Assembly: GCA_035288045.1 (NCBI GenBank) | Contig: DATEBA010000052.1 | Coordinates: 3,788-67,787, forward strand | Reading direction: 5' to 3' | DNA: 64,000 bases | DNA from: Actinomycetota bacterium | Lineage (GTDB): Bacteria; Actinomycetota; UBA4738; HRBIN12 | In this document: piece by piece, positions 1 through 64,000 of the stretch | How positions within the stretch are numbered: position 1 is the first letter of the stretch | Layout of the letters: each line of letters opens with the position of its first letter | Position numbers and translations under genes: made by a program | Notes under the pieces: generated by a model | Databases searched by the model: none | What the model saw: the letters and a program-made list of their open reading frames with translations, nothing else | Told to the model about the DNA's origin: nothing

Positions 1-1307
1 CGGCCGCCGAGATCCTGGCCGAGGTGCGCGAGCGGCTGGTGCCGCACCTATACAACGCGTACCACCCCGGCTCTTTCAGCTACTTCACGCCCCCGCCGCT
101 CGCGATGTCGATCGCGGGCGAGGTGCTAGCGCAGTGGATGAACCAGGGCGTCGACGTCTGGAGCTGCGGGCCGGCGGCCGCCTTCGTGGAGGAGGAGGTG
201 ATCGCCTGGCTGCGCGAACTCGTCGGCTACGGAGAGGCCAGCTTCGGGATCCTCACGCCTGGCGGAACGCTGGCGAACGTGATGGCGCTCACGATCGCGC
301 GTGACCTCCATCTCGCGAAGCTGATCGGGTCGGCCGAGCCCCCGCGCGGCACGGCGCTCGAGGGTGCGCGGCTGTATGCGTCCGACCAGGCCCACTTCTC
401 GATCGCCCGTGCTCTCGACCTCCTCGGCTTCCCGCCGGAGACCCTGCGAACCATCCCGTCCGACGAGCGGTTCCGGTTGGAGGCAGATGCGGTGGCCGAC
501 GCGATCTTGGAGGACCGCGCCGCCGGCCTGACGCCCCTCGCGATCGCGGCCGTGTCGGGCTCGACCAACACCGGCTCGGTCGACGCGCTCGCGGATCTCG
601 CCGACGTCGCCGAGCGCGAAGGACTCTGGCTCCACGCCGACGCGGCCTACGGCGGCGCCGCTCGTCTGTCTGCGCGCGACGCTTGGCGTGTGCCCGACCT
701 GGCGCGCGCCGACTCCGTGACGATCGATCCGCACAAGTGGTTCTTCCAGGCCTACGACGTCGGCGGCCTGCTCGTGAAGCGCCGCGAGGACCTGCGGGAT
801 ACGTTCCACCGCGAGCCTGAGTACTACGGCACCGGACCTCGCGAGAAAGACGAGTCGTTGCACTGGTACCAGTACTCGCTCGAGAGCACGCGCCGGTTCC
901 GCGCGCTCAAACTCTGGCTATCGTGGAAGCATCTGGGGACCGAGGGACTCGGTCGGCTGGTCGCCTGCACCGTGGACCTTGCGTCGCACCTCGCCCGCAG
1001 GTGCCGGGAGAGCAACGACCTGGAGGCGCTGCCGGAGGAGCCGGAGCTGTCCGTCGTCTGCTTCCGCCACCTGCCGGGTGGCGACTACGGCCCGGAGGTG
1101 CTGGACCGCTACCAGATCGGGCTCCAGCGTGCGCTCGAGGTCTCGGGAGAGGGATGGGTCTCCACGACAACCCTCCGCGGGCGCACGTACCTGCGTGCCG
1201 GGATCGTGAACTACCTAGCCACGGACGAAGACGTCGACCGGGTCATCGCGGCGCTCCGGCGTCTCTCTCCGGCCGTCGCCGCGGAGACCGGAATCCGCGA
1301 CAGATAG
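1..1307 (+). CDS. Pyridoxal-phosphate dependent group II decarboxylase (glutamate/aromatic-amino-acid/DABA decarboxylase family). The 5' end is truncated by the window edge.
   Basis: ORF 24..1307 has an open frame running to the window start. The PLP-lysine motif 'DPHKW' is present, and 'SGSTNTGSVD' matches PF00282-like decarboxylases. Confidence 0.8.
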   Translation, partial: AAEILAEVRERLVPHLYNAYHPGSFSYFTPPPLAMSIAGEVLAQWMNQGVDVWSCGPAAAFVEEEVIAWLRELVGYGEASFGILTPGGTLANVMALTIARDLHLAKLIGSAEPPRGTALEGARLYASDQAHFSIARALDLLGFPPETLRTIPSDERFRLEADAVADAILEDRAAGLTPLAIAAVSGSTNTGSVDALADLADVAEREGLWLHADAAYGGAARLSARDAWRVPDLARADSVTIDPHKWFFQAYDVGGLLVKRREDLRDTFHREPEYYGTGPREKDESLHWYQYSLESTRRFRALKLWLSWKHLGTEGLGRLVACTVDLASHLARRCRESNDLEALPEEPELSVVCFRHLPGGDYGPEVLDRYQIGLQRALEVSGEGWVSTTTLRGRTYLRAGIVNYLATDEDVDRVIAALRRLSPAVAAETGIRDR

Positions 1308-1333
1308 AGGGACCCTCCCCGGCTCGACGCGGG

Positions 1334-2986
1334 CTACTCGCGCCACGGGAGCCTTACGCCGCGTTCGCGGGCCACGTCCAGGGCCGCCTCGTATCCGGCA
1401 TCGGCGTGTCGGACGACCCCCGTGCCGGGGTCGGTCGTGAGCACCCGCTCCAGTCGTTCCGCGGCCTCGTCGCTCCCGTCGGCCACCACGACCATCCCGG
1501 CGTGGATCGAGAAGCCGATCCCGACGCCGCCCCCGTGGTGCACGCTCACCCAATGGGCTCCGGCGGCGGTGTTCACGAGAGCGTTCAGCACCGGCCAGTC
1601 CGCGACCGCGTCGGAGCCGTCCCTCATCCCCTCGGTCTCGCGGTAGGGCGACGCCACGCTGCCGCTGTCGAGGTGATCGCGGCCGATCACGATGGGCGCC
1701 GACAACTCGCCCGAGGCGACCATCTCGTTGAAACGCAGGCCGGCGGCCGCCCGCTCGCCGTACCCGAGCCAGCAGATCCGCGCCGGGAGCCCCTGGTGCT
1801 GCACGCGCTCCTCGGCCAGCCGGAGCCAGCGGTGAAGCCGCTCTTTGCCCGGGAACAGCTCCATAACCGCGCGATCGGTAGCGAGGATGTCCTCGGGGTC
1901 CCCGGAGAGCGCCACCCACCGGAACGGCCCCTTGCCCTCGCAGAACATCGGACGAACGAACGCCGGCACGAAGCCCGGGTAGGAGAACGCGGGCGCGAAC
2001 CCCCCTTCCTGCGCGCCGGCGCGCAGGTTGTTGCCGTAGTCGAACACGACGGCGCCTTCCGCCTGGAACCCGACCATCGCCTCGCACTGCGCGGCCATCG
2101 ACGCGAAGGCTCGTCGCTGATACTCCTCGGGGTCGTCTGTCCGCATCTTCGCGGCCTCCTCGAGCGACAGGCCGGCCGGCACGTAGCCCCCGAGCGGATC
2201 GTGCGCGCTCGTCTGGTCGGTGACCACGTCGGGACGGAACCCCCGGCGCAGGAGCTCCGGGTGCGTCTCGGCGCAGTTGCCCAGGAGCCCGACCGAGAGC
2301 GGCTCGCCCGCGGCGCGTGCCTCCTCGACCCACGAGAGCGCCTGCTCCAGGTCGTCCGTCTCGCGGTCGAGATAGAGCGCCTTGGTGCGCCGCTCGATCC
2401 TCGTGGGATCCACCTCGACGCAGAGTGCCACTCCCTCGTTCATCGTGACGGCGAGAGGCTGCGCACCGCCCATGCCGCCGAGTCCGCCGGTCAGGACGAC
2501 TCGACCCATCAAGGTGCCGCCGAACCGCTGCGACGCGCACTCCGCGAGCGTCTCGTAGGTGCCTTGCAGGATCCCCTGGGTCCCGATGTAGATCCAGGAG
2601 CCGGCCGTCATCTGCCCGTACATCGTGAGCCCCTGCCGTTCGAGCTCCCGGAACGTGTCCCAGTCGGCCCACTTCGGGACGAGCATCGCGTTCGATATCA
2701 GCACCCGCGGCGCCATCGGGTGCGTGCGAAACACCGCGACCGGCTTGCCGGATTGCACGAGCAGCGTCTCGTCGTCCTCGAGCTCGCGAAGGGCGCGGAC
2801 GATGGCGTCGAAGGCCTCCCAGCTGCGTGCCGCTCTGCCCGTGCCGCCGTATACGACGAGATCCTCGGGGCGCTCGGCGACCTCCGGATCGAGGTTGTTC
2901 ATGAGCATCCGGAGGGCGGCCTCCTGCGGCCATCCCCTGCAGGATCGCTCCGAGCCTCTCGGGGCGCGGACCTCCCGTGCGCTCAT
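1334..2986 (-). CDS. hutU: Urocanate hydratase (urocanase)
   Basis: The 550-aa product matches HutU over its full length, including the NAD-binding segment '[13 protein letters not shown]' and a C-terminal 'HHGGGVGIG'-type segment. Confidence 0.85.
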
Positions 2987-3078
2987 CGGTCCTCCCGCCG
3001 GGATGATATCCCCCGGCTACCTCGCGAGCGTTCCCCCGGCGCTACAGTGCGGACCTGTAGCGGCCGAGGGTATCCGAT

Positions 3079-4272
3079 ATGCCAGGCATCCGAGTGCTCG
3101 TCGTGGAGGACGAGCGCCACGTCCGGGAGGCGCTCGCCGACCTCATAGGTTCCGAGCCCGACCTGACGGTGGTTGGGATCGCCGCCGACGCCGGCGAGGC
3201 GATCGGGCTCGCCGAGCAGCGCCTACCCGACGTCGCGCTCGTGGACGTCCGGATGCCCGGAGGCGGCGGGCCGCGCGCGGCCCGCGAGATCATCAAGACC
3301 TCGCCGGCGACGCGCGTCCTAGCGCTCTCTGCGTTCGAGGATCGCTCAACCGTGCTCGACATGCTCCGGGCGGGCGCTGTCGGATACCTCGTGAAGGGCA
3401 CCTCCCCCGAGGAGATCGTCCGCGCGATCCAGCGTGCCGCGCGGGGACAGTCGAGCCTATCCGCCGAGGTGATGGCGAGCGTCGTCGAGGAGCTCTCCAC
3501 ACAGCTCCAGAGGGAAGAGGCCGAGTCCACCGAGAGAGCGGCGGTGATCGACCGGATCCGCCGCGTGATCGGCGGCGACGGGCTCAGCCTCGTCTACCAG
3601 CAGATATTCGATCTCCGCGATCGCAGGGTCGTCGGGATGGAGGCGCTGTCGCGGTTCACGATCCCTCCGGAACGGGGGCCTCAGGCCTGGTTCCAGGAAG
3701 CGGCGCAGGTCGACCTGGCCGTGGATCTCGAGCTCACCGCAGTGGCGGCCGCGCTCGACGACCTGCCTCGCGTCGCGGCGGAGGCGCACCTAGCGATCAA
3801 CTTGTCTCACCGAGCGGCGATGTCCTCCAGGCTCCACGAGGTCATGGAACGCGCCTCCACCGACCGGGTGGTCGTCGAGATCACCGAGCACGAGCAGGTC
3901 GACGACTACGACGCCCTGTGCACCGCCCTCGATCGCCTGCGCACGGACGGCCTCCGTCTCGCGATAGACGACACGGGTGCTGGGTTCGCCAGCCTTCGTC
4001 ACATACTCCGGCTGTCGCCCGATTTCATCAAGCTGGACATCAGCCTCACGCGAGACATCGACACCGACCGAGGTCGCCGCGCGCTCGCCTCGGCTCTCAT
4101 CTCGTTCGCCGAGGAGATGGAGATCGCGATCGTCGCCGAGGGGATCGAGACGCAGGCGGAGCTGGACTCGCTCCGTGACCTCGGCGTCGTGTTCGGGCAG
4201 GGTTTCTTCCTCGCGCGACCGGCCCCTCTTCCTTCACCAGACGTGTCCTCCGAATGGGGGACGGGGCCATAG
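3079..4272 (+). CDS. Response regulator with an N-terminal receiver domain and a C-terminal EAL domain (c-di-GMP phosphodiesterase)
   Basis: The REC domain has 'VLVVEDE' and 'DVALVDVRMPGGGG'. The EAL motif 'MEALSRF' is present, with a downstream 'DDTGAG' and 'EGIETQ' typical of EAL domains. Confidence 0.8.
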   Translation: MPGIRVLVVEDERHVREALADLIGSEPDLTVVGIAADAGEAIGLAEQRLPDVALVDVRMPGGGGPRAAREIIKTSPATRVLALSAFEDRSTVLDMLRAGAVGYLVKGTSPEEIVRAIQRAARGQSSLSAEVMASVVEELSTQLQREEAESTERAAVIDRIRRVIGGDGLSLVYQQIFDLRDRRVVGMEALSRFTIPPERGPQAWFQEAAQVDLAVDLELTAVAAALDDLPRVAAEAHLAINLSHRAAMSSRLHEVMERASTDRVVVEITEHEQVDDYDALCTALDRLRTDGLRLAIDDTGAGFASLRHILRLSPDFIKLDISLTRDIDTDRGRRALASALISFAEEMEIAIVAEGIETQAELDSLRDLGVVFGQGFFLARPAPLPSPDVSSEWGTGP

Positions 4273-4371
4273 ACCGCTGGTGTCATTGTTGACGGAGCGG
4301 GCCGCCGGTGCCGTGCCGGCAGGGCATCATCCCTCAAGGAAGCGGCCTCCCGCGTCGTTCCTAGGAGAGCG

Positions 4372-5538
4372 ATGGAACGCATCCGAGTGCTGATCGCAGA
4401 GGACGAGGACGCGGTCCGCGACGCCCTGGCCGACCTGATCTCGTCTGATGCCGAGATGGAGCTCGTCGGGGCCGCGGGCGACGCAGAGGAAGCCATCGAC
4501 ATCGCGACCCGGGAGCGCCCCGACGTCGCGTTGATAGACGTGAAGATGCCCGCGGGCGGCGGCCCGCGCGCGGCCCGCGAGATCCGTGCCACGTCCCCGC
4601 AGACCCACGTCGTGGCCCTGTCCGCGTACGAGGACCGGCGGACCGTCCTCGAGATGCTCCGAGCCGGCGTCGTTGGCTACATCGTGAAGGGCACCTCCGC
4701 CGAGGAGATCCTCTACACCGTCCGTCGCTCGATGCGGGGCCAGGGGTCGCTGTCGGTGGAGGTCACGGCCGACGTGATCCACGAGCTCGCCTCGCTACTG
4801 GAGCGCTCCGAGGCACTCACGCGCGAGCTCCAGGAGCTCAACAGAACAAAGAGCGAGATCATCCAGCTCCTCTCCCACGAGCTCTTCACCCCGATCACAA
4901 CGATCCAGGGGTTCGCGCTCACCGTGGCCGAGCACGGCGACCAGCTCTCCCCCGACGAGGTGCGGGACCTCGCCACCGGCGTCTCGCGAGCGAGCGAGCG
5001 GATCCGCCGTCTAGTTGGGAATCTCTCAGCCGTCTCCCGGCTCGACCGTGAGGGCGTCGAGGTATCGACGCGGCCTGTGTCCGCCAATGACCTCATCGAA
5101 CGCGCGATGTCGGAGTTCCCCTTCGTGCGGTCCAGGATCGACGTCGCAAAGGGCGGCTCCGACGGGGCGCGTCTCTGGGCGGACCAAGACCTCGCGGTGC
5201 GCGCGGTCGTCGCCCTCCTCGAGAACGCTCTTCAGTTCACGCCGGAGGATCAGAACGTGGAGGTGAAGGTCAGCGGCCGCGGGGCCCAGCTCGAGATCGA
5301 GGTCGCGGATCGCGGCCCGGGCATCCTTCCGGAGAAGCGAGATATCGTCTTCGACGCCTTCACACAGACCGACCCTAGCACCACGCGCACGCACGAGGGC
5401 CTCGGGATCGGGCTCTACCTCGCACACCGCATCATGGCGGCTCATGGCGGCGCGATCCGCCTGGTCGACCGGGAGGGCGGGGGAAGCACGTTCGTGCTCT
5501 CGTTCCCGTCCTTCGACGAGGTTGAGGCGACGGCCTAG
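4372..5538 (+). CDS. Hybrid histidine kinase with an N-terminal receiver domain followed by HisKA and HATPase_c domains
   Basis: The REC domain is near-identical to the N-terminus of the upstream gene. The H-box is 'LSHELFTPIT'. The C-terminus has the G-boxes 'DRGPGI' and 'GLGIGL'. Confidence 0.8.
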   Translation: MERIRVLIAEDEDAVRDALADLISSDAEMELVGAAGDAEEAIDIATRERPDVALIDVKMPAGGGPRAAREIRATSPQTHVVALSAYEDRRTVLEMLRAGVVGYIVKGTSAEEILYTVRRSMRGQGSLSVEVTADVIHELASLLERSEALTRELQELNRTKSEIIQLLSHELFTPITTIQGFALTVAEHGDQLSPDEVRDLATGVSRASERIRRLVGNLSAVSRLDREGVEVSTRPVSANDLIERAMSEFPFVRSRIDVAKGGSDGARLWADQDLAVRAVVALLENALQFTPEDQNVEVKVSGRGAQLEIEVADRGPGILPEKRDIVFDAFTQTDPSTTRTHEGLGIGLYLAHRIMAAHGGAIRLVDREGGGSTFVLSFPSFDEVEATA

Positions 5539-5541
5539 TCC

Positions 5542-6516
5542 TCAGCTCGTCCGGCGGTCGATCGCCCAGGACGACGTCTCGGGCGCCTGGAGCTTGGTGA
5601 ACCCCTTCATCTCCGTCGCTATCGCGACGGCCTCGGCGTGGTGTGAGTAACGGCGCCGCTCGGTCGAGGCGATGCCGATCGAGATCGAGACCAGGGGGAA
5701 ACGCTGGACCTCGCCGCGGCGGTTCTCGACCTCGATGAACCCGCGCGCCCGCTCCTCCGGGTCGTATAGCGCCGGCGCCTCCGCATCGAAGCGCTCGACG
5801 ATGCGTTCGGCGGTCGGGACACCCTGCTCCATCCCGCAGACGACCACGAAGTCGTCGCCGCCGACGTGGCCGACGAACGCGTCGTCCCCGGCGATCTCCA
5901 GAGCGACCTCCTGCAGCACCCGGGAGGTGAACTGGATCACTTGGTCTCCTCGCATGAAGCCGTAGTGGTCGTTGAAGGCTTTGAAGTTGTCGAGGTCGGC
6001 GTAGAGGATCGCGAAGTTCCGCTCGTCTCTAACACGGGCCTCGATCTCCTCCTCGATCCGGACGTTGCCCGGCAGCCCCGTGAGGGGCGATTGCGCGCGC
6101 ATCTCCTTCGAGCGCCGGAGCACCCCCCGGATCCGAGCAAGCAGCTCGGGGGTGTCGAACGGCTTCACGATGTAGTCGTCCGCGCCGATCGAGAACCCTT
6201 CGAGCTTGTCCGAGGAGAGTCCTCGGGCGGTGAGCATGATGATGCTGACCGAGGAGGTCCTCGCGTCCTGCCGGAGGCGGCGCGTGAGCTCGAAGCCGTC
6301 CATGTTCGGCATCATCACGTCGCACAGGACCAGGTCGGGGGACACCTCTCGCGCGATCTGCAGCGCCTGCTCTCCGTCGTGTGCCACGCGCACCGAATAC
6401 CCCGAGGCCGAAAGCTCGATCTCGAGGAGCCTCGCGATGAAGGGGTCGTCGTCGACGACCAGGATCCGCTCGCCGGCAGGCCCGTCGGCCCGGCCTACCT
6501 CGTCCGACGGCTCCAC
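5542..6516 (-). CDS. Response regulator with a receiver domain and a GGDEF (diguanylate cyclase-like) domain. The N-terminus is trimmed to a GTG start.
   Basis: The REC domain starts 'RILVVDDDP...DLVLCDVMMP'. The GGDEF domain carries the variant signature 'GGDDF'. The first ~200 aa of ORF 5542..7122 are Arg/Asp-rich and overlap the divergent cbs gene, so the start is placed at an in-frame GTG at 6516. Confidence 0.65.
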   Translation of the reverse strand: MEPSDEVGRADGPAGERILVVDDDPFIARLLEIELSASGYSVRVAHDGEQALQIAREVSPDLVLCDVMMPNMDGFELTRRLRQDARTSSVSIIMLTARGLSSDKLEGFSIGADDYIVKPFDTPELLARIRGVLRRSKEMRAQSPLTGLPGNVRIEEEIEARVRDERNFAILYADLDNFKAFNDHYGFMRGDQVIQFTSRVLQEVALEIAGDDAFVGHVGGDDFVVVCGMEQGVPTAERIVERFDAEAPALYDPEERARGFIEVENRRGEVQRFPLVSISIGIASTERRRYSHHAEAVAIATEMKGFTKLQAPETSSWAIDRRTS

Positions 6517-6651
6517 CGGGGCCCTCTCGGCGCATGTGGGGTCACGGCTCCGCAGGATACCCGAGGAGTTGCCGCCGAACGGTCGTTTCGCCGTCAGCAC
6601 GGGAGCCGGAGTCGTGGAGAATAGGACCGTGAGCGCTCCCGGGAGCCGGCG

Positions 6652-8016
6652 ATGGAGGTGATGGAGACCATCCTCGACGCGGTCGGGCGAACGCCGCTCG
6701 TTCGCCTTCACAGCGTCACCCGTGGCGTCGCGCCCACGGTGCTGGCGAAGCTGGAGATGCTGAACCCCGGCGGAAGCGTCAAGGACCGCATCGGCCTGCG
6801 GATGATCGAGGCGGCCGAGCGCGAGGGCCTCCTCCGGCCGGGCGGGACGATCGTCGAACCCACGTCGGGTAACACCGGACACGGCCTCGCGATCGCCGCG
6901 GCCATCAAGGGATACAGGTGCATCTTCGTGATGCCCGACAAGATGAGCCAGGAGAAGGTCGCGCTCCTGCGCGCGTACGGAGCCGAGGTCATCATCACGC
7001 CTACCGCGGTTCCGCCCGGACACCCGGAGTCCTACTACCGTGTCGCAGACCGCCTGACCGAGGAGATCCCCGGAGCCTTCCAACCGAACCAGTACTTCAA
7101 CCAGGAGAACCCCGCGGCGCACCTCGCGTCGACCGGTCCTGAGATCTGGGAGCAGACCGAGGGCAAGATCGACGTGCTGGTCTCCGGTGTCGGAACGGGC
7201 GGGACGATCACCGGCACGGCTCGCTACCTGAAGGAGCGCAAGCCCGACGTGCTCGTGGTCGGCGCCGACCCTGAGGGCTCGATCTTCACGGGCGGCGACC
7301 CCCGCCCCTACTTGACCGAGGGCATCGGCGAGGACTTCTGGCCGGAGACGTTCGACCCGTCGGTCGTCGATCGGTGGGTTCGCGTCTCCGACCGCGACGC
7401 GTTCCGGTGCGCGCGAGCGATCACGCGCGAGGAGGGGATCCTCGCGGGCGGGTCGTCGGGGACCGCGATGTTCGCCGCGCTCGAGGTGGCCAGGGAGCTT
7501 CCCGCGTCAAAGCTCGTGGTGGTCATCTTCCCCGACACCGGCCGCAACTACCTCTCGAAGCTCTACTCCGACTCGTGGCTCCTCCAGTACGGGCTTTTGG
7601 AGCGCCCGGAGGCGGTGCGGGTGGAGGAGGTGCTCGGGCAGAAGGCCGCCGAGCTGCCACCGCTCATCACCGTGAACGCCCACGACAGGGTCCGGCAGGC
7701 GATCGATGTGCTTCAGGAGCACGGTATCTCGCAGGCGCCGGTGGTGCGCGACGGCTCCACGGAGGTGGCCGACTTCGTGGGCTCGATCCGAGAGGGGGAG
7801 CTGCTCGACCGGATCTTCCACGACCCCGATGCGCTCCAGGCCGACGTGGCGCAGGTGATGGGACCACCGATACCGATGGTCGAGCACGATCGACCGGTCG
7901 AGGCGGCGTTCGCGGAGCTCCAGCGCGCGTCGGCTGTCCTCGTCGCTCGGGGCGAGCGCGTCGAGGGCGTGCTTACGCGCAGCGACCTGCTCGAGTACCT
8001 CGCCCACCGGACCTAG
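6652..8016 (+). CDS. Cystathionine beta-synthase (PLP fold type II catalytic core plus a C-terminal CBS-domain pair)
   Basis: Has the 'GGSVKDR' PLP-lysine motif, 'TSGNTG' and the glycine-rich loop 'GVGTGGTITG'. The C-terminal ~120 aa form a CBS pair. Confidence 0.85.
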   Translation: MEVMETILDAVGRTPLVRLHSVTRGVAPTVLAKLEMLNPGGSVKDRIGLRMIEAAEREGLLRPGGTIVEPTSGNTGHGLAIAAAIKGYRCIFVMPDKMSQEKVALLRAYGAEVIITPTAVPPGHPESYYRVADRLTEEIPGAFQPNQYFNQENPAAHLASTGPEIWEQTEGKIDVLVSGVGTGGTITGTARYLKERKPDVLVVGADPEGSIFTGGDPRPYLTEGIGEDFWPETFDPSVVDRWVRVSDRDAFRCARAITREEGILAGGSSGTAMFAALEVARELPASKLVVVIFPDTGRNYLSKLYSDSWLLQYGLLERPEAVRVEEVLGQKAAELPPLITVNAHDRVRQAIDVLQEHGISQAPVVRDGSTEVADFVGSIREGELLDRIFHDPDALQADVAQVMGPPIPMVEHDRPVEAAFAELQRASAVLVARGERVEGVLTRSDLLEYLAHRT

Positions 8017-8017
8017 C

Positions 8018-8881
8018 GTGCGCAGCCTCGGTATCGACGTGGGAGTACGCAAGGGGCTAGACCTCGTTCTGCTCTCGGCGAGCGACCAGGACGAGGACAC
8101 GGCGATCAAGGCGACGCGCCGACGCGTGCCCCCGGAGGAGCTCCCCAGCATAGTCGCCGACCTCGCGCCCGACGTGGTAGGCATCGACTCCCCGCCCGAC
8201 TGGGGCTCCGACGGCCGTTCCCGGGCAGCGGAGCGCGCCCTCCGCGAATTCGGGATCCAGTCGTTCGGAACGCCTTCGGGCAACGGCGGCGGCCACCCCT
8301 TCTACGCGTGGATGGAGGTCGGCTTCCAGGCTTTCCGCGCGCTCTCGGAACGTTTCCCCCGGTACCGGAGCGGGCGCAACGTGCGCGGAACCGCCCTCGA
8401 GGTGTTCCCCCACGCGAGCTCCGTCGTGCTGGCCGGCTGTCTACCGCATCCCGAGGAGAGCAAGCGGAAGTGGCGAGCGGCGGTGCTTGGCGCGAACGGC
8501 GTCGACGCCAGTAAGCTCCGCTCGGCCGACCAGATCGATGCCGCCCTTGCGGCCCTCACGGGGATCCGGGCCCTGCGCGGGAGGTTCACCGCCCTGGGCG
8601 ACCCGCTCGAGGGCGTCATCGTCGTTCCCTCGCACGCTCTACCGCCGCCCCCGTACCGTCGCTGCGAGCGCCCGCCGCGTCGCGACCAGCAACCGCACCT
8701 GCCCGGCCTCACGCCCTGCGGGTGCGGCGACCCGTCGTGCACCGCGATGACCAGGGCCGAGTTCGCCCGGGGCCACGACGCGAAGCGCAAGCGGCTGCTC
8801 TGGATCCGGGCGCGCGACGGCGACGAGGCGGTCAGGGAGCTGGCGCGACGCGGCTGGGACCTGCCCCCGGAGATGCGATGA
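8018..8881 (+). CDS. DUF429 family protein (predicted RNase H-fold nuclease-like)
   Basis: The N-terminus 'MRSLGIDVG...' and overall length are typical of DUF429. It sits between cbs and the gamma-synthase gene, and its stop overlaps the next start as ATGA. Confidence 0.5.
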   Translation: MRSLGIDVGVRKGLDLVLLSASDQDEDTAIKATRRRVPPEELPSIVADLAPDVVGIDSPPDWGSDGRSRAAERALREFGIQSFGTPSGNGGGHPFYAWMEVGFQAFRALSERFPRYRSGRNVRGTALEVFPHASSVVLAGCLPHPEESKRKWRAAVLGANGVDASKLRSADQIDAALAALTGIRALRGRFTALGDPLEGVIVVPSHALPPPPYRRCERPPRRDQQPHLPGLTPCGCGDPSCTAMTRAEFARGHDAKRKRLLWIRARDGDEAVRELARRGWDLPPEMR

Positions 8882-10011
8882 GCGAAAGTCGCTTCCAGAC
8901 GCGTGCCGTTCACGTCGGCCAGGAGCCCGAGCCACAGCACGGCGCGGTGAACGTCCCGATCTTCCAGACGTCCACGTTCGCACAGCCCGCGGTCGGCAGG
9001 CCCCGCTCCCACGACTACGCGCGAGGCGGTAACCCCACGCGCGACGCGCTCCAGGCGGTGCTCGCCTCGCTCGAGGGCGGCGCCCACGCCTTCTGCTTCT
9101 CATCCGGCCTGGCGGCAGAGAGCACGCTCCTCCTCTGCCTGTCGCCCGGCGACCACGTCCTGCTCGGAGACGACGTGTACGGAGGGACGTACCGGCTGCT
9201 CGCCCGAGTACTCGACAGATGGGGCGTCGGCTTCTCGACGGTGGACATGCGGGAGGCGGACAACGTGCGGCAGGTGCTGACCGAAAGGACGAAGCTCGTG
9301 TGGGTCGAGACCCCGACGAATCCGCTGCTCAAGATCGTCGACGTAGCGGCGGTGGCATCGATCGCACGAGAGGCGGGAGCGCGAACCGTGGTCGACAACA
9401 CCTTCGCGACCCCCTACCTCCAGCGGCCGCTCGAGCTCGGCGCCGACGTCGTCGTGCACTCGGTGACGAAGTACCTAGGCGGTCACTCGGACCTCGTCGG
9501 CGGCGCGGTGATCACCAGCGACGAAGAGATGGCGGAGCGGCTCGGCTTCCTGGTGAACGCCGTCGGCGCAGTGCCCGGCCCGATGGACTGCTATCTCGCG
9601 CTCAGGGGCGTGAAGACGCTCGCGATCCGTATGGAGGCGCACTGCCGTGGCGCCCGCGCGGTGGCGGAGTTCCTCGCCGAGCACCCGAAGGTCTCGCGGG
9701 TTCACTACCCCGGCCTGCCCGGTCACCCCGGCCACGACATCGCGTCGCGCCAGATGTCCGACTTCGGCGGCATGGTCTCGTTCGAGGTGGGGAGCGCCGA
9801 GGAGGCGATCCGCGTGGCGGAGTCGACCGAGCTGTTCTTCCTCGCGGAGTCGCTCGGGGGCGTCGAGTCGCTGATCGAGGTTCCCGGGGCGATGACGCAC
9901 ATGAGCGTCGCCGGGTCACCGCTCGAGGTGTCCCCGACGCTCATCCGTCTGTCGGTCGGGATCGAGCATCCCGACGACCTCGTGCGCGACCTGGCTCGCG
10001 CGCTGGGGTAG
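8878..10011 (+). CDS. Cystathionine gamma-synthase/gamma-lyase family PLP enzyme (MetB/MetC/CGL-like)
   Basis: The start is set at the internal ATG 'MSESRFQTRAVH', which overlaps the DUF429 stop. 'VVHSVTKYLGGH' contains the PLP lysine of the Cys/Met metabolism PLP family. Confidence 0.85.
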   Translation: MSESRFQTRAVHVGQEPEPQHGAVNVPIFQTSTFAQPAVGRPRSHDYARGGNPTRDALQAVLASLEGGAHAFCFSSGLAAESTLLLCLSPGDHVLLGDDVYGGTYRLLARVLDRWGVGFSTVDMREADNVRQVLTERTKLVWVETPTNPLLKIVDVAAVASIAREAGARTVVDNTFATPYLQRPLELGADVVVHSVTKYLGGHSDLVGGAVITSDEEMAERLGFLVNAVGAVPGPMDCYLALRGVKTLAIRMEAHCRGARAVAEFLAEHPKVSRVHYPGLPGHPGHDIASRQMSDFGGMVSFEVGSAEEAIRVAESTELFFLAESLGGVESLIEVPGAMTHMSVAGSPLEVSPTLIRLSVGIEHPDDLVRDLARALG

Positions 10012-10015
10012 CGCG

Positions 10016-11164
10016 ATGGAGCTCGCGGTTTCGCTCGTCGCTCTCGTCATGACGATCGGTCCCATCGGTCCGGTTGCCGAGGGCCTCGAGTTCCCGACCA
10101 ACCTCGCGGTCGCTCGCGACGGGCGGGTGTTCTTCACGGAGAAGGACACGGGTCTTGTGAGGATCATCCGGCAGGGGCGGCTCCTCCCGGACCCGTTCGC
10201 GGACCTCGACGTGATCCCCGGCGCCGAGACGGGGCTCCTGGGGATCGCTCTCCATCCCGACTTCCCCGACGAGCCCTGGGTCTACGTCGCGTACTCCGAT
10301 CCGGCCGGAAGCATGAACCGGCTGGCGCGGATCCGCGCGGAGGGCGACACGGGAGTTGCGATCGAACCGCTGCTCGACCTCGTCCCGGCCACCAGCGGTT
10401 ATCACAACGGCGGGGATCTGGCGTTCGGCCTGGACGGGATGCTCTACGTGACGGTCGGCGAGGCCCACGAGCCGAATCGGGCGCAGAACCCCCGCGATCT
10501 AGGCGGAAAGGTGCTCCGCCTCTCTCCCGACGGGTCGATCCCGCCCGACAACCCGCTCGGTCCCGCGAGCCCCGTCTACTCCCTCGGGCACCGCAACTCG
10601 TTCGGCATCTGTGTCGATCCGGAGAGCGGAGTGATATGGGAGACCGAGAATGGCCCTAGCTCGTGGGACGAGATCAACCGGATCGAGCCGGGCCGTAACT
10701 ACGGCTGGCCCGTTCACCTGGGACCCGGAGGACCCGGGGAGTTCGAGGAGCCGGTCCTCGCCTACGAGGAGATCATCGTTCCGACGGGATGCGCCGTCGC
10801 AGCGACCCTCGGCGGGCTCTACTTCGGCGACTTCCACGGGGGTCTGCACCGGGTCGTCTTCCCCGGGATGGGCGCCGTCGACCCCCCGCCGAGGGAACGG
10901 GTGGTCGCCACGTTCGACGAGGGGATCACCGACGTCGCCCGCGGCCCCGAGGGCGAGCTCTACGTCGCGACCTCCGCCGCGATCTGGATGATCCGCGCGG
11001 AGCCGACCCCCACCCCGACCCCTATCGCCGAGACGTCGCCGTCGACGGCCGCGCCCAGGCCAGCTCCCGATGGATCCTCACCGGGCCTGGCACTCTGGCT
11101 GGGTTCGGGCGCCGCTCTCGCCCTGGTCCTGCTCCTCTTGGCGCGGTTCGCCCGTCGCCGCTAG
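10016..11164 (+). CDS. PQQ-dependent sugar dehydrogenase family beta-propeller protein (glucose/sorbosone dehydrogenase-like) with a C-terminal transmembrane anchor
   Basis: Has the motifs 'GLLGIALHPDF' and 'GHRNSFG' and repeated propeller blades. The C-terminal 'LALWLGSGAALALVLLLLARFARRR' is a transmembrane segment with a charged tail. Confidence 0.7.
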   Translation: MELAVSLVALVMTIGPIGPVAEGLEFPTNLAVARDGRVFFTEKDTGLVRIIRQGRLLPDPFADLDVIPGAETGLLGIALHPDFPDEPWVYVAYSDPAGSMNRLARIRAEGDTGVAIEPLLDLVPATSGYHNGGDLAFGLDGMLYVTVGEAHEPNRAQNPRDLGGKVLRLSPDGSIPPDNPLGPASPVYSLGHRNSFGICVDPESGVIWETENGPSSWDEINRIEPGRNYGWPVHLGPGGPGEFEEPVLAYEEIIVPTGCAVAATLGGLYFGDFHGGLHRVVFPGMGAVDPPPRERVVATFDEGITDVARGPEGELYVATSAAIWMIRAEPTPTPTPIAETSPSTAAPRPAPDGSSPGLALWLGSGAALALVLLLLARFARRR

Positions 11165-11325
11165 CTCTTCGGACGTTTCAGGTACGCGACGAGCGACTGG
11201 CCGCCCAAGGGGTTCACGATCTGCGCGACCGAGACGAGCTCCCACCCGTCGTCTCCGAACGTGTTCAGGATCTCGCCCGGGTTGTGCTCGAGCAGCGGCG
11301 CCACGAAGTACTCCCATCTCTGCAC
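11161..11325 (-). CDS. DUF4177-like small protein (54 aa) that is not in the ORF track
   Basis: Translated by hand as 'MQRWEYFVAPLLEHNPGEILNTFGDDGWELVSVAQIVNPLGGQSLVAYLKRPKS'. It has a GTG start 3 nt after the NUDIX gene stop. The composition is not Arg-rich and the 'GWELVSV' core is typical of DUF4177. Confidence 0.45.
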   Translation of the reverse strand: MQRWEYFVAPLLEHNPGEILNTFGDDGWELVSVAQIVNPLGGQSLVAYLKRPKS

Positions 11326-11328
11326 GAC

Positions 11329-12336
11329 CTATCCCTCCCCCGTCAGTCGCTTCCTCGTCCTGCGGATGCACACGCCCATCACGACCGTGAGGCCTCCGGA
11401 CTCCGCGATCCGTCGCGCCTCCTCGTTCACGATCCCGTCCTGCAGCCAGAGGACCCTCGCTCCCACGCGCACGGCCTGCTCCGCCAGAGGAGGCGTGTCG
11501 GCCGCCTTCCGGAAGACGTCCACGACGTCGATCCGGACGTCGCTCGGGACGTCGAGCAGGGTAGGGTACGCCTCCTGCCCGAGCACCTCAGTTTCCCGGG
11601 GGTTGATCGGCAGGATCCGGTAGCCCTTCCGCTGGAGGTACTCGGCGATCTCGTACGACTCGCGGTGCGGCTTCGACGACAGCCCGACGACGGCGATCGT
11701 CCGCGCGTCGCCGAGGATCGCGCGGAGCTCGGCGTCGCCGGGGAGATAGGGTTCCGGGTCGCCCTCCTCCACGCGGTCATCGTCGGGCAGCCAGACGATC
11801 CTCAGGAAGCCGTGAAGGATCCGGGCCGTCGCCCCCCAGATCGTGTGGCCGCCGACCTCGTACCGGTATCCGCGGTACACCTCCCGGTCGATCGCCCACT
11901 CCACCTCCGTCTCCGCCTCGGCGAGCCTGGGCACGGGCAACACGACCACCTCCGCGATCTCGCCCACATCCGGGGTGAACCCCGCCGCCCCCTCGAGCAT
12001 GCCCACGAACGGCACGACGAGGATCGCGCTCACCGTCGTGTGCACCGGTGGCAGCGCTCCGAGAACGTCGACCGAATCGGGCGCGATCCCGAGCTCCTCC
12101 TCGGTCTCGCGGAGCGCAGTCTCCCGGAGGTCAGCGTCCTCAGGGTGCCGCAAGCCGCCGGGGAACGAGATCTCTCCGGCGTGTCGCGAGAGATGGTCCG
12201 CGCGCCGGGTAAGCACTATGGAGGGCTCGGAGCCCGAAAGAGGCAGGAGCACGGCCGCCAGCCGGTCCCCGGGCGCCGGTACGGCCGAGGGCGAGGGATC
12301 GAGGGCCGCTCGGATGCGCTCGCGGAGGTCGTCCAC
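11329..12336 (-). CDS. NUDIX hydrolase (CoA pyrophosphatase-like) fused to a C-terminal CoA-binding domain
   Basis: The Nudix box is 'GGLRHPEDADLRETALRETEEELG'. The C-terminal 'IAVVGLSSKPHRESYEIAEYLQRKGYRILPINPR' matches the CoA_binding (PF02629-like) Rossmann-type domain. Confidence 0.75.
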   Translation of the reverse strand: MDDLRERIRAALDPSPSAVPAPGDRLAAVLLPLSGSEPSIVLTRRADHLSRHAGEISFPGGLRHPEDADLRETALRETEEELGIAPDSVDVLGALPPVHTTVSAILVVPFVGMLEGAAGFTPDVGEIAEVVVLPVPRLAEAETEVEWAIDREVYRGYRYEVGGHTIWGATARILHGFLRIVWLPDDDRVEEGDPEPYLPGDAELRAILGDARTIAVVGLSSKPHRESYEIAEYLQRKGYRILPINPRETEVLGQEAYPTLLDVPSDVRIDVVDVFRKAADTPPLAEQAVRVGARVLWLQDGIVNEEARRIAESGGLTVVMGVCIRRTRKRLTGEG

Positions 12337-12380
12337 GCGGCAATCGTAGAGGAGGCCGCCACCCGCGCTATCCTTGTCAC

Positions 12381-12728
12381 ATGGAAACCGGAACCTCCCC
12401 CGTCGTCTGGGTCTCCGACAAGGCCGCCCGCAAGATCTCCGCTCTGGCGGCCAAGGAGGGCCGAGCGGAGGCCTGGCTGCGCCTTCGGGTCGTGGCCGGA
12501 GGGTGCTCCGGCTTTTCGTACCGCCTCGCCTTCGAGGAAGGACCCGCTCCCGACGACCACGTCGTCGAGGGCGAGGGTGGGGTCCGGGTCCTGGTAGATC
12601 CGGCGAGCGCCCCGATCGTCCGGGGCTCCACCCTGGACTTCAACGACGCGCTCCTGGGCGGCGGCTTGAAGGTGATCAATCCGCAGGCCGTCCACGAATG
12701 CGCCTGCGGCGAGTCCTTCGCGATCTAG
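12381..12728 (+). CDS. Iron-sulfur cluster insertion protein (HesB/IscA/ErpA family)
   Basis: Has the three conserved cysteines in 'GGCSGFSY' and 'CACGESF', at the typical 115-aa size. Confidence 0.85.
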
Positions 12729-12780
12729 GCCGATCGGCCTGCCTGACCCCCGCGCGGGTCGCGCCTATACTTCCGGACGC

Positions 12781-13926
12781 ATGCCTGCCGCCGGCGACAA
12801 GACCCAGTGGCGCCACCTCTACAACGAGGTCGTGATGACCGGCCTTTGCACCGGGTGCACGGCATGCATCGTTGCCTGCCCGTTCCACGTGCTCGGCTAC
12901 GAGGACTACAAGCCGGTCCAGCTGCAAGAGGACGGCCCCGACGCCTGCACCCACGGCGACAAGGGTTGCTCCCTCTGCACCCTGGCGTGCCCTCGGTTCC
13001 GTGAGTGGGAGTCGGAGATCGACGTCACGCTGTTCGGGCAGGCGCGGGCACCCGAGGAGCTGATAGGCAAGTATCAGGACATCGTGCTCGCCCGGGCGGC
13101 GAACCCCGAGGTCCTGATGCGCGGACAGGACGGCGGGGTCGTGTCGGCCCTGCTGGTCTGGGGTCTCGAGAACGGCGAGATCGATGGCGTCTGCACGTCG
13201 AAGCTCTCGGAGGAGCGGCAGTGGGACTGCGAGCCCACCGTCGTCACCGACCGCGAGGGCGTCCTCGCCGCCGCGGGCTCGCGATACACCTACTCGGCGA
13301 ACCCGCTCGCGATGCTCAAGGCGGCCGAGATGGGCCTGTCGAAGCTCGCGCTCGTCGGCATGGGGTGCCAGGCGAGCGCCCCGGGGTCAATGACCGCGAG
13401 GCGGGTCAACAAGTGGGCGAAGAAGGTGACGTGGACCTTCGGCCTGCTCTGCTCGAAGAGCTTCACCTACGACGGGCTCATGGTTGAGATCGCCCAGAAC
13501 GAGCTCGGACTCTCGCTGGACGACATCGTCCGCGTGAACATCAAGGGCAAGCTTCTCTTCTACACGAAGGAGGGCCGGGAGCTCACCTACTCGCTCAAGA
13601 AGTCGCACCGGTTCACCCGCGAGGGCTGCCTTCTCTGCCCGGACTTCACGGCCGAGCACGCCGACATCTCCTTCGGTGGCCTCGGACAGGGCGAGGGCTG
13701 GACGCTCACGATCATCCGGACAGAGCGGGGCAGGGACGTCTGGGAGCGAGCCGTCGCCGACGGGATCGTGGAGTGGCGACCGGGCGCGGACGACCCCGAC
13801 GCCATCGACAAGATGTTCAAGCTCGCCGTCAGGTCCCGCGAGCGGTGGCCGGTCGACGAGCTCGGCGACGGAGCCCGCGCTCCCGGGCTGGTGCCCGTCG
13901 TCGCCCCATCGGGCGACGCTAGCTGA
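12781..13926 (+). CDS. Coenzyme F420 hydrogenase/dehydrogenase beta-subunit family protein (FrhB/FpoF-like) with an N-terminal 2x[4Fe-4S] ferredoxin domain
   Basis: The two ferredoxin motifs are '[12 protein letters not shown]' and 'CSLCTLACP'. The FrhB_FdhB N- and C-terminal regions are present, including 'LVGMGCQA' and '[15 protein letters not shown]'. Confidence 0.7.
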
Positions 13927-14117
13927 CGGGACCGACGCCCTCCCCCGGGCTCTCTACAGGCGGCCTCCGAACGCGCCGATAGAGTGGTGCCCGACCCACG
14001 GGCTCGCCAGCATGCTTCGACTACAGACGAAGAACCGTCGGCCGCTACGGGAGGCGCCGCCCACGTTGCGCGGGCGCCTCCCGGCCGAGCCGTTCGCACT
14101 ACCGGCGGGCTGAGGCG

Positions 14118-17039
14118 ATGGTCCCGGAGCAACGGCGCGACGATCAGGGTTCGCGCATGCTCGGGCCGGCCATGGACCTCGTCGAGCGCCGCGACGGGAT
14201 ACTCGGGACCGTCGCGGTCGCCGCGGAGCGGCTCCTGCTGACTCCGGACTGGCGACGGGCGATGGACGAGGTGCTCGAGCGGCTGGGCCGCGCCGCAGCG
14301 GTCTCGCGAACCTGGCTCTTAGAGAAGCACCTCGACGATCTCGGCGGTCCGCACTCCAGCCCTGTCGCCGAGTGGGCTGCGGCCGGCACGCAGGTCGACG
14401 ACCAAGCGCTCCAGGAAGCCCCTTGGCTCGAGTCCGGCTTCAGCCGCTGGGCGGAGCTCCTGCGGAACGGCCAAGTCGTCTGTGGCTCCGTCGCGGACTT
14501 CCCGGACGCCGAACGTCCGGCGCTCGAGTCCCGGGGGGTCGTTTCGATCCTCGCGATCCCCGTGTTCGCGGGCTCGGAGTGGTGGGGGGTGATCGGATTC
14601 GACGAGTGCACGGAGGAGCGCGATTGGACGCGCTCCGAGATCGACGTCCTTCGCGCCGCCGCCGGGATCGTCGGTGCGGCGATCCACCGGGAACAGGCCG
14701 ACACGCGCAGCCGCGAGGCCGAAGAGCGCTACCGGGCGATCGTCGATCGAACCCCGGCGATCACCTACCAGGAGGTGAGCCTCGAGGGCGGGGACTGGAA
14801 CGACGCGGTCATCTACGTCAGCCCGCAAGTGGAGGACATCCTCGGGTACACCGTCGAGCAGTTCCTCCAGCCCGCGTTCTGGACCACGATCGTGCATCGC
14901 GACGACCTCGAAGAAGTCCTCAGGGAGGGCGAAAGGACGGCCCTCGCGGGCGAGCCCTTCAGCATGGAGTACCGCATGATCGCCGCCGACGACCGCGTCG
15001 TTTGGATCCACGACCGCGCCGTGCGACTGCCGATCGGGCCCGATCGCCGCGAGGTCTGGCAGGGCGTGATGATCGACATCACGGAACGCAAGCTGGCCGA
15101 GGAGCGGCTGAAGGAGACGGAGCTCCACTACCGCAAGCTGGTGGAGCATCTGCCCGTGGTGACATACAGGGACGAGGTGAGCGTCGATGACCCGACCGAC
15201 GCCGTTCCGGCTTACATCGGGCCCCAGATCGAGCAACTCCTCGGCTGCACGCCCGAGGAGTGGGTGACCGACCCCGACCGCTGGGGCAAGAGCGTGCACC
15301 CGGAGGACCGCGAACGGGTCGAGCGGGCCGGCGACGAGGCGCGCATTACGGGCGCTCCATTCCACGCGGAGTACCGGATGCTGCACGGAGACGGCCGCAT
15401 CATCTGGGTCCAGGAGGAGTCGGTCCTCGTCCGCGACGACGACGGGCGTCCGCGCTACTGGCAGGGCGTCTACTCGGACATCACCGAGCGCAAGGGGGTC
15501 GAGGAGCGACTGCGGGATGCCGAGGACCGCTACAGATCCCTGGTCGAGCGGCTACCCGCGGTCGTCTACATCGAGTCGATCGCGCGGGTCCCCGGCGACC
15601 TCTACATGAGCCCACGCGTCACGGACGTCTTCGGCTACACCCCCGACGAGTGGCGGTGGACTCGAGGTTTCTGGATCGCCCGGATCCACCCGGATGACCG
15701 CGGGCGGATCCGCCTCCGCAACGAGCACGTGAACGCGACCGGAGAGCCCTTCGCCGAGGAGTACAGGTTCCTCTGCAAGGACGGCCGCTACCGGTGGGTC
15801 CTCGACGAGGCCTTCCTCGTCCGCAACGACGACGGTTCCCCCAGATACTGGCAGGGGTTCCTCATGGACGTCACCGACCGCAAGGAGGCAGAGCTCCAGC
15901 TGCGGGAGGCCGAGGAACGCTTCCGCACGCTCGTCGAGCAGAACCCGGCCGTGATCTACACGCAGGTCATCGACCCGGAGGACCCCACAGTGTCCAACAC
16001 CGTGTACATAAGCCCGAGCACGGAGCAGCTCGACGGCTACACGGTGGAGGAAACGATGGCGAATCCCCAGCGCTGGCGAGACACGATCCACCCCGACGAC
16101 AGGGAGCTCGTCTACGCGGCCGATGCGGAGTCCAACGCCACCGGCGAGCCGTTCGATCTCGAGTACAGGATCGTTCACAGGGCCGGCCGCGTCGTGTGGG
16201 TCCACGACCGCGCGACGATGATCAAGGACGAGCGCGGAAACCCGAGGTTCTGGCAGGGCGTGATGATCGACATCACCGAGCGCAAGGAGGCCGAGGAGCG
16301 CCTCGCGCACGCTCTGGATGTGGAGCGCGAAGCCACCCGACGCCTCCGGATGCTGGACGAGATGAAGAACACGTTCCTACAAGCGGTGTCGCACGATCTC
16401 CGGACGCCGCTGGCGGCGATCCTGGGACTCGCGGTGACGCTCGAGCGCGGGGATCTGGGTCTCACCCAGGAGGAAGCCAGGGAGCTCGCAGGTCGGATCG
16501 CCGGAAATGCGAGGAAGCTCGACCGCCTCGTGACCGACCTCCTCGACCTCGACCGCCTCGCTCGCGGGATCGTGGAGCCGAAGCTCTACCCGACCGACCT
16601 CGGGGCGCTCGCGCGACGGGTGGCCTCGGAGTCCGACCTAGCCTCGAACGGGCTCCTGGAGGTCGAAGCCGAGGACCTCGTTCTGGACGTGGATGCTCCA
16701 AAGGTCGAGCGCATCATCGAGAACCTGCTCGCCAACACCGCCCGCCACACCCCGAATGGCACGCGGGTCTGGATCCGGGTCGGTCGATCCGACGGCGGCG
16801 CGCTGATCTCCGTGGAGGACGACGGACCCGGCATCGCCCCCGAGTTCCGCGAGATGGTGTTCGAGCCCTTCCGTCAGGGCCCGGACGCGCCGACCCACTC
16901 TCCGGGCGTCGGCGTCGGGCTGACGCTCGTGGCGCGCTTCGCCGAGCTGCACGGCGGTCGCGCATGGGTAGAGGAACGCGAGGGCGGCGGAGCGGCCTTC
17001 AACGTGTTCCTGCCGGCGGGCTCCCCGCCCTCGACTTGA
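14118..17039 (+). CDS. Sensor histidine kinase with an N-terminal GAF domain, five tandem PAS/PAC domains, HisKA and HATPase_c domains
   Basis: The GAF region covers aa ~20-190. There are five ~125-aa repeats, each ending in 'WQGV..DITERK'-like PAC boxes. The H-box is 'VSHDLRTPL'. The ATPase G-boxes are 'DDGPGI' and 'GVGVGL'. The exact start is uncertain. Confidence 0.8.
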   Translation: MVPEQRRDDQGSRMLGPAMDLVERRDGILGTVAVAAERLLLTPDWRRAMDEVLERLGRAAAVSRTWLLEKHLDDLGGPHSSPVAEWAAAGTQVDDQALQEAPWLESGFSRWAELLRNGQVVCGSVADFPDAERPALESRGVVSILAIPVFAGSEWWGVIGFDECTEERDWTRSEIDVLRAAAGIVGAAIHREQADTRSREAEERYRAIVDRTPAITYQEVSLEGGDWNDAVIYVSPQVEDILGYTVEQFLQPAFWTTIVHRDDLEEVLREGERTALAGEPFSMEYRMIAADDRVVWIHDRAVRLPIGPDRREVWQGVMIDITERKLAEERLKETELHYRKLVEHLPVVTYRDEVSVDDPTDAVPAYIGPQIEQLLGCTPEEWVTDPDRWGKSVHPEDRERVERAGDEARITGAPFHAEYRMLHGDGRIIWVQEESVLVRDDDGRPRYWQGVYSDITERKGVEERLRDAEDRYRSLVERLPAVVYIESIARVPGDLYMSPRVTDVFGYTPDEWRWTRGFWIARIHPDDRGRIRLRNEHVNATGEPFAEEYRFLCKDGRYRWVLDEAFLVRNDDGSPRYWQGFLMDVTDRKEAELQLREAEERFRTLVEQNPAVIYTQVIDPEDPTVSNTVYISPSTEQLDGYTVEETMANPQRWRDTIHPDDRELVYAADAESNATGEPFDLEYRIVHRAGRVVWVHDRATMIKDERGNPRFWQGVMIDITERKEAEERLAHALDVEREATRRLRMLDEMKNTFLQAVSHDLRTPLAAILGLAVTLERGDLGLTQEEARELAGRIAGNARKLDRLVTDLLDLDRLARGIVEPKLYPTDLGALARRVASESDLASNGLLEVEAEDLVLDVDAPKVERIIENLLANTARHTPNGTRVWIRVGRSDGGALISVEDDGPGIAPEFREMVFEPFRQGPDAPTHSPGVGVGLTLVARFAELHGGRAWVEEREGGGAAFNVFLPAGSPPST

Positions 17040-17042
17040 AAG

Positions 17043-17069
17043 AGGCGCCCGTTCGATCCCTCGGGCGAG
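17043..17069. terminator. Short GC hairpin between the convergent sensor-kinase and ferredoxin genes
   Basis: 'gcgcccg ttcgatccct cgggcg' forms a 6-bp GC stem in the 30-nt gap between two convergent stops. Confidence 0.25.
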
Positions 17070-17399
17070 CTAGCCCGCCGCTGCCCACCCCGCGACGGTC
17101 GGATGGTCGGCCGTCTGCGGCCCGACCTGGGCGGCGCCTCCGGGCGAGCCGAGGCCGCTCACGCCCTCCGCGAAGAACTCGGCGTTGATCGGCGTGAACT
17201 GCTTCCACTCGGCCGGCACGTCGTCCTCGTAGAAGATCGCTGTCACCGGACAGACGGGCTCGCAGGCGCCGCAATCGACGCACTCGTCCGGCTGGATGTA
17301 GAGCATCCGCCCACCCTCATAGATGCAGTCGACCGGGCACTCGTCGACGCAGGTCCGATCCTTCACGTCGATGCATGGCTCGCAGATCGTGTAGGTCAT
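17070..17399 (-). CDS. fdxA: Ferredoxin, 7Fe type ([3Fe-4S][4Fe-4S]), FdxA-like
   Basis: The product starts 'MTYTICEPCIDVKDRTCVDECPVDCIYEG...CVDCGACEPVCPV'. The start is trimmed to the internal ATG at 17399. Confidence 0.85.
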   Translation of the reverse strand: MTYTICEPCIDVKDRTCVDECPVDCIYEGGRMLYIQPDECVDCGACEPVCPVTAIFYEDDVPAEWKQFTPINAEFFAEGVSGLGSPGGAAQVGPQTADHPTVAGWAAAG

Positions 17400-17470
17400 C
17401 TCGATTCCCCCGTTTCCACGGTGTCGACCTTGCAAACCTCAGTCTAGCCGACGAGGACCGCCTGCGACGG

Positions 17471-18427
17471 CTAGGGGGCGACTGGTGAGGGGGCAAGGGC
17501 GAAGACCGTGCCCAGGATCGAGGAAAGGGGGTCCCTGCAGCGCACCGGGTATACGACCGGCAGGTCTGCCCCGGCATCGCGATACGCGCCCAGCCCGGTC
17601 AGGGCTCCCGACGCCTCCCCGAGCAGGCAGACGGCCCGGACCAGCGTCTCCGGCACGCCCTCAGGCCTCCCCTCACGGTAGGCCGCTGCCGCCGCCTCCG
17701 CCTCCGCTCCGAGGCCGACGTCGGCTAGCTGGCGCGAATAGGCCCGATAAGACGCGTACCGGCCCGCCGCCTCGCGGAGCGCCGCGAGCGCCGCCGGCTC
17801 GTCCTGACCTACGCAGGCCCGCACGTAGACCCCGATCGCGATCGCCGCGGGGTCGCGTCCTGCCGCCTCCGCGCCCTCGCGTACGCGATCTCGCGCGAAC
17901 GCAACCCGCTCCGGTGGGCACCAGTTGAGGAGTGCTCCGTCGGCGACCTCGCCGGCCAGCCGCATCGCCTTCGGGCCGAGAGCGGAGACCCACACTGGCG
18001 GAGGCGCCCCCAGCGCGAGCGACAGACGGGTCCTCTCGCCGTTCAGCTCGACGGCCTCGCCGGCGAGGAGGGCCTTGATCGCCAGCACCACGGCGCGCAA
18101 CCGATCGAGCGCCCCGCGACCGGCCTCACCGGTCCCGATCCCGAGGATCATGCGACCTCCCGAACGCTCGTGGACCGTCGCCGCGCCCATCGCGGTGACG
18201 ACGGGGTCGCGCGAATCCATCGCAACGACGCCCGTGCCGAGGCGGATCCGCTCCGTCACGCCGGCCAGCGCCGAGAGCTGCGAGAAGGCCTCGCGCCCGG
18301 TGATCTCGGGGACGAAGAGCGCCGCGTAGCCCGTCTCCTCGACGCTCTCGGCGACCTCGGCGAGAGCGCTCCACGGCAAGGGGTCCCGCACGGCTACGCC
18401 GGTCGTGTTGCGCAAGAAGGGCTTCAT
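17471..18427 (-). CDS. Luciferase-like monooxygenase (LLM) class F420-dependent oxidoreductase
   Basis: The product has a TIM-barrel LLM family signature throughout, including 'ALFVPE..GRE' and 'LGIGTGE', at ~318 aa. Confidence 0.7.
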   Translation of the reverse strand: MKPFLRNTTGVAVRDPLPWSALAEVAESVEETGYAALFVPEITGREAFSQLSALAGVTERIRLGTGVVAMDSRDPVVTAMGAATVHERSGGRMILGIGTGEAGRGALDRLRAVVLAIKALLAGEAVELNGERTRLSLALGAPPPVWVSALGPKAMRLAGEVADGALLNWCPPERVAFARDRVREGAEAAGRDPAAIAIGVYVRACVGQDEPAALAALREAAGRYASYRAYSRQLADVGLGAEAEAAAAAYREGRPEGVPETLVRAVCLLGEASGALTGLGAYRDAGADLPVVYPVRCRDPLSSILGTVFALAPSPVAP

Positions 18428-18465
18428 CCGTCCACGCTATTCGGCCGGCTCGGAGCGGACAAGCG

Positions 18466-18627
18466 TCACGGCGGCCGCCCGCGCATCGTGCCGACCCAAA
18501 CGAACGGAACGAGGAGGATCAGACCGCCGAAGAGCTGGGGCGCGACGAAGACTCCGAGAAGCACGGACACAGTGGAGCAAGCGAGCCAGAAGAACGGGTT
18601 CCCCCACCACGGCCGCCGCGCAACCAC
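18466..18627 (-). CDS. Possible small two-helix membrane protein (53 aa) that is not in the ORF track
   Basis: Translated by hand as 'MVARRPWWGNPFFWLACSTVSVLLGVFVAPQLFGGLILLVPFVWVGTMRGRPP'. It has a GTG start and sits between the saccharopine-DH-like and LLM genes on the same strand. It is hydrophobic and Trp-rich, and unlike the Arg-rich antisense artifacts. Confidence 0.3.
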   Translation of the reverse strand: MVARRPWWGNPFFWLACSTVSVLLGVFVAPQLFGGLILLVPFVWVGTMRGRPP

Positions 18628-18647
18628 GCTTCCAGGCTATCGCGAGC

Positions 18648-19784
18648 TCAGGACAGCTCCGTCTGGAACGTGACGCCCTCGCGCTCGAGCTCGGCCATGA
18701 AGGATTCCGGGTCGAAGGCGGTCTCGGGTGGGTGCACGCCCGGAGCGACGCGCCCCTCGGCCATCCATCGCACGGCGACCGTAATCGGGAGCGCGGTTCC
18801 GAACGCGCCCGCGCTGATGCCCTCCGGCGTCGGGATCAGCTTCGCGAGCGCACGGTGGGTCGCGGCGGCGCCGTTCTTCTCACCGTCCACGCGAACGTCG
18901 AGGTACTCGACGTCGCGCGGCTGTCCCTCCGACGAGGGGAGCGCGTTGAGCACGGCCGTGAGGACCTCGCGGGGGACAACGGGTCCGCGTGGGGTTTCGA
19001 TAGGGTCGGCGCGCGCCATCCCGATCCTCGTGAGGAACGCGAACCCCTCGTGGATAGCATGCGGGAGCGCGAGCCGCCAGCGCACGTCGCGAACGCCGGG
19101 GATCGTCGAGGCAAGCGTTGCCGGCTCCGAGTGCAGCGTGTACATCGCCGGCTGCTTGCCGACCGGTTCGGGGAACTCCCACTCGACCACGCCAGACCCG
19201 GCCGGGACCTCCCGTATCTCGCCCTCCTCGAACACCATCGCCGGCATCGTGAACTCGTCGATCACCGTCTCGACGGAGTAGGGAACCCCGAAGCCACCCT
19301 CGCCCTCCTCGATCGCGCCGTCGACCAGGTCGATCGAGATGGCCCGGTCGAGACGGTCGGCTCCGAGCTTCGCCAGCACGTTCGTTAGTCCGGGCGCCGA
19401 GCCGATGCCGAGCACCGCCGAGACGCCGGCCTCGCGGTAGCGCCCGTCCAGCTCGAGCTGCTTGAGCGTCGTGTGGAACAGCCCGCCGAGGTCCGCGTAG
19501 TGACAGCCGGCGCTCAGCGCGGCCTCCATCACCCGCAAGTTCAGCTTGTAGGGGAGGCACGCGGCGACCGCCTGCTGTGTCTTCAGGATCTCGGTCAGCT
19601 CCCCAGAGGTCGCGTCGAAGCCTCGGGCCTCGCCGGCGCCGATGGTCTCGACGACGCTCCGGGCTCTCTCCGCATCGACGTCCAGCACGAGAAGCTCGAC
19701 CTCATCGGCGTGGCGGGCGAGCAGCCGGGCGCCCGCGCTTCCCATCGCGCCGGCGCCCAGCACCGCGATCCTCATCTCGCCCAT
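18648..19784 (-). CDS. Saccharopine dehydrogenase NADP-binding domain family oxidoreductase
   Basis: The N-terminal Rossmann motif is 'IAVLGAGAMGSAGARLL'. The overall length and pattern match Sacchrp_dh_NADP/C proteins. Confidence 0.7.
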   Translation of the reverse strand: MGEMRIAVLGAGAMGSAGARLLARHADEVELLVLDVDAERARSVVETIGAGEARGFDATSGELTEILKTQQAVAACLPYKLNLRVMEAALSAGCHYADLGGLFHTTLKQLELDGRYREAGVSAVLGIGSAPGLTNVLAKLGADRLDRAISIDLVDGAIEEGEGGFGVPYSVETVIDEFTMPAMVFEEGEIREVPAGSGVVEWEFPEPVGKQPAMYTLHSEPATLASTIPGVRDVRWRLALPHAIHEGFAFLTRIGMARADPIETPRGPVVPREVLTAVLNALPSSEGQPRDVEYLDVRVDGEKNGAAATHRALAKLIPTPEGISAGAFGTALPITVAVRWMAEGRVAPGVHPPETAFDPESFMAELEREGVTFQTELS

Positions 19785-19853
19785 CCTCGTCTCCTCGTAC
19801 GAGGTCGCCCGGGCTCTGCCCGGGCGACCCCTCGCTCGTCCCGGCTCGCTCGC

Positions 19854-21281
19854 CTACAGCGGCACGTGGGACAAGACCATGATCCTCGGCTCCGTCATCT
19901 CCTCCATCGCGAACCGAAGTCCCTCCCGGCCGAAGCCGGAGTCCTTCGATCCGCCGTAGGGCATCTGGTCGGCACGGAACGCCGAAACGTCGTTCACGAT
20001 CACGCCACCGACTTCGAGCGTCCGGTGGGCCTGGAACGCGCGGATGACGTCGTTCGTGAATACCCCGGCCTGCAGCCCGAACCTGGAGTCGTTCACGGCG
20101 GCGAGCGCCTCCTCGAAGGTCTGGTAAGGCATGATCGTGACGACCGGCCCGAAGACCTCATCGCGGCAGACCTTCATCTCCGGCGTGACCTGCGAGAGCA
20201 GGGTCGGCTGGTAGAACGGCGAATTGGCCTTTCCGCCGGTCAGCACCTCGGCGCCCTGGCCCACGGCCTCCTTCACCCAGCCATCGATCCGGTCGACCTC
20301 CTTGCGCTGGATGACCGGCCCCACGTCGACGGTCGGGTCCATCGGGTCCCCGACCTTGAGCGACTCGACCTGCTTCACGAGACGCGCGGCGAAGTCCTCG
20401 TAGACCTCGGACTGGACCATGACCCGCTGGACGCTGATGCAGCTCTGCCCCGCCTGGTAGTAGCCACCGAAAGCCACCCGCTGCGCGGCCAGGTCGAGAT
20501 CGGCGTCGGAGTGGACGATCACCCCAGCGTTCCCGCCCAGCTCGAGCGTGACTCGCTTCTTCGGGTCCAGGCTCTTCAGGTACCAACCGATCTCCGCCGA
20601 GCCGGTGAAGGAGATCTTCCGGTACCGCTCGTCGCGGGCCATCCCGTCTGCGACCGATGAACCGACCGGCAGCACCTGGTACATGCCTTTTGGGAGGTCG
20701 GTCTCGGCGAACAGCGCGGCCAGCCGGAGGGCGCCAAGCGGCGTCGCGCTCGCCGGCTTCACCACGATTGGCGCCCCGACGGCCAGCGCCGGCGCAACCT
20801 TGTGGGCAACGAGGTTGAGCGGGAAGTTGAACGGCGTGATGCCGAGCACCGGCCCGATCGGGAACCGCCTCAGGAGGCCTATCCGGGACCCGAGCGAGGC
20901 CTCGGTGTCAAGACGCATCAGCTCGTCGTCGCCACGCCGGAGCACCTCGCTCGCCCAACGGAACGTCGACACCGCCCGCGCGGCCTCGGCCTTGGCCCAC
21001 TTGAGCGGCTTCCCCCCCTCCCGGGCGATGATCTCGGCGTTCTCGTCGACCGTATCCGAGAGGCGGCGCGAGATGTGGTCGAGCGCCTCCGAGCGTACGT
21101 GCACCGGGAGATGTGCGCTCTCCTCGAAGGTGGAGGCAGCCGCAGCCGCGGCCTCCTCGGCGTCCGCGTCGGTGGGGATGCCCACCTCGGCGACCACGAC
21201 GTCGTCGTAGGGGCTCCTCACCTCGAAGGTGCCCTCGCCCGAGCGCCACTCGCCGGCTACCAGGAACTGTTCCGTGGCCAT
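19854..21281 (-). CDS. NAD(P)-dependent aldehyde dehydrogenase
   Basis: Has the ALDH signatures 'LELGGNAG' and 'FTGSAEIG' and the catalytic Cys in 'GQSCIS'. Confidence 0.85.
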   Translation of the reverse strand: MATEQFLVAGEWRSGEGTFEVRSPYDDVVVAEVGIPTDADAEEAAAAAASTFEESAHLPVHVRSEALDHISRRLSDTVDENAEIIAREGGKPLKWAKAEAARAVSTFRWASEVLRRGDDELMRLDTEASLGSRIGLLRRFPIGPVLGITPFNFPLNLVAHKVAPALAVGAPIVVKPASATPLGALRLAALFAETDLPKGMYQVLPVGSSVADGMARDERYRKISFTGSAEIGWYLKSLDPKKRVTLELGGNAGVIVHSDADLDLAAQRVAFGGYYQAGQSCISVQRVMVQSEVYEDFAARLVKQVESLKVGDPMDPTVDVGPVIQRKEVDRIDGWVKEAVGQGAEVLTGGKANSPFYQPTLLSQVTPEMKVCRDEVFGPVVTIMPYQTFEEALAAVNDSRFGLQAGVFTNDVIRAFQAHRTLEVGGVIVNDVSAFRADQMPYGGSKDSGFGREGLRFAMEEMTEPRIMVLSHVPL

Positions 21282-21326
21282 GCCGAACTCACCACCGATC
21301 GCGTTCGCGTCGGAGAACCGACGCCC

Positions 21327-22769
21327 TCAGTCGAGCGCCCACATCACGTGCTTGATCTGCGTGTAGTCCTCCAGCGAGTACATCGACATGTCCTTGCCGT
21401 ATCCGCTCTCCTTGTACCCGCCGTGGGGCATCTCGGCCGTGATCATGAAGTGGGTGTTCACCCAGACCGCCCCGAACTGCAGCCTGCGGGCCGCCCGCAT
21501 CGCTCGCCCGGCGTCCCGGGTCCATACCGAGGCCGCCAGCCCGTACACCACGTCGTTCGCCCACTTCACGGCCTCGTCGTCGTCGCTGAAGCGCTGAACC
21601 GTGACCACGGGGCCGAAGACCTCCTGCTGGACGATCTCCGACTTCTGGTCGACGTCGGTGACGACGGTCGGCTTGTAGTAGAAGCCCTTGCCGGGCATCT
21701 CCTCGCCACCGGTGAGCACCTTTGCGCCCGAGTCCTGCGCGCGGTCGACGAACCTCTTGACGCTCTCGCGCTGCCTCGCAGACACGAGGGGCCCCACCTC
21801 GACCTCCTCGTCGGTGATGTCCCCGACCTTGATCGACTCGACCGCCGGCACGAGCTCGGAGAGCAGGTCCTCGTAGATCCCGGGACCCGCCACGACCCGG
21901 CAGGAAGCCGTGCAGTCCTGGCCGGTGTTCGCGTAGCCGCCGAACTTGAGGGCCTCGATCACGGACTCGAGGTTCGCGTCGTCGAACACCACCACAGGCG
22001 CCTTCCCGCCGAGCTCGAGGTGGGCGCGCTTCACGGTCTGCGCCGCGTTCGCCGCGATGGTCTTGCCGGTGGCCGTGTCACCGGTGACCGACACCAGCCG
22101 CACGGCCGGATGCTTCGTGATCTGGTCACCGATAACCGAGCCCCGTCCGGTTACCACGTTCAGCACCCCGGGCGGCAGGATGTCCTGGGACAGCTCGGCC
22201 AACCGGAGCGTCGTGAGGGGCGTGATCTCCGCGGGCTTGAGCACCGAGGTGTTCCCCGCGGCGAGCGCCGGGCCGACCTTCCAGATCGCCATCATGAGCG
22301 GGTAGTTCCAGGGACAGATACCTGCGGTCACCCCTAGGGGCTCGCGACGGATGATGCTCGTGAAGCCGCGCTCGTATTCCCCGGACGACTTGCCCTCCTG
22401 GACCCTGGCCGCCCCGGCGAAGAAGCGAAGGTTGTCCACGATGAAGGGCACGTCGGCCTTGGCGACCGCGATCGGCTTGCCGACGTCGATCGACTCCAGG
22501 TACGCGAGGTTGTCGGCGTCTTTCTCCATCGCGTCCGCGAGCTTCAACATCATGTCCGCCCGCTCCTTGGGCGGGGTGTCGAACCACACCTCGTCGTATG
22601 CCTTCTGCGCGGCCTCGACGGCGCGGTCGGCGTCCTCACGGGTCGCTACGGCGACCTCCGCGACGGTCTCCTCGGTCGCCGGGTTGATGTCGGGCTCCCT
22701 CTCGCCAGTCGCGGAGCCAACCCACTCGCCCCCGATGTACAACTTCCAGGACCTCACGTCGGTGGCCAT
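21327..22769 (-). CDS. NAD(P)-dependent aldehyde dehydrogenase (aminobutyraldehyde/betaine-aldehyde DH-like)
   Basis: Has 'LELGGKAP' and 'VTGDTATG' and the catalytic Cys in 'GQDCTAS'. This is a second, diverged ALDH paralog in tandem. Confidence 0.85.
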
Positions 22770-22953
22770 GCTGACCTCCCCTCCATACGGGACTGGGGCC
22801 TCTTCGCGGCCCGCAACGGATAAGTATGCCGCTCCGCGCGCGAACCCGCGACCCGACGTTCCGGCTGCCGCAGTCGGCGCGCCTGTACGGAGGGGACAAC
22901 GCCTCCCTGGCGCCCAGGCGCCGACCGGCGTACCGTCAGCGTGGGGGTGGGCA

Positions 22954-23385
22954 TTGCGACGCTACCTGATCCTCGCCAACCGGACGCTCGGCGGCGGGCG
23001 CCTGGCGGACAAGGTCCGGGAGCTGATACAGCTGGGGCCCTGCGGATTCCACGTGCTGGTTCCGGCCACCCCGCCCTCAAACCACCCCTGGACGGAGGGA
23101 GAGACGCTGGCCGCGGCCCGCGTCCGCTTGCGGGCGGCGCTTGCTCGCCTCCACGATCTGGGCGTCGAGGCCGACGGCGAGATCGGGGACGCGAGACCGA
23201 TCCAGGCGGTGGCCGACCTGATCGAGCGGGGCGAGCGCTTCGACGAGATCGTGGTCTCGACGCTTCCCCCCGGCCCCTCCCGGTGGCTGAGGATGGACCT
23301 GCCGCGGCGGATCGAGGCGCAGTTCGGGATCCCGGTCATCCACGTCGTCGGCGAGCCCGAGCCGGCCCACGTCCGACGGCCCTAG
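22954..23385 (+). CDS. Hypothetical protein, possibly a short universal-stress-protein-like alpha/beta fold
   Basis: The product starts '[13 protein letters not shown]...FHVLVPATP' and ends 'GIPVIHVVG', which resembles the USP strand pattern. A TTG start is placed at 22954 and is uncertain. Confidence 0.35.
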
Positions 23386-24938
23386 GAGTCAGACTGGGCG
23401 GCGAGCAGCTCGCGCGCCCGGAGCGCGAGCCAGAACTCCATACGGTCGAACGAGCTCGAGAGGTCGCGCCCGGTGAGCTCCTCCACCTTGCGCATGCGGT
23501 AGCGCAGCGTGTGGCGGTGAACGTACAGGTGGGCCGCGGCGGTCTCCCAGCGCGCGTTGTGCTGGAGGAACGCCTGGAGCGACGGGAGCAGCTCACCGCC
23601 GTGGTCCTCGTCGTAGGAGTCGAGGGGAACGAGGAGCGAGTCGGCGAACGCCCGCAGAGCATCCGGCTCGGACATCGACAGCAGTAGTCGGTAGGTGCCG
23701 AGATCCTCGAACCCGGCTGAGGCCCATCCCTCGAGGCGGCAGACCTGCAGGGCGTACCTCGCCTCCCGGAAGCTCCGCCCCACCTCGTCTGCCGCGACCG
23801 TGCTCCCCGAGCCGGCTCGGACCTCCGTTCCGACACGCGAGCCTATGCCCTTGCACAGATCGCCCAGGTCGCGGTCCCCGTCCGCGGGCACGAGCACGTT
23901 TGCCCCGGACGCGTGCGGGGAGACGAGGAATCCCCCGCCCTCGCGGGAGAAAAGGTCCTCGGCGGCGTGCGTCAGGTCGGGGGGATCTCCGCCCTCGAGC
24001 GACACCGCAACGACCTCGGCCCCCTTGGCGAAACCGAACCGCGCGAGGCCGCGCGTGGCCTCTGCCAGCGACAGCTGACCTTGCACGAGCTCCTGGAAGA
24101 AGTCCCCCTGCAGCTTCCGCTCGGCATCCGCGACGGCCTTTGCCTTCGCCAGCTCGATGGCGAAGAGCGAGAGCGCGTGGCCGGCGACGATGCGGTCCGT
24201 CTGCCCTAGAGACTCCGGCTTGCCGACGGCGAGGAACGCCTCGACCCTGCCCTGAGCCCCGACGGGCTGAATCCACACGTGATGACCGCGGTCCACGAGG
24301 GTCAGGCTGAAGCCGATCCCCTCCGGACGCGACCGCCGGAGCTCGTCCCACACGCGCTCGCTCCGGAGCTGCGCGTTCCTCGAGGTCGCCGCGAGGGGCA
24401 TCCCGTGCAAGTCCAGAAGCAGTGCCCACCCCTTCACCACGTTCGCGAGCGAATCCGCGATGCCTTCGACGCCGCGCCCGTCCATCACCGCACGAGTGAG
24501 GATCTGCTCGGACTCGACCGCCCTGTGGAGCACGTCGAACTGCTCGGCGGCCAGCCGGGTAAAGACCGCCTCGGTGATGGCTATGAACGGGACCGGGTAC
24601 GGGACCTCGAACAGCGGGAATCCTGACTCCTGGGCGGTCGTGACCAGCGCCTTCGGCACGCGGTCGTGGGATATCCCCAGACCGAACCCGAGGCCGACGC
24701 TGCCGGCCTCCATGAGCCTGCGCAGGTACGAGCGCTGCCTGGCAGGCGAGGCGCCGACGAGCGACATGCCCGTCGTCAACAACAGCTCCCCGCCCTTCAG
24801 CCAGGGCGTCGGATCCTCCAGCTCGGTCGAGTGCACCCATCGGATCGGGCGTTCGACGCCGGCCTCTCCGGCAAGGAGCCGTAGAGCAAGGCCGGGCACC
24901 GCAAGGATGTCCCGGATAGTGACCGCCATCCCGGCCAT
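23382..24938 (-). CDS. PucR/CdaR family transcriptional regulator (purine/GABA catabolism regulator-like)
   Basis: The C-terminal PucR HTH is 'LQAFLQHNARWETAAAHLYVHRHTLRYRMRKVEELTG'. An N-terminal PucR-like ligand domain is present. The gene is divergent from gabT. Confidence 0.8.
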   Translation of the reverse strand: MAGMAVTIRDILAVPGLALRLLAGEAGVERPIRWVHSTELEDPTPWLKGGELLLTTGMSLVGASPARQRSYLRRLMEAGSVGLGFGLGISHDRVPKALVTTAQESGFPLFEVPYPVPFIAITEAVFTRLAAEQFDVLHRAVESEQILTRAVMDGRGVEGIADSLANVVKGWALLLDLHGMPLAATSRNAQLRSERVWDELRRSRPEGIGFSLTLVDRGHHVWIQPVGAQGRVEAFLAVGKPESLGQTDRIVAGHALSLFAIELAKAKAVADAERKLQGDFFQELVQGQLSLAEATRGLARFGFAKGAEVVAVSLEGGDPPDLTHAAEDLFSREGGGFLVSPHASGANVLVPADGDRDLGDLCKGIGSRVGTEVRAGSGSTVAADEVGRSFREARYALQVCRLEGWASAGFEDLGTYRLLLSMSEPDALRAFADSLLVPLDSYDEDHGGELLPSLQAFLQHNARWETAAAHLYVHRHTLRYRMRKVEELTGRDLSSSFDRMEFWLALRARELLAAQSDS

Positions 24939-25104
24939 TGTACGGGCAGTACAAAGCGCGCCGCCAGGGCCTCCTCACCGCGCTCCGCGATGGACGGACC
25001 GTACAAAGCCCCGAGGGAGGCTTGGTCCCGGAGCCGCCTGACAGGCTCGCCGGCCGGCCCGAAACTCGGCTGAGGCAGGTCGGCGAAGCAGAGAGGGAGA
25101 GCTC

Positions 25105-26442
25105 ATGGACATCCCGCAGGAGCGCAAGGTAGTGACCGAGATCCCCGGGCCCAGGTCCAAGGAGCTGTTCGCCCGCAGGCAGACAGCCGTGCCCCGCGGG
25201 GTTTTCAACATCCACCCGATCGTCAGCGCGCGCGCCTCGGGAGCGATAATCGAGGACGTCGACGGGAACCGGCTGATCGACTTCGCGACCGGCATCGCCG
25301 TGCTGAACGTCGGACATGCCTCCCCAGCGGTCGTGGAAGCCGCCCAGCGCCAACTCGAGCTCGATACCCACACCTGCTTCCACGTGACGGCCAACGAACC
25401 CTACATCGCGCTCGCGGAGCGGCTGAACGCGCTTGCCCCGGGAGACTTCGAGAAGAGGACGATGTTCGCGAACTCGGGCGCTGAGGCCGTCGAGAACGCG
25501 ATCAAGATCGCACGGTACGCGACTAAGCGGCCGGCCGTCGTCACGTTCGACCACGCGTTCCACGGGCGAACCCTCCTCGCGATGTCGCTAACGGCCAAGG
25601 TGATGCCCTACAAGCAGGGATTCGGGCCGTTCGCACCGGAGGTCTATCGCCTGCCGTTCGCCTACCCCTACCGCTGGCCGAGCGGTCCCGAGCGCTGCGC
25701 GGAGGAGGCGCTCGCGTATGCGCTCGACGAGATCCACAAGCACGTGGGCGAGGAGAACATCGCCGCGATCATCACCGAGCCGATCCAGGGCGAGGGCGGA
25801 TTCATCGTCCCCGCTCCGGGGTTCCTGAAGGGGCTCGCGGACTTCGCCAAGGAGCACGGCATCTTGTTCGTGGCGGACGAGATCCAGAGCGGGATGGGCC
25901 GCGCCGCCCGATGGTTCGCGATCGAGGACGAGGGGGTCGTTCCCGACATCATCACCTCGGCGAAGTCGCTCGGCGGCGGACTCCCGATCTCCGCGGTCAC
26001 CGGGATGGCCGACGTGATGGACGCGGTCCACGCCGGCGGCCTCGGGGGCACATACGGCGGAAACCCCGTGGCGGCGGCGGCCGCGCTCGCGGTCATCGAC
26101 CAGATCGAGCGCGAAGGCCTCCTCGAGCGCTCGCGCGCGCTCGGTGAGCACGTGCTCTCACGGCTCCGCGAGATGCAGGGACGGCACGAGGTGATCGGCG
26201 AGGTCAGGGGACGCGGGATGATGACGGCGGTCGAGCTCGTGAACGACCGCACCACGAAGGAGCCGCTGGACAGCCCCGCGGGCAGCGCGATCGTGCAGCG
26301 ATGCCTGCAGGACGGTGTCGTCATCCTCAAGGCAGGGACCTACGACAACGTGATCCGGCTCCTCCCGCCACTCACGATCGAGGAGAGCCTGCTCGACGAC
26401 GGCCTGGACGTCCTGGACGAGGCGATCGCCGCGACCACGTAG
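25105..26442 (+). CDS. gabT: 4-aminobutyrate aminotransferase (class III PLP aminotransferase)
   Basis: Has 'DEIQSGMGR' and the PLP lysine in 'ITSAKSLGGG', at 445 aa. Confidence 0.8.
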   Translation: MDIPQERKVVTEIPGPRSKELFARRQTAVPRGVFNIHPIVSARASGAIIEDVDGNRLIDFATGIAVLNVGHASPAVVEAAQRQLELDTHTCFHVTANEPYIALAERLNALAPGDFEKRTMFANSGAEAVENAIKIARYATKRPAVVTFDHAFHGRTLLAMSLTAKVMPYKQGFGPFAPEVYRLPFAYPYRWPSGPERCAEEALAYALDEIHKHVGEENIAAIITEPIQGEGGFIVPAPGFLKGLADFAKEHGILFVADEIQSGMGRAARWFAIEDEGVVPDIITSAKSLGGGLPISAVTGMADVMDAVHAGGLGGTYGGNPVAAAAALAVIDQIEREGLLERSRALGEHVLSRLREMQGRHEVIGEVRGRGMMTAVELVNDRTTKEPLDSPAGSAIVQRCLQDGVVILKAGTYDNVIRLLPPLTIEESLLDDGLDVLDEAIAATT

Positions 26443-26481
26443 CGCCCGCGCGGGGGGCGCTGCTGCTAACGTGCCCGCACC

Positions 26482-27717
26482 GTGAGGGTGCGCCGGTTCG
26501 CCATAGACCTCTCGCCGCTACGCGTCTCGCGGGACTTCAGGCGGATCTGGGTCGGGCTGCTCGTCTCGGAGATCGGGTGGCAGTTCTCGCTCGTGGCGGT
26601 GTTCGTGCAGGTGAACCGCCTCACACACTCTGCCGCGGCGGTCGGTCTCACGGGACTTGTCTGGCTCGTGGCGCTCATGGCCGGCTCGTTGCTGGGTGGG
26701 ACGATCCTCGACGCGTACGACCGGAGGAAGCTGCTGATCGGCTCTCAGGTCGGGTTCGCGCTCGCCTCCGGCGTGCTCCTGGCCGGCGCGCTCATGGGGC
26801 GGCCGCCTCTGGCGCTCATCTACGGCGCGATAGCCGTGACCGCCGCGCTCTCCGCGATCGACGGCCCGACGCGCTCGGCCATGACGCCGCGGCTCGTCGG
26901 CCGCGAGCTGATCCCCGCGGCCCAGGCGCTCAATCAGGTGATCTGGAACGGCACCGGGCTCGTCGGCCCCGCGCTCGCCGGCCTCGTCATCCAGCGCTTC
27001 GACCTCGCCTGGGCCTTCGGGATCGACCTCGCGACCTACGGCGCCATGCTCGCTGCGGCGCTCGCCATCCGGCCGATGCCGCCCGATCGGGGCGAGCACT
27101 CGGCGACCGGGTGGGCGGCGGTGCGCGAGGGGTTCGGCTACCTCCGGGGCAGGAGGATGTTGCGATCGACGTTCGCGATAGACCTCGTCGCCATGATCTT
27201 CGGGATGCCGCGAGCGCTGTTCCCCATCCTCGCGACGACCCGCTTCCACGGCGGGGACGCCGTCGTCGGATATCTCTTCGCGGCCCCGGCGGTGGGCGCG
27301 TTCCTCGGCGCACTGACCGGTGGGTGGGTACGCGGGGTCAGCCGCCAGGGAACCGCGGTGCTCTGGGCCGTCGTCGCCTGGGGCGCGGGGATCGCCGCGT
27401 TCGGGCTTGCGGGTGACGACCTCCCGCTGGCCGTCGTCTTCCTGGCCTTCGCCGGCGCCGCCGACGTGGTGTCGGCGATCTTCCGAAGCACGATCCTGCA
27501 GGTGACGGTCCCGGATCACCTCCGGGGGAGGCTCTCGGGGATACATATCCTCGTCGTAACCGGCGGCCCACGACTCGGCGACCTGGAGGCCGGGCTCGTC
27601 GCGCAGTGGTTCACCCCTGCGATCTCGGTCGTCTCCGGCGGGATCCTCTGCATCGTCGGTGCGGCGGCGGTCGCGCTCGCCTACCCGGAGCTCCGCCGCT
27701 ACCGAGCAGGCACCTGA
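26482..27717 (+). CDS. MFS transporter (EntS/MFS_3-like)
   Basis: Has 12 predicted transmembrane helices. The motif 'LLGGTILDAYDRRKLL' is an MFS loop 2-3 signature. Confidence 0.75.
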   Translation: MRVRRFAIDLSPLRVSRDFRRIWVGLLVSEIGWQFSLVAVFVQVNRLTHSAAAVGLTGLVWLVALMAGSLLGGTILDAYDRRKLLIGSQVGFALASGVLLAGALMGRPPLALIYGAIAVTAALSAIDGPTRSAMTPRLVGRELIPAAQALNQVIWNGTGLVGPALAGLVIQRFDLAWAFGIDLATYGAMLAAALAIRPMPPDRGEHSATGWAAVREGFGYLRGRRMLRSTFAIDLVAMIFGMPRALFPILATTRFHGGDAVVGYLFAAPAVGAFLGALTGGWVRGVSRQGTAVLWAVVAWGAGIAAFGLAGDDLPLAVVFLAFAGAADVVSAIFRSTILQVTVPDHLRGRLSGIHILVVTGGPRLGDLEAGLVAQWFTPAISVVSGGILCIVGAAAVALAYPELRRYRAGT

Positions 27718-27718
27718 C

Positions 27719-28558
27719 TCACGCCGCGCGCAGCCTGCGCATTAGGTCGCCGTCCAACCGAGCCAGGAACCCAACCATCGCCCGGCCCGTCCGCACGAGG
27801 TCGCGCGGCTCGAGGTTCCGCGGGGTGTCCGAGGGCGAGTGGTAGTCGGGCTCATCGCCGCTCCACAGGAATGCTCCCGGTATCCCCGCCCGCTCGAACG
27901 GGCCGTGGTCGGAGCAGTCGCACCCAAGGTCGAACACCGCCCTTATCCCCGCTCGCCCGAACGTCCGAACGAGGATCCTCGCTAGCAACTTCGGCGCCAT
28001 GCCCGTGGTCGAGACGATCAGCGGCCGACCGTCGGCGATCATGTCGACCGAAACCATCCCGGGAGTTCGGCTCACACCCGCACTGCCGAGCCGGCGCACG
28101 TGCGTCGCCGATCCGACGTGATGGCGGCCGTCGTCGCCGTACTCCTCCGAACCGAAAGCGACGAATCGGAGGAACCTGGCCTCCGTCGTTCCCGCGGCGA
28201 TCCGCGCCAGCTCCAATACCACGGCTACCCCCGAGGCGTTGTCGTTCGCCCCCGGTGACCCGGGTACGGTGTCCATGTGCCCCCCGATCACCAGCGGGTG
28301 CTCGACGGCACCGGGCCACCAAGCGACCACGTTCCGCGATCTGCGCCCGTCGACGCCGAACCGCTGGATCTTGACCCGATAGCCGAGCCGATCGAACTCC
28401 CGCGCGACGTACCGCGAAGCACGCTTCTCTGCGCGGGACCCGCGGACCCGCGGCCCGATGCCGCTCGCGAGACGCCGCACGTGCCCCATCGCCTTGGAGC
28501 GGGAGAAGTCGGAGCCCGACGCGGCGGAAGGGCTCGCCGCGAGGACCGCCAGCGTCAC
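27719..28558 (-). CDS. M28 family zinc peptidase (secreted aminopeptidase-like)
   Basis: The Zn ligands are in 'GHMDTV', 'NDNASG' and 'GSEEYG'. The N-terminal signal-like segment is 'MTLAVLAASPSAASG'. Confidence 0.75.
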   Translation of the reverse strand: MTLAVLAASPSAASGSDFSRSKAMGHVRRLASGIGPRVRGSRAEKRASRYVAREFDRLGYRVKIQRFGVDGRRSRNVVAWWPGAVEHPLVIGGHMDTVPGSPGANDNASGVAVVLELARIAAGTTEARFLRFVAFGSEEYGDDGRHHVGSATHVRRLGSAGVSRTPGMVSVDMIADGRPLIVSTTGMAPKLLARILVRTFGRAGIRAVFDLGCDCSDHGPFERAGIPGAFLWSGDEPDYHSPSDTPRNLEPRDLVRTGRAMVGFLARLDGDLMRRLRAA

Positions 28559-28589
28559 CGCCAGGGCGAGCCACGCGCGCGGGCGCCTC

Positions 28590-28871
28590 TCACCCGTGGC
28601 GCACGCTCCGCTCGCTGGATCCGGGAGGCCGCAGTATCAGCCGATCGTGAGGCTCCTCGACGTCGACGATCCCCTCTATCCCCCGCTCAACCAGCAGCTG
28701 GAAGCCTGCGTGACTGACGAGCTCGTCCTCCTCGGACCGTTCGTCGGTGAGCGCGAAGACGAAGCCGCCCTCGCCGCGCGAAAGCCGAACGGTAGCCTCG
28801 GGGTTGAAGCGGCGCGCGGCCTCATGGGTGCGGGAAAGGATCTCAACGGCCCAGTCCGTGAACCCGATCAC
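28590..28871 (-). CDS. HesB/IscA-fold small protein lacking the conserved cluster-ligand cysteines
   Basis: 'IGFTDWAVEIL...VRLSRGEGGFVFALTDE...DELVSHAGFQLLVERG' aligns to the HesB repeat but has no Cys. The N-terminal Cys/Ser/Arg-rich part of ORF 28590..29117 is judged spurious, so a GTG start is placed at 28871. Confidence 0.45.
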   Translation of the reverse strand: MIGFTDWAVEILSRTHEAARRFNPEATVRLSRGEGGFVFALTDERSEEDELVSHAGFQLLVERGIEGIVDVEEPHDRLILRPPGSSERSVRHG

Positions 28872-28932
28872 GGAGCGATGGTAGAACGAACCGGGCTGGC
28901 GTTCGCCCGGTCCCCTTCCGGAGGCCGCACTT

Positions 28933-29172
28933 CTACTCCCGCGCGCCGGCCTGCGGGCGAAGCGACCATGAGAACCGCGGGAGCCCGTTGCGACGGATGT
29001 CGACAAGGGCGAACACACCGAACAAGATCGCCGCTCCTCCCGCGAACAGTACGTGGAAAAGGTGGTGTCCGAACGCCGTCCCGAACCGGTCGAGCAGCAC
29101 GTGGCCTGCCTCTCCAAGCGCGACCAGCGCGCCGCCGACAGCCCCCAGCCGCGCCAGCCGCTTGAGCGTCAC
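28933..29172 (-). CDS. Possible small membrane protein (79 aa, two transmembrane helices)
   Basis: The ORF has a GTG start. It has hydrophobic, His-containing segments 'LARLGAVGGALVALGEAGHVLL' and 'HLFHVLFAGGAAILFGVFALV', and lies between two real minus-strand genes. Confidence 0.3.
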   Translation of the reverse strand: MTLKRLARLGAVGGALVALGEAGHVLLDRFGTAFGHHLFHVLFAGGAAILFGVFALVDIRRNGLPRFSWSLRPQAGARE

Positions 29173-29175
29173 CCC

Positions 29176-29580
29176 CTAGGCCGTGGACTCCGTCACCGAT
29201 CGGGAGCCGAAGCCGGCGTAGAGAGCGACGACGGCCGAGAAGAGATGAACGACGTTGTAGAAGTCCGGGATGTCGCCCTCGTACCCCAGGACGTCGCCGA
29301 ACGACCCCGGGCTGCCGAGCCCCCACGCCGAGAGGACCAGGAAGATCACCCCGATGAACCTCGCGACGGTCTTCGCGGTCGCCTCGCTTCCGAAGAAAGA
29401 CGCGAGCACGATCACGCCGATGGCCCAATGCACGGCGTTCTGGATGGGAGTGAACTCGAAGATCGGATCCAGGCCGTCCTTGCCCGCGATGACCTCGATC
29501 AGCGCGACCGCCAGATAAGCGATCCCGAACAGGAGCGCGTAGAAGCGAGCGACCCCGTACTTGCCGTACGCACCAGCCAT
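29176..29580 (-). CDS. Small integral membrane protein (DUF4383-like, 4 transmembrane helices)
   Basis: The start is trimmed to the ATG 'MAGAYGKYGVARFYALLFGIAYL'. The composition is Tyr/Phe/Ile-rich and non-Arg, with four hydrophobic helices. Confidence 0.6.
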   Translation of the reverse strand: MAGAYGKYGVARFYALLFGIAYLAVALIEVIAGKDGLDPIFEFTPIQNAVHWAIGVIVLASFFGSEATAKTVARFIGVIFLVLSAWGLGSPGSFGDVLGYEGDIPDFYNVVHLFSAVVALYAGFGSRSVTESTA

Positions 29581-29706
29581 TGTCTCCCTCCGTCTCGTCG
29601 GGGCCTCAGCCATGGTGCCATTCGCGCCCCCGGCGCTGTGGGATTTCCCTCTCGGCCGAAGTCGTCGCGTAACCTCTCAAGCCCGTAGACCGGTTACACT
29701 CTGGCT

Positions 29707-30624
29707 ATGCCGACGGAGGAGTTCGCCCTTGCCGGCGCCAGAGGTGAGCCGGTGGATCTGTGGCGAACGCTCGCGTCCCACGGGTTCGCCGAGCTTCCAC
29801 CGATGCGTCTGGACGAGGAGGCCAGGACGCTCGAGACGACCCTCCCGCTTGCCCGTGGGCGCCCCCGGACGGTGAGGATCGGCACGGGGCCCAACGGTGC
29901 CGGCAGGATCCAGGTCCTCGGGCCGGTGCCGAGTCAGGCGAGCCTCGCTCTCGTGCGATCGGGGGTGCTGCACGTCCTGCGTATGGACGAGGACCTCTCC
30001 GGCTTCTACTCGGCGACGGCCGGCGACCCCGACCTCGCGTGGATCTCTCGAGGCGCTGGGAGGATGCTACGAAGCCCGACGGTCTTCGAGGACGTCGTGA
30101 AGACGATCTGCACGACGAACTGCGCGTGGTCGGCCACGGAGCGGATGGTCGGCGCCATCGTCGAGCACCTGGGCGAGAGGGCGCCCGCAGCACCGCTCGA
30201 CGGCCCCTGGGGCCGCGCGTTCCCCTCGCCCGCGACGATGGCGCAGGCGCCGGAGTCCTTCTACAGGGAGGTCGCGCGGGCCGGCTACCGCGGGGCATAT
30301 CTGATCGCCCTGGCCCGGTCGGTCGCCGACGGCGAGGTGGACCTCGAGGCGCTGGCAGCGGACCGGGAGCTTCCCGACGATGAGGTCGAGCGTCGGCTGC
30401 TCGCGCTCCCCGGCGTGGGCCCCTACGCGGCCGCTCACGTGATGACGACCATCGGACGCTACTCGCGACTGATCCTCGACTCGTGGACGCGCCCAAAGTA
30501 CGCACGCCTCGTCGGGAAGAAGCACGTGGCCGACCGCACGATGGAGCGCCGGTTCCGCCGCTACGGTGCCTACGCCGGGCTCGCTTTCTGGCTGTTCCTC
30601 ACCCGGGACTGGGTGGACGACTGA
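29707..30624 (+). CDS. DNA-3-methyladenine glycosylase II family (AlkA-like HhH-GPD base-excision glycosylase)
   Basis: The HhH-GPD motif is 'LLALPGVGPYAAAHV' with the catalytic Asp in 'LDSWTRP'. An N-terminal AlkA_N-like domain is present. Confidence 0.75.
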   Translation: MPTEEFALAGARGEPVDLWRTLASHGFAELPPMRLDEEARTLETTLPLARGRPRTVRIGTGPNGAGRIQVLGPVPSQASLALVRSGVLHVLRMDEDLSGFYSATAGDPDLAWISRGAGRMLRSPTVFEDVVKTICTTNCAWSATERMVGAIVEHLGERAPAAPLDGPWGRAFPSPATMAQAPESFYREVARAGYRGAYLIALARSVADGEVDLEALAADRELPDDEVERRLLALPGVGPYAAAHVMTTIGRYSRLILDSWTRPKYARLVGKKHVADRTMERRFRRYGAYAGLAFWLFLTRDWVDD

Positions 30625-30714
30625 GGGGTTGTCCCGCAGGCGATCCCGGGCGCATACTGCCCGGGGCCCCGCGGCCACCCGAACCGGAATCCAGATGGAA
30701 GCGATGAACCCGTT

Positions 30715-31950
30715 ATGGCGTTCCCACGTCGCGCCCGGCGCCTATGGGCGTACTGGCGGGCGGAGCAGCGCACGCTCCGCCAGGGCTTCGTCGCGCTCCT
30801 GCTCGGCACGGTAGCCGCCCTCGTAGCCGGGGTCGCGCTCGCCTCAATCACCCACACGCTCCAGGAGCTTCCCGGCCTGTTCATCCTCATCCCCGCCGCG
30901 ATCGGGATGCGCGGCACGGTCTTCGGCGCCATAGGGGCGCGGCTCGGTACGAGCACCCACGCCGGCCTCTTCGAGGTTACACGCGAGCGGACCGGGGTCC
31001 TGTACCAGAACGCCTACGTGGGGATCGTCCTCACGCTCTCGGCTTCGCTGTACCTCGCGCTTCTCGCGAAGGGATCGGCCGCGATCTTCGGCCTCGACTC
31101 GATCGATCTCCTCGACCTCGTCACGATCTCGGTGGTCGGTGGCGCACTGGACTCCGCCGTGATCCTCTGCGTGACGATCGGGCTCTCGGTCCTCTCCTAT
31201 CGCCGCGGCTACGACCTCGACGCGGTCGCGACGCCCCTCATCACGGCGGTGGCGGACATGATCACGATCCCGATGCTCTTCGTCGCGACGTTCCTCGTCC
31301 GCGTCCACTGGCTGTCGACCGGCATCGCGGTCGTTGCGATCTTCGTCTGCATCGAGGCGGCGTACCGTGGGCTTACGAGCGATCTCCCACTCGCGCGTCG
31401 TGCGATCGTCGAGATGGTGGGCGTCGTGCTCCTAACGCCGCTGCTCGACATCCTCGCGGGCACCGTCCTCGAGACGCGGCTCTCCCGATTCGAGACGTTC
31501 CCCGGCCTGTTGGTGCTCGTGCCGCCGTTCGTCGCCAACGCGGGTGCGATCGGCGGCGTACTGTCGTCGCGGCTCTCCTCGAAGCTTCAGCTCGGACTGA
31601 TCACGCCGCGCGGTATGCCGGAGCCGCCGGCTCTCCTCGACGGGTCGCTCAGCGTGGGCTTCGGGGTGTTCGCCTTCGCCTCGATCGGAGCGCTCGGCCT
31701 CGGATACAGCGCCCTCGCGGGCGCCGCCCACCCCGGCCCCGACGTGATGGTCTGGGGCACGCTTCTCGCCGGCATGGTGGCGACCGCCCTGGCGATCGTG
31801 GTCGCCTACTACGTGGCCGTTGCCACGGCTCGGTTCGGGCTGGACCCCGACAACCACGGCGTCCCGATCATCACCAGCGTCATGGACCTGGCGGGAGTGG
31901 CCGCCCTGCTGTTCGTTCTGTCACTATTCGGAGTATCCGCTCATGGATGA
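30715..31950 (+). CDS. MgtE-family divalent-cation transporter made of a tandem pair of MgtE transmembrane domains with no N-terminal MgtE_N/CBS domains
   Basis: There are two repeats of the MgtE transmembrane-domain signature. One has 'PGLFILIPAAIGMRGTVFGAIGARL' and the other has 'PGLLVLVPPFVANAGAIGGVLSSRL' and 'GLDPDNHGVPIITSVMDLAGV'. Confidence 0.7.
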   Translation: MAFPRRARRLWAYWRAEQRTLRQGFVALLLGTVAALVAGVALASITHTLQELPGLFILIPAAIGMRGTVFGAIGARLGTSTHAGLFEVTRERTGVLYQNAYVGIVLTLSASLYLALLAKGSAAIFGLDSIDLLDLVTISVVGGALDSAVILCVTIGLSVLSYRRGYDLDAVATPLITAVADMITIPMLFVATFLVRVHWLSTGIAVVAIFVCIEAAYRGLTSDLPLARRAIVEMVGVVLLTPLLDILAGTVLETRLSRFETFPGLLVLVPPFVANAGAIGGVLSSRLSSKLQLGLITPRGMPEPPALLDGSLSVGFGVFAFASIGALGLGYSALAGAAHPGPDVMVWGTLLAGMVATALAIVVAYYVAVATARFGLDPDNHGVPIITSVMDLAGVAALLFVLSLFGVSAHG

Positions 31951-33142
31951 CCGACCCAAGAACGTCAAGGAACTGCTGGTGGAGGCCAAGGACGCCTCCG
32001 AGCTGATGGTCGACCTGGCCTACGCGGCGGTCTTCTTCAACGACGAGGATCTCGCCCGCGAAGCCGAGAAGCTGGAGGAGCGCATGGACGGCTACCTCCG
32101 CCGCCTGCGAGAGGTCGCCATGCTCGCCGCTCGGAGCCCCGAGGACGCCGAGGGGATGGCCGGGGTGCTCTGGATCGCGTCGGCGATCGAGAAGATCGGC
32201 GACGCCGCGTCCGACATAGCCCGGGTCGTGCAGGCGCGCCTTGGCATCCCCGACGCCCTGCGACCGGACCTCCGCCACGCCGACGAGATCTCCGGGCGCG
32301 TCAAGGTACGCGAGGGCGCGCCGGCCGTGGGGCGCTCGCTCCGCGAGCTCTCCCTTCCGACCGAGACCGGGATGTGGCTGATGGCTATCCGCCGCGGCGG
32401 CGACTGGGAGCTGGACCCGGGTCCCGAGAGCGTCGTCACCGAGGGCGACGTCCTGCTGTTCCAGGGGCCGGAGGAGGGCGTCAACCTGATCCGCGATTTG
32501 GCGTCGGCGCCGCCCTTGACGGTCGGCCCGGAGTCCGAGGGGCCACCCCTTTCCGAGCTCGACCGAGCCGTAGACATCCTCGTCGAGATGAAGAACTCGT
32601 CGGAGGCGGCGGTCGGACTCGCGTACTCCTCGCTCCTCTTCCGCGATCGGGCTCTGGCCGCGGAGGTCGCGACGCTCGAGGCGCGGAGCGACATCCTCCA
32701 GGACGAGCTCGAATCCTGGGTGCTGCGGGCAACGCCGGAGTCGCGGAACCCCGACGAGCTCCGCGGGCTGCTCCGGCTCGCGAGCGCGACCGAGTCGATC
32801 TGCGACGCGGCTCGCGACATGACCTGGTACGTCGAGCACGGTGAGGAGCTTCATCCGGTGGTGCAGGTGGCTCTGGAGGAGACCGAGGAGACCGCTTCGG
32901 AGGCGATCGTCGATGAGGGCTCGCACGCGGACGGCCGGTCCTTGAAGGAGCTCTCCATCGAGACCGAGACCGGCATGTTCCTGCTCGCGGTGCAGCGCGG
33001 CCAGAGATGGGTCTATCGTCCGCGGCCGAAGTTCGTACTCCGAAGCGGCGACCGCGTCATCTCGGTCGGACCCGAGGACGGGGCCGAGGAGCTCGGCGCG
33101 CTCTTCCGCGCGCCCGAGTCCGTCGCGGCCGTGGAGCCCTAG
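31943..33142 (+). CDS. Cytoplasmic regulatory protein with two PhoU-like domains, each followed by a TrkA_C (RCK_C) domain
   Basis: The start is trimmed to 'MDDRPKNVKELL', which overlaps the MgtE-like stop as ATGA. There are two repeats of a PhoU-like helical bundle. Each is followed by a TrkA_C-like beta domain, 'VKVREGAPAVGRSLRELSL...' and 'EAIVDEGSHADGRSLKELSI...'. Confidence 0.7.
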   Translation: MDDRPKNVKELLVEAKDASELMVDLAYAAVFFNDEDLAREAEKLEERMDGYLRRLREVAMLAARSPEDAEGMAGVLWIASAIEKIGDAASDIARVVQARLGIPDALRPDLRHADEISGRVKVREGAPAVGRSLRELSLPTETGMWLMAIRRGGDWELDPGPESVVTEGDVLLFQGPEEGVNLIRDLASAPPLTVGPESEGPPLSELDRAVDILVEMKNSSEAAVGLAYSSLLFRDRALAAEVATLEARSDILQDELESWVLRATPESRNPDELRGLLRLASATESICDAARDMTWYVEHGEELHPVVQVALEETEETASEAIVDEGSHADGRSLKELSIETETGMFLLAVQRGQRWVYRPRPKFVLRSGDRVISVGPEDGAEELGALFRAPESVAAVEP

Positions 33143-33171
33143 CCACCCGTCGGACCAGACCCGAAGGAGCA

Positions 33172-34113
33172 TCATATCGCCGCGCGAGAGCGCGCGGGCG
33201 AGAAGCGGACGTTCTCCTCGTGGAGGCGGACCTCCTCGACCTCGGCGAAGCCGCGCCCCGCCAGGAACGCGATCATCCGTTCGACCAACCGCTCGGGGGC
33301 CGACGCGCCGCTCGTTAGCCCCACCGTCTCGGCGCCCTCCAGCCAAGCGGGGTCGACCTCCGTCTCGTCGTCGACCAGATACGCACGCGCTCCCTGCGCG
33401 CGTGAGACCTCGGCCAGCCGGTTCGAGTTGGAAGAGTTCCTGGAGCCGATCACGAGGACGACGTCGGACCGGCGCGCGACCTCGTTCACGGAGTCCTGAC
33501 GGTTCTGGGTCGCGTAACAGATGTCTTCGCGAGGAGGCCCCCTGAGCTCGGGGAACCTCTCCGCCAGCACGTCGACGATGCGCTGCGTATCGTCCACGGC
33601 GAGCGTCGTCTGGGTCAGATAGGACAGGCGCGACGAGTCGGGCACCTCGACCGCCCGTGCCTCCTCGACGGTCTGCACGAGGATCGTCCGGGCGGGCGCC
33701 TGACCGGTGGTTCCGATCACCTCCTCGTGACCCGCGTGGCCGATCAGGAGGATCGTCCGGTCGTCCCCCGCGAAGCGTCGGGCCTCCAGGTGCACCTTCG
33801 TCACGAGCGGGCACGTCGCGTCGATCATCGTGAGACGACGCTCGCGCGCGTTCGCATACACCTCGGGCGGCGAGCCGTGAGCCGAGAGCACGAGGACGGC
33901 CCCCTCGGGCGCCTCGGTCTCCTCCTCAACGAAGACGGCTCCCTTGGCCTCGAGGTCTCGAACGACGTGTGCGTTGTGGACGATCTGTTTCCGCACGTAT
34001 ACGGGCGGTCCGTGGTCCACAAGGGCGCTCTCGACCGCGTCCACGGCCCGCTCCACGCCGGCGCAGTAGCCGCGCGGTGCTGCGAGCAACACCTTCCCTC
34101 CCATCGACCCCAT
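33172..34113 (-). CDS. ispH: 4-hydroxy-3-methylbut-2-enyl diphosphate reductase (IspH/LytB)
   Basis: Has the three cluster-ligand cysteines 'YCAGVERAV', 'IDATCPLVTKVH' and 'ICYATQNRQ', at 313 aa. Confidence 0.9.
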   Translation of the reverse strand: MGSMGGKVLLAAPRGYCAGVERAVDAVESALVDHGPPVYVRKQIVHNAHVVRDLEAKGAVFVEEETEAPEGAVLVLSAHGSPPEVYANARERRLTMIDATCPLVTKVHLEARRFAGDDRTILLIGHAGHEEVIGTTGQAPARTILVQTVEEARAVEVPDSSRLSYLTQTTLAVDDTQRIVDVLAERFPELRGPPREDICYATQNRQDSVNEVARRSDVVLVIGSRNSSNSNRLAEVSRAQGARAYLVDDETEVDPAWLEGAETVGLTSGASAPERLVERMIAFLAGRGFAEVEEVRLHEENVRFSPARSRAAI

Positions 34114-34239
34114 GGTACCGGGGTGACCAGGGGTCAGGTTCCGGGTTGTTGCCGCGCGGAGCGACCGTTAGGGTTGCCGGGCTCGTCCGGACGGTCCGTC
34201 CGATCCTCCCAACCTCCACGCGCGCGATCCTGCACGCCC

Positions 34240-34400
34240 GCCTGGGTGGCGTACGTACGCGGTCGGGAGCCTAGGGACGGGCCGCCCGGACGAGCGCGGT
34301 CGCACCGAGCCAGAAGGAGGTGATCCAGCACCCACGACCTGCCGCGGGTCGACCGGGCCACGGCCCGGTCGCACGGGCGGAGCCGCCTGCTCCGGCCACC
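34240..34400 (+). ncRNA. Candidate structured 5' leader (possibly a ydaO/kimA-type c-di-AMP riboswitch) upstream of the transglycosylase-like gene
   Basis: A 300-nt non-coding gap lies before a cell-wall hydrolase gene, which is the classic actinobacterial ydaO target class. It contains GUGAUCC, GGGAGCC, ACGGG, CCGCGGG and CCACGGCCCGG elements reminiscent of ydaO conserved blocks. This has not been verified by covariance search. Confidence 0.2.
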
Positions 34401-34418
34401 GCGGGGGTGAAGCTACGT

Positions 34419-34838
34419 ATGCGGCATCACACCAAGATGCGCCTGATGGCGCTCACCATGATTGCGCTGGTCGCGCTGATGCCAGTCGCACCGGCCCGGG
34501 CGCACACCGCCCGACCGGTCGCCGATTGGGTCTGCGACATCCCATGGGCGAAGAGCACATACCAGCTGAGGAGGCTCATCAAGTGCGCCGCGCACCGCTG
34601 GAAGGTTCCCGGCGGCGCGCACAAAGCGCTCCGCGTCGCCCGATGCGAGTCGGGATTCGACCCCCACGCGAAGGGCGGCGGCAACGGCGGAGTATTTCAG
34701 CAGCGCCTCGTCTACTGGCCCGGGCGCGCGAAGCACTACGGCTTCAAGGGCTGGTCTGTCTACAACGGTCGGGCGAACGTGATCGTCTCGATCCGGATGG
34801 CTCACAAGGTCGGCTGGAGCCCCTGGTCCTGCGCCTGA
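34419..34838 (+). CDS. Secreted transglycosylase-like domain protein (Rpf/SLT-like)
   Basis: The signal peptide is 'MRLMALTMIALVALMPVAPARA'. 'ARCESGFDPHAKGGGNGGVFQQ' resembles the catalytic Glu region of the transglycosylase-like domain. The start is trimmed from ORF 34320. Confidence 0.55.
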   Translation: MRHHTKMRLMALTMIALVALMPVAPARAHTARPVADWVCDIPWAKSTYQLRRLIKCAAHRWKVPGGAHKALRVARCESGFDPHAKGGGNGGVFQQRLVYWPGRAKHYGFKGWSVYNGRANVIVSIRMAHKVGWSPWSCA

Positions 34839-34839
34839 T

Positions 34840-35169
34840 CTAACGCACCGCGCCGCCGTGCCGGGGCATCCCGAGCACGGCGGCCCGGACGTCCTCGATC
34901 GAGTCGACGACCACCGTCGCTCCGCCGAGCTCCCGGTCCGCGACGACGCGCATCTCCGGACGCCGTTCGAGCGCTCGCGCGACGAGCCCCTCGAAGGACC
35001 CGAGCACAACGAGCACGTGCGGACGCTCGCTTTCTATCTGCGCGAGAGCCTCCTCCTCGGAAGTCGCCCCCGGCGCGAGCTCCCACTCTGCGGCGCCCGC
35101 GGCCCGCTTCAGTGCGGCGAGCGCGTCCGCGTCTTCGGCCACGCAGAGGACCTTCAGCGCGCGGCACAT
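34840..35169 (-). CDS. Small receiver-like (CheY-fold) protein, apparently lacking the canonical phospho-acceptor Asp
   Basis: The product starts 'MCRALKVLCVAEDAD...' and continues 'PHVLVVLGSFEG'. Its ATG overlaps the corA stop as TGATG. The upstream Arg/Gly-rich part of ORF 34840..35763 is discarded. Confidence 0.4.
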   Translation of the reverse strand: MCRALKVLCVAEDADALAALKRAAGAAEWELAPGATSEEEALAQIESERPHVLVVLGSFEGLVARALERRPEMRVVADRELGGATVVVDSIEDVRAAVLGMPRHGGAVR

Positions 35170-36134
35170 CAAAGCCAGTCCCGCTTCTTGAACGCTATGT
35201 AGAGGGCGCCGGCCGCGACCACCATGAGCCCCAGCGCGAACGGGTACCCCAGGGCCCAGTGCAGCTCGGGGATCCGGTCGAAGTTCATGCCGTAGACGCC
35301 GGCGATCAACGTCGGCACGAGAAGGATCGCCGCCCAGGACGTGAGCTTCTTCATGACCGCGTTCAACCGGTTCGACATCTGGGAAAGCTGCGCCTCGAGC
35401 GACGCCGTCAGGATCTCGCGGATGTTGTCGACGAACTCGATCGCGCGGATCACGTGGTCGGCCACGTCCCGGTAGTACGGCGCGAGCTCGCGCGTAACGA
35501 ACCCTGGCTGCTCCTGCACGAGGTCGAGCACCTCTCGGAGCGGCATGACCAGTCGCCGCAGCTTCACGACTCGCCGCTTCAGGCGGAAGACGTCCTGCTG
35601 CAGCTCGGGATCCGGCTCGTCGGCGAACACCCGGTCCTCCAGGTCGTCCGCCAGGTCCTCGAAACGCTCGACTATCGTGAGGTACCCGTCGACGACCACG
35701 TCCAGGAGCGCGTAGAGGAGGAACCCCCCGCCCTCGGCCGTGAGCTCGGGCTGCTCGTCCCACCGGCTGAGCGTAGGGACAAGATCGAACGCGGGTCGGG
35801 CCCGGATCGTCACCAGGAACCTATGGCCCGCGAAGGCGTGGATCTCGCCGTCGACCAGTTCATCGTCCTCGGCAAGCATCAGACCGTGCACGACGACGAA
35901 GAAGTAGTTAGGGAAGACCTCTACCTTCGGGCGCTGCCGCCAGTGCTTCGAGTCCTCGATCGAGAGCGGGTGCAGGGAGAACTCCTCCGCGATCAACTCG
36001 AGCTCCTCGTCGGTCGGCTCGGCGAGGTCGAGCCAGACGCGCACACCCTCCTCGGTCAGGAGCTCGCTGATCTGAGTGGTGTCGATCTCGCGCTGCTCGA
36101 GGTGTCCGTCGCGGTAGACCCGGCACGTGATCAC
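35169..36134 (-). CDS. corA: Magnesium/cobalt transporter CorA
   Basis: Has the 'YGMNF' (GMN) motif and two C-terminal transmembrane helices, at 321 aa. Confidence 0.9.
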   Translation of the reverse strand: MITCRVYRDGHLEQREIDTTQISELLTEEGVRVWLDLAEPTDEELELIAEEFSLHPLSIEDSKHWRQRPKVEVFPNYFFVVVHGLMLAEDDELVDGEIHAFAGHRFLVTIRARPAFDLVPTLSRWDEQPELTAEGGGFLLYALLDVVVDGYLTIVERFEDLADDLEDRVFADEPDPELQQDVFRLKRRVVKLRRLVMPLREVLDLVQEQPGFVTRELAPYYRDVADHVIRAIEFVDNIREILTASLEAQLSQMSNRLNAVMKKLTSWAAILLVPTLIAGVYGMNFDRIPELHWALGYPFALGLMVVAAGALYIAFKKRDWL

Positions 36135-36159
36135 GGCCGGAGCCTAGCGCACGCCCGGC

Positions 36160-37158
36160 TCAGAAGACGGTCGCGAAGACCTTCTCGAAGACGAAGCCGA
36201 GGACGGCGCAAGAGGGCCAGGTTAGTATCCACGCCGCGACGACCTGGCCGGCGACGCCCCACCGAACGGCCGAGAAACGCCTCGTCGCGCCGACGCCCAT
36301 GATCGAGGTTCCGATCGCGTGCGTCGTCGAGACCGGTATTCCGACGCGGGCCGCGCTCGTTATCACGAGAGCCGCGGCCGTCTCCGCGGCGAAGCCCTGC
36401 ACCGGCTCGAGGTGGGTCATGCGGAGCCCGAGGGTTCGGACCACTCGCCACCCGCCGATCATGGTCCCGATCCCCATCACGATGCCCGCGGAGACGATCA
36501 CCCAAGTGGGGATGTCGAATTCCGGCGACACGGTCCCCGCGGTCCCTGCCTCGTTCAGCAGGATCGCGAGGGTGATGATGCCCATCGTCTTCTGACCGTC
36601 GCCGGTCCCATGCGAGAGCGCCATGAACCCCGCAGACAGGATCTGCGCCTTGCCGAAGATGCGACTCACGATGGAGCGACGCACCCGGGAGAAGAGCCGG
36701 TAGATGAGCACCATGATGATGAGGCCTCCGACGAATCCACCCACGGGCGACGTCACGAGGCCGATCAGGGACTTCTGCGTTCCCTCCCACTCGAGCGCCT
36801 CCAGACCGCCGGCGGCGAAACCGGCGCCGAGGAGTCCGGCGACGAGCGCGTGGGATTCGCTGGACGGCAGCCCGAAGTACTGCGCGCCGAGCGCCCAGAC
36901 GGTCGCACCGAGCAGCGCAGCCGCCACCGTCTCCAGAGTGACGGCGTTCGGGTTCACGATGCCGGCCGCGATCGTCTTGGCTACGGCCGTGCCGATGAAG
37001 AGGGCTCCGGCCACGTTTAGGACCCCGGCCATCACCACCGCCGGCAGAGGCCGGAGCACCTTGGTCGAAACGACGGTCGCGATCGAGTTGGGGGCGTCGG
37101 TCCACCCGTTGGCGAACTCGAAGAGGTAGGCGAGGACGATGACGACCCAGAGGGGCAT
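36160..37158 (-). CDS. Inorganic phosphate transporter, PiT family
   Basis: The PHO4 signature appears as 'FANGWTDAPNSIAT', with a second repeat 'GTGDGQKTMGI'. It has 332 aa and about 10 transmembrane helices. Confidence 0.85.
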   Translation of the reverse strand: MPLWVVIVLAYLFEFANGWTDAPNSIATVVSTKVLRPLPAVVMAGVLNVAGALFIGTAVAKTIAAGIVNPNAVTLETVAAALLGATVWALGAQYFGLPSSESHALVAGLLGAGFAAGGLEALEWEGTQKSLIGLVTSPVGGFVGGLIIMVLIYRLFSRVRRSIVSRIFGKAQILSAGFMALSHGTGDGQKTMGIITLAILLNEAGTAGTVSPEFDIPTWVIVSAGIVMGIGTMIGGWRVVRTLGLRMTHLEPVQGFAAETAAALVITSAARVGIPVSTTHAIGTSIMGVGATRRFSAVRWGVAGQVVAAWILTWPSCAVLGFVFEKVFATVF

Positions 37159-37821
37159 CTACGCCTGCTTCAGCGAGATCGCCTCGAGCATGTTCGCGAC
37201 GTCCTCGAGCTGGTCGATCGCCGCCTCGGTCTCGTCGATGATGTCCTTCCACTTGAGGACGTCCATCGCCTTGTGGTCGCCGCCGAAGAGGTCGGCGATC
37301 GCCCGCCGGTAGATCCGGTCGCCCTCGTTCTCCAGGCGGTTCACCTCGACCCAGTAGTCGGCCAGCTGCTTGTACTTCGGGAGAGTCGAGAGCGCCTCGC
37401 GGGTCACCCTGGCCGTGCGGACCAGCACCTCTGCCTGAGCCTTCATCTCGGGAAGCGGCCGCTCGATCTTGTGGAGCACGAACAGGTCGGCCGCGGCCTC
37501 TACGTGGTCCACGACGTCGTCGAGGCGGGACGCCAGGCGGTGGATGTCGTCGTGGTCCAGCGGCGTCACGAACACGGTGTTCAGGCGCCGCATGATCTCG
37601 TGGGTTATCTCGTCGGCCTCGTGCTCGATGTCCCGGAGCCGGTTCGCCTTGTTCTGGAGGTCGGTGAAGTCGCCGACCATGTCCTCGAAGGCGACGGCGG
37701 CGTCCTCCACCTTTCCGGCGAGCCGGACGAACATCTCGAAGAAGCTCTCGTCGCGGGGGACGAGCCTGAGCCTCAGCTTGGGCACCCCTGTCTCCCTTCG
37801 GTCGCCGCGCCGTTGATACAC
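37159..37821 (-). CDS. DUF47 family protein (PhoU-like putative phosphate transport regulator paired with PiT)
   Basis: 'LRLVPRDESFFEMF' is the typical DUF47 N-terminus. It is immediately upstream of and abuts the PiT gene. The true start is probably internal to the ORF. Confidence 0.75.
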   Translation of the reverse strand: MYQRRGDRRETGVPKLRLRLVPRDESFFEMFVRLAGKVEDAAVAFEDMVGDFTDLQNKANRLRDIEHEADEITHEIMRRLNTVFVTPLDHDDIHRLASRLDDVVDHVEAAADLFVLHKIERPLPEMKAQAEVLVRTARVTREALSTLPKYKQLADYWVEVNRLENEGDRIYRRAIADLFGGDHKAMDVLKWKDIIDETEAAIDQLEDVANMLEAISLKQA

Positions 37822-37849
37822 GAACCTCGGTCGGGCGACAACCGGGCAG

Positions 37850-38551
37850 GTGAACCCTCGGCCGGTCCCGGAATGTCGGCGCGCCTCCGACCGCCCCGGC
37901 TATGCTGCCGCCGTCGTGACGGTCCTCCTCCTCATAAGGCACGCGGAGTCCACCGCGAACGACCGAGGGCTGCTCACCGGGTGGAGCCCGGGGGTGCACC
38001 TGTCGGATCGCGGCAGGGAGCAGGCGAAGGCGTTGAGCGAGCGCCTGAGCGCGGTTCCGCTGGCCGAGATCTACGCGAGCCCGCTGGAGAGGTGCCGCGA
38101 GACCGCCGCCGCTCTGGCGTCGGGAAGGGGCATCCGGGTGCGTCTCGATCGCGACCTCGGCGAGGTGCGCTACGGGAGCTGGACCGGTCGCCCCCTCAAA
38201 CAGCTCGCCCGCACGAAGCTGTGGAAGTTGGTGCAGCTGGCGCCCTCGCGAGCCCGGTTCCCCGACGGGGAGAGCCTGTCGGAGGCTCAGCAGCGGGTCC
38301 TGGACGCGGCCGAGCGGATCGCATCTCGGCACCCGAGACGAGTGGTTGCGGTCGTGTCGCACTGTGACCCAATCCGGCTGCTCCTCTCCCACCTCGCGGG
38401 CGCGCACATCGACCAGTTCCAGCGGATGGTCGTCGACCCTGCGTCGGTTTCGGCGGTGGCGCTGGGTGACGACATCCCCAGGATCCTTCGCGTGAACCAC
38501 ACCGGGGACCTCGCCGGCCTCGTCCCCCGAACTCGGCGCGTGCGAGGATAG
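37850..38551 (+). CDS. Histidine phosphatase family protein (phosphoglycerate-mutase-like, MSMEG_4193-type)
   Basis: 'LLLIRHAESTAN' is the RHG catalytic motif, and 'VSHCDPIRLL' contains the second catalytic His. The start may be the GTG at 37916. Confidence 0.7.
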   Translation: MNPRPVPECRRASDRPGYAAAVVTVLLLIRHAESTANDRGLLTGWSPGVHLSDRGREQAKALSERLSAVPLAEIYASPLERCRETAAALASGRGIRVRLDRDLGEVRYGSWTGRPLKQLARTKLWKLVQLAPSRARFPDGESLSEAQQRVLDAAERIASRHPRRVVAVVSHCDPIRLLLSHLAGAHIDQFQRMVVDPASVSAVALGDDIPRILRVNHTGDLAGLVPRTRRVRG

Positions 38552-38555
38552 CCGC

Positions 38556-39059
38556 GTGGAGCTGGATCCCGTCGACCGGATCACGGCAGACGCCGTCGGC
38601 GAGCCCGGACAGCGGACGTTCTACCTCCAGGCTCGTCAGGGCGACCGCCTGGTCACCCTGCTGGTCGAGAAGGAGCAGGTCCGGCAGCTCGCCGCCTCGG
38701 TGGTAGAGATCCTCTCTCGCGTCGCTCGCGACACGGAGGGCGGGCCGGGCGAGGAGGAGCTGCGGCTGGAAGCGCCGCTCGAGCCTCTCTTCCGCGCCGG
38801 GCGTCTGTACATCGGCTACGAGGAGGACCGGGATCGCCTCCTGCTCGACATCGAGGAGCTGGTGCCGGAGGAAGGCGAGGGAGCCGCCGAGCGCGAGCCG
38901 GCCCGAGTGCGCATCTGGGCGACCCGGGAGCAGATGCTCGCGTTCTCTCGCCACGGCGCACAGGCCGTCTCGCGCGGCCGTCCCGCTTGCCAGTTCTGCG
39001 GCAACCCGATCGACCGGGAGGGCCACACGTGCCCCGCGATGAACGGCCATCGGGGCTGA
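38556..39059 (+). CDS. DUF3090 family protein with a C-terminal Cys-rich motif
   Basis: The product starts 'MELDPVDRITADAVGEPGQRTFYLQARQGDRLVTLLVEKEQV' and ends 'CQFCGNPIDREGHTCP'. The family and its gene context are conserved in Actinobacteria. Confidence 0.65.
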   Translation: MELDPVDRITADAVGEPGQRTFYLQARQGDRLVTLLVEKEQVRQLAASVVEILSRVARDTEGGPGEEELRLEAPLEPLFRAGRLYIGYEEDRDRLLLDIEELVPEEGEGAAEREPARVRIWATREQMLAFSRHGAQAVSRGRPACQFCGNPIDREGHTCPAMNGHRG

Positions 39060-39076
39060 TCCCGGCCGGGGGGGAG

Positions 39077-39772
39077 GTGCTCGACCTCCTCGCGATGGGC
39101 TCCATCGGCGTCCTCGGCGTCCTTCCGGGCTCGTCCAACTTCACGTTCCTCGCCCGCGTCGAGGGCGACGGTCTGGAGGCGCTGGCCGTCTACAAGCCGA
39201 GGGAGGGCGAGTCGCCGCTCTGGGACTTCCCCTTGGGCACGCTCCACCGCCGCGAGGTCGCGGCCTTCGTCGTGGCCCGGTTTCTCGGGTGGCCGACCGT
39301 TCCTCCGACCTTGCTGCGAGACGGTCCGGCGGGGCCCGGTTCGGTCCAACTGTTCGTCGAGTTCGACCCCGACCAGCACTACTTCACGCTTCACGAGGAT
39401 CGCGGGGAGGACTTCCGGGAGATAGCGGCGTTCGATGTCGTCGTCAACAACGCCGACCGGAAGGCCGGACACTGCCTCCTCGGTCGCGACGGGCGGATCT
39501 TCGCGATCGACCACGGGACCTGCTTCAACGTCGACCCAAAGCTCCGCACGGTGGTCTGGGACTTCGTGGGCGAGGCGATACCGGACCGGCTGCTCGAGGA
39601 CGTCGCCGCGCTCGCGAACGAGCTGAGGGCGGGCGACCTGCGGGCCACACTCGGCGACCTGCTCGGGCCCGACGAGATCGATGCGACCGCCAGAAGGGCG
39701 GAGGGGCTAGTCGCGGAAGGGCGATTCCCCGGCCCGGGACCCGGTCGCCCCTTCCCGTGGCCCGTCGTTTGA
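39077..39772 (+). CDS. SCO1664 family protein (conserved actinobacterial protein of the phosphomutase/DUF3090 cassette)
   Basis: A GTG start is placed at 39077 after a G-rich ribosome-binding site. 'GSSNFTFLARVEGDG' and 'VVNNADRKAGHCLL...IDHGTCF' match the family. Confidence 0.6.
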   Translation: MLDLLAMGSIGVLGVLPGSSNFTFLARVEGDGLEALAVYKPREGESPLWDFPLGTLHRREVAAFVVARFLGWPTVPPTLLRDGPAGPGSVQLFVEFDPDQHYFTLHEDRGEDFREIAAFDVVVNNADRKAGHCLLGRDGRIFAIDHGTCFNVDPKLRTVVWDFVGEAIPDRLLEDVAALANELRAGDLRATLGDLLGPDEIDATARRAEGLVAEGRFPGPGPGRPFPWPVV

Positions 39773-40299
39773 GGACCTTTCGGATCGCGGAGATCGGCTC
39801 CCCGATCGGGAGGCTCGTCGTCGCCGGGACCGAGCGCGGCGTCGCAAGGATCGTCTTCCCGGAGGAGCTGGGGGCGCTTGAGGAGCTCGCCGACGAGGGT
39901 GAGGTGGTCGAGGACCGCCGGGCGCTCGCGCCCGTCCTTCGGGAGCTCCGCGAGTACTTCTTGGGCCGCCGCAGTAGTTTCACGGTGGGCGTGGACCTGT
40001 CGAGGGTGCGCGAGTTCGCCAGGCGCGCGCTCGAAGCCACCGCTCGCATCCCGTATGGGTCGGTCGCCACCTACGCTGAGGTGGCCGCCCGCGCGGGTAG
40101 CCCTCGCGGTGCGCGCGCGGCCGGCAACGCCCTTGCAGGCAACCCAGTTCCGATCCTTGTTCCGTGCCACCGCGTGGTGCCCGCCGGGGGAGGCATCGGC
40201 AGCTACGGCGGCCACGAAGAACGCAAAGAGTTCCTGCTCCGCCTGGAGGGATCGCTGGAAGGGTCGCTCCGGGAGGAACCCGCTACCCTCGGGGCGTGA
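39769..40299 (+). CDS. ogt: Methylated-DNA--protein-cysteine methyltransferase (Ogt)
   Basis: The 'PCHRVV' active-site motif and 'IPYGSVATYAEVA' are present. The TTG start overlaps the SCO1664 stop as TTGA. Confidence 0.8.
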   Translation: MRTFRIAEIGSPIGRLVVAGTERGVARIVFPEELGALEELADEGEVVEDRRALAPVLRELREYFLGRRSSFTVGVDLSRVREFARRALEATARIPYGSVATYAEVAARAGSPRGARAAGNALAGNPVPILVPCHRVVPAGGGIGSYGGHEERKEFLLRLEGSLEGSLREEPATLGA

Positions 40300-40313
40300 C
40301 GGCCCGCACACGG

Positions 40314-40871
40314 ATGCCCGGTCCGGCCGCGACGGCGGGAGCCGCGCTCGGTGGCGTGACGCTCGCGCACTGCCTCGCCTACCTAGCCGCACTCCCCGCG
40401 GAGGCGGAACGTCATTCCCACATGACGGCGACGGGCCACGGCTCCTTCCCTATGCTCGTCGCGGTCGCCTCCGCCGCCGCGGGGGCGGCGCTGCTCGCGG
40501 TGAGCCTTCGAGCCCTCGGGCCCGCGGCAGCGCTCGGCGTCGTGCCGACCGCCGCACGCCTGGCGGCTATCCAGGTGCCCGGGTTCGCCCTGCTCGAGCT
40601 CATCGAGCGGCGTATGGGAGTGGGGTCCGCGCTCGCCGACCCGGCCGTCCGCGTCGGGCTGGTCCTCCAGGTCCTGGTCGCGCTCGGAGCCGCCCTCCTG
40701 CTCCGCGGCGTCGAGCGAACGGTCGGCGCGGTCGCCCGGCGTCGCCGTCGTGATGGGCGAGCCGTTCTCGCCCTCCCGCGACGCGGTTCGACGATCTCGC
40801 TCGCACCGCGTGCAACCCTCCTCGCCGCAGCTCCCAGACGCGCTCCCCCGCTGCCGCTCGCAACCACCTGA
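40314..40871 (+). CDS. Possible Ala-rich membrane protein (hypothetical)
   Basis: The internal ATG of ORF 40164..40871 starts the product 'MPGPAATAG'. Hydrophobic helices include 'HCLAYLAALP', 'MLVAVASAAAGAALLAVSL' and 'GLVLQVLVALGAALLL'. It could be a high-GC artifact. Confidence 0.25.
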   Translation: MPGPAATAGAALGGVTLAHCLAYLAALPAEAERHSHMTATGHGSFPMLVAVASAAAGAALLAVSLRALGPAAALGVVPTAARLAAIQVPGFALLELIERRMGVGSALADPAVRVGLVLQVLVALGAALLLRGVERTVGAVARRRRRDGRAVLALPRRGSTISLAPRATLLAAAPRRAPPLPLATT

Positions 40872-40912
40872 CACAGGGCCGCCACGCGGCCCTCGAGCGG
40901 AAGGTAACGAGC

Positions 40913-41359
40913 ATGGACAAGAGATGGATAGCGGTTGCCGTCGGCGTCGTCGCGCTCGTCGGGATCTTCCTCGCGGTTCGCCCGCGCGACGACGCCGACG
41001 TCCCGAAAGCCCCGACATCGACCGAGACTCCCTCCCCGAGCGGTCACGAGGACGGCGAGATGACGATGAAGCCGTCGGCGACGATGCCGGCAGAAGACGA
41101 GGTGCCGGTGGTGGTCGGAGTCCGAGCCGGGAAGGTGACGGGACCCGGCACGGCGACCGTTAAGGTCGGCGACCGGCTGCACCTCACCGTGACGTCGGAC
41201 GTCGTCGACGAGGTCCACGTGCACGGCTACGACCTGACGGCCGACGTCGGCCCCGACGAACCCGCGCACGTAGAACTCGTGGCCGCGACCGCCGGGATCT
41301 TCGAGGTGGAGCTCGAGGGCTCGGGCCTCCTCCTGGTTCGGATCCGGGTCGAGCCGTGA
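40913..41359 (+). CDS. Signal-anchored cupredoxin-like domain protein
   Basis: The N-terminal transmembrane anchor is 'IAVAVGVVALVGIFLAV'. The C-terminal beta domain 'KVGDRLHLTVTSDVVDEVHVHGYDL...GIFEVELEGSG' resembles the cupredoxin_1-type fold. Confidence 0.5.
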   Translation: MDKRWIAVAVGVVALVGIFLAVRPRDDADVPKAPTSTETPSPSGHEDGEMTMKPSATMPAEDEVPVVVGVRAGKVTGPGTATVKVGDRLHLTVTSDVVDEVHVHGYDLTADVGPDEPAHVELVAATAGIFEVELEGSGLLLVRIRVEP

Positions 41360-42723
41360 GAAGACGGCTCCTGCCGATCGCCACCGCGGGAGTGCTCTTC
41401 CTGAACGACGCTCGCCCGGCCCTCGCCCACGGCCTGGGCGGACGGCTCGACCTGCCGGTGCCGAGATGGTTGTTCGTCTACGGCGCGGCGGTCGCCCTCG
41501 TGATCTCCTTCGTGGCCCTCGCGGTGCTCTGGCGTTCGCCCAGGCTCGAGGGACGAAAGGAGCGTGATGGGCACGACGGCCCGCTGCAGTCGCTCCTCAG
41601 CTCGACGATCGTCGAGTGGACCCTTCGCGCGGTCGGGCTCGCCCTGTTCCTCCTCGTCGTGGTGGCAGCCCTCGGCGGTGTCGACGAGCCGACCGACAAC
41701 GTCGCACCCGTGTTCGTGTACGTATGGCTGTGGGTAGGGCTCGCGTTCGCCTGCGCACTCCTCGGGAACCTCTGGGCGACCCTCTCGCCGTTCGACACGG
41801 CGGCACGCCTGCTCGCGATCGGCGACGAGCCACGCCGCGCGTATCCGAAGGCCTGGGGCAAGTGGCCGGCGGCGCTCCTCCTCCTGGGCTTCACCTGGCT
41901 CGAGCTGGTCGCGCCCTTCGGCGCGACGCCCCGCACGCTCGGTGTCGCGATCGCCGCGTACACCCTGATCACGCTAACGGGCATGGCCGTCTTCGGCCGC
42001 GGCGAGTGGAATCGCCGCGGCGAGGCATTCGCGGTGCTCTACGACCTCCTGGGCAGGCTCGCGCCGTTCGCGAGGGACGGGGACGGCCGTGTGGTTCGCC
42101 GCCCGGTGCTCGGGGGGCTCCCTTCGCTCCGCCCCGAACCGGGGCTCCTGGCGTTCGTGGGTGTGCTGCTCGGCTCGACCACGTTCGACGGGGTGTCGCG
42201 CACGAGCGCGTGGACCTCGCTCGTCGGCGGCCTCGGGTCGGTGTCGAGAACGCTAGCCGGCACCGCCGGGCTCATCGCGGTGACCATGCTCGTCACGGGC
42301 GCCTTCTCGCTAGCCATGGCGTCGGCCTCGCTCGTCTCCGGCGAGCGATGGCACCCGCTCGCCGTCCGCTTCGCGCACAGCCTGGTTCCCATCGCGTTCG
42401 CGTACATGGTCGCCCACTACTTCTCGCTTCTCGTCCTGGAGGGCCAGCTGGGGCTGCGCCTCGTGTCCGATCCCTTCGGGCTCGGATGGAACCTGCTCGG
42501 CACCGCCGGCTGGAGCGTGAACCTCGGGCTCCTCTCGGTCGGCGTGATCTGGTACGTGCAGGTCGTCGCGATCGTGGCGGGACACATAGGCGGCGTCGTC
42601 CTCGCGCACGACCGCGCCGTGGCCTCGTTCCCGGCCCGCGTCGCGATGCGCACCCAGTACGCGCTCCTGGCCGTCATGATCCTCTTCACCGCGATCGGGC
42701 TGCTGCTTCTCTCGGGCGGATGA
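41356..42723 (+). CDS. Polytopic integral membrane protein with an N-terminal signal peptide (uncharacterised family)
   Basis: 'MRRRLLPIATAGVLFLNDARPALAHG' is followed by about 10-12 hydrophobic helices over 455 aa. The start overlaps the upstream stop as ATGA. Confidence 0.55.
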   Translation: MRRRLLPIATAGVLFLNDARPALAHGLGGRLDLPVPRWLFVYGAAVALVISFVALAVLWRSPRLEGRKERDGHDGPLQSLLSSTIVEWTLRAVGLALFLLVVVAALGGVDEPTDNVAPVFVYVWLWVGLAFACALLGNLWATLSPFDTAARLLAIGDEPRRAYPKAWGKWPAALLLLGFTWLELVAPFGATPRTLGVAIAAYTLITLTGMAVFGRGEWNRRGEAFAVLYDLLGRLAPFARDGDGRVVRRPVLGGLPSLRPEPGLLAFVGVLLGSTTFDGVSRTSAWTSLVGGLGSVSRTLAGTAGLIAVTMLVTGAFSLAMASASLVSGERWHPLAVRFAHSLVPIAFAYMVAHYFSLLVLEGQLGLRLVSDPFGLGWNLLGTAGWSVNLGLLSVGVIWYVQVVAIVAGHIGGVVLAHDRAVASFPARVAMRTQYALLAVMILFTAIGLLLLSGG

Positions 42724-42908
42724 TCGCCCACCAGGGAGGCTGGGACGAGGTGCTTCTTCCCGCCCTCGTGGTGCTCGGCCTCGTCGCGTCCACGCGGTGG
42801 CGCCGGCGGCCCCAACGTCCCAGCAGCGGGCGGTGCGCGTACTGTGGGAAGGAGATGGCGCACGGCCAGTGGAGATGCGCGTCGTGCGGGTTCCGGGGGG
42901 GATCGTGA
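42720..42908 (+). CDS. Small protein (62 aa) with one transmembrane helix and a C-terminal CxxC...CxxC zinc ribbon
   Basis: The product is 'MIAHQGGWDEVLLPALVVLGLVASTRWRRRP...CAYCGKEMAHGQWRCASCGF'. Its ATG overlaps the upstream stop as ATGA. Confidence 0.4.
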   Translation: MIAHQGGWDEVLLPALVVLGLVASTRWRRRPQRPSSGRCAYCGKEMAHGQWRCASCGFRGGS

Positions 42909-43306
42909 AAGGCTCGCTGGTGTCCCTTGCGCTCGTCGTTGTCGCGTGCACCGCTGCGGGGCGCGCGACGCCCGAGACGACGGCCTCAGGGGTGCTCGGC
43001 ATCGTCACGGGCTCCGACGCGAGAGAGACCCTCGCGGCGCTCTGCGAGCTCCGCGGCTCGACCGGCCCATCGGCGGCAGAGGCCCTGTTCTTCGATCGCG
43101 CCCACGAGCGGCTGCACGAGATCGCGGCCGCCGTCGAGCAGGTCGACCGCGCGGCGGCGGGTCGGCTCCTCGAGGCAAAGGAGCGGGTCGAGGCTGGCAT
43201 CGGCACGCTCCCGCATTCGTTCGCGAGCAACATGGAGGGGCTGCTCGAAGCGACCCGGGCGGGGCTAGCCGAGCTGGGCCTCCCATCGCCCGGCTGCGAC
43301 GTATGA
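42905..43306 (+). CDS. Lipoprotein (helical, uncharacterised)
   Basis: A GTG start gives 'MKGSLVSLALVVVACTAAG' with a lipobox 'VVAC'. The start overlaps the upstream stop as GTGA. Confidence 0.5.
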   Translation: MKGSLVSLALVVVACTAAGRATPETTASGVLGIVTGSDARETLAALCELRGSTGPSAAEALFFDRAHERLHEIAAAVEQVDRAAAGRLLEAKERVEAGIGTLPHSFASNMEGLLEATRAGLAELGLPSPGCDV

Positions 43307-43330
43307 ACGACGAGGCGAGATGATGGTGAC

Positions 43331-44275
43331 GTGGTGAGAAGGATCCCCGCGGTCCTGGCGCTGCTCCTACTGGCGGCATCCTGCACAGGGTCCGAGCCGA
43401 CCGGCCAGTCCCCTCCGCCCGAACAGGTGGAGCTCGTCGCCCAGGTGGCGAGCGCGGATCTGTTCGCCGGACAGCCCCAGCGCGTGCTGGTCGGGATGTT
43501 CGCGAACGACGGTCGGATCGTGACCTTCGGCACGGTCCGGTTCTCCTTCTCCTACGTCGGCACCGCCGAGGACCCGGTCGACCCGGCCGAACCGGGGCCG
43601 GCCGCAGAGGCCCGGTACATCCCCACCCCGGGGACGCCGAGCGGCGAGGGCGGAGCCGCGTCCCTGTCGCAGCCGTCGGAGGCGCGCGGTGTCTACCAGG
43701 CGACCGACGTGACGTTCCCGATGGCCGGCTTCTGGCAGGTGACGGTCGACACCGACGTCGAGGGTGTGGGCACGGCAAGGGCGACGTCCGCGTTCGAGGT
43801 GCGCTCCGAGCCGCAGATCCCGGCGCCCGGTGACGACGTCCTCCCGACCGAGAACCTCACCCTCGACTCCAAGGGCGTCCCCGCCGGAGCGATCGACTCG
43901 ATCGCAGCCGCGGGAGCCGACATCCCAGACCCCGAGCTCCACACCTCCACGATCGCCGACGCGCTCGACGAGAGGAAGTCCATGGTCGTCGTCTTCGCCA
44001 CGCCGGCGTACTGCATCAGCCGCTTCTGCGGCCCGGTCGTGTCCGCGATCCAGGATCTCGCCGACCGGTTCGGAGGCTCCGCCGTCTACATCCACGTCGA
44101 GATCTGGCGCGACTACGAGAATGGGATCATCAACGACGCGGCGGCCGAGTGGCTCCAGCTCCCGAGCGGAGACCTCACCGAGCCGTGGATCTACATGATC
44201 GACGACCGCGGCGTGATAGTCGACCGATGGAACTCGCTGTTCGACCCCGCCGAGCTCGCCGCGTACCTGCAGTGA
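43331..44275 (+). CDS. Lipoprotein with an N-terminal Ig-like/YtkA-like domain and a C-terminal thioredoxin-like (SCO/TlpA-like) domain
   Basis: The lipobox is 'LLLAASC'. The C-terminal 'VVVFATPAYCISRFCGP...IYMIDDRGVIV' is thioredoxin-fold-like with a CX4C motif. Confidence 0.55.
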   Translation: MVRRIPAVLALLLLAASCTGSEPTGQSPPPEQVELVAQVASADLFAGQPQRVLVGMFANDGRIVTFGTVRFSFSYVGTAEDPVDPAEPGPAAEARYIPTPGTPSGEGGAASLSQPSEARGVYQATDVTFPMAGFWQVTVDTDVEGVGTARATSAFEVRSEPQIPAPGDDVLPTENLTLDSKGVPAGAIDSIAAAGADIPDPELHTSTIADALDERKSMVVVFATPAYCISRFCGPVVSAIQDLADRFGGSAVYIHVEIWRDYENGIINDAAAEWLQLPSGDLTEPWIYMIDDRGVIVDRWNSLFDPAELAAYLQ

Positions 44276-44315
44276 CCTCGCGTAGTCGTGCAGGTTCCGG
44301 CTCTATGCTTCGCCC

Positions 44316-45212
44316 ATGGGCGGCGATGCGCACGGCTCGCGGGTAGATGCCCCGTCCGAGACCGCGAGGGGGATCCGAGCGATCAAGTTCTCGCTGCTCG
44401 GCCTCGGGGCGACCGCGATCCTCCAGGCCGCGATCGTCGCGCTCTCGGGGTCGGTGGCGCTGCTCGCCGACACGATCCACAACCTGTCCGATGCGCTGAC
44501 GGCGATCCCCCTTTGGATCGCGTTCGGGCTGGGACGGCGGCCACCGACGCGACGCTACCCCTACGGGTTCCATCGGGCCGAGGATCTCGCCGGCATCCTC
44601 ATAGTGCTGGCCATCCTCGCGTCCGCGGCGCTCGCCGGATGGCAGGCGGTCATGCGCCTCGCCGAGCCGCACCCAATCGAGCACACGTCTTGGGTGGCGG
44701 CTGCGGGCGCGCTGGGCTTCCTCGGGAACGAGCTCGTAGCCGAGTACCGGATCCGGGTCGGACGGCGGATCGGCTCGGCCGCGCTGGTCGCCGACGGCCA
44801 GCACGCGAGGACCGACGGGCTGACCTCGCTCGGCGTCGTCGCCGGAGCGATCGGTGCCGCGCTCGGCTACCCGGCCGCCGACCCGATCGCTGGCCTCGCG
44901 ATCACGGTGGCGATCCTTTCCGTGCTGAAGGATGCCGGCCGTCAGGTCGTGCACCGGATCATGGATGGGACGGAGGAGTCGACGATCGTGATGTTCGAGG
45001 AGGTCGCGGCCGCGGTTCCCGGCGTCGAGCACGTCACAGACGTGCGCGCGCGCTGGGCCGGGCACCGGCTCATCGGAGAGCTCTCGATCGACGTGGACCG
45101 GTCGCTGACCGTCGAGGAGGGGCACGCGATCTCCGAACGGGTCGAAGCCGAGCTCCGGGCGGCCATCCCGAGCCTGCGCCACGCCACCGTCCACGTCGAG
45201 CCGCACGGGTAG
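44316..45212 (+). CDS. Cation diffusion facilitator (CDF) family metal efflux transporter
   Basis: The transmembrane motifs are 'LLADTIHNLSDAL' and 'HARTDGLTSLGV'. A C-terminal cytoplasmic domain is present. Confidence 0.8.
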   Translation: MGGDAHGSRVDAPSETARGIRAIKFSLLGLGATAILQAAIVALSGSVALLADTIHNLSDALTAIPLWIAFGLGRRPPTRRYPYGFHRAEDLAGILIVLAILASAALAGWQAVMRLAEPHPIEHTSWVAAAGALGFLGNELVAEYRIRVGRRIGSAALVADGQHARTDGLTSLGVVAGAIGAALGYPAADPIAGLAITVAILSVLKDAGRQVVHRIMDGTEESTIVMFEEVAAAVPGVEHVTDVRARWAGHRLIGELSIDVDRSLTVEEGHAISERVEAELRAAIPSLRHATVHVEPHG

Positions 45213-45225
45213 CACTGCTGAACCT

Positions 45226-45909
45226 TCAGACCCGCGAGAGGTACGAAAGCACCTCGGGCGGAACCAGATCGGTCACGTCGCCGCCGGCGCGAACGCGGTC
45301 TCTGACGGATCGGGACGACACCGCGGAGATCTCCGGCGCGATCTCGAGCCGGCGGAACCGGCCTCGCCAGCGAGTGTTCTCGGGAAGCTCGAGCGCTGCC
45401 TCGACCGCACCCTCGTCGCCTCCTCGAACCGCGTAGCGGACGTCGGCCAGCGCGAACAGTCGCTCGAGAGCTCCATCGCGGTCGTCGTACCACCGGGGGT
45501 CGAGCATCTGCAGCGCCTTGTCGGAGCCGACCACGACATGCAGCACGGCGCCTGGGAACCGCAGGGCGGCGGCGGCGGCTTGGTCGAGTAGCAGGCCGTG
45601 GGAGCAGACTGCCGCCGCGAGCCGGCGGCTGCCGCCGCCGCAGAGGACCTCGAGCGCCTGCACGCGCTCCTGCTCCGAGAGAAGCGGCGGCGACGTGGCC
45701 CCCTCCTTGGGAAGGGTCCGCACCGAGTAGACGAGAACGACGAGCTCCGATCCCTCCGCGGCAGCCTCGGCCAGCCCGACGTGCCCGACCGTGGGAGGAT
45801 CGAACGAGCCGGAGAGCAGCGCAACCGACCGAGGCCGTCCGACGGTGTCGACCACCATGGTCGGCCGCTCCGCTCGTCTGAGCTCGTCGAGCGCCTCCCG
45901 CAACGCCAT
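45226..45909 (-). CDS. Nucleotidyltransferase of the NadD (nicotinate-nucleotide adenylyltransferase) type
   Basis: 'LLSGSFDPPTVGH' is the (H/T)xGH motif. The C-terminal 'ISAVSSRSVRD' is like the NadD 'ISSTxIR' motif. The start is trimmed to the internal ATG. Confidence 0.55.
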   Translation of the reverse strand: MALREALDELRRAERPTMVVDTVGRPRSVALLSGSFDPPTVGHVGLAEAAAEGSELVVLVYSVRTLPKEGATSPPLLSEQERVQALEVLCGGGSRRLAAAVCSHGLLLDQAAAAALRFPGAVLHVVVGSDKALQMLDPRWYDDRDGALERLFALADVRYAVRGGDEGAVEAALELPENTRWRGRFRRLEIAPEISAVSSRSVRDRVRAGGDVTDLVPPEVLSYLSRV

Positions 45910-45926
45910 GCGCCTACGATGGCCCG

Positions 45927-46691
45927 GTGGCCGGGGTCCCGGCAACCATCCGAGCGCTGGCCGCCGACACCAGGTCGGGGGCTTCGGAGATCGCGGAACG
46001 AGCCGCGGAGGCTCTCTGCGTCATCACGCCCGACGAGCTCCCGGACGCGGTCGCCGCCCTCGTCGGAGGGCACCCCTCGATGGCCCCGCTGTGGCGGCTG
46101 GCCTCGGAGGCGATGTACGCCCCGTCGCCCTCGATCGGCGCCTCACGGTTCCTCGAGGCTCTGGCCGAAGATCGACGCGGACCCCCCACCCTCGCACCCC
46201 ACCTTCCCGAGAGGATCCTCACGATCTCGTGGTCCTCGGGCGTCGCCGAGACGCTTCGACTCCGCCGACCGGAAACGGTCCTCTGCATGGTCTCCGAGCC
46301 GGGCGGCGAGGGGTCCCGCGCGATGCGATCGCTCAGCGACGTGTGCGACGCCCGGCTCGTGGACGACCTTCGGGCCATCCGAGAGGTCCGCGCCGACGCG
46401 GTCCTCGTGGGCGCCGACGCCGTGGCCCCCGACCACATCGTCAACAAGATGAAGACCCGGGCACTGTGCGAGGCGGCGTCGGGCCGAGGGATCCCGTCGT
46501 ACGCGGTCGGTGGCAGGACGAAGCTCGTCGACGTCACCTTGCCTCTCTCCGGCCCCTTCGAGCGGGTGCCGCTCGAACTCGTGTCGGCCGTCGTCGTGGG
46601 AGACGCCCTGCTCGGCCCGGTCGCGGTGCGCGCCGCGGCGGAGGCGGCTCCGCTCCACCCCGCGCTGCGCCGGCTCCTGCCCGACCGTTGA
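45927..46691 (+). CDS. eIF-2B alpha/beta/delta-like family protein (sugar-phosphate isomerase-like, short form)
   Basis: 'VLVGADAVAPDHIVNKMKTRALCEAASGRGIPSYAV' matches the IF-2B domain core. Confidence 0.5.
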   Translation: MAGVPATIRALAADTRSGASEIAERAAEALCVITPDELPDAVAALVGGHPSMAPLWRLASEAMYAPSPSIGASRFLEALAEDRRGPPTLAPHLPERILTISWSSGVAETLRLRRPETVLCMVSEPGGEGSRAMRSLSDVCDARLVDDLRAIREVRADAVLVGADAVAPDHIVNKMKTRALCEAASGRGIPSYAVGGRTKLVDVTLPLSGPFERVPLELVSAVVVGDALLGPVAVRAAAEAAPLHPALRRLLPDR

Positions 46692-46708
46692 CGCCGCTCC
46701 CCCGTACC

Positions 46709-47626
46709 ATGGGAGCGATGACCGACGACCTCCCGCCCGCTCCCCCGGCGATCACCTGCTACCGGCACCCAGAGGAGCCGACGGGCGTGCGCTGTACCCG
46801 CTGCGAGCGGCCGATCTGCCCGGCATGCATGATCCCCGCCCCGGTGGGGTACCAGTGCCCGGAGTGCGTCGCCGCCGCCCGCAAGGAGTTCCGGCTCGGA
46901 CCGGCCCGGCGCGCCCGGTCGATGGCACGGACGCCGGCCACCAGGGTGCTCCTGGCGGCGATCCTGGCCGCCTTCGTCCTGGAGATCGCGCTCGGCGGCC
47001 CGCGGGCGCTCCTGAACGGCCCGTCGGGGCAGCGCCTCTTCGATCTCGGCGGTCTATACGCGCCGGCGATCGCGTTCGACGGGCAGTACTGGCGCCTGCT
47101 CTCATCGATGTTCCTGCACGCGGGGCTCCTGCACGTAGGCTTCAACTCCTACGCGCTCTGGCTCTTCGGAAGCGCGGTCGAGGGCGTGTTCGGGCGCGCG
47201 CGCTTCCTCGCTATCTACTTCGTCACGGGACTCGTCGCCGGTGCCTCCTCGTACGCGTTCGGCGCGACGCAAGCCCTCGGCGTGGGGGCCTCAGGCGCGA
47301 TCTTCGGGGTCTTCGGCGCGTTCGTGGCCTACAACTACCGGCGGCGTCATCTCGCGCTCGCCTCGGCGAACCTCCGCTCCGCGATCACGATCGTGCTGCT
47401 GAACGTCTTCCTCGGCCTTTCGATCCCCGGGATCGACCTCCGCGCGCACATCGGGGGCTTCGTCGCGGGTCTCGCGGCAGGTGTCGTCTCCGACGAGGTC
47501 GGGCCGCTCGACCTGCGCCGACTCCTGCACTGGGGCGGGCTGCTCGCGATCGCGCTCTTGGGCGTCGGTCTCGTGATGTGGCGAACGGCCCAGCTGCGTT
47601 CGCTGCCGTTCGGCCCGGGCCTCTAG
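46709..47626 (+). CDS. Rhomboid family intramembrane serine protease with an N-terminal zinc-ribbon
   Basis: The start is trimmed to 'MGAMTDDL'. The zinc ribbon is 'CYRHPEEPTGVRCTRCERPICPAC'. The catalytic 'GASGAIFG' and 'AHIGGF' motifs are present. Confidence 0.8.
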   Translation: MGAMTDDLPPAPPAITCYRHPEEPTGVRCTRCERPICPACMIPAPVGYQCPECVAAARKEFRLGPARRARSMARTPATRVLLAAILAAFVLEIALGGPRALLNGPSGQRLFDLGGLYAPAIAFDGQYWRLLSSMFLHAGLLHVGFNSYALWLFGSAVEGVFGRARFLAIYFVTGLVAGASSYAFGATQALGVGASGAIFGVFGAFVAYNYRRRHLALASANLRSAITIVLLNVFLGLSIPGIDLRAHIGGFVAGLAAGVVSDEVGPLDLRRLLHWGGLLAIALLGVGLVMWRTAQLRSLPFGPGL

Positions 47627-47658
47627 CACGCTCACACCGAGCGCGCGTTGCGCGAGCC

Positions 47659-48111
47659 TCAGCCGGGACGGAACGGCGGCAGGCCGTCCGAGGCCTGCGA
47701 CACGACGACCGGCCCGGAGCCGGTCAGCTCGGCGATCGTCACCGCCGCGCGGTTGTAGCCGTCGCGACTCCAGGACTCGACGACGTCGGCCACCGCACCG
47801 CCGGAGTCCACGACCACGAGGGTCGGCACGACCTCGATGCCGAAGGCGTTCGAAACCGGGTAGGGGTCCACGTCGGGGAGCGCTCGGATGCCCGTCCCGT
47901 GCTCGGCGCCGAACGCCGCGATGTCGCCGGCCGCGTCCTGCCCGATCCCGGTGACGAGCCCCGGGAACGCCCGGTCGACGACCTCGATCTTGGGGGCGCT
48001 CATCTGGCACACCGGGCAGGTCACCTTGAAGAACCAAAGGACCGACGGACCGGCGACGAAGTCGACGCCCGCAACCGGGGGCGCGTGCTCGCCCACTGCG
48101 ATCGCGCTCAC
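47659..48111 (-). CDS. Thioredoxin-like redoxin (AhpC/TSA or TlpA-like thiol-disulfide oxidoreductase)
   Basis: 'VLWFFKVTCPVCQ' is a CxxC motif after beta-strand 1, at 150 aa. Confidence 0.65.
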   Translation of the reverse strand: MSAIAVGEHAPPVAGVDFVAGPSVLWFFKVTCPVCQMSAPKIEVVDRAFPGLVTGIGQDAAGDIAAFGAEHGTGIRALPDVDPYPVSNAFGIEVVPTLVVVDSGGAVADVVESWSRDGYNRAAVTIAELTGSGPVVVSQASDGLPPFRPG

Positions 48112-48125
48112 CCGCTCAGCCTATC

Positions 48126-49694
48126 TCAGGCGCTCCCGCGATCACCTATCCCGTAGAAACCCCCCGAGCGCGTGCCGACGAAGATCATCCCCTCCCAGAC
48201 CGCGGGGGTGGACTCGATGCAACCTCCGTCGATCGGAAGGCTCCATAGCTCGGGCGGCTCGCGGCGCTCGTTCGAGATGTCGTACGCGTGCAGCACCCCC
48301 CCGCAGTCGCCCTGGAGCAGAACGCCGTCCATCGGCACCGGCGACGACCACGTGGGGCCCGGAAGGTGTAACTGCCACCTGACCTTCCCGCTGCCACGGT
48401 CGACGCCGAGGAGGTCGCCGTAGTTCGTAGAGGCGTACACCATGTCGCCGTAGACCGCCGGGGTCGACCAGAGCCCGCCGAGGCCGTCGCCGCCCCGCTC
48501 GGTCACGGGAACCGACCAGACGAGCGGGCGCTCGGGGTCACGCGGGTCGAGCTTCATGAGCTGGCCGACGGCCTCGGCCCGCGCGTTGAAGCGCTGCAGC
48601 TCGCTCGCGACGTACAGGAACCCCTCCTCGTCGATCACGACCGTCGCGTCGGTGTCGTCGCCGGTCCAGAACCGGAACACGCGCCGGGCGTCTTTCCCAC
48701 CGGAGAGCACGTCGGAGACGTCCCAGCCCTGCACGAGCCCGCCCGAATTCGCGAAATACGCGACGCCGTCGTGGAAAGCGACCGAGCTCTCGATCGACAC
48801 GTCGCCATCGGGAAGCGCGGCTAGCAGCTCCTGGTCGTAGCCCGGCTCGGTCACGACGATCTCCGGATCCACGGTCACCTTGCCGTCCTCGTCGTAGCCC
48901 CTGTTCAGCCCGATCACGTAGAACCACGAGTTCTCGCCGCCCTCCATGAGGTGGTCATCGACGACGAGCGGCGCACCGTCCCAGTCGTTGTTCCAGAGAC
49001 CGCCGCCGGGAACGCTCGTGTCCGCGTTCACCGACCAGAGCACCTTCGGCTTCCTCCGGTCGAGCGCGACCACGCGGAGCAGGTTGTCACGAGAGCCGGC
49101 GTAGTAGAGCGGGTAGCCGTCGGGGTCCGAGGTCGCCGACCCCTTTGCGAGGTCGCCGGTCACTAGGTCGGGTCGGAGCGGCTCCCCGGTCCTTCCGTCG
49201 AGGAAGTGATAGCGCCCGTCGTAGGCGCCGATCCGGACCTCTATCGTTCCGTCCTCGTGCTCGATCACGTTCGGCTGGCCCGTCCACCCCGTACCGCACC
49301 AGGTCGTCGTCTCGCCGAACGCGGTGGACTGCATGCACAGCCCACCGGACCCCGGGTACCTCCACAGGACCGTGGGGTGCATCGGGACCGGACCCTCGCC
49401 GTAGTAGCTCCTGGTGGCGTTCCCGCGGAAGGTCGAGAGGCCCGGGAAGCTCGTGTTGATCGGTCCGGCCGTTTCCACCGTCGGCTCGAGCGATGTCGGC
49501 GACGCCGACGGAGACGCCGACGGGTCGGTGGCCAGCGTCGGCGACGGGGATGGCCCAACGGCACGCGAGGCCCCGTCCCTGGAAAGGAGCAGCCTCCACC
49601 CGGCGGCCGCGACGACGAGTGACGCCAGGGAAAGGACGAGAAGTCCGAAGGGGAACCTCTGGCGGAGGGCTTGGCGTACGCGCGCGCGCGTCAT
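48126..49694 (-). CDS. Membrane-anchored PQQ-like beta-propeller repeat protein
   Basis: The start is trimmed to 'MTRARVRQALRQRFPFGLLVLSLASLVVAAAGW', which is a transmembrane anchor. It is followed by an S/P-rich linker and then repeated PQQ-type blades such as 'GKVRWQ' and 'VLHAYD'. Confidence 0.6.
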   Translation of the reverse strand: MTRARVRQALRQRFPFGLLVLSLASLVVAAAGWRLLLSRDGASRAVGPSPSPTLATDPSASPSASPTSLEPTVETAGPINTSFPGLSTFRGNATRSYYGEGPVPMHPTVLWRYPGSGGLCMQSTAFGETTTWCGTGWTGQPNVIEHEDGTIEVRIGAYDGRYHFLDGRTGEPLRPDLVTGDLAKGSATSDPDGYPLYYAGSRDNLLRVVALDRRKPKVLWSVNADTSVPGGGLWNNDWDGAPLVVDDHLMEGGENSWFYVIGLNRGYDEDGKVTVDPEIVVTEPGYDQELLAALPDGDVSIESSVAFHDGVAYFANSGGLVQGWDVSDVLSGGKDARRVFRFWTGDDTDATVVIDEEGFLYVASELQRFNARAEAVGQLMKLDPRDPERPLVWSVPVTERGGDGLGGLWSTPAVYGDMVYASTNYGDLLGVDRGSGKVRWQLHLPGPTWSSPVPMDGVLLQGDCGGVLHAYDISNERREPPELWSLPIDGGCIESTPAVWEGMIFVGTRSGGFYGIGDRGSA

Positions 49695-49731
49695 AGCCGG
49701 GAATCCTAGCGACCGGCGGGGCGGGCCGGGC

Positions 49732-50553
49732 TCAGACCGCTCGCGTGTTCGCCGGGTAGCTCCCCAGTACGCGGAGCAGCGAGGTGTGCGCGCGGACCTC
49801 CTCCAGAGCGGCCTGAACGTCCCGATCCTCGGCCGCGCGCTCCACGTCGACGTAGAAGACGTACTCGAACGGGGCGCCACGTCTCGGCCGCGACTCGAGC
49901 TTGTTGAGGTTGATCCCGCGATCGGCGAAGGGCTGGAGCGACGCCAGGAGCGAGCCGGGCTCGTCGTGCACCGCCATCACCAAAGAGGTCTTGTTCGGCG
50001 CTCCGAGACCCGCGTCCTTCGTCCCTATCACGGCGAACTTGGTGAAGTTGTCAGGATGGGTCTGGATGTGCTCGGCGAGGATGATCAGCCCGAGGCGCTG
50101 GCCGGCCTCGACGCTCGCCACCGCGGCCTCCTCGGCATCGCCCCGCTCGGCGACCATGCGGGCGGCGGCCGCGGTGTCGTGAACCGGATGCATCTCGACG
50201 TGGAGCGCCGCGAGGAACTCCTCGCTCTGGGCCAGGGCCTGCCAGTGGGAGTACACGCGCTTGATCGCCTCGAGCCGCGCCCCCGGGGGTGCCAGGAGCG
50301 CGTGATCGACGCGGACGAGCGCCTCGCCGACGATCCGGATCAAGCTGCTCCGCAGCAGGAGGTCGTACGTCTCGTTCACCGAGCCGGCCTGAGAGTTCTC
50401 GAGCGGGACGACCCCGAAGTCGGTCTCGCCGCTGGTCACCCGGGAGAAGACGAGCCGGACCGTCTCGCAGGGCATCGCCTCTGGGTCGGCGAACACCGCT
50501 CCGACCGCCCGCTCGCTGTAGGCCCCCGGTTCTCCCTGGTAGGCCACCTTCAT
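49732..50553 (-). CDS. pheA: Prephenate dehydratase (PDT catalytic plus ACT regulatory domain)
   Basis: The start is trimmed to 'MKVAYQGEPGAYSE'. 'TKFAVIG' is present, and the ACT domain has 'ESRPRRGAPFEYVFYVD'. Confidence 0.85.
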   Translation of the reverse strand: MKVAYQGEPGAYSERAVGAVFADPEAMPCETVRLVFSRVTSGETDFGVVPLENSQAGSVNETYDLLLRSSLIRIVGEALVRVDHALLAPPGARLEAIKRVYSHWQALAQSEEFLAALHVEMHPVHDTAAAARMVAERGDAEEAAVASVEAGQRLGLIILAEHIQTHPDNFTKFAVIGTKDAGLGAPNKTSLVMAVHDEPGSLLASLQPFADRGINLNKLESRPRRGAPFEYVFYVDVERAAEDRDVQAALEEVRAHTSLLRVLGSYPANTRAV

Positions 50554-50714
50554 GGCGGGGAGCCTAGCAGCGGGACGCATCGCGGAAGACCTAGGCCCGA
50601 GGGCCGAACGGCGGTCCCCCTTCGCCGGATGCTCGCTCTCCCCTTCTCGCGTACCCTCTGCTAACGTAGCGGCTCCGGCGCAGGTCGGCGCCATCGGAAC
50701 CGCGAAAGAGGAGC

Positions 50715-52346
50715 ATGTCGAGCCGCCCGACCCCCGAGACCGAAGGCACCGTCGACCTCCGGCAGTACATCGCCGTGATCCGCCGGAACCGGCGGCTGAT
50801 CGCTGCGGTCGCGGTCGGCTGCGTGGCTCTGGCCGCGCTGTACACCTTCATCCGGACACCGATCTACACGTCGAAGGCGAAGATCCTCCTTTCGCCCACC
50901 CTCGTGAACTCGACCGGCGTGGTGGATCTCGAGAAGAGCATCGACGCCAACACCGAGCGCGAGATCGCCCTGTCGAGCTCGGTGGCGATCCTGGCCCGCA
51001 ACACCCTGGAGAGCGAGGAATCCGTGCAGGATCTCGTCTCCCACGTGAGCGCCGACGCGCCGCAGGACTCCCGAACGCTGGAGATCGCCTTCTCCCACCC
51101 CGGCCCGAAGGCCGCCAGGGACGGGGCCTTGGCCTTCGCCAACGCGTACCTCAAGTACAAACGGGATCAAGCCCTGGCCGACATCCAGGATCAGATCGAC
51201 CCCCTGATCGAACAGATAAGCGAATACAAGGCCTACCGCTTGGAACTCACGGAGACGATCCGTTCCGAGAGACCGGGCTCGATCCCCGTCCAGCAAGCGG
51301 TCAACGACAAGCAGGAGGCGCAGGCCCAGATCGACTACCTGAACGGGCAGATAGCGGGCCTACAGGCCCTTACCACGAGCGGCGGAACCCTCATCGGGGT
51401 CCCCGCCGTTCCGCTTTCCCCGAGCAGCCCCAACCACCCGCTCGACGTCGGCCTCGGCCTGTTCTTCGGTGTCTTCCTCGGCTTCGGCCTCGCGTTCTTC
51501 CGCACGCGCGCCGACGCCCGCCTCCACGAGCGCCTGGAGCTGGAGCAGGTAGTGGGCGCGCCGGTGCTGGCGGTAGTGCCGAAGGACATCGAGTGGACCC
51601 ACAGGACGGCGCCGCGGCTGGTGACGGTGCAGGACCCGCGGGGACCGACCGCCGAGGCGTTCCGCACGCTTCGCCCGACGCTCCTCGTGTCGGCGGCACA
51701 GCAGAACGTTAAGGTCATCATCATCGCGTCGCCGACGGCCGGCGAGGGCAAGACGACGACGGCGGCGAACCTCGGCGTGGTGATGGCCCAGGCCGACCGG
51801 CGCACGATGATCGTTTCGGCCGACCTGCGCAAGCCGCGGATCCACGAGTTCTTCGGGCTGCCCAACGAACGAGGGCTCTCCGACGTGCTCACGGGCAAGC
51901 TCTCGCCGATGGACGCGCTGCGACGCTCCGGGGTCGAGAACCTCTGGCTCATGCCGAGCGGGCCGATCCCCGCTCAGCCGGCGGAGCTCCTCCAGTCGAT
52001 CGCCATGAAGGAGCTGCTCGCCGAGCAGCGGGGACTCGTCGATTTCATCCTGCTGGACTGCCCACCGATCCTGGCGGTGGCCGACACCCTCGGCCTGGCC
52101 GCTTATGCCGACGGCGTCTTGCTCGTCGCCAACGCCGGATCCACGACCATCGACGCGGCAGAGCAGGCGCGCGAGCGGCTGCACCAGGTCGGGGCGAGTA
52201 TGCTCGGCTGCGTCCTGAACGACCTCGACCTGAGCACGACCACCTCTTACTACGGATACGGATACGGCGAGGACGTCGCCGCACCTGAGCCGAACGGCAA
52301 AAAGCGCCGGGAGGTCTCGCCACGGCGCGGGCAGACCTCGAGCTGA
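50715..52346 (+). CDS. Polysaccharide co-polymerase / tyrosine autokinase (Wzc/BY-kinase-like, with Wzz domain and P-loop ATPase)
   Basis: There are two transmembrane helices flanking a periplasmic coiled-coil domain. The Walker A motif is 'ASPTAGEGKTTTAANL'. The C-terminal 'SYYGYGYG' is a tyrosine cluster. Confidence 0.8.
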   Translation: MSSRPTPETEGTVDLRQYIAVIRRNRRLIAAVAVGCVALAALYTFIRTPIYTSKAKILLSPTLVNSTGVVDLEKSIDANTEREIALSSSVAILARNTLESEESVQDLVSHVSADAPQDSRTLEIAFSHPGPKAARDGALAFANAYLKYKRDQALADIQDQIDPLIEQISEYKAYRLELTETIRSERPGSIPVQQAVNDKQEAQAQIDYLNGQIAGLQALTTSGGTLIGVPAVPLSPSSPNHPLDVGLGLFFGVFLGFGLAFFRTRADARLHERLELEQVVGAPVLAVVPKDIEWTHRTAPRLVTVQDPRGPTAEAFRTLRPTLLVSAAQQNVKVIIIASPTAGEGKTTTAANLGVVMAQADRRTMIVSADLRKPRIHEFFGLPNERGLSDVLTGKLSPMDALRRSGVENLWLMPSGPIPAQPAELLQSIAMKELLAEQRGLVDFILLDCPPILAVADTLGLAAYADGVLLVANAGSTTIDAAEQARERLHQVGASMLGCVLNDLDLSTTTSYYGYGYGEDVAAPEPNGKKRREVSPRRGQTSS

Positions 52347-52474
52347 ACGGCCGGCGGCGGACGCTGGCCGCCGGCGATCGTCGGCGCCGGCGCCTCCCCC
52401 GCCCCCCTCGCGCCGTCCTCCGGGCCCTCCTCGCGACGGCCGTCCTGGTCGGCGCGCTCCTCGGTCTTTCATTC

Positions 52475-54346
52475 GTGAGCGCGCTCTCGGTCCGCGGTCA
52501 TCTCCAGGACGCGCGAGCGGCGATGAACGCGGGGAAGCGCCAGCTGCTCGCGGGGGACGCAGCGGCCGCATCGCGGAGCTTCGAGGACGCGACCGCCGCC
52601 TTCGTCCGCGCGGCCGACGGTGCGGAGAGCCCGTGGATGCGCGTCGTTGGGTGGCTCCCGCTCGTGGGGCGGACGCCGGACACAATCACCTCCATCGCCT
52701 ACGCCGGCGAGGAGACGGCCGGCGCGGGGCGTACCCTGGCCGATGCGGTGGCAGACCTCCCCGGCGGCCTCGGCTCGTTGGCGCCCTCCGGGGGAAGGTT
52801 CCCGATCGAGCGGATAGCGAGCCTCGCCGGCGCAGTCGACCGGGCCGCGGCGCTCGTGAGCCGCGCGCACGCGCGTGTCGCGGCGAGTCCTGGGGAGATG
52901 CTCCCGGGCGTCGTCGACGACGCGAGGTGGGAGGCGGAGACCCAACTTCGGTCCTTGTCGACCTCCCTCGGGGCGGCCGCGCGGGTGCTCGAGGGGCTCC
53001 CGGGCTTCCTCGGTGCGGACGCCCGACGCCGGTACTTCTTCGGCGCGCAGAACCCGGCCGAGATCCGCGGGACCGGGGGTCTCATAGGCGCCTACTCGAT
53101 ACTGACGGTCGAGGACGGCCGGTTCGAGTTCTCCGACTTCCACCCGATCCAGGAGCTACCCCTGCTCGGCACGGAGAAGGTCGAGCCACCGAGCGCCGAC
53201 TACGCGAGGAACTACGACTACTACCGGTCGGGCGACGGGTTCTGGCTGAACGCCAACATGACGCCGGACTTCCCCTCGGCCGCCGAGGCCTTGGAGCTCT
53301 CCTACGAGGCGGCCACCGGCGACGAGCTCGACGGCGTGATCGCGGCGGACCCGTTCGCGCTCGAGGCGCTGCTGCAGATCACCGGCCCGACCGAGGTACC
53401 CGAGCTCGGCCTCGAGGTGGGGGCCGGGGACGTGGTGGCGTTCACGACGAACGAGGCCTACGCGAAGTTCACCGACGCGCCCACGCGCAAGCTTGTCCTC
53501 GGGGCGGTGGCCTCGGGCGTGTTCGACCGGTTCCTGCACATCCCCGACCCCTCGCTCCGGCAGCTGCGTGTGCTCGCCGACGCGGCCGCCGGCGGTCACA
53601 TAAGCATCTTCGCCGACGACCCGGAGCTGCAGGAGGGACTCGCCGCGACCGGCGTCGGAGGCGCGCTCCCCAAACCTACCGGTGACTTCCTCTCCGTGAT
53701 CCAGAACAACGGCTCGGCGAGCAAGGTCGATTTCTACCTCGAGCGCACGCTCACCCACCACGTCCGACTCGAGGGGGACGCCACGGTCACCGCGACGACG
53801 GCGATCACCTTCCGGAACGACGCCCCCGACCGCGGCATGCCGCGCTACGTGATCGGGCCGTTCCACGGGATCTCCGAGGCCGGGGAGAACATCCCTCTCG
53901 TCAACCTGTACTGCGGCGTGAACTGCACGCTGGCCGAGGCCGAGCGCGACGGGGAGCAGGTGGACCTCGCGCGGGGTACCGAGCTCGGCCTGACCTACTA
54001 CCGCGACTACTTCGACATCCCGAGCGGCCGCTCCGCCGAGCTACTGGTGGAGACCTCCACCCCCGATGCGTGGGAGGGGAACAGCTCGGGGGGCACCTAC
54101 CACCTCACGTTCCTCAACCAGACGACGATCCGGCCGACGCGGGTGCGGATCGAGATCGAGCTGCCGGAGGGCATGCGGGTCGCCCAGATGAGCGCGGATC
54201 TCCGCGCGGAGGGGGACACGCTGGTCTTCGAGGGGATCCCCCCGCGGCTCCTCGAGCTACAGGTGCGGTTCCGCCCCCCGTTCCTGCTCCGGATGTTGCG
54301 GAACGTGACGCGGTTCCTATCGGAGCCGGTGGTGCGGGTGGGCTAG
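52475..54346 (+). CDS. DUF4012 domain protein. Its N-terminus is uncertain.
   Basis: The size is 623 aa. The in-frame upstream 129 nt encode an Arg-rich plus transmembrane segment ('RRRRTLAAGDRRRRRLPRPP...LLATAVLVGALLGLSF') but contain no ATG/GTG/TTG, only CTG. Confidence 0.6.
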   Translation: MSALSVRGHLQDARAAMNAGKRQLLAGDAAAASRSFEDATAAFVRAADGAESPWMRVVGWLPLVGRTPDTITSIAYAGEETAGAGRTLADAVADLPGGLGSLAPSGGRFPIERIASLAGAVDRAAALVSRAHARVAASPGEMLPGVVDDARWEAETQLRSLSTSLGAAARVLEGLPGFLGADARRRYFFGAQNPAEIRGTGGLIGAYSILTVEDGRFEFSDFHPIQELPLLGTEKVEPPSADYARNYDYYRSGDGFWLNANMTPDFPSAAEALELSYEAATGDELDGVIAADPFALEALLQITGPTEVPELGLEVGAGDVVAFTTNEAYAKFTDAPTRKLVLGAVASGVFDRFLHIPDPSLRQLRVLADAAAGGHISIFADDPELQEGLAATGVGGALPKPTGDFLSVIQNNGSASKVDFYLERTLTHHVRLEGDATVTATTAITFRNDAPDRGMPRYVIGPFHGISEAGENIPLVNLYCGVNCTLAEAERDGEQVDLARGTELGLTYYRDYFDIPSGRSAELLVETSTPDAWEGNSSGGTYHLTFLNQTTIRPTRVRIEIELPEGMRVAQMSADLRAEGDTLVFEGIPPRLLELQVRFRPPFLLRMLRNVTRFLSEPVVRVG

Positions 54347-54352
54347 AACGCA

Positions 54353-54380
54353 GGAGCCCCCGCCCGAGGGCGGGGGCTCC
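54353..54380. terminator. Strong GC-rich hairpin between convergent genes (candidate bidirectional terminator)
   Basis: 'ggagcccccgccc' (54353-54365) pairs perfectly with 'gggcgggggctcc' (54368-54380). It lies between the DUF4012 stop (54346) and the stop of the small minus-strand gene (54394). Confidence 0.45.
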
Positions 54381-54393
54381 GACGAACGATTTC

Positions 54394-54636
54394 CTATCGG
54401 GTCGCGGACGCCTTGCGCCTGCTGGCGAGAAGTGCCGTAACGCCCACGACCACGAGGACCGCGAGGATCGCGACCCCGAGCGAGATGTTCGCGCCGGTGA
54501 AGGCGGAACCCCCGCCGGCGTGCTTCACGTCGGTCGGTGGCGGGTCCGAGAACGGGTACTCCGCGAGCGCCGGGGCCGCAACGGCGAGGCAGAAGACCGC
54601 CGCCGCCGAAAGAGCTATCCCGAGCCGCTTCATCAA
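54394..54636 (-). CDS. Tiny secreted protein (80 aa) with an N-terminal signal peptide and a C-terminal sortase-like sorting signal
   Basis: The signal peptide is 'MMKRLGIALSAAAVFCLAVAAPALA'. The C-terminus is '...GGGSAFTGANISLGVAILAVLVVVGVTALLASRRKASATR'. This has 'SAFTG', which is near the LAxTG motif, followed by a transmembrane helix and a basic tail. Confidence 0.45.
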   Translation of the reverse strand: MMKRLGIALSAAAVFCLAVAAPALAEYPFSDPPPTDVKHAGGGSAFTGANISLGVAILAVLVVVGVTALLASRRKASATR

Positions 54637-55166
54637 CGCCCCTTTCGATCCTTGTCCGTCGGCTTACCTACGTCGACACCGAAGTCTAGGCGGTGGGCGC
54701 CGGATGGACAAGGGACGAACGCCTCTGGTCGCACGGTCCATATCGACGAACCAAGGTCCTAGGCCACCGGGTCCCGCCGTGCCCCACGAGGTGGAAGGAT
54801 CCTTGCGCCTCGCAAACGACGATCCCGGGGCGAGCGCTTCCACTCCCTCCACATACCGCATCCTCTGTACCCCGAGGCGTCCTTCGCCCCCCGTCGCGCT
54901 CCCCGCCGGGGGACGCCGTCCGGCAAGGGGTTCGCGTAGACGGGCGACCCGACCTGGCCCGGACTGCTCACCTTTCTCCTCAAGTCTGCGGTAGTCCCTG
55001 CCGATAGGCGGGGGAGCACAGAGAGATGCGCCTGCGAAAGGCAAACCCGCCGGGGGGGCGGGGCCGCAAAGCTCCGGGCCCAGACCGGTGGCCGAGCCGC
55101 TGAGCAGGGATCGCGAGGCATCCGCCTCCGCCCCGCTCGCAGAGCCGCGGGGAAAGGAGGTTCGCG

Positions 55167-56129
55167 ATGCGTGCATCGCACGCGCGAGGGGGAACCGCGG
55201 TAGCCACGCTGCTCGCCATCCTAATTACGGTCGGCGCTTCGATGCCGATCAAGGCCGAAGTGGTTCGGACACCACCGCTCGTCCCGAGTCGTGGAGCCTA
55301 CTTCGGTGGCTACTACCGCATGACGGACTGGTCGGTCGAGGCTCAGAAGAGCACGTTCACCGATCTCGAGGCTGCCATGGGCCGGACCCTCGACATCGCC
55401 CACTTCTACTACGACTTCAACGGCGCCATCAACCCTTGGCGCGACAAGTGGCACATCGAGAACGGGCGCATCCCGATGATCTCGTGGCAGGGCTACTACA
55501 CCGACCAGATCATCACGGGCCAGCACGACGGGACCATCGCTCGCTGGGCCGACGACATCAAGGCGCTCGGTGCGCCGGTGTTCCTCCGGTGGTTCTGGGA
55601 GATGGACGACAAGAAGAAGGCGCACTGGACGCAATCGCCCGAGAACTTCATCGCGGCGTGGCGACGCCTGCACGACATCTTCACGGCTCGCGGCGCGACC
55701 AACGCCGTGTGGGTGTGGTGCCCGAACGCGTGGGCCTTCCGGGTCAACACGGCCAACCAGTACTATCCGGGCGACGCGTACGTCGACTGGGTGTGCGCCG
55801 ACGGCTACAACTGGGGGACCCTCGGCTACGGGTACGACTGGGATCTGTTCCCGGCGATCTTCGGCGACTTCTACGAGCAGTGGGCCGGACGCAAGCCGTT
55901 GATGGTCGGCGAGACCGGCGCCGTCGAGCAAGGGGGCAGGAAAGGGCGGTGGATACGAGACCTGCGCTCCATACTCCGGTTCCAGCTCCCGGAGATCAAG
56001 GCTCTCGTTTACTTCAGCTCGGCCGACGGCGTCTACGACTTCCGGATCGGGACATCGACCAGGGCGTACAACGGCTACACGGCGCTAGCAGGGCGACGGT
56101 ATTTCAATCCACCTCATCCCGCGAGCTAG
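55167..56129 (+). CDS. Secreted glycoside hydrolase, GH26-like (mannanase-fold)
   Basis: It has a signal peptide. The motifs 'WFWEMD' and 'MVGETG' are consistent with the GH26 catalytic acid/base and nucleophile Glu. Confidence 0.55.
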   Translation: MRASHARGGTAVATLLAILITVGASMPIKAEVVRTPPLVPSRGAYFGGYYRMTDWSVEAQKSTFTDLEAAMGRTLDIAHFYYDFNGAINPWRDKWHIENGRIPMISWQGYYTDQIITGQHDGTIARWADDIKALGAPVFLRWFWEMDDKKKAHWTQSPENFIAAWRRLHDIFTARGATNAVWVWCPNAWAFRVNTANQYYPGDAYVDWVCADGYNWGTLGYGYDWDLFPAIFGDFYEQWAGRKPLMVGETGAVEQGGRKGRWIRDLRSILRFQLPEIKALVYFSSADGVYDFRIGTSTRAYNGYTALAGRRYFNPPHPAS

Positions 56130-56163
56130 GGTCCTGGGCGGCAACCGAGGCCGCGGGGGCGCC

Positions 56164-57393
56164 TCACGCCCCCGCGGCCTCCGCCATCTCTCCCAGGATC
56201 GCCGGGTACACCCGGGGGTTTCGCCCGGCCCCGGCGGCGGCCGCCTCCTCGAACCGTACGTAGAGCTCGGCCGCGTATAGACGCCCGGCAGCGGCGGCCG
56301 CATCGTGATCCATCCCCAGCCCCCGGAGCGATGGCAGGGAGGCTCGCCTACCCCACTCCAGCGACCGGGGGAGCGGAAGCCGATCGTGTAGGAACGCCAC
56401 GCTCGTGTAGAAGTGGACGAGGTCGAACCCAACTGGGGTATGGGCCGCGCTGTGCTCCCAGTCCCACGCGGCCAGATGCCCCTTCCGGATCGCCAGGTTC
56501 CACGGGACCCAGTCCCCGTGCCACCGACCCACCGGCAGCGTCGCGCGGCCGTGCTCTCCCTCGATGCGCGCGAGGAGCCGCTCTGCCGGGAGGGCGACAT
56601 CGCCGCCTAGGTTGGCGATACGCGCTCTCAACCGCGCGAGGTACGGGCTAGCCGACAACGATCCGCGCGAGACCGACCCGAGCTCCGTGACGGCGCGCGT
56701 CACCTGGAGCGGAGGCGGCTGGCGCAACGGCCGGAGGCGACTGACGCCCCGGGGCAGCGGTGAGACGGCGGAGAGCGCGAGTCCACGCCACGCCCCCTCG
56801 TGCATGACCCGCGGGATCCACAGCGAAGCCTCCTCGGTGCCGTTCAGCTCTCGAAGCGTAAGCGCCTCGTTCCGTACTAGCCCGGCGGTGAAGGCATTCC
56901 ACCCGACCTTGACGTAGGCGACGGGCCTGCCGCCGAGCGAGAACAGCTGCGCAACCGGCTTCCTGTTGGGCCCCTGACGGCCCACGCCGAACGCGGCGAG
57001 GACCCGCTCGGATCCGAGCGCCCGCTCGAGGTGTCGCACGAGCAGGATCGAGCCGAGGCGATCATCGGGCAATGACCCCGGCACGCACACGAGGAGGGGC
57101 CCCCCGAACACGCGCCCACCGAGGCCGGCGCGCACGAGGAGCGAGGCCGCCTCACGTGCGGTCCGAACGACCGGCGGCCGGAGCGAGTTATACCGGCGCA
57201 GCGAGGCTGCCGCCGAGCGACGCGACTCCACCGAGACGAGGAACCGCGGGCGAGCCAGGCTTGGGATGACCGCGTACGACTCCACGACCCGATACCCGTC
57301 GGGGACCGGACCTTCGAGCACGGCACGGACATCTTCGGTGCCGCCCCAGATCACGTCGACGAGCCAGCGCAGGCTCGGATGTACCTCGCCCAC
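56164..57393 (-). CDS. Phosphotransferase enzyme family protein (aminoglycoside-kinase/APH fold)
   Basis: The Brenner motif is 'HGDWVPWNL' with 'VGFDLVHF' further on. The N-terminal Ser-rich 156 aa of ORF 56164..57861 overlap the sulfotransferase gene and are discarded. A GTG start is placed at 57393, 4 nt after the upstream stop. Confidence 0.6.
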   Translation of the reverse strand: MGEVHPSLRWLVDVIWGGTEDVRAVLEGPVPDGYRVVESYAVIPSLARPRFLVSVESRRSAAASLRRYNSLRPPVVRTAREAASLLVRAGLGGRVFGGPLLVCVPGSLPDDRLGSILLVRHLERALGSERVLAAFGVGRQGPNRKPVAQLFSLGGRPVAYVKVGWNAFTAGLVRNEALTLRELNGTEEASLWIPRVMHEGAWRGLALSAVSPLPRGVSRLRPLRQPPPLQVTRAVTELGSVSRGSLSASPYLARLRARIANLGGDVALPAERLLARIEGEHGRATLPVGRWHGDWVPWNLAIRKGHLAAWDWEHSAAHTPVGFDLVHFYTSVAFLHDRLPLPRSLEWGRRASLPSLRGLGMDHDAAAAAGRLYAAELYVRFEEAAAAGAGRNPRVYPAILGEMAEAAGA

Positions 57394-57397
57394 CCGC

Positions 57398-58273
57398 TCA
57401 GCTCCAGTCGAACCGACGACCGAGGAGCTCGAAGAGCCGTTCGTTGTGCGGCCGGAAGTGGGCGACGAGCCGCCGGCGCGTCTCCGGATCCATCGAGCCG
57501 CCCTCGGCGGCGTTGAACTTCTCGTAGCTGTTGAGGTCCATGGGTCGAACGCCGAGGAAAGCGTGCACGCGACGCAGCTCCTCTCCGGGTTGGGCGAAGA
57601 ACTCCTCGCTCCCGACGACGAGGAGACGCTGCCTGGGGAACCGCTCCAGCCAGACGCCGAGTTGGTCCGCGTACTCCCCCCGCGCCATGTAGGTGTGATG
57701 CTGGTGGGAGAAGCTCCGGTATCCCGGGTCGTCGCGGAGCCGCGCGAGCTCGCCAGCCGTTCGCTCGGGCTCGCGGGCGATGGCCTCCGCGAATGGCAGC
57801 GTTTCGTAGCCGAGCCGCGCCTCGTGACGCCATTGCGAGAACGCTCGCTCCACGGGGTCACGGACCATCGCGATGAGCCGGACGTCGGGGAGGAGGCCGG
57901 CCACGCGCTCGGGTACGAGGGGGTGGACCAGGTAGTAGGGGCTCGCCTCGCCCGGGACGAGCGACTCGCCGGTCCGCTCTCGGTGCCTCAGATGCGCCGC
58001 TCTGGTGGGGAAGAACCGTCGGTACCAACCCTCCCCGCGGTCGTACCGCAGGTCGAAGAAATGCACCTCCTTGGCCAGACGCGCGCCTGCGATGTCTGGG
58101 TGCCGGATGAGGTAGTTGTAAAGCGACGTCGTGCCGGCGCGCTGAGCACCGATGATGAGGTAGTCGGGGAGCACACGGGGACCGCCGACAGCGGCAAGTC
58201 CGACGCGGAGCACGCCTTTCGCGCTCTCCCGCACGTCGCGGGGCACGGCCCGAACGAGGCCCCGCACGCTCAC
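57398..58273 (-). CDS. Sulfotransferase (PAPS-dependent, Sulfotransfer_1/3-like)
   Basis: The 5'-PSB motif is 'LIIGAQRAGTTSL' and the 3'-PB region is 'RDPVERAFS'. The start is trimmed to a GTG at 58273 that overlaps the upstream stop as GTGA. The N-terminal Arg-rich part of the ORF overlaps the previous gene. Confidence 0.7.
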   Translation of the reverse strand: MSVRGLVRAVPRDVRESAKGVLRVGLAAVGGPRVLPDYLIIGAQRAGTTSLYNYLIRHPDIAGARLAKEVHFFDLRYDRGEGWYRRFFPTRAAHLRHRERTGESLVPGEASPYYLVHPLVPERVAGLLPDVRLIAMVRDPVERAFSQWRHEARLGYETLPFAEAIAREPERTAGELARLRDDPGYRSFSHQHHTYMARGEYADQLGVWLERFPRQRLLVVGSEEFFAQPGEELRRVHAFLGVRPMDLNSYEKFNAAEGGSMDPETRRRLVAHFRPHNERLFELLGRRFDWS

Positions 58274-60747
58274 GTCTCCCACCCGAAGTCGGTCCCGATG
58301 AGCTCCGCGAGCCTCCGGTTGTGCGGTGCGAAGTGCTCCCGCAGGCGGCGTCGGATCGAGGCTTCCATCGCGGAGCCGGGATGGTAGTTCAAGCGTCCAT
58401 ACCCCTCGAGATCGACGAGCGGGAGCTCCAGGAAGGCCTGGACGCGCCGGAACAGGCCGGCGGGGTCTTCGAACATGTCCTCGCTCCGCACGACGAGCAG
58501 CCGCTCGCGCGCGAACCGCTCGAGCCACAACTCCAGCGGTGCGGCGTACTCACCCTGGCCAACGTAGGTAAAGTGCTCGTGGGCGTAGCTGTACGCGTGC
58601 TCGTCGGCGAGCAGCCGGGCGGCCTCGCCTCGCACGCGATCGGCCTCCGCGTCTATGGCCTCTTCGAACGTGAGGGGCTCGGCGCCGTGACGGAGGCGCT
58701 CTCTGTAGTGGGAGAACGCGCGCTCGACGGGATCGCGAAGGATCACGATGAGCTTGGCGTCGGGCACGGTCCGATGCGCTCGCTCGGGGGCGCGCGGATG
58801 GAAGAGGTAATAGGGGCTCGCCTCGCCCCCGAGGTAGGGGCCGCCGAGGCGCCGCTCCATCCGCCGGACGCGCGCCCGCGTAGGGAAGTGCGATCGGTAC
58901 CATCCGTCCCCGTTCGCATAGTGCAGGTCGAAATACCGGATGCCCTTGATCCGTTGCACCGCAGGATATATCGGTGACACGTGCGGGTGCTGTAGGAGGT
59001 AGTCGAACAGCGAGGTCGTGCCGCCTCGCTTGGCGCCGATCACGAGGAAGGACGGGAGCCCGCGGGTGCCACCCGTGAGGACGCCCCACGAGCGAAGCGC
59101 CCCTTTCATCCCCTCCCGGACGGAGCGGGGCGCGCGGTGGCGGATCGGGGCGCGCAGCATCCCGGCAGAACCGTCGCCGTCACCTCCACGGCGCGAGAAG
59201 GCCCCCACGAGCAACGGAAGCCTAAGAGTGTGGCGCAGGCGCCACAGTAGCGGTCCGTACAGTCCGCCCGCGACCGCGAGCGCCAGGATCCCAGACCCCC
59301 AGGTCGCTCCGAGGGCGGCGCGCGCCGCGAGACCTGCGCCGCCGACGCAGACGAGCGATCCCGTTGCCACCTTCCAATACCCGTCGCCGAACGGGCGGAT
59401 CCCGAGAAGGAACCGGACCTCGAGCAACGCGGCGACGTTGTCGAACACGATGCTCGCCGTCCACGCGATCGCCGCGCCCTCGATCCCCAACCGCGGGATC
59501 AGGAGGAGGTTCAGCCCGACGTTCAACGTTACGGCGCCTATCGTGTTGAAGAGGTTCCACGAGCTCCTCCCGCCCATCAGCAGAACGGCCGTCACGTTGC
59601 CGGTGCCGAGGTTCACGAGCATCGCGAGCGAGAGGATCAGCAGCACGTGCTGGCCCCGCGGGAACTCGGGACCGAACAGGCCGAGCACGAATGGCGCGAA
59701 CGTGGCGAACGCCAGGTAGAGCGGCCACGATGCGGCGATGAGCCACCATGTGGCGACGCGGTAGAGGTCCTCCGCCTCGGCCTTGCGATCCCGCGCCAGT
59801 AGGCCGCTCAGCTGAGGCGCGAGGGCCAGCCGCACGGCCTGCAGAGCGAGCGTTCCCATCACCACCAGTCGGCTCACGGCCGCGTAGACGCCGGCCTCTT
59901 GAGCCGTCCTCATCGACGAGACGAGGAGCACGTCCAGCCAGGTGATCGCCACCTGGAACGCACCGGCGAGCCCGCGGGGGCCAGCGAAGCGCCAGAACTC
60001 GGTCGCCAAACCGGGCGGCCGTGAGCGTCGGGCCGGCACCCCTGCGTCGCGCTCGAGCGTCCGGACCAGCCGGTCGAAGACGAGGACGGCGACCGCGAAC
60101 CCGGCGACGACCGGGATCACCCACGCGAACGCGATCCACGTTGCGCTCAGGCCGAGCAGGACCGCCCCCAGCACGAGCAGCAGGCGTGCCGCGGGCTTCC
60201 CGAGGTTCTCGACCAGCACGTACGGCGCCATCGTGCCGAAGCCGCGAGCGCCCGACACCAGCACCGTGGAAGCGCCGGAGACGAGAAGGAACGGCGCGAA
60301 GAGACGCAGGTACTCGGAACCCTCCGCTCGGTAGGCTTCCTCGAAGATCGCGCGAGCGAGCGGGGCGGCGAGCGCGAACACCAATGCGGCGGCGACGCCG
60401 CCGGTCGCGAGCACCGGCCACAGCGCCGTCGCGAGGATCGGGCGAACGTCCGCGTCTCGGCCGAGCGCTCGGTATCGCGATATCGCACGGACGAGTCCCG
60501 TGTCGGCTCCGAGCTCCGTCACGTTGCTCGCGATCATGAAGAGCGCGACCGCCGCGAAGAAGACGCCGGCGCCCTCGGCACCGAGGCCGCGAGTAACGAC
60601 GACGACCAGGGCGAAAGCGAGGATCCCCCCGAGCACCATCCCGGCGAGGTTGAGCGACCCGCCGCGCGCCAGGAGGCCCAGGTCGTCGCTCCGGCGGCCC
60701 TGCGCCGCCCGAGACGGGGCCGCGAAGTCGCGCGCGCCCTCGAGCAC
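58270..60747 (-). CDS. Fusion protein with an N-terminal polysaccharide-biosynthesis flippase (Wzx/MOP superfamily, ~520 aa) and a C-terminal PAPS-type sulfotransferase (~300 aa)
   Basis: This is a single 825-aa open frame with no stop between the 12-14-helix Wzx-like part and the ST domain. The ST domain has 'FLVIGAKRGGTTSLFDYL' and 'RDPVERAFS' and is a close paralog of the downstream ST. Confidence 0.65.
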   Translation of the reverse strand: MLEGARDFAAPSRAAQGRRSDDLGLLARGGSLNLAGMVLGGILAFALVVVVTRGLGAEGAGVFFAAVALFMIASNVTELGADTGLVRAISRYRALGRDADVRPILATALWPVLATGGVAAALVFALAAPLARAIFEEAYRAEGSEYLRLFAPFLLVSGASTVLVSGARGFGTMAPYVLVENLGKPAARLLLVLGAVLLGLSATWIAFAWVIPVVAGFAVAVLVFDRLVRTLERDAGVPARRSRPPGLATEFWRFAGPRGLAGAFQVAITWLDVLLVSSMRTAQEAGVYAAVSRLVVMGTLALQAVRLALAPQLSGLLARDRKAEAEDLYRVATWWLIAASWPLYLAFATFAPFVLGLFGPEFPRGQHVLLILSLAMLVNLGTGNVTAVLLMGGRSSWNLFNTIGAVTLNVGLNLLLIPRLGIEGAAIAWTASIVFDNVAALLEVRFLLGIRPFGDGYWKVATGSLVCVGGAGLAARAALGATWGSGILALAVAGGLYGPLLWRLRHTLRLPLLVGAFSRRGGDGDGSAGMLRAPIRHRAPRSVREGMKGALRSWGVLTGGTRGLPSFLVIGAKRGGTTSLFDYLLQHPHVSPIYPAVQRIKGIRYFDLHYANGDGWYRSHFPTRARVRRMERRLGGPYLGGEASPYYLFHPRAPERAHRTVPDAKLIVILRDPVERAFSHYRERLRHGAEPLTFEEAIDAEADRVRGEAARLLADEHAYSYAHEHFTYVGQGEYAAPLELWLERFARERLLVVRSEDMFEDPAGLFRRVQAFLELPLVDLEGYGRLNYHPGSAMEASIRRRLREHFAPHNRRLAELIGTDFGWET

Positions 60748-60750
60748 GGA

Positions 60751-62058
60751 CTACCCCGCCCCCGCGGCCGCCGGCGCCCTCTCGCCCGCCGTCGCCGTCG
60801 CCTCCACCGCCTCGGTAAAGGCGCGGCGCTCGCGCAGGGCGATCGCGCTCGCGAGCATCACCACGTGGATCTGGCTCGGCAGCATGCCGTAGTAGGGCAG
60901 CTGGAGCAGCACGATCACCAGGGTGACGTGGGACCAGAAGGTGGCCCAGGAGCCGCCCCGCCGGCTGATCCACGCCACGTAGGCGAACCACCCAACGTAG
61001 AACAGAGCCCCCGGGACCCCGTGGGAGAACAGCACGAGCCAGAGCTGTCCCTGGGTTCCGACCGACGGGAGGTTGGGGTTCTCCGCCGAGGGCCGCGGCG
61101 ATCCGTAGCCGAGGAGCGGCGACTGCAACACGCCTTCGCCGGCCTCCGATGCCAGCGATATGCGCGCGCGGTTGCTGTGACCGGTCACCAGCCGGTCGGC
61201 GACGAGCTCCCGCAGGGGCGTGAAGGCGATGACGAGGCCGAGCACGGCGAACAGTAGCAGCACCCCGCCGAACGCGGTGCCGCGTCCGAGAAGCGCGAAC
61301 CGCCACGATGCGTACAGCAGGCCGAGGCCCAGTGAGAGCCACAACCCCCGGTTGAGCGACATGACTATCGGGACCGCGGACGCCACTAGGAGCGCGATCG
61401 TTATCGGGCGCCAACCCCACCGGCGGATGAACGACCAGCTGGCGATCAGGAGCGGCGTGAGCAGAGCGAAGTTGGCACCCCACTCGTTCGTGTACACGAA
61501 GGGCGCTGCGGGGCGTCCGACAGGATACCCGAGGAAGTCGTGGATCTGCGCGAACCTTGGGTGCACCAGTTGAGAGAACCACTCGTTCGCCATGAACCTC
61601 CCGGGCACGATCGACTCGACCGGCGTCGAGAAGCTCACCTCGGAGAAAAGCACGCCGAGGTACCCGCCCGCCACGACGTAGGCCCAGAACACCCCGAGGG
61701 CCAACAGGATCCGGCCCGTCGGGAGCTGCTCCTCGGTCGAGTTGTAGACGTAGAGGAACAGGATGGTCGCCGATAGATAGAGCGATGCGCGGTAGATGAA
61801 GACGAGACCGCGCGTCGGCTCGTCCAGCATGAGGGCGGAGCCCGCCATCCAGACGAGGAACGCCAGCCAGATCCCGAACCCTCTGGGAGCGCGGACGTCA
61901 CGCCGCAGGACGAGGGACGCGAGCATCGGGAGGGCGAGGATCGGCCAGACGAACGCCCCCAGGCCGAGCACCCACCAGATCGGAAAGGCGACGAAAAGGG
62001 CGTAGAGCAGCAAGCCCGCAGGTAGCCGTAGGGAGCGTGTCGTGGTGGGCCTCGCCAT
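60751..62058 (-). CDS. O-antigen ligase / Wzy-like polymerase family membrane protein
   Basis: It has 435 aa and about 10-12 transmembrane helices. The Wzy_C-type periplasmic loop has 'SLNRGLWL'. Confidence 0.7.
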   Translation of the reverse strand: MARPTTTRSLRLPAGLLLYALFVAFPIWWVLGLGAFVWPILALPMLASLVLRRDVRAPRGFGIWLAFLVWMAGSALMLDEPTRGLVFIYRASLYLSATILFLYVYNSTEEQLPTGRILLALGVFWAYVVAGGYLGVLFSEVSFSTPVESIVPGRFMANEWFSQLVHPRFAQIHDFLGYPVGRPAAPFVYTNEWGANFALLTPLLIASWSFIRRWGWRPITIALLVASAVPIVMSLNRGLWLSLGLGLLYASWRFALLGRGTAFGGVLLLFAVLGLVIAFTPLRELVADRLVTGHSNRARISLASEAGEGVLQSPLLGYGSPRPSAENPNLPSVGTQGQLWLVLFSHGVPGALFYVGWFAYVAWISRRGGSWATFWSHVTLVIVLLQLPYYGMLPSQIHVVMLASAIALRERRAFTEAVEATATAGERAPAAAGAG

Positions 62059-62972
62059 CAGATCCCCTTCCCGACGGAGTGAGCCAGGCGGAGGATCGTC
62101 TCGGGACGCAGGAGCCCAAGACTCACGAGGAAAGCCAGGTATGCCCGACGCTCCCGCCAGTCCGCACGGAGAGTCCGTCGGGCCCAGCTGCGAGCGAGGG
62201 CCCGATCCCCCGCCCCCGCGAGCGCGAACGCGATCTGCCCGCTAACGCGGGCGAGTCCCCGGGGGTCGGTCTCGAACTCCGGGTAACGCTGCAACAGGTA
62301 GGTGAGGCCCTCCGCCATCATCCGCCAGCGCCCTTCGAAGTACGACGCGGTCCCCCAGTGCACCCGGACGAGCGGGCGAGGCACCGCCACGATCGGCGCG
62401 AGGCGTGCGGCCCGGAGCAGCCACTCGTAGTCCTCGCCGAAGCTCCCCGGGATCTCCTCGTCCACCTGGCCGATCCTCTCCAGGAACGCGGAGCGCCGCA
62501 CGAGCAGCGTCGAGGAGTGGAGCTCCGCTACCCTGGAGTGAAGCAGGTGACGGAAGGTCACGAGCTCCGCGGGCGGCAGACGCTCGATGCTCCGGCCCCG
62601 ATACTCGACGACGATGCCCGAGGAGGCGACGTCCGAGCCGGGCTCGCGGTCCAGCGCCTCCACCTGCAGACGCAGCTTGTCGGGCAGCCACTCGTCGTCG
62701 TCGTCGCAGAAGGCGAGGAGCTCGCCGCCGGCGCGCTCCGCGCCGGCATTCCTGGCACCGGCCAGCCCGGGTCGGTGATCGTTCGAGACGACGTGGACGC
62801 GCCGCCCGGGACCGGTCGTCACCTCGATCGCCTTCGGATCGCTGCGATCGAACACGACGAGGCACTCGATGTCGCCGTCGTATCGCTGACCGAGGATGGC
62901 CCGAAGCGCGCGTCGGACGAGCTCGGGGCGATCCCGGGTGGGCACGACGGCGGTCACCGGAGGCACGCTCAC
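62058..62972 (-). CDS. Glycosyltransferase family 2
   Basis: Has 'VTAVVPTRDRP' and the 'DDDDEW' DXD motif. The start is trimmed to a GTG at 62972 overlapping the upstream stop (GTGA). The stop overlaps the ligase start (ATGA). Confidence 0.7.
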   Translation of the reverse strand: MSVPPVTAVVPTRDRPELVRRALRAILGQRYDGDIECLVVFDRSDPKAIEVTTGPGRRVHVVSNDHRPGLAGARNAGAERAGGELLAFCDDDDEWLPDKLRLQVEALDREPGSDVASSGIVVEYRGRSIERLPPAELVTFRHLLHSRVAELHSSTLLVRRSAFLERIGQVDEEIPGSFGEDYEWLLRAARLAPIVAVPRPLVRVHWGTASYFEGRWRMMAEGLTYLLQRYPEFETDPRGLARVSGQIAFALAGAGDRALARSWARRTLRADWRERRAYLAFLVSLGLLRPETILRLAHSVGKGI

Positions 62973-63988
62973 CGGTCGCCTCCTCCGCGCACGCGGTACC
63001 CGTAGCGGTAGAGCAGCGGCATCGTGATCGCGGAGACGAGGCGCCGGCGGCCGGGGTCCATCCCATGCCTCCACTCCTCGTCCGGGCGGAGCTCCACGGG
63101 CCCCGTGCGGAACCGCATCGGGTTGCCGGACACGGTGTGTCCGACGCCGAGCTCCGCGGCACCGTCACGAAGGAAGGCGAGTGCATCGTCTCCGAGCCCC
63201 TCCCCGGTGAGGTGGAGGATCCGCTCCAGCTCGCGGCGGGGGTCCGCAACCAGGGACTCGTAGCGAACGAGGAGCATCGGCACTCCGGTAAGCCGGAGCA
63301 ACTCGAACAAGCCATTGTACGCCACCCAGTCGGTGCCGGCGCGTGCGGCGCCCGGCGTGGGCATGTAGGCCTCGCCGGCGACGACCTCCGGGCGCCGCAC
63401 GCGCCTCCCCCACGAGAACGCGACGCCGCGACTGTCACGGACGAGGTGCGCGACGCGAAGATCGACGCCCGGCACGCGGCGCAGGAGGAACGCCGTCGAC
63501 GCGTGCTTGGACGAGTCCACGACCACCCGCGCGCCCGCGACGGAGGCCAACGCCCCGTACAGTCGACCGAGAAGGTGGGCGTATCGCCGCAAGCGGTCCC
63601 GGTAGCGGCCGCGAGGCGCCAGCATGAGGGGGATGAACCGGTTTCGGTCGACGCTTCGCTGCAGCCCCAGGACCTCGGCGGGCTGAAGCCTGTCCCAGCC
63701 GCCGAACGCGGCCTCGCCGACATCCGCCCAGTACGGGCACGCGCGGAACCGCTCGCCGCACCCACACAGCTGGTCCCCTGCTAGCCCGCGCCGCCAGAGG
63801 TGCACGACCTCGCCGACCGACACGAAACCGGGGATCTCCCCCAGCATGCGGTCGAGCAATGTGCTCCCGCTCCGGCCGGTGCCGCCCACGTAGAGCACAC
63901 GTACCCGCCGGGGCGGCGAAGGCGCATCGGCGGCGAGCGCGTCGACGAGCCGCGCGAACCGCTCCACCCCCTCGGGCGGCGCGTCCAC
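62969..63988 (-). CDS. Sulfotransferase family protein (Sulfotransfer_3-like, PAPS-dependent)
   Basis: The P-loop-like 5'-PSB motif is 'LYVGGTGRSGSTLL' with 'RDSRGVAFS' further on. It is the first gene of the minus-strand operon. The exact start is near the window edge. Confidence 0.65.
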   Translation of the reverse strand: MDAPPEGVERFARLVDALAADAPSPPRRVRVLYVGGTGRSGSTLLDRMLGEIPGFVSVGEVVHLWRRGLAGDQLCGCGERFRACPYWADVGEAAFGGWDRLQPAEVLGLQRSVDRNRFIPLMLAPRGRYRDRLRRYAHLLGRLYGALASVAGARVVVDSSKHASTAFLLRRVPGVDLRVAHLVRDSRGVAFSWGRRVRRPEVVAGEAYMPTPGAARAGTDWVAYNGLFELLRLTGVPMLLVRYESLVADPRRELERILHLTGEGLGDDALAFLRDGAAELGVGHTVSGNPMRFRTGPVELRPDEEWRHGMDPGRRRLVSAITMPLLYRYGYRVRGGGDR

Positions 63989-64000
63989 GGGCCTCCCTCG

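Follow-up and report, generated by a model that had tools for sequence, protein, structure and literature searches.

Two neighbouring envelope gene modules with a possible role in copper trafficking

A tightly packed run of genes for membrane proteins and lipoproteins, followed by a gene for a CDF metal exporter, raises the question of whether these genes form a single envelope system and which metal or redox process it might serve. An earlier note on this DNA had taken them for one cluster with a metal or redox theme. We analysed the genes in the window (the whole 64-kb stretch of DNA) and compared them with three sets of loci: 86 loci related to the large membrane protein g2, 80 genome loci and, for counts of copper-related neighbours, ~100 loci. 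Numbers beginning with L denote individual loci, L002 being the window's own contig.

Gene content of the span

All genes described in the earlier note are present where it placed them, on the + strand, and its calls for g1, g2, g3, g5 and the CDF exporter agree with profile, fold and topology analyses. The span also holds g0, a sixth membrane gene that had escaped description.

g0: 40314..40871, + strand, 185-aa membrane protein with ~3-4 TM helices
g1: 40913..41359, + strand, 148 aa; N-terminal TM anchor, Pro/Thr/Ser linker, C-terminal beta domain
g2: 41356..42723, + strand, 455-aa polytopic membrane protein; signal peptide, 10 TM helices
g3: 42720..42908, + strand, 62 aa; TM helix, then CxxC...CxxC
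g4: 42875..43306, + strand, lipoprotein; alternative start GTG 42905
g5: 43331..44275, + strand, 314-aa lipoprotein; Ig-like and thioredoxin-like domains
CDF exporter: 44316..45212, + strand, Cation_efflux and ZT_dimer domains; TIGR01297 match

The reported stop/start overlaps exist, but run GTGA (g1/g2), ATGA (g2/g3) and GTGA (g3/g4), not ATGA, ATGA and GTGA as claimed. The start of g4 is ambiguous: GTG 42905 gives a 4-nt overlap with g3, and ATG 42875 gives a 34-nt overlap and a lipoprotein signal peptide of more canonical form (MRVVRVPGGIVKGSLVSLALVVVAC), resembling those of g4 homologues. A gap of 24 nt separates g4 from g5, and the ATGA at 43303 opens a 6-codon ORF only.

At g0, a GC3-based gene caller favoured an antisense ORF, and Pfam and NCBIfam searches returned no match. 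We nevertheless regard g0 as a real + strand gene because its family is conserved across genomes: in ~15 loci a member immediately precedes g1. The motifs AHxLAY, HxYL, F..(Q)E..ER and, at the C-terminus, R(G/A)PP are conserved in this family, and we propose g0 as an accessory component of module A, defined below.

Two modules side by side

The span comprises two separate envelope modules, A (g0-g1-g2-g3) and B (g4-g5). The earlier view of the cluster as one conserved unit does not hold, because three loci (L094-L096) have g4-g5 but not g0-g3 at the equivalent syntenic position, L001 carries g1-g2-g3 there without g4-g5, and the CDF gene is not shared. Only the window's contig and L007 carry both modules. 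A CDF exporter does follow the cluster, as had been noted, with a TIGR01297 score of 230 bits (cut-off 82), and one again lies 3' of g5 in L096; L094, L095, L007 and the remaining g2 loci lack it. The CDF gene thus accompanies module B occasionally and shows no conserved association with module A.

This separability favours chance juxtaposition, in which A, B and the CDF gene would be unrelated insertions, with no shared pathway, at a variable spot between MGMT and rhomboid genes. We consider this unlikely: in L076, g1-g2-g3-like and g5-like genes are united in one cytochrome oxidase operon, non-orthologous thioredoxin-fold proteins (SCO1, TlpA, thioredoxin) recur beside g1-g2, and g3 and g4 overlap in the window.

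Proteins of modules A and B

The g1-g2 pair is the core of module A and is widespread and unnamed. In 62-69 of the 86 loci g1 lies directly upstream of g2, an arrangement that is more than chance. In 40 of 64 loci the two genes could share a 4-nt stop/start overlap. The pair occurs in Acidimicrobiia, Thermoleophilia and Actinomycetes, in Variovorax (a beta-proteobacterium) and a low-GC lineage, and on plasmids of mycobacteria, Pseudonocardia and Rhodococcus. In L097 and L101 the place of g1 is taken by His-rich proteins, which are likewise predicted metal binders; the one in L097 shares homology with the C-terminal domain of a protein in which PCuAC is fused to it.

The description of g1 as cupredoxin-like was borne out by a family-profile match to the CuA domain of ba3 oxidase in the PDB (E = 6e-4), with further matches to N2OR and nitrosocyanin, and by relatives that reach the Pfam Cupredoxin_1 threshold (27.7-28.8 bits, cut-off 27). 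Compared with cupredoxins (CuA of oxidase subunit II and of N2OR, nitrosocyanin and the EfeO Cup domain, PF13473), the g1 profile aligns to the first half of CuA domains, its first His falling on a CuA His ligand. Unlike those domains, g1 is shortened to ~85 residues and lacks the C-terminal ligand loop, and with it the Cys and Met copper ligands of classical cupredoxin sites. Its invariant motifs are instead HxH and ExExE (ExELH in mycobacteria); V101-H-V-H-G105 (in an HVHGYD motif), G128, E131, E133 and E135 are invariant among 48 homologues. We propose that g1 is the extracytoplasmic metal-capture partner of g2.

The earlier note had given g2 a signal peptide, 10-12 TM helices and no recognisable family, and sequence, profile and fold searches agree, with 10 helices. 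Searches of Pfam, NCBIfam and PDB sequences with g2 and 32 diverse relatives gave no match, and Foldseek of the AF2 model (pLDDT 91.2, pTM 0.89) found no similar solved fold in the PDB (best TM-score 0.18). The family is large (4818 clusters at 50% identity) and includes haloarchaea. Many MAG relatives are named 'fenitrothion hydrolase' by NCBI PGAP, which would make g2 an organophosphate-hydrolysing enzyme; the name goes back to FedA, a protein of Burkholderia sp. NF100. The label is also found on a gene of B. cenocepacia (PMC3417382). Such an enzymatic role is scarcely credible, given that no NCBIfam model matches g2, no catabolic genes occur in any neighbourhood examined and the family is far too widespread.

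Counts of K and R fit a topology of g2 with the N-terminus outside. Seven residues are invariant (H25, E183, D278, H354, H410, H418 and M441); the acidic E183 and D278 sit on two helices, at their outer ends, H354, H410, M441 and Q402 within the membrane, and the H418-D419-R420 triad at the inner end. The motif A-H-G...DLPxP is present in 235 of 261 homologues, and because the residue before the invariant His is Ala in 220 of 235 homologues, signal-peptide cleavage should expose this His as residue 1. TM8 and TM9 carry invariant His (H354, H410), which, along with H418 and M441, would also suit a membrane redox protein, for example a heme-b-binding protein or a cupric or ferric reductase, that exchanges electrons with g1 and transports no metal. 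The cupredoxin fold of g1, a HiPIP gene nearby in Haloferax volcanii and the placement of g1-g2 within respiratory operons point the same way. We nonetheless find this very unlikely: the Cys and Met that electron-transfer copper sites use are missing from g1, there are just three TM His residues in g2, metal binding accounts better for the invariant N-terminal His and the outer acidic residues of g2, and poly-His proteins replace g1 in some lineages.

The TM helix and zinc ribbon reported for g3 are supported by its CxxC...CxxC and by ribbon-bearing orthologues in 12 loci. An N-terminal AHQGGW motif lies outside, followed by the helix, a basic patch and the cytoplasmic ribbon; the L001 orthologue matches Zn_ribbon_3 below the cut-off (E = 1.3e-4). 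Of the 86 loci, 20 have (L/I)AHxG(G/H)W plus a TM helix after g2, counted with or without the ribbon, and 2 more have an AHGTG(L/I)DD variant.

In module B, g4 is a predicted helical lipoprotein (lipobox VVAC) and a probable partner of g5, which it always directly precedes (L094-L096). Its sole Pfam match is a weak one to DUF7797, and C47, D64, H67, H71, E78, D81 and C131 are invariant in five homologues. For g5 (AF2 pLDDT 89.5), the two domains reported previously were found, an Ig-like beta-sandwich (~35-158) and a thioredoxin-like domain (~218-313) with C228-x4-C233; the suggested SCO affinity was not, the hhalign probability against SCO1 being only 4%. Foldseek retrieved Ig-like folds, among them the copper proteins CrdA and PcoC (TM ~0.55). 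Sub-threshold matches to YtkA and Thioredoxin_2 occur in 19 and 16 of 38 members, respectively, g5 itself scoring 21.3 bits for YtkA (cut-off 25.9). C228, C233, H204, H255 and E257 are invariant, and the family alignment showed no conserved His or Met in the Ig-like domain. This last feature, the lack of Cys and Met ligands in g1 and the placement of g5 outside the SCO family were counted against a copper role.

Genomic neighbourhoods and the proposed role

Copper-related genes lie within 6 kb of g1-g2 or g2 in 27 of ~100 loci. SCO1 occurs in 9 and Caa3_CtaG in 8-9; because these cases are concentrated in Solirubrobacterales and Acidimicrobiia, they are not independent events. Other neighbours within this distance include CopC, COX3 and P1B-type ATPases. 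PCuAC adjoins g2 in Sulfitobacter, the hmoCAB copper monooxygenase genes and SigC lie near the pair in M. dioxanotrophicus and M. chubuense NBB4, and a copper island of M. gallinarum contains CopC, a CsoR-like regulator, CtaG, TlpA and DUF305. The most telling copper links are three Acidimicrobiia loci with g1-g2 in line with cytochrome c oxidase genes. In L076 the order, all on the + strand, is g1, g2, g3-like, a UbiA-family gene in the heme O synthase position, g5-like directly upstream of COX2, then COX1, COX3 and COX4; in L051 and L056 it is COX2, COX1, COX3, CtaG, g1, g2. The metal theme of the earlier note thus finds support in SCO1, CtaG, PCuAC, CopC, hmoCAB and oxidase operons that adjoin g1-g2 elsewhere.

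Housekeeping genes make up the majority of neighbours across the 80 genome loci, and the 64-kb window has no cytochrome oxidase or copper-enzyme gene. Both observations were counted against the copper reading, as were the usual separation of the modules and the contexts that involve other metals.

Those contexts suggest uptake or handling of iron or another divalent metal, in the manner of EfeUOB or P19/FetP-FetM, with the acidic ExExE of g1 binding or oxidising the metal and g2 as permease. In Haloferax volcanii and Haladaptatus, g2 adjoins a gene for a protein that combines an Iron_transport (P19/FetP) domain with DUF7350; L098 has ZIP downstream of the pair, CbtA is nearby in M. rufum, the CDF exporter adjoins the cluster in the window, and the Glu cluster of g1 is invariant. 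Like our pair, P19/FetP-FetM and EfeUOB couple a permease in the membrane to a periplasmic beta-domain protein associated with copper. We judge an iron or divalent-metal role distinctly unlikely, as copper-specific neighbours are far commoner, g2 matches no Pfam family, known iron permeases such as FTR1 included, and the CDF gene is not a conserved partner; P19/FetP proteins are, moreover, themselves copper-binding.

Because the pair adjoins copper-enzyme and cytochrome oxidase assembly genes elsewhere, g1-g2 likely supplies copper to respiratory enzymes. For the fuller reading, in which modules A and B traffic copper to copper enzymes in the membrane and outside the cytoplasm, chiefly heme-copper cytochrome oxidase, we put the probability at roughly one half. 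Tethered to the outside of the membrane and encoded by a gene translationally coupled to g2, g1 would capture copper through its invariant HxH and Glu cluster. The N-terminal His of g2 would take the position typical of histidine-brace Cu(II) sites, and the conserved g2 residues may form a metal path, either for copper import or for sideways hand-over to assembly factors. The products may form physical complexes, with g3 (outside AHxGGW and TM helix) and g0 (TM His/Glu motifs) as candidate accessory subunits. In module B, the CX4C/His thioredoxin-like domain of g5, like Sco, TlpA and CtaK, might form or load a CuA-type site, and the two modules may cooperate.

The system is best read as a probable non-homologous analogue of CopC/CopD-YcnIJ combined with Sco/CtaK-type factors. 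Copper for oxidases is taken up with the help of YcnJ (CopC-CopD-YtkA) and YcnI (PMC13344008), and assembly of CuA/CuB involves CtaK (YtkA), Sco, TlpA and Caa3_CtaG (PMC9145763). CopC/CopD uptake (B. subtilis YcnJ/YcnI; E. coli YobA-YebZ-YebY) likewise joins a polytopic membrane protein bearing conserved TM His residues to a metal-binding beta-sandwich outside the cytoplasm, has a cleavage-exposed N-terminal His (on CopC and YcnI), and shares the link to oxidase metallation and a YtkA-like domain (PMC13344008, PMC12362106). There is, however, no sequence relationship, and CopC, CopD and DUF1775 of Pfam have no match here; the N-terminal His is on the membrane protein g2 itself, whose fold has no PDB match, and its partner g1 has a shortened cupredoxin domain in place of a CopC fold. 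With Sco1/SenC, TlpA, PCuAC and CtaK, g5 shares a thioredoxin-like lipoprotein character, a Cys pair and conserved His residues, and with CtaK the YtkA-like tendency of its Ig-like domain; its CX4C differs from the CxxxC of Sco.

Profile-profile comparison rejected homology of g2 to Caa3_CtaG (PF09678; probability 0.05%). Both are multi-TM proteins with conserved His/Asp, and the genes of both stand at the end of cta operons. CtaG co-occurs with g2 instead of replacing it: g1-g2 directly follows CtaG in L051 and L056 and lies beside it in Solirubrobacterales.

Gene layout and conservation of the cluster

The window, part of an actinobacterial metagenome contig of ~70% GC, contains six tightly packed plus-strand genes (g0 to g5) between a methylguanine methyltransferase gene (MGMT) and the gene for a cation exporter (CDF).

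Genes of the cluster and its immediate flanks (coordinates, strand, product)
39769-40299, +, MGMT
40314-40871, +, g0: 185 aa, 3-4 transmembrane (TM) helices
40913-41359, +, g1: 148 aa, TM anchor, Pro/Thr/Ser linker and beta domain of ~85 residues
41356-42723, +, g2: 455 aa, signal peptide and ten TM helices
42720-42908, +, g3: 62 aa, TM helix and CxxC...CxxC
42875 or 42905 to 43306, +, g4: lipoprotein
43331-44275, +, g5: lipoprotein, 314 aa
44316-45212, +, CDF exporter: Cation_efflux and ZT_dimer domains, TIGR01297

All genes described in the earlier note are present; g0, inside the span it covered, had been left undescribed, and the overlaps, claimed as ATGA, ATGA and GTGA, are GTGA (g1/g2), ATGA (g2/g3) and GTGA (g3/g4). 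A simple GC3-based caller favoured an antisense ORF at the position of g0; that the plus-strand gene is real is shown by a conserved family of g0-type proteins occupying the same position in ~15 other genomes. The start of g4 is ambiguous, the ATG at 42875 giving a signal peptide nearer to those of its homologues. Matches to Cation_efflux (143 bits), ZT_dimer (64.6 bits) and TIGR01297 (230 bits, cut-off 82) confirmed the exporter as a CDF protein. A scan for promoters and terminators returned nothing useful.

A locus search using a six-sequence g2 alignment returned only the 80 closest genomes, all of them MAGs. Across 86 g2-bearing loci, tblastn with the window proteins recovered g1 in 69 loci, g3 in 12 and g0 in 4, the last rising to ~15 with a family profile; g5 was found in 3, g4 in 2 and the CDF gene in one, the window's own contig. 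Close relatives share flanking synteny, with histidine phosphatase, DUF3090, SCO1664-family (TIGR03843) and MGMT genes upstream (window 37916-40299, +) and rhomboid and PQQ-propeller genes downstream. The slot between these flanks holds only g4-g5 in loci L094-L096, with the CDF gene additionally in L096, and only g1-g2-g3 in L001; therefore, two separable modules can be distinguished, module A comprising g0-g3 and module B comprising g4-g5 with an occasional CDF gene, and the single unit proposed initially is not supported. A chance juxtaposition of two unrelated modules, suggested by their separate occurrence, is unlikely; L076, an Acidimicrobiia locus in which g1-g2-g3-like genes and a g5-like gene occur together, argues against it.

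In several syntenic relatives (L001, L094, L096), MGMT is preceded by an inserted ECF sigma factor gene. The rhomboid protease (46688-47626, +) has an N-terminal zinc-finger-like segment (weak zf-B_box match) and is followed, on the opposite strand, by genes for a CPVC-containing thioredoxin/AhpC-like protein of 150 aa (47659-48111, -) and a PQQ-like beta-propeller protein; syntenic relatives retain all three.

The pairing of g1 with g2 is ancient and tight: the pair is found in Variovorax, Nonomuraea, a low-GC lineage and plasmids of mycobacteria, Pseudonocardia and Rhodococcus, and in 40 of 64 loci the two genes could overlap by 4 nt. Where g1 is absent from L097 and L101, extracytoplasmic poly-His proteins are in its place, and Solirubrobacterales loci without g1 encode another extracytoplasmic His-rich protein, conserved, with an FEWHDHRIHWM motif. 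In these g1-less Solirubrobacterales loci (L054, L066 at 7467-8240, L071, L075, L079 and L081), the conserved protein encoded after g2 has ~255 aa: a signal peptide is followed by a beta-rich domain in which FEWHDHRIHWMSP is invariant, and the C-terminus consists of a TM anchor and a final EAW. The protein matched no Pfam family and may be a metal-binding stand-in for g1. A weaker relative lies near g2 on the Pseudonocardia plasmid L089. In haloarchaea, the small gene overlapping the g2 start (Haloferax volcanii pHV4, L090, 5375-5632) is not g1-like; its 85-aa product, which has CxxC near the N-terminus and a TM helix at the C-terminal end, is a loose mirror of g3.

Protein families and folds

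With 4818 clusters at 50% identity (E ≤ 1e-3), the g2 family is large and spans several actinobacterial classes, Alpha- and Betaproteobacteria (including Rhizobium, Sulfitobacter, Variovorax and Ralstonia), low-GC lineages and many haloarchaea. No sequence match in Pfam, NCBIfam or PDB was found for g2 alone or for a 32-member family, and our literature search turned up no published description of the g1-g2 family. The AlphaFold2 model is confident (pLDDT 91.2, pTM 0.89), with a signal peptide and ten TM helices, no similar solved structure by Foldseek (best TM-score 0.18) and no detectable internal repeat between N- and C-terminal halves. Invariant residues are H25, E183, D278, H354, H410, H418 and M441. 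H25 directly follows an AxA-type cleavage site, and an A-H-G...DLPxP motif is present in 235 of 261 homologues, with Ala preceding the His in 220, so mature g2 is predicted to start with His. Loop Lys and Arg counts are consistent with an N-terminus-out topology, in which E183 and D278 would lie at outer helix ends, H354, H410 and M441 would be intramembrane and H418-D419-R420 would lie at the inner end. Extended homologues (P0134, P0192, P0200, P0222) have long C-terminal extensions, predicted to be extracellular, of BNR/sortilin/Ycf48-like propeller repeats, TPR repeats or 440-aa tails without a Pfam match; these were uninformative, and none is fused to a zinc ribbon. NCBI labels MAG relatives of g2 as 'fenitrothion hydrolase', a name whose characterised protein we take to be FedA of Burkholderia NF100; with no NCBIfam model match and no contextual support, this function is highly improbable.

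Profile similarity identifies g1 as a probable truncated cupredoxin. Although g1 itself has no Pfam match at E ≤ 0.1, two of its relatives, P0274 (27.7 bits) and P0282 (28.8 bits), just exceed the Cupredoxin_1 (PF13473) cut-off of 27, and the family profile matches the CuA domain of ba3 oxidase subunit II in the PDB (E = 6e-4), as well as N2O reductase and nitrosocyanin. Type-1 or CuA copper ligands were not found, there being no conserved Cys or Met; the invariant motifs are (D/E)xVHVHGYD and FEVELE (H102, H104, E131, E133 and E135), with ELH instead of ELE in mycobacterial g1.

The conserved part of g3 is not the putative zinc ribbon but an outside N-terminal (L/I)AHxG(G/H)W motif with the TM helix. 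Of the 86 loci, 20 have this motif, which resembles the mature g2 N-terminus (AHGxGG), directly after g2 and two more have a variant, with the ribbon present or absent. CxxC...CxxC is conserved in closest-clade orthologues, and Pfam zinc-ribbon matches are sub-threshold (21.7 versus 27 bits).

Both g4 (...LALVVVAC) and g5 (...LLLLAASC) carry lipoprotein signals, the lipobox Cys being invariant among g4 homologues and nearly so among g5 homologues. Invariant residues of g4 are Cys47, Asp64, His67, His71, Glu78, Asp81 and Cys131. The AlphaFold2 model of g5 (pLDDT 89.5) comprises an Ig-like sandwich and then a thioredoxin-type topology: the secondary-structure order of residues 218-313 fits the beta-alpha-beta-alpha-beta-beta-alpha topology of a thioredoxin-like fold, with C228-x4-C233 directly before the first domain helix (233-247). 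Thioredoxin_2 matches are sub-threshold (16 of 38 members), and a PDB thioredoxin match is weak (E = 0.3). Foldseek matches, covering only the Ig-like domain, include the copper proteins CrdA and PcoC; YtkA (PF13115) scores 21.3 bits against a cut-off of 25.9 and is sub-threshold in 19 of 38 members. No invariant His or Met was found in the Ig-like domain (residues 35-158).

Among known copper systems, the cluster proteins are not members of the CopC/CopD, CtaG or SCO1 families, with no defining feature of these found in them. Neither g1, g2 nor, at E ≤ 1, 32 diverse g2 relatives matched CopD (PF05425) or CopC (PF04234) in Pfam. Alignment of the g2 family with seven CtaG sequences (Caa3_CtaG, PF09678) by hhalign gave 0.05% probability, and g5 against nine SCO1 sequences gave 4%, with no Pfam match to SCO1/SenC (PF02630); both assignments were rejected. 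SCO1/SenC proteins have CxxxC and a distal His, whereas g5 has C228-x4-C233. The cluster proteins nevertheless probably work like CopC/CopD, CtaG and SCO1, and we rate the finding as a known type of system, trafficking by a metal-binding partner and a membrane protein, built from unrelated proteins.

Copper genes around g2 and a proposed mechanism

Within 6 kb of g2, 27 of ~100 loci have copper-related genes, including SCO1 (9 loci), Caa3_CtaG (8-9 loci), CopC, COX3 and P1B-type ATPases. The strongest neighbourhood evidence is from three Acidimicrobiia loci. In L076, g1, g2, a g3-like gene, a UbiA-family gene in the heme O synthase position, a g5-like lipoprotein gene, COX2 with a cytochrome c domain, COX1, COX3 and COX4 lie on one strand, mostly overlapping; L051 and L056 carry COX2, COX1, COX3, CtaG, g1 and g2. 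These two distinct arrangements, one with a g5 relative, link both modules to cytochrome c oxidase. Elsewhere, SigC-g1-g2 lies within the hmoCAB copper monooxygenase region of M. dioxanotrophicus and M. chubuense NBB4, g1-g2 of M. gallinarum lies in a copper island (CopC, a CsoR-like regulator, CtaG, TlpA, DUF305), and a heavy-metal P-type ATPase gene follows g2 in Haloferax volcanii. The Sulfitobacter g2 neighbour is a PCuAC fusion protein; the upstream partner that overlaps g2 in L097 is a homologue of its C-terminal domain. The copper or metal theme of the earlier note is supported by gene context (SCO1, CtaG, PCuAC, CopC, hmoCAB and COX neighbours). In a Pfam census of 150 downstream neighbours, most genes outside the SCO1 and redoxin families were housekeeping genes.

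Gene layout, folds, conservation and context are shown by the analysis; which metal is carried, which way it moves and which complexes form we infer from the analogous YcnI/YcnJ and CopC/CopD systems (PMC13344008, PMC12362106) and from the assembly factors Sco, TlpA, CtaK and CtaG (PMC9145763). Copper would be captured at the outer membrane face by the HxH and Glu residues of g1 and handed to g2, with the N-terminal His and outer acidic residues of g2 as the entry site. Intramembrane His, Met and Gln of g2 would then move it inward, or sideways to oxidase assembly factors, with g0 and g3 as accessory subunits, and g4-g5 would act on a CuA-type site via the CX4C/His thioredoxin-like domain. We assign this copper model a probability of about 0.5; extracytoplasmic metal handling in general is very probable. 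Iron or another metal is an improbable substrate, suggested by a P19-like neighbour in haloarchaea and by ZIP, CbtA and CDF genes elsewhere. A redox role for g2 is likewise improbable. Also unlikely is an extension of the copper model in which g1-g2 (with g0 and g3) would be a widespread, previously unrecognised bacterial and archaeal machine for copper acquisition or insertion on a membrane fold without a solved relative; the signal peptidase-exposed N-terminal His of g2 and the g1 HxH would form an intermolecular histidine-brace copper site like PmoB CuB, supplying heme-copper oxidases and copper membrane monooxygenases.

To our knowledge, copper delivery to respiratory oxidases and other copper enzymes is poorly understood, and the only studied importers are of the CopCD/YcnJ and CcoA types. 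The large g2 family is absent from Pfam and NCBIfam, its sole name being a doubtful legacy label. If it traffics copper, g1-g2 would close a gap in oxidase biogenesis of many actinobacteria, could account for unexplained genes between the hmoCAB (copper) and smo (iron) alkane monooxygenases of Mycolicibacterium chubuense NBB4, and would offer targets that can be tested in tractable hosts, among them Haloferax volcanii, Variovorax and mycobacteria.

Other genes in the window and near g2

Within the window, a 139-aa ORF (34419-34838, +) without a Pfam match has a signal peptide ending in ARA before HT, and hence a predicted N-terminal His. A 'fused MFS/spermidine synthase' gene recurs near g1-g2 on an M. 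rufum plasmid (L093, 10267-11811) and in an unrelated low-GC lineage (L098/L099, 7729-10008), where it adjoins a ZIP transporter gene. Alphaproteobacterial plasmids of Neorhizobium (L004) and Sulfitobacter (L005) carry a solitary g2 homologue among genes for nicotinate dehydrogenase/molybdenum hydroxylase, 6-hydroxynicotinate reductase and a Liv-type ABC transporter, a setting that recurs in both genera. Secreted right-handed beta-helix proteins (Pfam Beta_helix), the type of fold of NosD in the NosDFY system, are encoded beside g2 in Nonomuraea gerenzanensis (L104, 4426-6507) and Haladaptatus (L006, 8316-9821). The Nonomuraea gene overlaps g1-g2, its product is predicted to be cleaved between ALA and HE, leaving an N-terminal His, and the opposite strand carries ABC-2 permease and ATPase genes immediately downstream.

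Follow-up and report, generated by a model that had tools for sequence, protein, structure and literature searches.

A Wzx/Wzy-type locus with three sulfotransferase domains and a predicted sulfated polysaccharide product in an Actinomycetota bacterium

The Locus and Its Operon Structure

In the analyzed window, a stretch of 64,000 nt of DNA from an uncultured Actinomycetota bacterium, a locus was identified which, judged from its gene content, probably directs the Wzx/Wzy-dependent formation of an anionic, sulfated heteropolysaccharide. It combines an eight-gene operon with convergent genes for a Wzc-type co-polymerase, a DUF4012 protein and a glycoside hydrolase of family 26 (GH26). The predicted product of the operon is most likely a sulfated, probably also phosphorylated, polysaccharide that is surface-bound or secreted. 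An earlier note had read the genes as a Wzx/Wzy-type locus whose glycan is multiply sulfated and possibly phosphorylated, and this proposal stood up to all computational tests that were run.

GC3 phase analysis supports six consecutive coding regions on the minus strand between 56164 and 64000. The six genes described before are real, and their domain assignments hold in Pfam:

62969..64000, minus strand: G1, the 3′ 1032 nt (residues 147-489 of 489) of a gene for a fusion of an Alg13/PssE-like glycosyltransferase and a Sulfotransfer_3 domain
62058..62972, minus strand: G2, GT2 glycosyltransferase of 304 aa (Pfam Glycos_transf_2, 79.4 bits)
60751..62058, minus strand: G3, polytopic membrane protein of the Wzy_C family, 435 aa, putative repeat-unit polymerase
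58270..60747, minus strand: G4, 825-aa Wzx flippase with a C-terminal heparan-sulfate-3-OST-like sulfotransferase
57398..58273, minus strand: G5, stand-alone heparan-sulfate-3-OST-like sulfotransferase of 291 aa, or 289 aa from the GTG at 58267
56164..57393, minus strand: G6, soluble kinase with an APH/choline-kinase fold, 409 aa

All junctions from G1 to G6 are overlaps or gaps of at most 4 nt. G1 and G2 overlap by 4 nt (GTGA), as do G4 and G5 unless G5 starts at 58267, which leaves a gap of 2 nt; G3/G4 and G5/G6 are separated by 3 and 4 nt, respectively. The tight spacing reported earlier, the GTGA overlaps and both gaps were thus recovered, but the supposed ATGA junction between G2 and G3 is a TGATG with an overlap of 1 nt.

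The reading frame of G1 is open up to base 64000 and is truncated by the end of the window. On near-identical metagenome contigs (99.85-100% identity) the operon consists of eight genes, of which the window holds the distal six. Located 5′ of G1, outside the window, are a priming transferase and an Alg14/PssD-like gene, spaced by 4 and 6 nt. Pfam assigns them to Bac_transf and Alg14, and NCBIfam classifies the former, a phosphoglycosyl transferase (PGT), as TIGR03025 (430 bits, cutoff 295.55) and the latter as PssD/Cps14F (NF041549, 113 bits, cutoff 110). Because of these two coupled upstream genes, the operon comprises eight genes and not six, a count that had been set by the window edge.

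Sulfotransferase Domains

The intact G1 was found on a contig of 99.99% identity (L003:4713-6182), where it encodes 489 aa. Its product contains an Alg13/PssE-like Glyco_tran_28_C domain, which lies outside the window, followed by Sulfotransfer_3 (Pfam); the N-terminal part also matches WelK/PssE-like families (NCBIfam) with scores under their cutoffs. The part inside the window (62969 to 63988 and beyond) reaches 37 bits for Sulfotransfer_3 (cutoff 27) and carries the 5′-PSB motif GGTGRSGST (63860-63886) and the 3′-PB motif VRDSRGVAFS (63413-63442). The GTG at 63988, formerly taken as the start, is codon 151 within the inter-domain linker, and the earlier label of sulfotransferase covers the C-terminal 343 residues of a glycosyltransferase-sulfotransferase fusion of 489 aa.

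The G4 protein unites Polysacc_synt (63 bits) with Sulfotransfer_1/_3 (46/55 bits) in one chain of 825 aa (Pfam), as the earlier note had stated. The Wzx part (MOP/Polysacc_synt, residues ~28-503) has 14 helices and is followed by a disordered linker (519-538) and the sulfotransferase (541-825) with the motifs GAKRGGTTS (59011-59037), GEASPYY (58807-58827) and RDPVERAFS (58711-58737). The AF2 model (pLDDT 86.4) reproduces the 14 helices, the disordered linker and a folded sulfotransferase domain, with low confidence in the relative orientation of the two domains (pTM 0.63). In an alignment of 37 fused homologues, K573, R574, G576, T578 and S579 of the 5′-PSB and R671, P673, R676, S679 and H680 of the 3′-PB are invariant. 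The N-terminus and alternate loops of G4 are rich in K/R, which places the sulfotransferase in the cytoplasm, the side where PAPS is available.

G5 (Sulfotransfer_1, 58 bits, Pfam) is a paralogue of the G4 sulfotransferase domain (50% identity, BLASTP E = 4e-91). It matches HS 3-OST-3A (PDB 1t8t) with E = 2.7e-27, and in the alignment GEASPYY falls on EKTPSY, the motif with the catalytic Glu. The PAPS motifs and the position of the catalytic Glu in G5 and G4 are shared with the animal HS 3-O-sulfotransferases (3-OST-1/-3/-5) and the sulfotransferase domain of NDST, all being carbohydrate O-sulfotransferases. However, the animal enzymes work in the Golgi lumen on the finished polymer, whereas the cytoplasmic G4 and G5 domains presumably modify a repeat unit that is still lipid-linked and not yet flipped. 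With all three domains above their Pfam cutoffs and equipped with both PAPS-binding motifs, the assignment as PAPS-type sulfotransferases is retained and an unrelated P-loop family is dismissed.

Polymerase Candidate and Kinase

G3 contains several hydrophobic helices and scores 25.7 bits for Wzy_C, under the Pfam cutoff of 31.7, so that its assignment as polymerase or ligase is left putative.

G6 lies just above the Pfam cutoff for APH (23.3 against 23.2 bits). Its active site is intact, with K162, HGDWVPWN (residues 292-299, 56497-56520) and DWE (residues 311-313, within 56455-56466); K162, HGD, N299 and DWE are invariant, and the AF2 model has a pLDDT of 93.9. The family is large and uncurated, and some of its members are fused to sulfotransferases or glycosyltransferases, namely Sulfotransfer_3, a GT14 Branch domain or WecG, which ties the kinase to glycan assembly. 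The closest structural neighbours of G6 act on small molecules, not on glycolipids, and the glycan is proposed here as its substrate by inference throughout. By analogy, WaaP (the LPS core heptose kinase) and the eukaryotic glycan kinases FAM20B and POMK also have a protein-kinase-like fold and phosphorylate a sugar in a nascent glycoconjugate. A role of G6 as substitute for APS kinase was ruled out, since such kinases co-occur with a canonical APS kinase in two homologous loci (L029, L095).

Convergent Genes and a c-di-GMP-I Riboswitch

The genes for Wzc, DUF4012 and GH26 do adjoin the operon, as noted before. They are not upstream of it, but lie on the plus strand and converge on its 3′ end, i.e., downstream:

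50715..52346, plus strand: Wzc-type co-polymerase/tyrosine autokinase, Wzz N-domain and P-loop kinase (Pfam Wzz/AAA_31)
52475..54346, plus strand: DUF4012 protein (Pfam DUF4012, 113.5 bits)
54394..54636, minus strand: small ORF of 80 aa with signal peptide, SAFTG motif, hydrophobic helix and basic tail
55030..55104, plus strand: c-di-GMP-I riboswitch aptamer in the GH26 leader (Rfam RF01051, 38.3 bits, GA 35)
55167..56129, plus strand: secreted GH26 glycoside hydrolase, 320 aa (Pfam Glyco_hydro_26, 33 bits)

Wzc exceeds the cutoff of NCBIfam TIGR01007 (159 bits, cutoff 108) and ends in a tyrosine cluster (YYGYGYG). The DUF4012 protein has 623 aa counted from the first GTG and 607 aa in metagenome gene calls. 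L001 and L097 have the small ORF as a predicted gene of 75-79 aa. It matches NCBIfam LAXTG_small_WW weakly (26 bits, under the cutoff) and possibly encodes a sortase-dependent small surface protein.

The N-terminus of GH26 is hydrophobic, in line with a signal or TM segment. The aptamer in its leader is followed by a hairpin (55100-55175; -41.3 kcal/mol, z = -3.3) that sequesters the SD and the AUG of GH26. The riboswitch ahead of GH26 is conserved in the alignment and reaches 56.1 bits (E = 3e-8) in L097. It seems to control GH26 at the level of translation; the aptamer is assigned by sequence, and the direction of the regulation is a supposition.

Distribution and a Related Gene Cluster

The Wzx-sulfotransferase pair, fused or as neighbouring genes, occurs in at least 68 Actinomycetota species, many of them cultured, and is contiguous in 68 of 80 genome loci. 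Arthrobacter frigidicola, Micromonospora rosaria and Actinocorallia longicatena are candidates for cultured carriers of the cluster. In relatives lacking the fusion, the sulfotransferase gene follows wzx with a 4-nt overlap. The same kinase, GT2 and Wzy accompany the pair: among 49 homologous loci of at least 20 kb, GT2 and Wzy were each counted in 47 and the kinase in 46, followed by Alg13 (41), Alg14 (38), Wzc and GH26 (31 each). The locus type, supposed to be rare and poorly described, is thus common across Actinomycetota genomes; that it is poorly studied is true, as one genetic paper, published in 2026, was found (PMC13390465).

This first genetic description concerns the wps-1 cluster (WpsA-K) of Actinoplanes missouriensis (Tezuka and Ohnishi, AEM 2026; PMC13390465). 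Sporangia were defective when wpsG (Wzx), wpsH (HS-type sulfotransferase), wpsI (kinase-like), wpsJ or wpsK was deleted, and also upon deletion of the neighbouring gene for sulfate adenylyltransferase/APS kinase; the product is predicted to be a sulfated EPS, for which the authors await verification. Compared by its published gene descriptions, wps-1 resembles the locus in the window as an actinobacterial Wzx/Wzy cluster with GT2, Wzy, a Wzz/Wzc protein and GH26, and in the order of an HS-type sulfotransferase, one of two, directly after Wzx and before a protein-kinase-like gene. However, Wzx and sulfotransferase are separate in wps-1, and GT26 (WecG/TagA), a methyltransferase and DUF4262 are found there in place of the Alg14/Alg13 pair with its second sulfotransferase fusion. 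Three sulfotransferase domains, the DUF4012 gene and the riboswitch on GH26 distinguish the window locus.

Alternative Interpretations

A reading in which the polymer is an ordinary EPS without sulfate is very improbable; the sulfotransferase domains would then be inactive relics or use another acceptor, such as a small molecule or lipid. This would fit the finding that PAPS-synthesis genes are missing from the 64-kb window and from the next 10 kb upstream on near-identical contigs, as well as the predicted status of sulfation in every homologue, wps-1 (PMC13390465) included. Yet two of the three domains are fused to an Alg13-like glycosyltransferase and to Wzx, both fusions are conserved in many genera, and the residues for PAPS binding and catalysis show no variation. 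The PAPS supply asked for earlier is encoded beside homologous clusters, with CysD/CysN/APS-kinase motifs within 10 kb in 20 of 80 loci, similar to wps-1, and with ATP-sulfurylase and APS_kinase inside the L095 cluster.

G3 might instead be a ligase or oligosaccharyltransferase (WaaL/PglL-like) transferring a short sulfated oligosaccharide onto an acceptor such as a protein, a lipid or the wall. The O-antigen ligases make up the Wzy_C family, whose cutoff G3 does not reach, and a gene for a small sortase-signal-like surface protein lies within the locus; nevertheless, this is unlikely in view of the Wzc, which exceeds its curated cutoff and recurs in 31 of the 49 related loci, and of the conserved, secreted endo-type GH26, both hallmarks of polymer production, and A. 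missouriensis requires both WpsJ and WpsK (PMC13390465). Somewhat less remote, though still doubtful, is a function of G6 in precursor formation, either as an NahK/AmgK-like anomeric sugar-1-kinase whose product enters a nucleotide sugar or as an ethanolamine/choline-type kinase yielding a phospho-alcohol substituent. Neither the locus nor the near-identical contigs contain a LicC/MurU-like nucleotidyltransferase or a LicD-type transferase, and the fusion partners of the family (sulfotransferase, GT14, GT26) act on the growing glycan.

Proposed Pathway and Characterized Systems

For the sulfated heteropolysaccharide, the following pathway can be assumed. The PGT, by sequence of the WbaP/EpsZ class, would load a hexose-1-phosphate onto polyprenyl phosphate, after which the Alg14/PssD-like membrane subunit and the Alg13/PssE-like domain of G1 may attach a second sugar and GT2 a third. 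The second linkage is probably beta-1,4, by analogy with PssD/PssE (Rhizobium), Cps14F/Cps14G (S. pneumoniae) and WelK, which likewise combine a membrane-associated Alg14-like with an Alg13-like catalytic subunit and add the second, beta-1,4-linked sugar onto the lipid-linked primer; G1 differs from PssE and WelK by its C-terminal Sulfotransfer_3 domain and sub-cutoff scores. The lipid-linked repeat unit would then be O-sulfated by the three cytoplasmic PAPS-dependent domains, one on the Alg13-like glycosyltransferase, one tethered by the linker to the cytoplasmic C-terminus of Wzx and one free; domains, motifs and topology follow from sequence and fold, the acceptor being presumed. G6, an active kinase by the same evidence, may phosphorylate the same lipid-linked glycan. 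Wzx would flip the modified unit, and its tether, or the translational coupling in relatives, probably secures sulfation just ahead of export. Polymerization would fall to the Wzy_C protein, with chain length and export governed by Wzc, and the secreted GH26, translated under riboswitch control, would trim or release the beta-linked polymer.

Sulfation in such a pathway was shown by staining and analysis for synechan, the product of the xss cluster of Synechocystis sp. PCC 6803 (Maeda et al., eLife 2021; PMC8205485). The xss cluster and the window locus are both Wzx/Wzy-dependent EPS systems by gene content, xss with two PAPS-type sulfotransferases, glycosyltransferases, flippase, polymerase and PCP. 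The xss cluster differs in being cyanobacterial and plasmid-borne, with eight glycosyltransferases and an OPX exporter, and it has neither a kinase nor GH26, and its sulfotransferases are fused to neither Wzx nor a glycosyltransferase. Its regulation depends on XssS/R/Q and not on a riboswitch.

Organization of the Polysaccharide Operon

The window has a G+C content of about 70%, and raw ORF lists are therefore full of spurious frames. In the third-position GC phase plot, six consecutive coding regions were found on the minus strand from position 56164 to the window end (G1 to G6 in transcription order). Their start codons were picked from the sequence, and their domains were assigned with Pfam. 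Two further genes precede G1 outside the window, and three genes lie on the opposite strand.

Genes of the polysaccharide locus, in transcription order of the operon, followed by the genes on the opposite strand (window coordinates unless a contig is named)
L003:2783-4252, operon, phosphoglycosyl transferase (PGT), 489 aa, Bac_transf 226 bits, TIGR03025 "EPS polyprenyl glycosylphosphotransferase" 430 bits (cutoff 295.55)
Beyond the window end, operon, Alg14-like protein, 149 aa, NCBIfam PssD/Cps14F model 113 bits (against 110)
62969 to window end, minus, G1, Sulfotransfer_3 37 bits (cutoff 27)
62058-62972, minus, G2, Glycos_transf_2 79 bits
60751-62058, minus, G3, Wzy_C 25.7 bits (under the cutoff of 31.7)
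58270-60747, minus, G4, 825 aa, N-terminal Polysacc_synt and C-terminal Sulfotransfer_1/_3
57398-58273, minus, G5, Sulfotransfer_1 58 bits
56164-57393, minus, G6, APH 23.3 bits (at the cutoff of 23.2)
50715-52346, opposite strand, Wzc-type co-polymerase/tyrosine autokinase with Wzz and P-loop kinase parts and a C-terminal tyrosine cluster, TIGR01007 159 bits (against 108)
52475-54346, opposite strand, DUF4012 protein
55167-56129, opposite strand, GH26 hydrolase

The phase plot and the Pfam run bear out, in essence, the six genes and the domain assignments of the earlier note, which had been made from the sequence without searches. G1 and G2 overlap by 4 nt (GTGA), G3 and G4 are separated by 3 nt and G5 and G6 by 4 nt, while the G4/G5 junction is either a GTGA overlap or, with an alternative GTG at 58267, a gap of 2 nt. 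These junctions agree with the earlier reading, except that the ATGA proposed between G2 and G3 is a TGATG with a 1-nt overlap.

The operon extends beyond the six genes described before, as the window edge removes its 5′ end. An exact look-up of the 339-aa product first proposed for G1, an ORF truncated at the window end, gave no match. Look-ups with G4 and G3 led to many metagenome contigs, which share 99.85-100% identity with the window across 11-14 kb. On these contigs the full-length G1 product has 489 aa, with a Glyco_tran_28_C domain (Alg13/PssE-like) in its first ~145 residues followed by the Sulfotransfer_3 domain. The window encodes only residues 147-489, and the GTG at 63988, previously taken as the start, is codon 151 in the linker. 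G1 thus does carry the sulfotransferase domain attributed to it, but as part of a fusion to an Alg13/PssE-like glycosyltransferase. The two genes ahead of G1, for the PGT and the Alg14-like protein, are spaced by gaps of 4 and 6 nt, and the operon therefore comprises eight genes; the PGT gene was located on contig L003, which is 99.99% identical to the window. The genes for Wzc, the DUF4012 protein and GH26 had been placed immediately upstream. They are present, but converge on the 3′ end of the operon and are downstream partners. A simple promoter and terminator scan of 54300-56400 gave nothing useful. On the whole, the finding is real and its functional reading sound, with corrections at the 5′ end and in parts of the anatomy.

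Between the DUF4012 and GH26 genes lies an ORF of 80 aa (54394-54636, minus strand) with a signal peptide, an SAFTG motif, a hydrophobic helix and an RRK tail. It matches the NCBIfam model 'LAXTG motif-containing small protein' weakly (26 bits, under the cutoff), and a gene of 75-79 aa is called at the same site in related contigs. Its product may be a sortase-dependent small surface protein of the locus.

Sulfotransferase Domains and the Flippase Fusion

All three sulfotransferase domains pass their Pfam cutoffs, and an assignment to an unrelated P-loop family, which would have contradicted the earlier reading, was not seen. The stand-alone sulfotransferase G5 scores 58 bits with Sulfotransfer_1 (cutoff 22) and 51.7 bits with Sulfotransfer_3 (cutoff 27). 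With E-values from 2.7e-27 to 1e-15, it matches PDB crystal structures of the heparan sulfate (HS) 3-O-sulfotransferase 3A1, of 3-OST-1 and 3-OST-5 and of the sulfotransferase domain of NDST. The 5′-PSB loop GAQRAGTTS, the 3′-PB motif RDPVERAFS and the GEASPYY segment of G5 all align with these structures, and GEASPYY falls on the EKTPSY motif, which bears the catalytic glutamate of 3-OST enzymes.

The sulfotransferase domain of G4 is a paralogue of G5 (50% identity), with 54.7 bits for Sulfotransfer_3 (against 27) and 46.2 bits for Sulfotransfer_1 (against 22). In an alignment of 37 full-length Wzx-sulfotransferase fusions of 45-75% identity, its motifs GAKRGGTTS, RDPVERAFS and GEASPYY are invariant, as are the PAPS-binding residues K573, R574, G576, T578, S579, R671, P673, R676, S679 and H680. 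The G1 domain is more distant, its best PDB match being the CurM sulfotransferase (E = 5e-4), and its motifs GGTGRSGST and VRDSRGVAFS are recognisable.

The flippase part of G4 matches Polysacc_synt with 63.4 bits (cutoff 28.2) and has 14 predicted helices. G4 is annotated at NCBI merely as "oligosaccharide flippase family protein". In the AlphaFold2 model (pLDDT 86.4) the 14 helices reach to residue ~503, residues 519-538 form a disordered linker and the sulfotransferase domain after it is folded; at a pTM of 0.63 the relative orientation of the two domains is unreliable. The distribution of lysine and arginine fits a cytoplasmic N-terminus. With 14 helices, this puts the sulfotransferase domain in the cytoplasm, where PAPS is synthesized. 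G3 is a polytopic membrane protein, the sequence of which does not separate polymerase from ligase.

Distribution in Actinomycetota

A scan of one genome per GTDB species yielded 509 relatives. Among the best 80 of these, Wzx and sulfotransferase are contiguous on the same strand in 68, all from Actinomycetota. The earlier note had regarded such a locus as rare in bacteria of this kind; it is common in Actinomycetota genomes. Cultured carriers belong to the genera Actinocorallia, Micromonospora, Arthrobacter, Nocardioides, Nonomuraea, Actinomadura, Actinoallomurus, Sinosporangium and Spirillospora. The best identity in the scan is just ~54%, and the lineage of the window is therefore without a close representative among these genomes.

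The remaining genes were followed by tblastn with the eleven proteins of the locus and were counted in those fused loci, 49 in all, for which 20 kb of sequence or more was present.

Conservation of locus genes in 49 fused loci
GT2, 47 of 49
Wzy-like protein, 47 of 49
APH-like kinase, 46 of 49
Alg13, 41 of 49
Alg14, 38 of 49
Wzc, 31 of 49
GH26, 31 of 49
PGT, 29 of 49

One sulfotransferase domain is present in 33 of these loci, two in 13 and four in three. The Alg13-sulfotransferase fusion is a minority form (5 of 49), and was also seen in the related loci L093, L094, L096 and L097. The distinctive fusions of the window locus are themselves widespread. L096 (75% identity) and L097/L098 (57%) have exactly the eight-gene order of the window operon, and L097 also has the convergent set of GH26, small ORF, DUF4012 and Wzc. 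In L093, L094 and L095 the Wzx is unfused and its gene is directly followed by one for an HS-type sulfotransferase; the two genes overlap by 4 nt in L093 and L095 and lie 30 nt apart in L094. The conserved pairing of Wzx with a following sulfotransferase thus occurs in two states, as a fusion or by translational coupling. A homologue of the kinase is found in two of these three unfused loci.

PAPS Supply

Genes for APS kinase, CysD/CysN or ATP sulfurylase were not found in the 64-kb window, either by six-frame scans for the motifs of APS kinase, CysN, CysD and ATP sulfurylase or by Pfam searches with 40 of its 52 other candidate genes, namely those that lie upstream of the operon's six genes. 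Likewise, the 10 kb upstream, as represented by the near-identical contigs, hold no PAPS-synthesis genes. In 20 of the best 80 of the 509 related loci, however, signature motifs of CysD, CysN or APS kinase occur within 10 kb of the Wzx-sulfotransferase gene. An APS kinase gene directly follows it in four Arthrobacter loci, and L095 contains ATP-sulfurylase and APS_kinase inside the cluster. As judged by these motifs and domains, PAPS genes beside homologous loci lend independent genomic support to a putative PAPS-consuming pathway.

The Kinase Family of G6

G6 belongs to a large, uncurated family, of which an exhaustive profile search found 1827 representatives (50% clusters) at E ≤ 1e-30, annotated almost wholly as "hypothetical". 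Homologues from Micromonospora are 36-41% identical to G6. The APH profile (PF01636) matches only 8 of 40 family members, with G6 itself just reaching the cutoff. In the PDB, the kinase profile found no more than a marginal sequence match, to LicA. G6 has a bilobal kinase fold and no transmembrane segment, and its AlphaFold2 model is confident (pLDDT 93.9). K162, H292-G293-D294, N299 and D311-W312-E313 are invariant in the 40 members. Of these, K162 is the ATP lysine, HGDxxxxN the catalytic loop and D-x-E the metal (Mg)-binding motif of APH/choline-kinase enzymes.

Different roles were considered for G6. A function as non-canonical APS kinase was rejected, as a canonical APS kinase co-occurs in the Arthrobacter loci and in L095. 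A role as aminoglycoside-resistance gene or as protein kinase was also rejected, as the gene is kept in 46 of the 49 clusters and some of its relatives are fused to glycan enzymes. The few fusions join the kinase to Sulfotransfer_3, a GT14 "Branch" glycosyltransferase, a WecG/TagA fragment or an alpha/beta hydrolase (family proteins P0388, P0309, P0382 and P0306). Taken together, the fusions, the co-occurrence and the canonical APS kinase alongside argue that G6 acts on the nascent glycan, which would be its substrate. Another family member, P0278 (804 aa), apparently contains two copies of the kinase.

Comparison With Known Systems

The closest described system is the wps-1 cluster of Actinoplanes missouriensis, which codes for a GT2 (WpsA), a sulfotransferase (WpsB), a GT26 (WpsC), a DUF4262 protein (WpsD), a GH26 (WpsE), a methyltransferase (WpsF), Wzx (WpsG), a heparan-sulfate-type sulfotransferase (WpsH), a protein-kinase-like protein (WpsI), Wzy (WpsJ) and Wzz/Wzc (WpsK), and is adjoined by a sulfate adenylyltransferase/APS kinase gene (PMC13390465). 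Deletion of wpsA, C, G, H, I, J, K or the PAPS gene leads to defective sporangia (PMC13390465). A sulfated EPS as product was proposed by the authors of this June 2026 study, who describe its verification as still awaited, and who state that no Wzx/Wzy cluster with a GH26, a family of mostly beta-mannanases and other beta-glycanases, had been characterised before (PMC13390465).

Compared by domain and description, both loci have Wzx with an HS-type sulfotransferase beside it, a kinase-like protein, GT2, Wzy (in the window a Wzy-like protein), Wzz/Wzc and GH26, and the order of Wzx, sulfotransferase and kinase is the same. Unlike wps-1, the window locus has a third sulfotransferase domain, fuses a sulfotransferase both to Wzx and to Alg13, and uses an Alg14/Alg13 pair in place of the GT26. 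It is without the methyltransferase and the DUF4262 protein; in domain searches of the window locus and its upstream extension, none of GT26, methyltransferase and DUF4262 was found. A GT26 is present in the related locus L095.

Among the systems compared, product chemistry is available for a single bacterial Wzx/Wzy system of sulfated EPS, the cyanobacterial synechan (xss) cluster (PMC8205485). Unlike the window locus, it is without kinase, GH26 and fusions. Reports on marine Vibrio and Cobetia mention sulfated capsules and sulfotransferase genes. When the literature was searched in full text for Wzx flippases combined with sulfotransferase domains, the Actinoplanes study and one unrelated paper were the only matches. 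As far as this literature shows, the fused Wzx-sulfotransferase architecture is undescribed, yet it is common in genomes. The window locus belongs to a kind that is common in the genomes of Actinomycetota and was recognised by genetics in 2026.

A Cyclic di-GMP Riboswitch Upstream of GH26

A single Rfam element was identified in the whole window, a c-di-GMP-I riboswitch aptamer (RF01051) at 55030-55104 on the plus strand (38.3 bits, GA 35). It lies in the 5′ leader of the GH26 gene, 62 nt ahead of the ATG. The same aptamer precedes GH26 in L097 (L097:11845-11919, minus strand, 56.1 bits, E = 3e-8), and its core is nearly identical in both, although the Wzx-sulfotransferase proteins are only 57% identical. 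A search of 12 homologous loci at greater distance did not detect the riboswitch, which is therefore lineage-restricted. The 76 nt past the aptamer (to 55175) are predicted to fold into a hairpin of -41.3 kcal/mol (z = -3.3), in which both the AUG and the GGAGG Shine-Dalgarno sequence are buried. This fold suggests that GH26 is under translational control by the riboswitch.

Three adjacent response-regulator genes are located at 3103-6516, coding for REC-EAL (3103-4272), REC-HisKA-HATPase (4387-5538) and REC-GGDEF (5542-6516, minus strand) proteins. Together they could be a c-di-GMP module that feeds this riboswitch.

Proposed Pathway

The identities of the domains, their active-site motifs, the cytoplasmic placement and the conservation are shown by the analysis. 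In the pathway that we infer, with its acceptor sugars, order of steps, kinase substrate and coupling of sulfation to flipping, the PGT would prime polyprenyl phosphate with a hexose-1-phosphate. The second sugar would be added by the Alg14/Alg13 pair, characterised members of this family forming beta-1,4 links, and the third by the GT2. The lipid-linked unit would then be decorated by the three cytoplasmic sulfotransferase domains and the kinase and flipped by the Wzx carrying its own sulfotransferase. Polymerisation by the Wzy_C protein would be controlled by Wzc, and the secreted GH26 would trim or release the polymer.

Sulfated polysaccharides are valued biomaterials and are usually seen as an animal, algal or cyanobacterial trait. 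With relatives in at least 68 species representatives, cultured genera included, the genetic capacity for them is widespread in soil Actinomycetota. The conserved and specific core of Wzx, HS-type sulfotransferase and uncharacterised kinase makes the question raised by the 2026 Actinoplanes study, whether actinomycetes truly make sulfated polysaccharides, directly testable in strains that are easy to grow. Two uncharacterised activities emerge as well, that of a sulfotransferase tethered to a flippase and that of a kinase family associated with glycans, and the riboswitch ties the locus to c-di-GMP signalling.

A broader proposal, which we put forward tentatively and hold to be rather less probable than its opposite, is that Wzx, a tethered or coupled HS-type sulfotransferase and a dedicated APH-fold kinase constitute a phylum-wide actinobacterial route to sulfated and phosphorylated glycosaminoglycan-like polymers. 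In this route, modification would be physically tied to flipping, and the sulfotransferase tethered to the flippase would serve as the final checkpoint in the cytoplasm. The kinase family (~1800 representatives at 50% identity) would form a new class of kinases for lipid-linked glycans, and polymer release would be set by the c-di-GMP riboswitch on GH26.

Other Genes in the Window and Its Surroundings

Upstream of the polysaccharide operon, an intergenic region of ~300 nt is preceded by Tad/Flp-pilus-type genes (L003:1-2480 and L007:1-5384), which code for a CpaE-like ParA ATPase, a CpaF-type T2SSE ATPase, a VWA-TadB fusion and TadC (T2SSF). Three regions of the plus strand are coding by GC3 and had no Pfam match at E ≤ 0.001, namely 41356-42723, 22954-23385 and 29803-30624 (455, 143 and 273 aa). 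Finally, genes for His_Phos_1 phosphomutase-like, DUF3090 and PI3_PI4_kinase-like proteins succeed one another at 37916-39772. They represent a conserved actinobacterial trio, and phosphate-transporter genes (PhoU_div/PHO4) and a CorA gene lie ahead of them.

Follow-up and report, generated by a model that had tools for sequence, protein, structure and literature searches.

The closest described relative of the gene cluster considered here is the wps-1 locus of Actinoplanes missouriensis, which encodes the Wzx flippase WpsG, the heparan-sulfate (HS)-type sulfotransferase WpsH, the kinase-like protein WpsI, the Wzy protein WpsJ, the Wzz protein WpsK, the GH26 protein WpsE and the GT2 protein WpsA (PMC13390465, 2026). 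Deletion of wpsH results in the same null phenotype as deletion of wzx, wzy or the whole cluster, whereas deletion of wpsB, which encodes another sulfotransferase, does not (PMC13390465). According to the same paper, bacterial sulfated polysaccharides have been reported only in cyanobacteria (PMC13390465). When the window (the whole 64,000-nucleotide stretch of DNA analysed here) is compared with the published description of wps-1 by domain content and order, the two share the Wzx/Wzy pathway, an adjacent HS-type sulfotransferase, a kinase-like protein, Wzy, Wzz, GH26 and GT2 (PMC13390465). Unlike wps-1, the window has a GT28_C-sulfotransferase fusion, Alg14 and a DUF4012 protein, and no methyltransferase. 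In addition, wpsG and wpsH are separate genes, whereas in the window flippase and sulfotransferase are encoded by one ORF (Table 1).

The pathway genes of the cluster encode a phosphoglycosyl transferase (Bac_transf), Alg14, the GT28_C-sulfotransferase, GT2, Wzy and Wzz/BY-kinase, and the phosphoglycosyl transferase, the Wzy-like gene and the Wzz/BY-kinase lie in the same cluster as the fusion, giving it a Wzx/Wzy pathway context. The pathway comprises three glycosyl-transfer steps; of its three sulfotransferase domains, two are fused to assembly proteins. Wzy_C is present at the orthologous positions of the Wzy-like gene in two related loci (L002 and L003). The class-B sulfotransferase is 50% identical to the fused sulfotransferase domain. 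An alternative GTG of the class-B gene at 58273 would overlap the stop codon of the fusion (GTGA). The host is an uncultured soil-type actinobacterium.

Table 1. Features of the fused gene and the surrounding cluster, in window coordinates
Feature	Position	Strand	Basis or remark
Wzz/BY-kinase-type polysaccharide co-polymerase	50715..52346	+	Cluster annotation
DUF4012 protein, conserved cluster member	52523..54346	+	Cluster annotation and related loci
GH26 glycoside hydrolase, conserved cluster member, WpsE-like	55167..56129	+	Pfam and related loci
409-aa protein, weak APH/kinase-like match, positional counterpart of WpsI	56164..57393	-	Pfam APH, E 6e-5, 23.3 bits (cut-off 23.2)
Separate class-B sulfotransferase paralogue, 289 aa, canonical K-E-V-H-F-F-D motif	57398..58267	-	Pfam, alignment
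Entire fused ORF, 825 aa and stop codon	58270..60747	-	GTG start at 60747, TGA at 58270-58272, no internal stop
Sulfotransferase domain (class A), residues 541-825, HS 3-OST/NDST-like fold	58273..59127	-	PF00685/PF13469, PDB matches, Foldseek
3'-phosphate-binding (3'-PB) motif RDPVERAFSH, residues 671-680	58708..58737	-	R671, S679 and H680 invariant
K-G-I-R-Y-F-D, residues 601-607, at the position of 3-OST-3 A-E184-P-H186-F-F-D189	58927..58947	-	Alignment
5'-phosphosulfate-binding (5'-PSB) loop GAKRGGTTS, residues 571-579	59011..59037	-	Invariant in 37/37 fused proteins
Flexible Gly/Arg/Pro-rich linker, residues 519-540 (~22 aa), with the relic start codon M530 at 59158-59160	59128..59193	-	AF2, family alignment
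Flippase domain, residues 1-518, 14 predicted TM helices, MOP-superfamily Wzx/PST type, N-in/C-in	59194..60747	-	Pfam PF01943/MatE, AF2, Foldseek, K+R count
Wzy-like polymerase, 435 aa	60751..62058	-	Wzy_C match sub-threshold, 25.7 against 31.7
GT2 glycosyltransferase, 304 aa	62058..62972	-	Pfam, gene call
Second fusion protein, Alg13-like Glyco_tran_28_C plus Sulfotransfer_3, C-terminal ~340 residues of 490 aa	62969..64000	-	Cut by the window end

The fused ORF starts 3 nt past the stop of the upstream Wzy-like gene and consists of a 14-helix MOP/Wzx-type flippase, a linker and a PAPS sulfotransferase fold. All Pfam matches lie above the gathering cut-offs, namely Polysacc_synt (PF01943) at residues 27-312 with 63.4 bits (cut-off 28.2), MatE at residues 260-414 with 28.8 bits (cut-off 24.9), Sulfotransfer_1 (PF00685) at residues 566-777 with 46.2 bits and Sulfotransfer_3 (PF13469) with 54.7 bits. 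GC3 in the frame of the ORF is 0.75-0.98 from end to end and 0.78-0.82 over codons 460-560 at the junction, and this continuity shows that a single frame is coding throughout and that the ORF is no long frame arising by chance at 70% GC. The same 825-aa protein, letter for letter, is encoded on at least seven contigs from at least four independent ENA assemblies, and 825-aa variants also occur in JGI. Nucleotide copies of the gene differ from the window at 0-2 positions, all of them protein-neutral, and contain no indels. A database search for the same architecture in relatives, as suggested from the sequence, retrieved 37 protein clusters (90% identity clustering; ENA, JGI, Logan and NCBI), each of 796-853 aa and 45-100% identical to the window protein. 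Within this fused family the two domains are equally conserved, with mean identities of 58% and 55%, against a mean pairwise identity of 29% in the linker (region 506-540, which is 32 to 49 residues long).

The sequence-only reading had described a single in-frame ORF of 825 aa in which a Wzx-type MOP flippase of ~520 aa is joined to a sulfotransferase with no stop between them, and the ORF listing, Pfam and GC3 agree. A stop or frameshift in 59100-59300, the stretch that it had flagged and within which the linker lies, is excluded by the independent assemblies. It had also known of no described fusion of this kind, and our literature searches likewise found no description of a flippase–sulfotransferase fusion; the window protein is already deposited as HLB62427.1 and named only 'oligosaccharide flippase family protein'. 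We are as good as certain that the fusion is real, and equally so of its architecture, origin, topology and cluster context. What is undescribed is the variant; the gene pair itself is known, and the system is not of a new kind.

The AF2 model of the flippase domain has 14 long helices with pLDDT mostly above 85, and Foldseek matches it to MurJ 7wax (TMt 0.70 over 533 columns), to MurJ structures at TMt 0.70-0.76 and to WzxE 9g9n (TMt 0.77). Both approaches thus recover the two-lobed MOP fold with 12-14 TM helices. The domain falls outside the curated NCBIfam subfamily NF041503 WZX_like (19.5 bits against a cut-off of 300); judged from its profile matches, it is a member of the broad Polysacc_synt/MatE family and not of the named WZX_like subfamily. 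In the N-in, 14-TM model the loops carry 31 K+R inside against 3 outside, and both termini of the flippase are predicted to be cytoplasmic. The 14 TM helices, the N-in/C-in arrangement and the K+R distribution would place the sulfotransferase domain in the cytoplasm, in line with the first reading of the sequence.

In 71 species-representative actinobacterial genomes the sulfotransferase gene directly follows wzx across Actinomycetota. The pair is split in 64 of them and fused in seven, all of which are MAGs, and the split form is present in every cultured genus among the 71. Since most orthologues are two adjacent genes, the fusion is seen as lineage-restricted and labile. The first reading had named consistently split orthologues as a finding that would speak against the fusion; the majority is split (64/71), but not consistently so, given seven fused representatives and 37 fused clusters. 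Micromonospora relatives, presumably from the same family as Actinoplanes missouriensis (Micromonosporaceae), are split and 36-39% identical. Sulfotransferase-rich Wzx/Wzy clusters are common in Actinomycetota, 509 of the 590 pattern matches of a genome scan encoding a relative of the query, and hundreds of actinobacterial genomes have conserved the flippase-adjacent sulfotransferase class.

L002 and L003 show the same gene order with wzx and the sulfotransferase gene separate, a 10-bp gap parting them in L002 and 4 bp being shared in L003; the fusion junction is collinear with the split genes. In the tree the window protein forms a clade with three fused relatives (P0002, P0003 and P0004) and the split L002 (97% bootstrap). 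Monophyly of all fused forms was recovered in 0 of 60 replicates, fused and split forms are interleaved and parsimony requires at least six changes. Of the 64 split genomes, 28 have both genes in one frame, and in about 20 nothing but the flippase stop codon lies between them. One reverse-order sulfotransferase–Wzx fusion was found, which is independent and involves the same sulfotransferase class, and other fusion partners of this flippase family are Wzy, a methyltransferase, GT4 and the kinase-like protein. The sequence comparisons indicate that the fusion arose by boundary loss between two conserved neighbouring genes, in which a stop codon and short spacer were lost between translationally coupled wzx and the downstream sulfotransferase gene, a pair of the wpsG-wpsH type. 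The AF2 pLDDT is below 50 over linker residues 519-538. The in-frame ATG noticed earlier at the junction, opening 'MLRAPIRH', is present at residues 530-537 (59137..59160). M530 aligns at most two residues from the initiator Met of the separate sulfotransferase gene in L002, and it is the relic start codon of the ancestral sulfotransferase gene.

The PDB sequence matches of the class-A domain are HS3ST3A1 (9e-26), 3RNL and NDST1, and Foldseek gives a TMt of about 0.77. K573, which corresponds to K162 of 3-OST-3 (invariant 37/37), is accompanied by R574, T578, S579, R671, S679 and D607 as residues invariant across the fused family. Since the 5'-PSB and 3'-PB motifs are invariant, PAPS binding is predicted. 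The roles of E184, H186 and D189 in 3-OST-3 have been described, and the substitutions E184Q and H186F leave the enzyme with less than 1% activity (PMC8341778). In the fused domain the catalytic Glu (E184) is replaced by the invariant G602 and H186 by R604, while D189 is kept as D607. The canonical catalytic Glu/His of 3-OST-3 is absent from the whole flippase-adjacent class A, fused or split, which has K followed by G/S/A/T at the Glu position and Arg or a variable residue at the His position; all PAPS-binding motifs are nevertheless retained throughout this class. The full PAPS-type domain originally proposed therefore stands as regards the complete fold and the PAPS motifs and fails as regards the canonical Glu/His. 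Because G602 and R604 replace these residues, catalytic competence of the fused domain should not be taken for granted, and class-A catalysis would need a different base. Judged by alignment, the class-A domain keeps the family fold and cofactor site and is not a canonical 3-OST/NDST-type catalyst.

Functional coupling of the two domains is argued for by the adjacency of the sulfotransferase to wzx phylum-wide, the interleaving of fused and split forms, the reverse-order fusion and the shared phenotype of wpsH and wzx deletions. The fusion suggests that sulfation and export of the polysaccharide are physically coupled, and it is a reasonable inference that the lipid-linked repeat unit is sulfated immediately before export. 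Assembly of the unit on undecaprenyl phosphate would fall to the phosphoglycosyl transferase, the Alg14/Alg13-like glycosyltransferase and GT2, working at the cytoplasmic face. After TM14 a flexible tether of ~20-35 residues would lead to a cytoplasmic PAPS-dependent carbohydrate sulfotransferase domain, which, held at the cytoplasmic mouth of the flippase, would sulfate the lipid-linked unit with PAPS. The flippase domain would then translocate the sulfated unit, Wzy would polymerise the units and Wzz/BY-kinase would set the chain length. Such a fusion would fix a 1:1 stoichiometry, bring a soluble enzyme to its membrane-bound substrate and channel the product into export. The acceptor, timing and catalytic activity assumed here are, in our judgement, moderately probable. 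The missing Glu/His and the absence of PAPS-synthesis genes from the 64-kb window count against this mechanism, and a sulfated polymer has not been chemically evidenced for this cluster or for any of its actinobacterial relatives (PMC13390465).

It is also conceivable, if unlikely, that the C-terminal domain is a non-catalytic or repurposed sulfotransferase fold, which would bind PAPS/PAP or an already sulfated unit and serve the flippase as checkpoint or regulator, comparable to the pseudokinase of mycobacterial MurJ. The repeat unit would then be sulfated by the class-B and GT28_C-fused enzymes, that is, by the two other sulfotransferase domains of the cluster, of which class B has the canonical E-x-H-F-F-D. 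Loss of the canonical Glu/His (invariant G602, R604) fits this, the corresponding mutations abolishing 3-OST-3 activity. Pseudo-enzymes, however, usually lose some cofactor-binding residues, and here the PAPS-binding and leaving-group-stabilising residues K573, R574, T578, S579, R671 and S679, together with D607, are all invariant in a class conserved over hundreds of genomes. That a MOP flippase carries a pseudo-enzyme domain in the cytoplasm after TM14 has a precedent (PMC6180346), whereas where the catalytic base sits is known to differ between sulfotransferase families (PMC11625862).

Alternatively, the sulfotransferase may be active without the fusion having a channelling role. The acceptor of the enzyme would be an intermediate formed earlier or some other molecule, and the fusion would be a near-neutral outcome of losing the stop codon between closely packed genes, of use for membrane recruitment at most. 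Fusion and fission happen often and seem to be readily tolerated (at least six changes, 64/71 genomes split), and the genomes in which a flippase stop codon alone separates the genes and the other partners of the flippase family point in the same direction. We nevertheless find this explanation distinctly doubtful, as members of a clade reaching down to about 45% identity are still fused, with comparable constraint on both domains, flippase and this sulfotransferase class have been joined in either order and the strict adjacency of the class to wzx phylum-wide argues for a specific partnership.

Internal initiation at M530, which lies within two residues of the ancestral start position, might still produce free sulfotransferase and leave the full-length fusion a minor product. 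This is very improbable, as there is no Shine-Dalgarno sequence at working distance (the sole GGAGG is 22 nt upstream of M530), Ile takes the position of M530 in P0002 and P0003, which are the closest fused relatives, and other fused members also lack Met there. An artefact (missed stop, frameshift or chimeric assembly) or a decaying pseudogene, to which spurious long ORFs of high-GC genomes and the split majority of orthologues might point, is effectively refuted and of negligible probability, given the identical protein and frame in at least four independent assemblies with protein-neutral SNPs only, the 37 fused clusters across four databases, continuous GC3 and conservation of both domains.

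'Rosetta stone' gene fusions are strong natural evidence of two proteins working together, and this one implies that one particular class of sulfotransferases does its work at the Wzx flippase, or together with it, on the cytoplasmic side. Returning to the coupled sulfation and export favoured above, a single polypeptide makes it testable where and when bacterial exopolysaccharides are sulfated and whether Wzx flippases read such modifications. More speculatively, and only as a tentative possibility, the cluster may be a 'sulfo-glycan assembly line' with the flippase as its hub, each of the three sugar-adding steps being paired with a sulfotransferase domain; in two cases, GT28_C–ST and Wzx–ST, the domain is covalently tethered. 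Class A, lacking the Glu, would then represent either an undescribed catalytic arrangement acting on undecaprenyl-PP-linked oligosaccharide or a quality-control gate that admits only correctly sulfated units to flipping. If so, heavily sulfated, glycosaminoglycan-like exopolysaccharides would be widespread in soil Actinomycetota, where chemical demonstration of any sulfated polysaccharide is lacking. An active site that has lost the Glu and is intact in other respects makes the flippase-adjacent class a concrete puzzle for enzymology, and a self-contained sulfating export module could serve the engineering of microbial sulfated polysaccharides.

Like the present cluster, the Synechocystis xss (synechan) cluster is of the Wzx/Wzy type; its product is a sulfated exopolysaccharide, and it has the dedicated sulfotransferases XssA and XssE, the Wzx protein XssH, Wzy and PCP (PMC8205485). 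It belongs to another phylum, all its genes are separate and no flippase–sulfotransferase fusion has been reported for it. In Halobacterium salinarum sulfation takes place after completion of the lipid-linked N-glycan, which is processed before translocation (PMC13308652). This is a precedent for sulfation tied to a completed lipid-linked oligosaccharide, differing in that it concerns archaeal N-glycosylation on dolichol phosphate, with separate enzymes and an unfused flippase. According to PMC6180346, citing Gee et al. 2012, mycobacterial MurJ (MviN) has an intracellular pseudokinase domain after TM14. It is, like the fusion, an Actinomycetota 14-TM MOP flippase in which TM14 is followed by a linker and a domain with an enzyme fold in the cytoplasm, and it differs in carrying a regulatory pseudokinase rather than a sulfotransferase and in having lipid II rather than an EPS repeat unit as substrate. 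The membrane domain of the window protein superposes on MurJ structures (Foldseek). By sequence and fold the C-terminal domain best matches 3-OST-1/3/5, the sulfotransferase domain of NDST1 and 3RNL, a structure of bacterial origin. It has in common with 3-OST/NDST the Lys of the 5'-PSB loop, the Arg and Ser of the 3'-PB motif and a counterpart of Asp189, whereas Gly and Arg stand in place of the base Glu (E184/E90) and of His186. In NDST, too, a modifying enzyme and a sulfotransferase are fused. The animal 3-OST/NDST enzymes work in the Golgi lumen on finished polymers; unlike them, the fused domain is predicted to be cytoplasmic and is tethered to a flippase.

The open reading frame (ORF) joining a flippase to a sulfotransferase (ST) comprises 825 codons with no internal stop, and it starts with GTG three bases past the stop of the upstream gene. 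Pfam matches above the curated thresholds place Polysacc_synt (residues 27-312) and MatE (260-414) in its N-terminal part and Sulfotransfer_1/Sulfotransfer_3 (566-777) in its C-terminal part; an NCBIfam search of the fusion and its neighbours gave no informative assignment. In a genome of approximately 70% GC the length of an ORF is by itself weak evidence, to which the continuous GC3 in this frame adds (0.75-0.98 over the full length, 0.78-0.82 over the junction). The exact protein occurs on at least seven contigs from at least four separate ENA assemblies, and 825-aa variants are found in JGI data. Copies encoding the identical protein differ from the window at 0-2 protein-neutral nucleotide positions with no indel, which makes them natural strain variants rather than one repeated error and disposes of the frameshift or missed stop considered in the sequence-only reading. 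In addition, the architecture was recovered in 37 clusters (90% identity level; ENA, JGI, Logan and NCBI) of proteins having both domains, 796-853 aa long and 45-100% identical to the query. Mean pairwise identity in this fused family is 0.58 for the flippase, 0.55 for the ST core and 0.29 for the region of 32-49 residues between them, the pattern expected of two domains under constraint that a tether connects. The fusion, first proposed from the uninterrupted frame, is thus confirmed as real. It is already in public databases and is under-annotated there, one cluster member being entered in NCBI as HLB62427.1, 'oligosaccharide flippase family protein [Actinomycetota bacterium]'.

A confident AlphaFold2 model (mean pLDDT 86.4), based on the family alignment, is helical as far as residue 518 and disordered over 519-538, after which an α/β domain follows. 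In Foldseek searches the membrane domain matched the 14-TM lipid II flippase MurJ (TM 0.70-0.76, approximately 510-540 columns) and the lipid III flippase WzxE (TM 0.77), and the C-terminal domain matched the bacterial sulfotransferase 3RNL, heparan-sulfate 3-OST-1/3/5 and NDST1 (target TM approximately 0.77). Topology prediction gave 14 helices with the N-terminus inside, and since Lys+Arg number 31 in the cytoplasmic loops versus 3 in the outer loops, the ST domain is predicted to be cytoplasmic, as had been supposed. The cytoplasm is the site of PAPS synthesis.

The nearest unfused relatives have the gene order of the window with Wzx and ST separate. At the relative locus L002 the order is GT2, Wzy, Wzx (539 aa), a 10-bp gap, ST (295 aa), ST (292 aa), a 426-aa protein, GH26, DUF4012 and Wzz, and at L003, another relative, the separate Wzx and ST genes overlap by 4 bp. 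In these relatives, the end of the flippase followed by the beginning of the separate ST is collinear with the junction in the window. The in-frame 'MLRAPIRH' noticed earlier at the junction is indeed there (residues 530-537, window 59137-59160), and its Met (M530) lies at most two residues from the initiator Met of the separate ST; the closest fused relatives (cluster representatives P0002 and P0003) have Ile at this position. No Shine-Dalgarno sequence was found at a working distance from M530. Collinearity, the position of M530 and the lack of a Shine-Dalgarno sequence mark M530 as a relic start codon, and the two genes fused when the stop codon and spacer between them disappeared. The stand-alone ST gene that follows (class B) starts either with a GTG at 58273 overlapping the TGA of the fusion (GTGA; 58270..58272) or with a GTG 3 nt past it. 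Either start gives tight packing for translational coupling, an arrangement that eases stop-loss fusions.

A scan of one genome per species (GTDB representatives) yielded 509 relatives, the best of which are 49-54% identical to the fusion; the best 80 were analysed, and their fused or split state was assigned by ORF extent. Among these best 80 of 509, an ST directly follows the flippase in 71. Seven of the 71 are fused, all from uncultured Actinomycetota MAGs, and 64 are split, including every cultured genus matched (Actinocorallia, Micromonospora, Arthrobacter, Nocardioides, Nonomuraea, Actinoallomurus, Actinomadura, Sinosporangium and Spirillospora). Consistently split orthologs, which the sequence-only reading had held to speak against the fusion, were therefore not observed, although the split form clearly prevails. 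The two genes share a frame in 28 of the 64 split pairs, and in about 20 the flippase stop codon is the sole separator. In neighbour-joining trees the fused forms make up one large clade with split forms interleaved; the window, P0002, P0003 and P0004 (all fused) group with the split L002 at 97% bootstrap. A single origin of the fusion was rejected, as monophyly of all fused forms appeared in 0 of 60 bootstrap replicates and parsimony from a split root requires at least six changes; in error-prone MAGs, some 'split' states may nevertheless be artefactual. Of this common pair of genes, the fusion is thus a labile minority form. An exhaustive search of 1.84 billion protein representatives also retrieved a remote lineage with the fusion (P0157, 35% identity) and, on a single contig, a protein of reverse order in which an ST of the same class is N-terminal to the flippase (P0132). 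Other candidate flippase-family fusions in metagenomes are Wzy–Wzx, of approximately 1000 aa and with several representatives, and proteins with Wzx in front of a methyltransferase, a GT4 or a kinase-like domain; they suggest that Wzx acts as a hub for fusions within the assembly machinery.

The flippase-adjacent STs, fused or separate (class A), can be compared with class B at the catalytic site. The fused domain and the class-B ST are Sulfotransfer_1-type paralogues, 50% identical, and both align best with 3-OST-3, an enzyme whose catalytic base is Glu184 and whose E184Q, H186F and D189N variants each retain less than 1% activity (PMC8341778). The class-B motif is K-E-V-H-F-F-D, the counterpart of E184-P-H186-F-F-D189 in 3-OST-3, and the fused domain has K-G-I-R-Y-F-D at the same position. 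In all flippase-adjacent STs examined, fused and split and with cultured genera included, an invariant Lys is followed by Gly, Ser, Ala or Thr, never Glu; decay specific to the fusion was rejected, since every unfused flippase-adjacent ST also lacks the Glu. The PAPS-binding loop GAKRGGTTS (K573), the 3'-phosphate motif RDPVERAFSH (R671, S679) and D607 are invariant. Given this invariance and the non-equivalent positions of the catalytic base among sulfotransferase families (PMC11625862), the class-A domain is more likely active, by means of another base, than dead. The main alternative, a non-catalytic gate or regulator, has an analogue in the pseudokinase domain after TM14 of mycobacterial MurJ (PMC6180346), but with the PAPS site retained throughout we consider it unlikely.

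Sister contigs that share 99.9% identity with the window run past its right end and complete the exopolysaccharide (EPS) cluster. The operon encodes a Bac_transf phosphoglycosyl transferase, Alg14, a second ST fusion, GT2, a Wzy-like protein, the flippase–ST fusion, the class-B ST (289 aa) and a kinase-like protein of 409 aa; GH26, DUF4012 and Wzz/BY-kinase genes are divergent from it. This content amounts to three glycosyl-transfer steps and three ST domains, two of them fused to assembly proteins. The second fusion adjoins the separate Alg14 gene and is also present in L003 and in a further relative, L001. The kinase-like protein had no relative among PDB sequences. PAPS-supply genes (cysC, cysD/N) were not found in the whole 64-kb window, so donor supply is not arguable from context; two adjacent genes for reverse transsulfuration belong to sulfur metabolism, not to PAPS supply. 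GH26 and DUF4012 are retained in this cluster across the distant relatives L001, L002 and L003, and a GH26 gene within a Wzx/Wzy cluster was apparently remarked on as unusual in one report (PMC13390465). Directly upstream of the priming transferase, in the window's organism as well as in a relative at 47% identity, are Tad/type-II-secretion-like genes (a T2SSE ATPase and two T2SSF proteins, one of them carrying a VWA domain), hinting at a conserved surface-structure neighbourhood. Elsewhere, the region of 38.5-43.3 kb is poorly annotated, and the FrhB/FdhB-like, luciferase-like, GAF/PAS kinase and EAL genes have no obvious tie to the EPS cluster.

Coordinates of the features discussed (window positions unless a locus is named)
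Feature	Location	Remarks
Flippase–ST fusion	58270..60747 (-)	825 aa
Class-B ST	57398..58267 (-)	
409-aa protein	56164..57393 (-)	marginal APH/kinase-like Pfam match; conserved directly downstream of STs
GH26 glycoside hydrolase	55167..56129 (+)	
DUF4012 protein	52523..54346 (+)	
Second fusion, 490 aa	62969..64000 (-); L088:6307-7779	C-terminal part in window, full copy in sister locus L088; Alg13-like Glyco_tran_28_C (res 60-143) + Sulfotransfer_3 (res 184-413)
Tad/type-II-secretion-like genes	L088:1-4073; L001:1-4682	outside window, upstream of EPS operon; L001 is a 47%-identical relative
PALP+CBS cystathionine beta-synthase-like	6625..8016 (+)	
Cys/Met-metabolism PLP enzyme	8515..10011 (+)	
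EAL-response regulator	3061..5538 (+)	beside hybrid kinase
F420-related FrhB/FdhB-like protein	12676..13926 (+)	
GAF/multi-PAS histidine kinase	13983..17039 (+)	1018 aa
Luciferase-like monooxygenase	17471..18436 (-)	
High-GC3 ORFs of 201, 519 and 153 aa	40754..42723 (+); 47659..48120 (-)	without any Pfam family
Candidate flippase-family fusions	P0132, P0135, P0141, P0146, P0154, P0159, P0194; L090:5429-7924	including reverse-order ST–Wzx

Architecture, topology, origin and pathway type are shown by these results, and a mechanism can be proposed from them. Beside the flippase, on the cytoplasmic side, the tethered ST domain would sulfate the repeat unit carried on undecaprenyl-PP; the sulfated unit would then be flipped, and Wzy would polymerise the flipped units to a length set by Wzz/BY-kinase. 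In Wzx/Wzy systems such as those of succinoglycan and xanthan, non-sugar decorations are put on the lipid-linked unit, and Wzx and Wzy can select for them. In Halobacterium salinarum the lipid-linked glycan is completed and then sulfated, and its processing precedes translocation (PMC13308652). In wps-1, a Wzx/Wzy cluster of Actinoplanes missouriensis, deletion of wpsH (HS-type ST) gives the null sporangium phenotype of the wzx, wzy and whole-cluster deletions, and sporangia look normal after deletion of the other ST, wpsB (PMC13390465). Such a pattern would be expected of a modification on which export or polymerisation depends. A specific ST-flippase partnership is argued for by the strict adjacency of the class-A ST to wzx across the phylum, by repeated fusion, once in reverse order, and by wpsH deletion phenocopying wzx loss. 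The lability of the fused state would agree with a near-neutral fusion that plays no part in channelling, but repeated fusion and strict adjacency point to a partnership, and we regard this near-neutral reading as rather improbable, somewhat more so than a gate. An artefact or internal initiation, taken jointly, is very unlikely in view of the identical protein in separate assemblies and the lack of a Shine-Dalgarno sequence at M530. The interpretation given in the sequence-only reading, with sulfation just before export as a probable part of it, is largely right, qualified by the labile minority state of the fusion and the missing canonical base.

A literature search on flippase or Wzx with sulfotransferase, fusion or sulfotransferase domain found no description of a fused protein, in line with the earlier impression. 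The fusion is of value for the coupling of sulfation to flipping that it implies, for an active site that lacks the Glu, and as a hint that sulfated exopolysaccharides occur widely among soil Actinomycetota. The closest described system, wps-1 (2026), has the same parts, but its wzx (WpsG) and ST are described as separate genes. By position the 409-aa protein corresponds to WpsI of A. missouriensis, and deleting wpsI is likewise reported to be null (PMC13390465). The authors of that work stress that sulfation is as yet chemically unverified and that, otherwise, cyanobacteria are the bacteria from which sulfated polysaccharides are known (PMC13390465). With split genes in wps-1 and no fusion in the literature found, the architecture is undescribed, and the system itself, sharing its parts with wps-1, is not categorically new.
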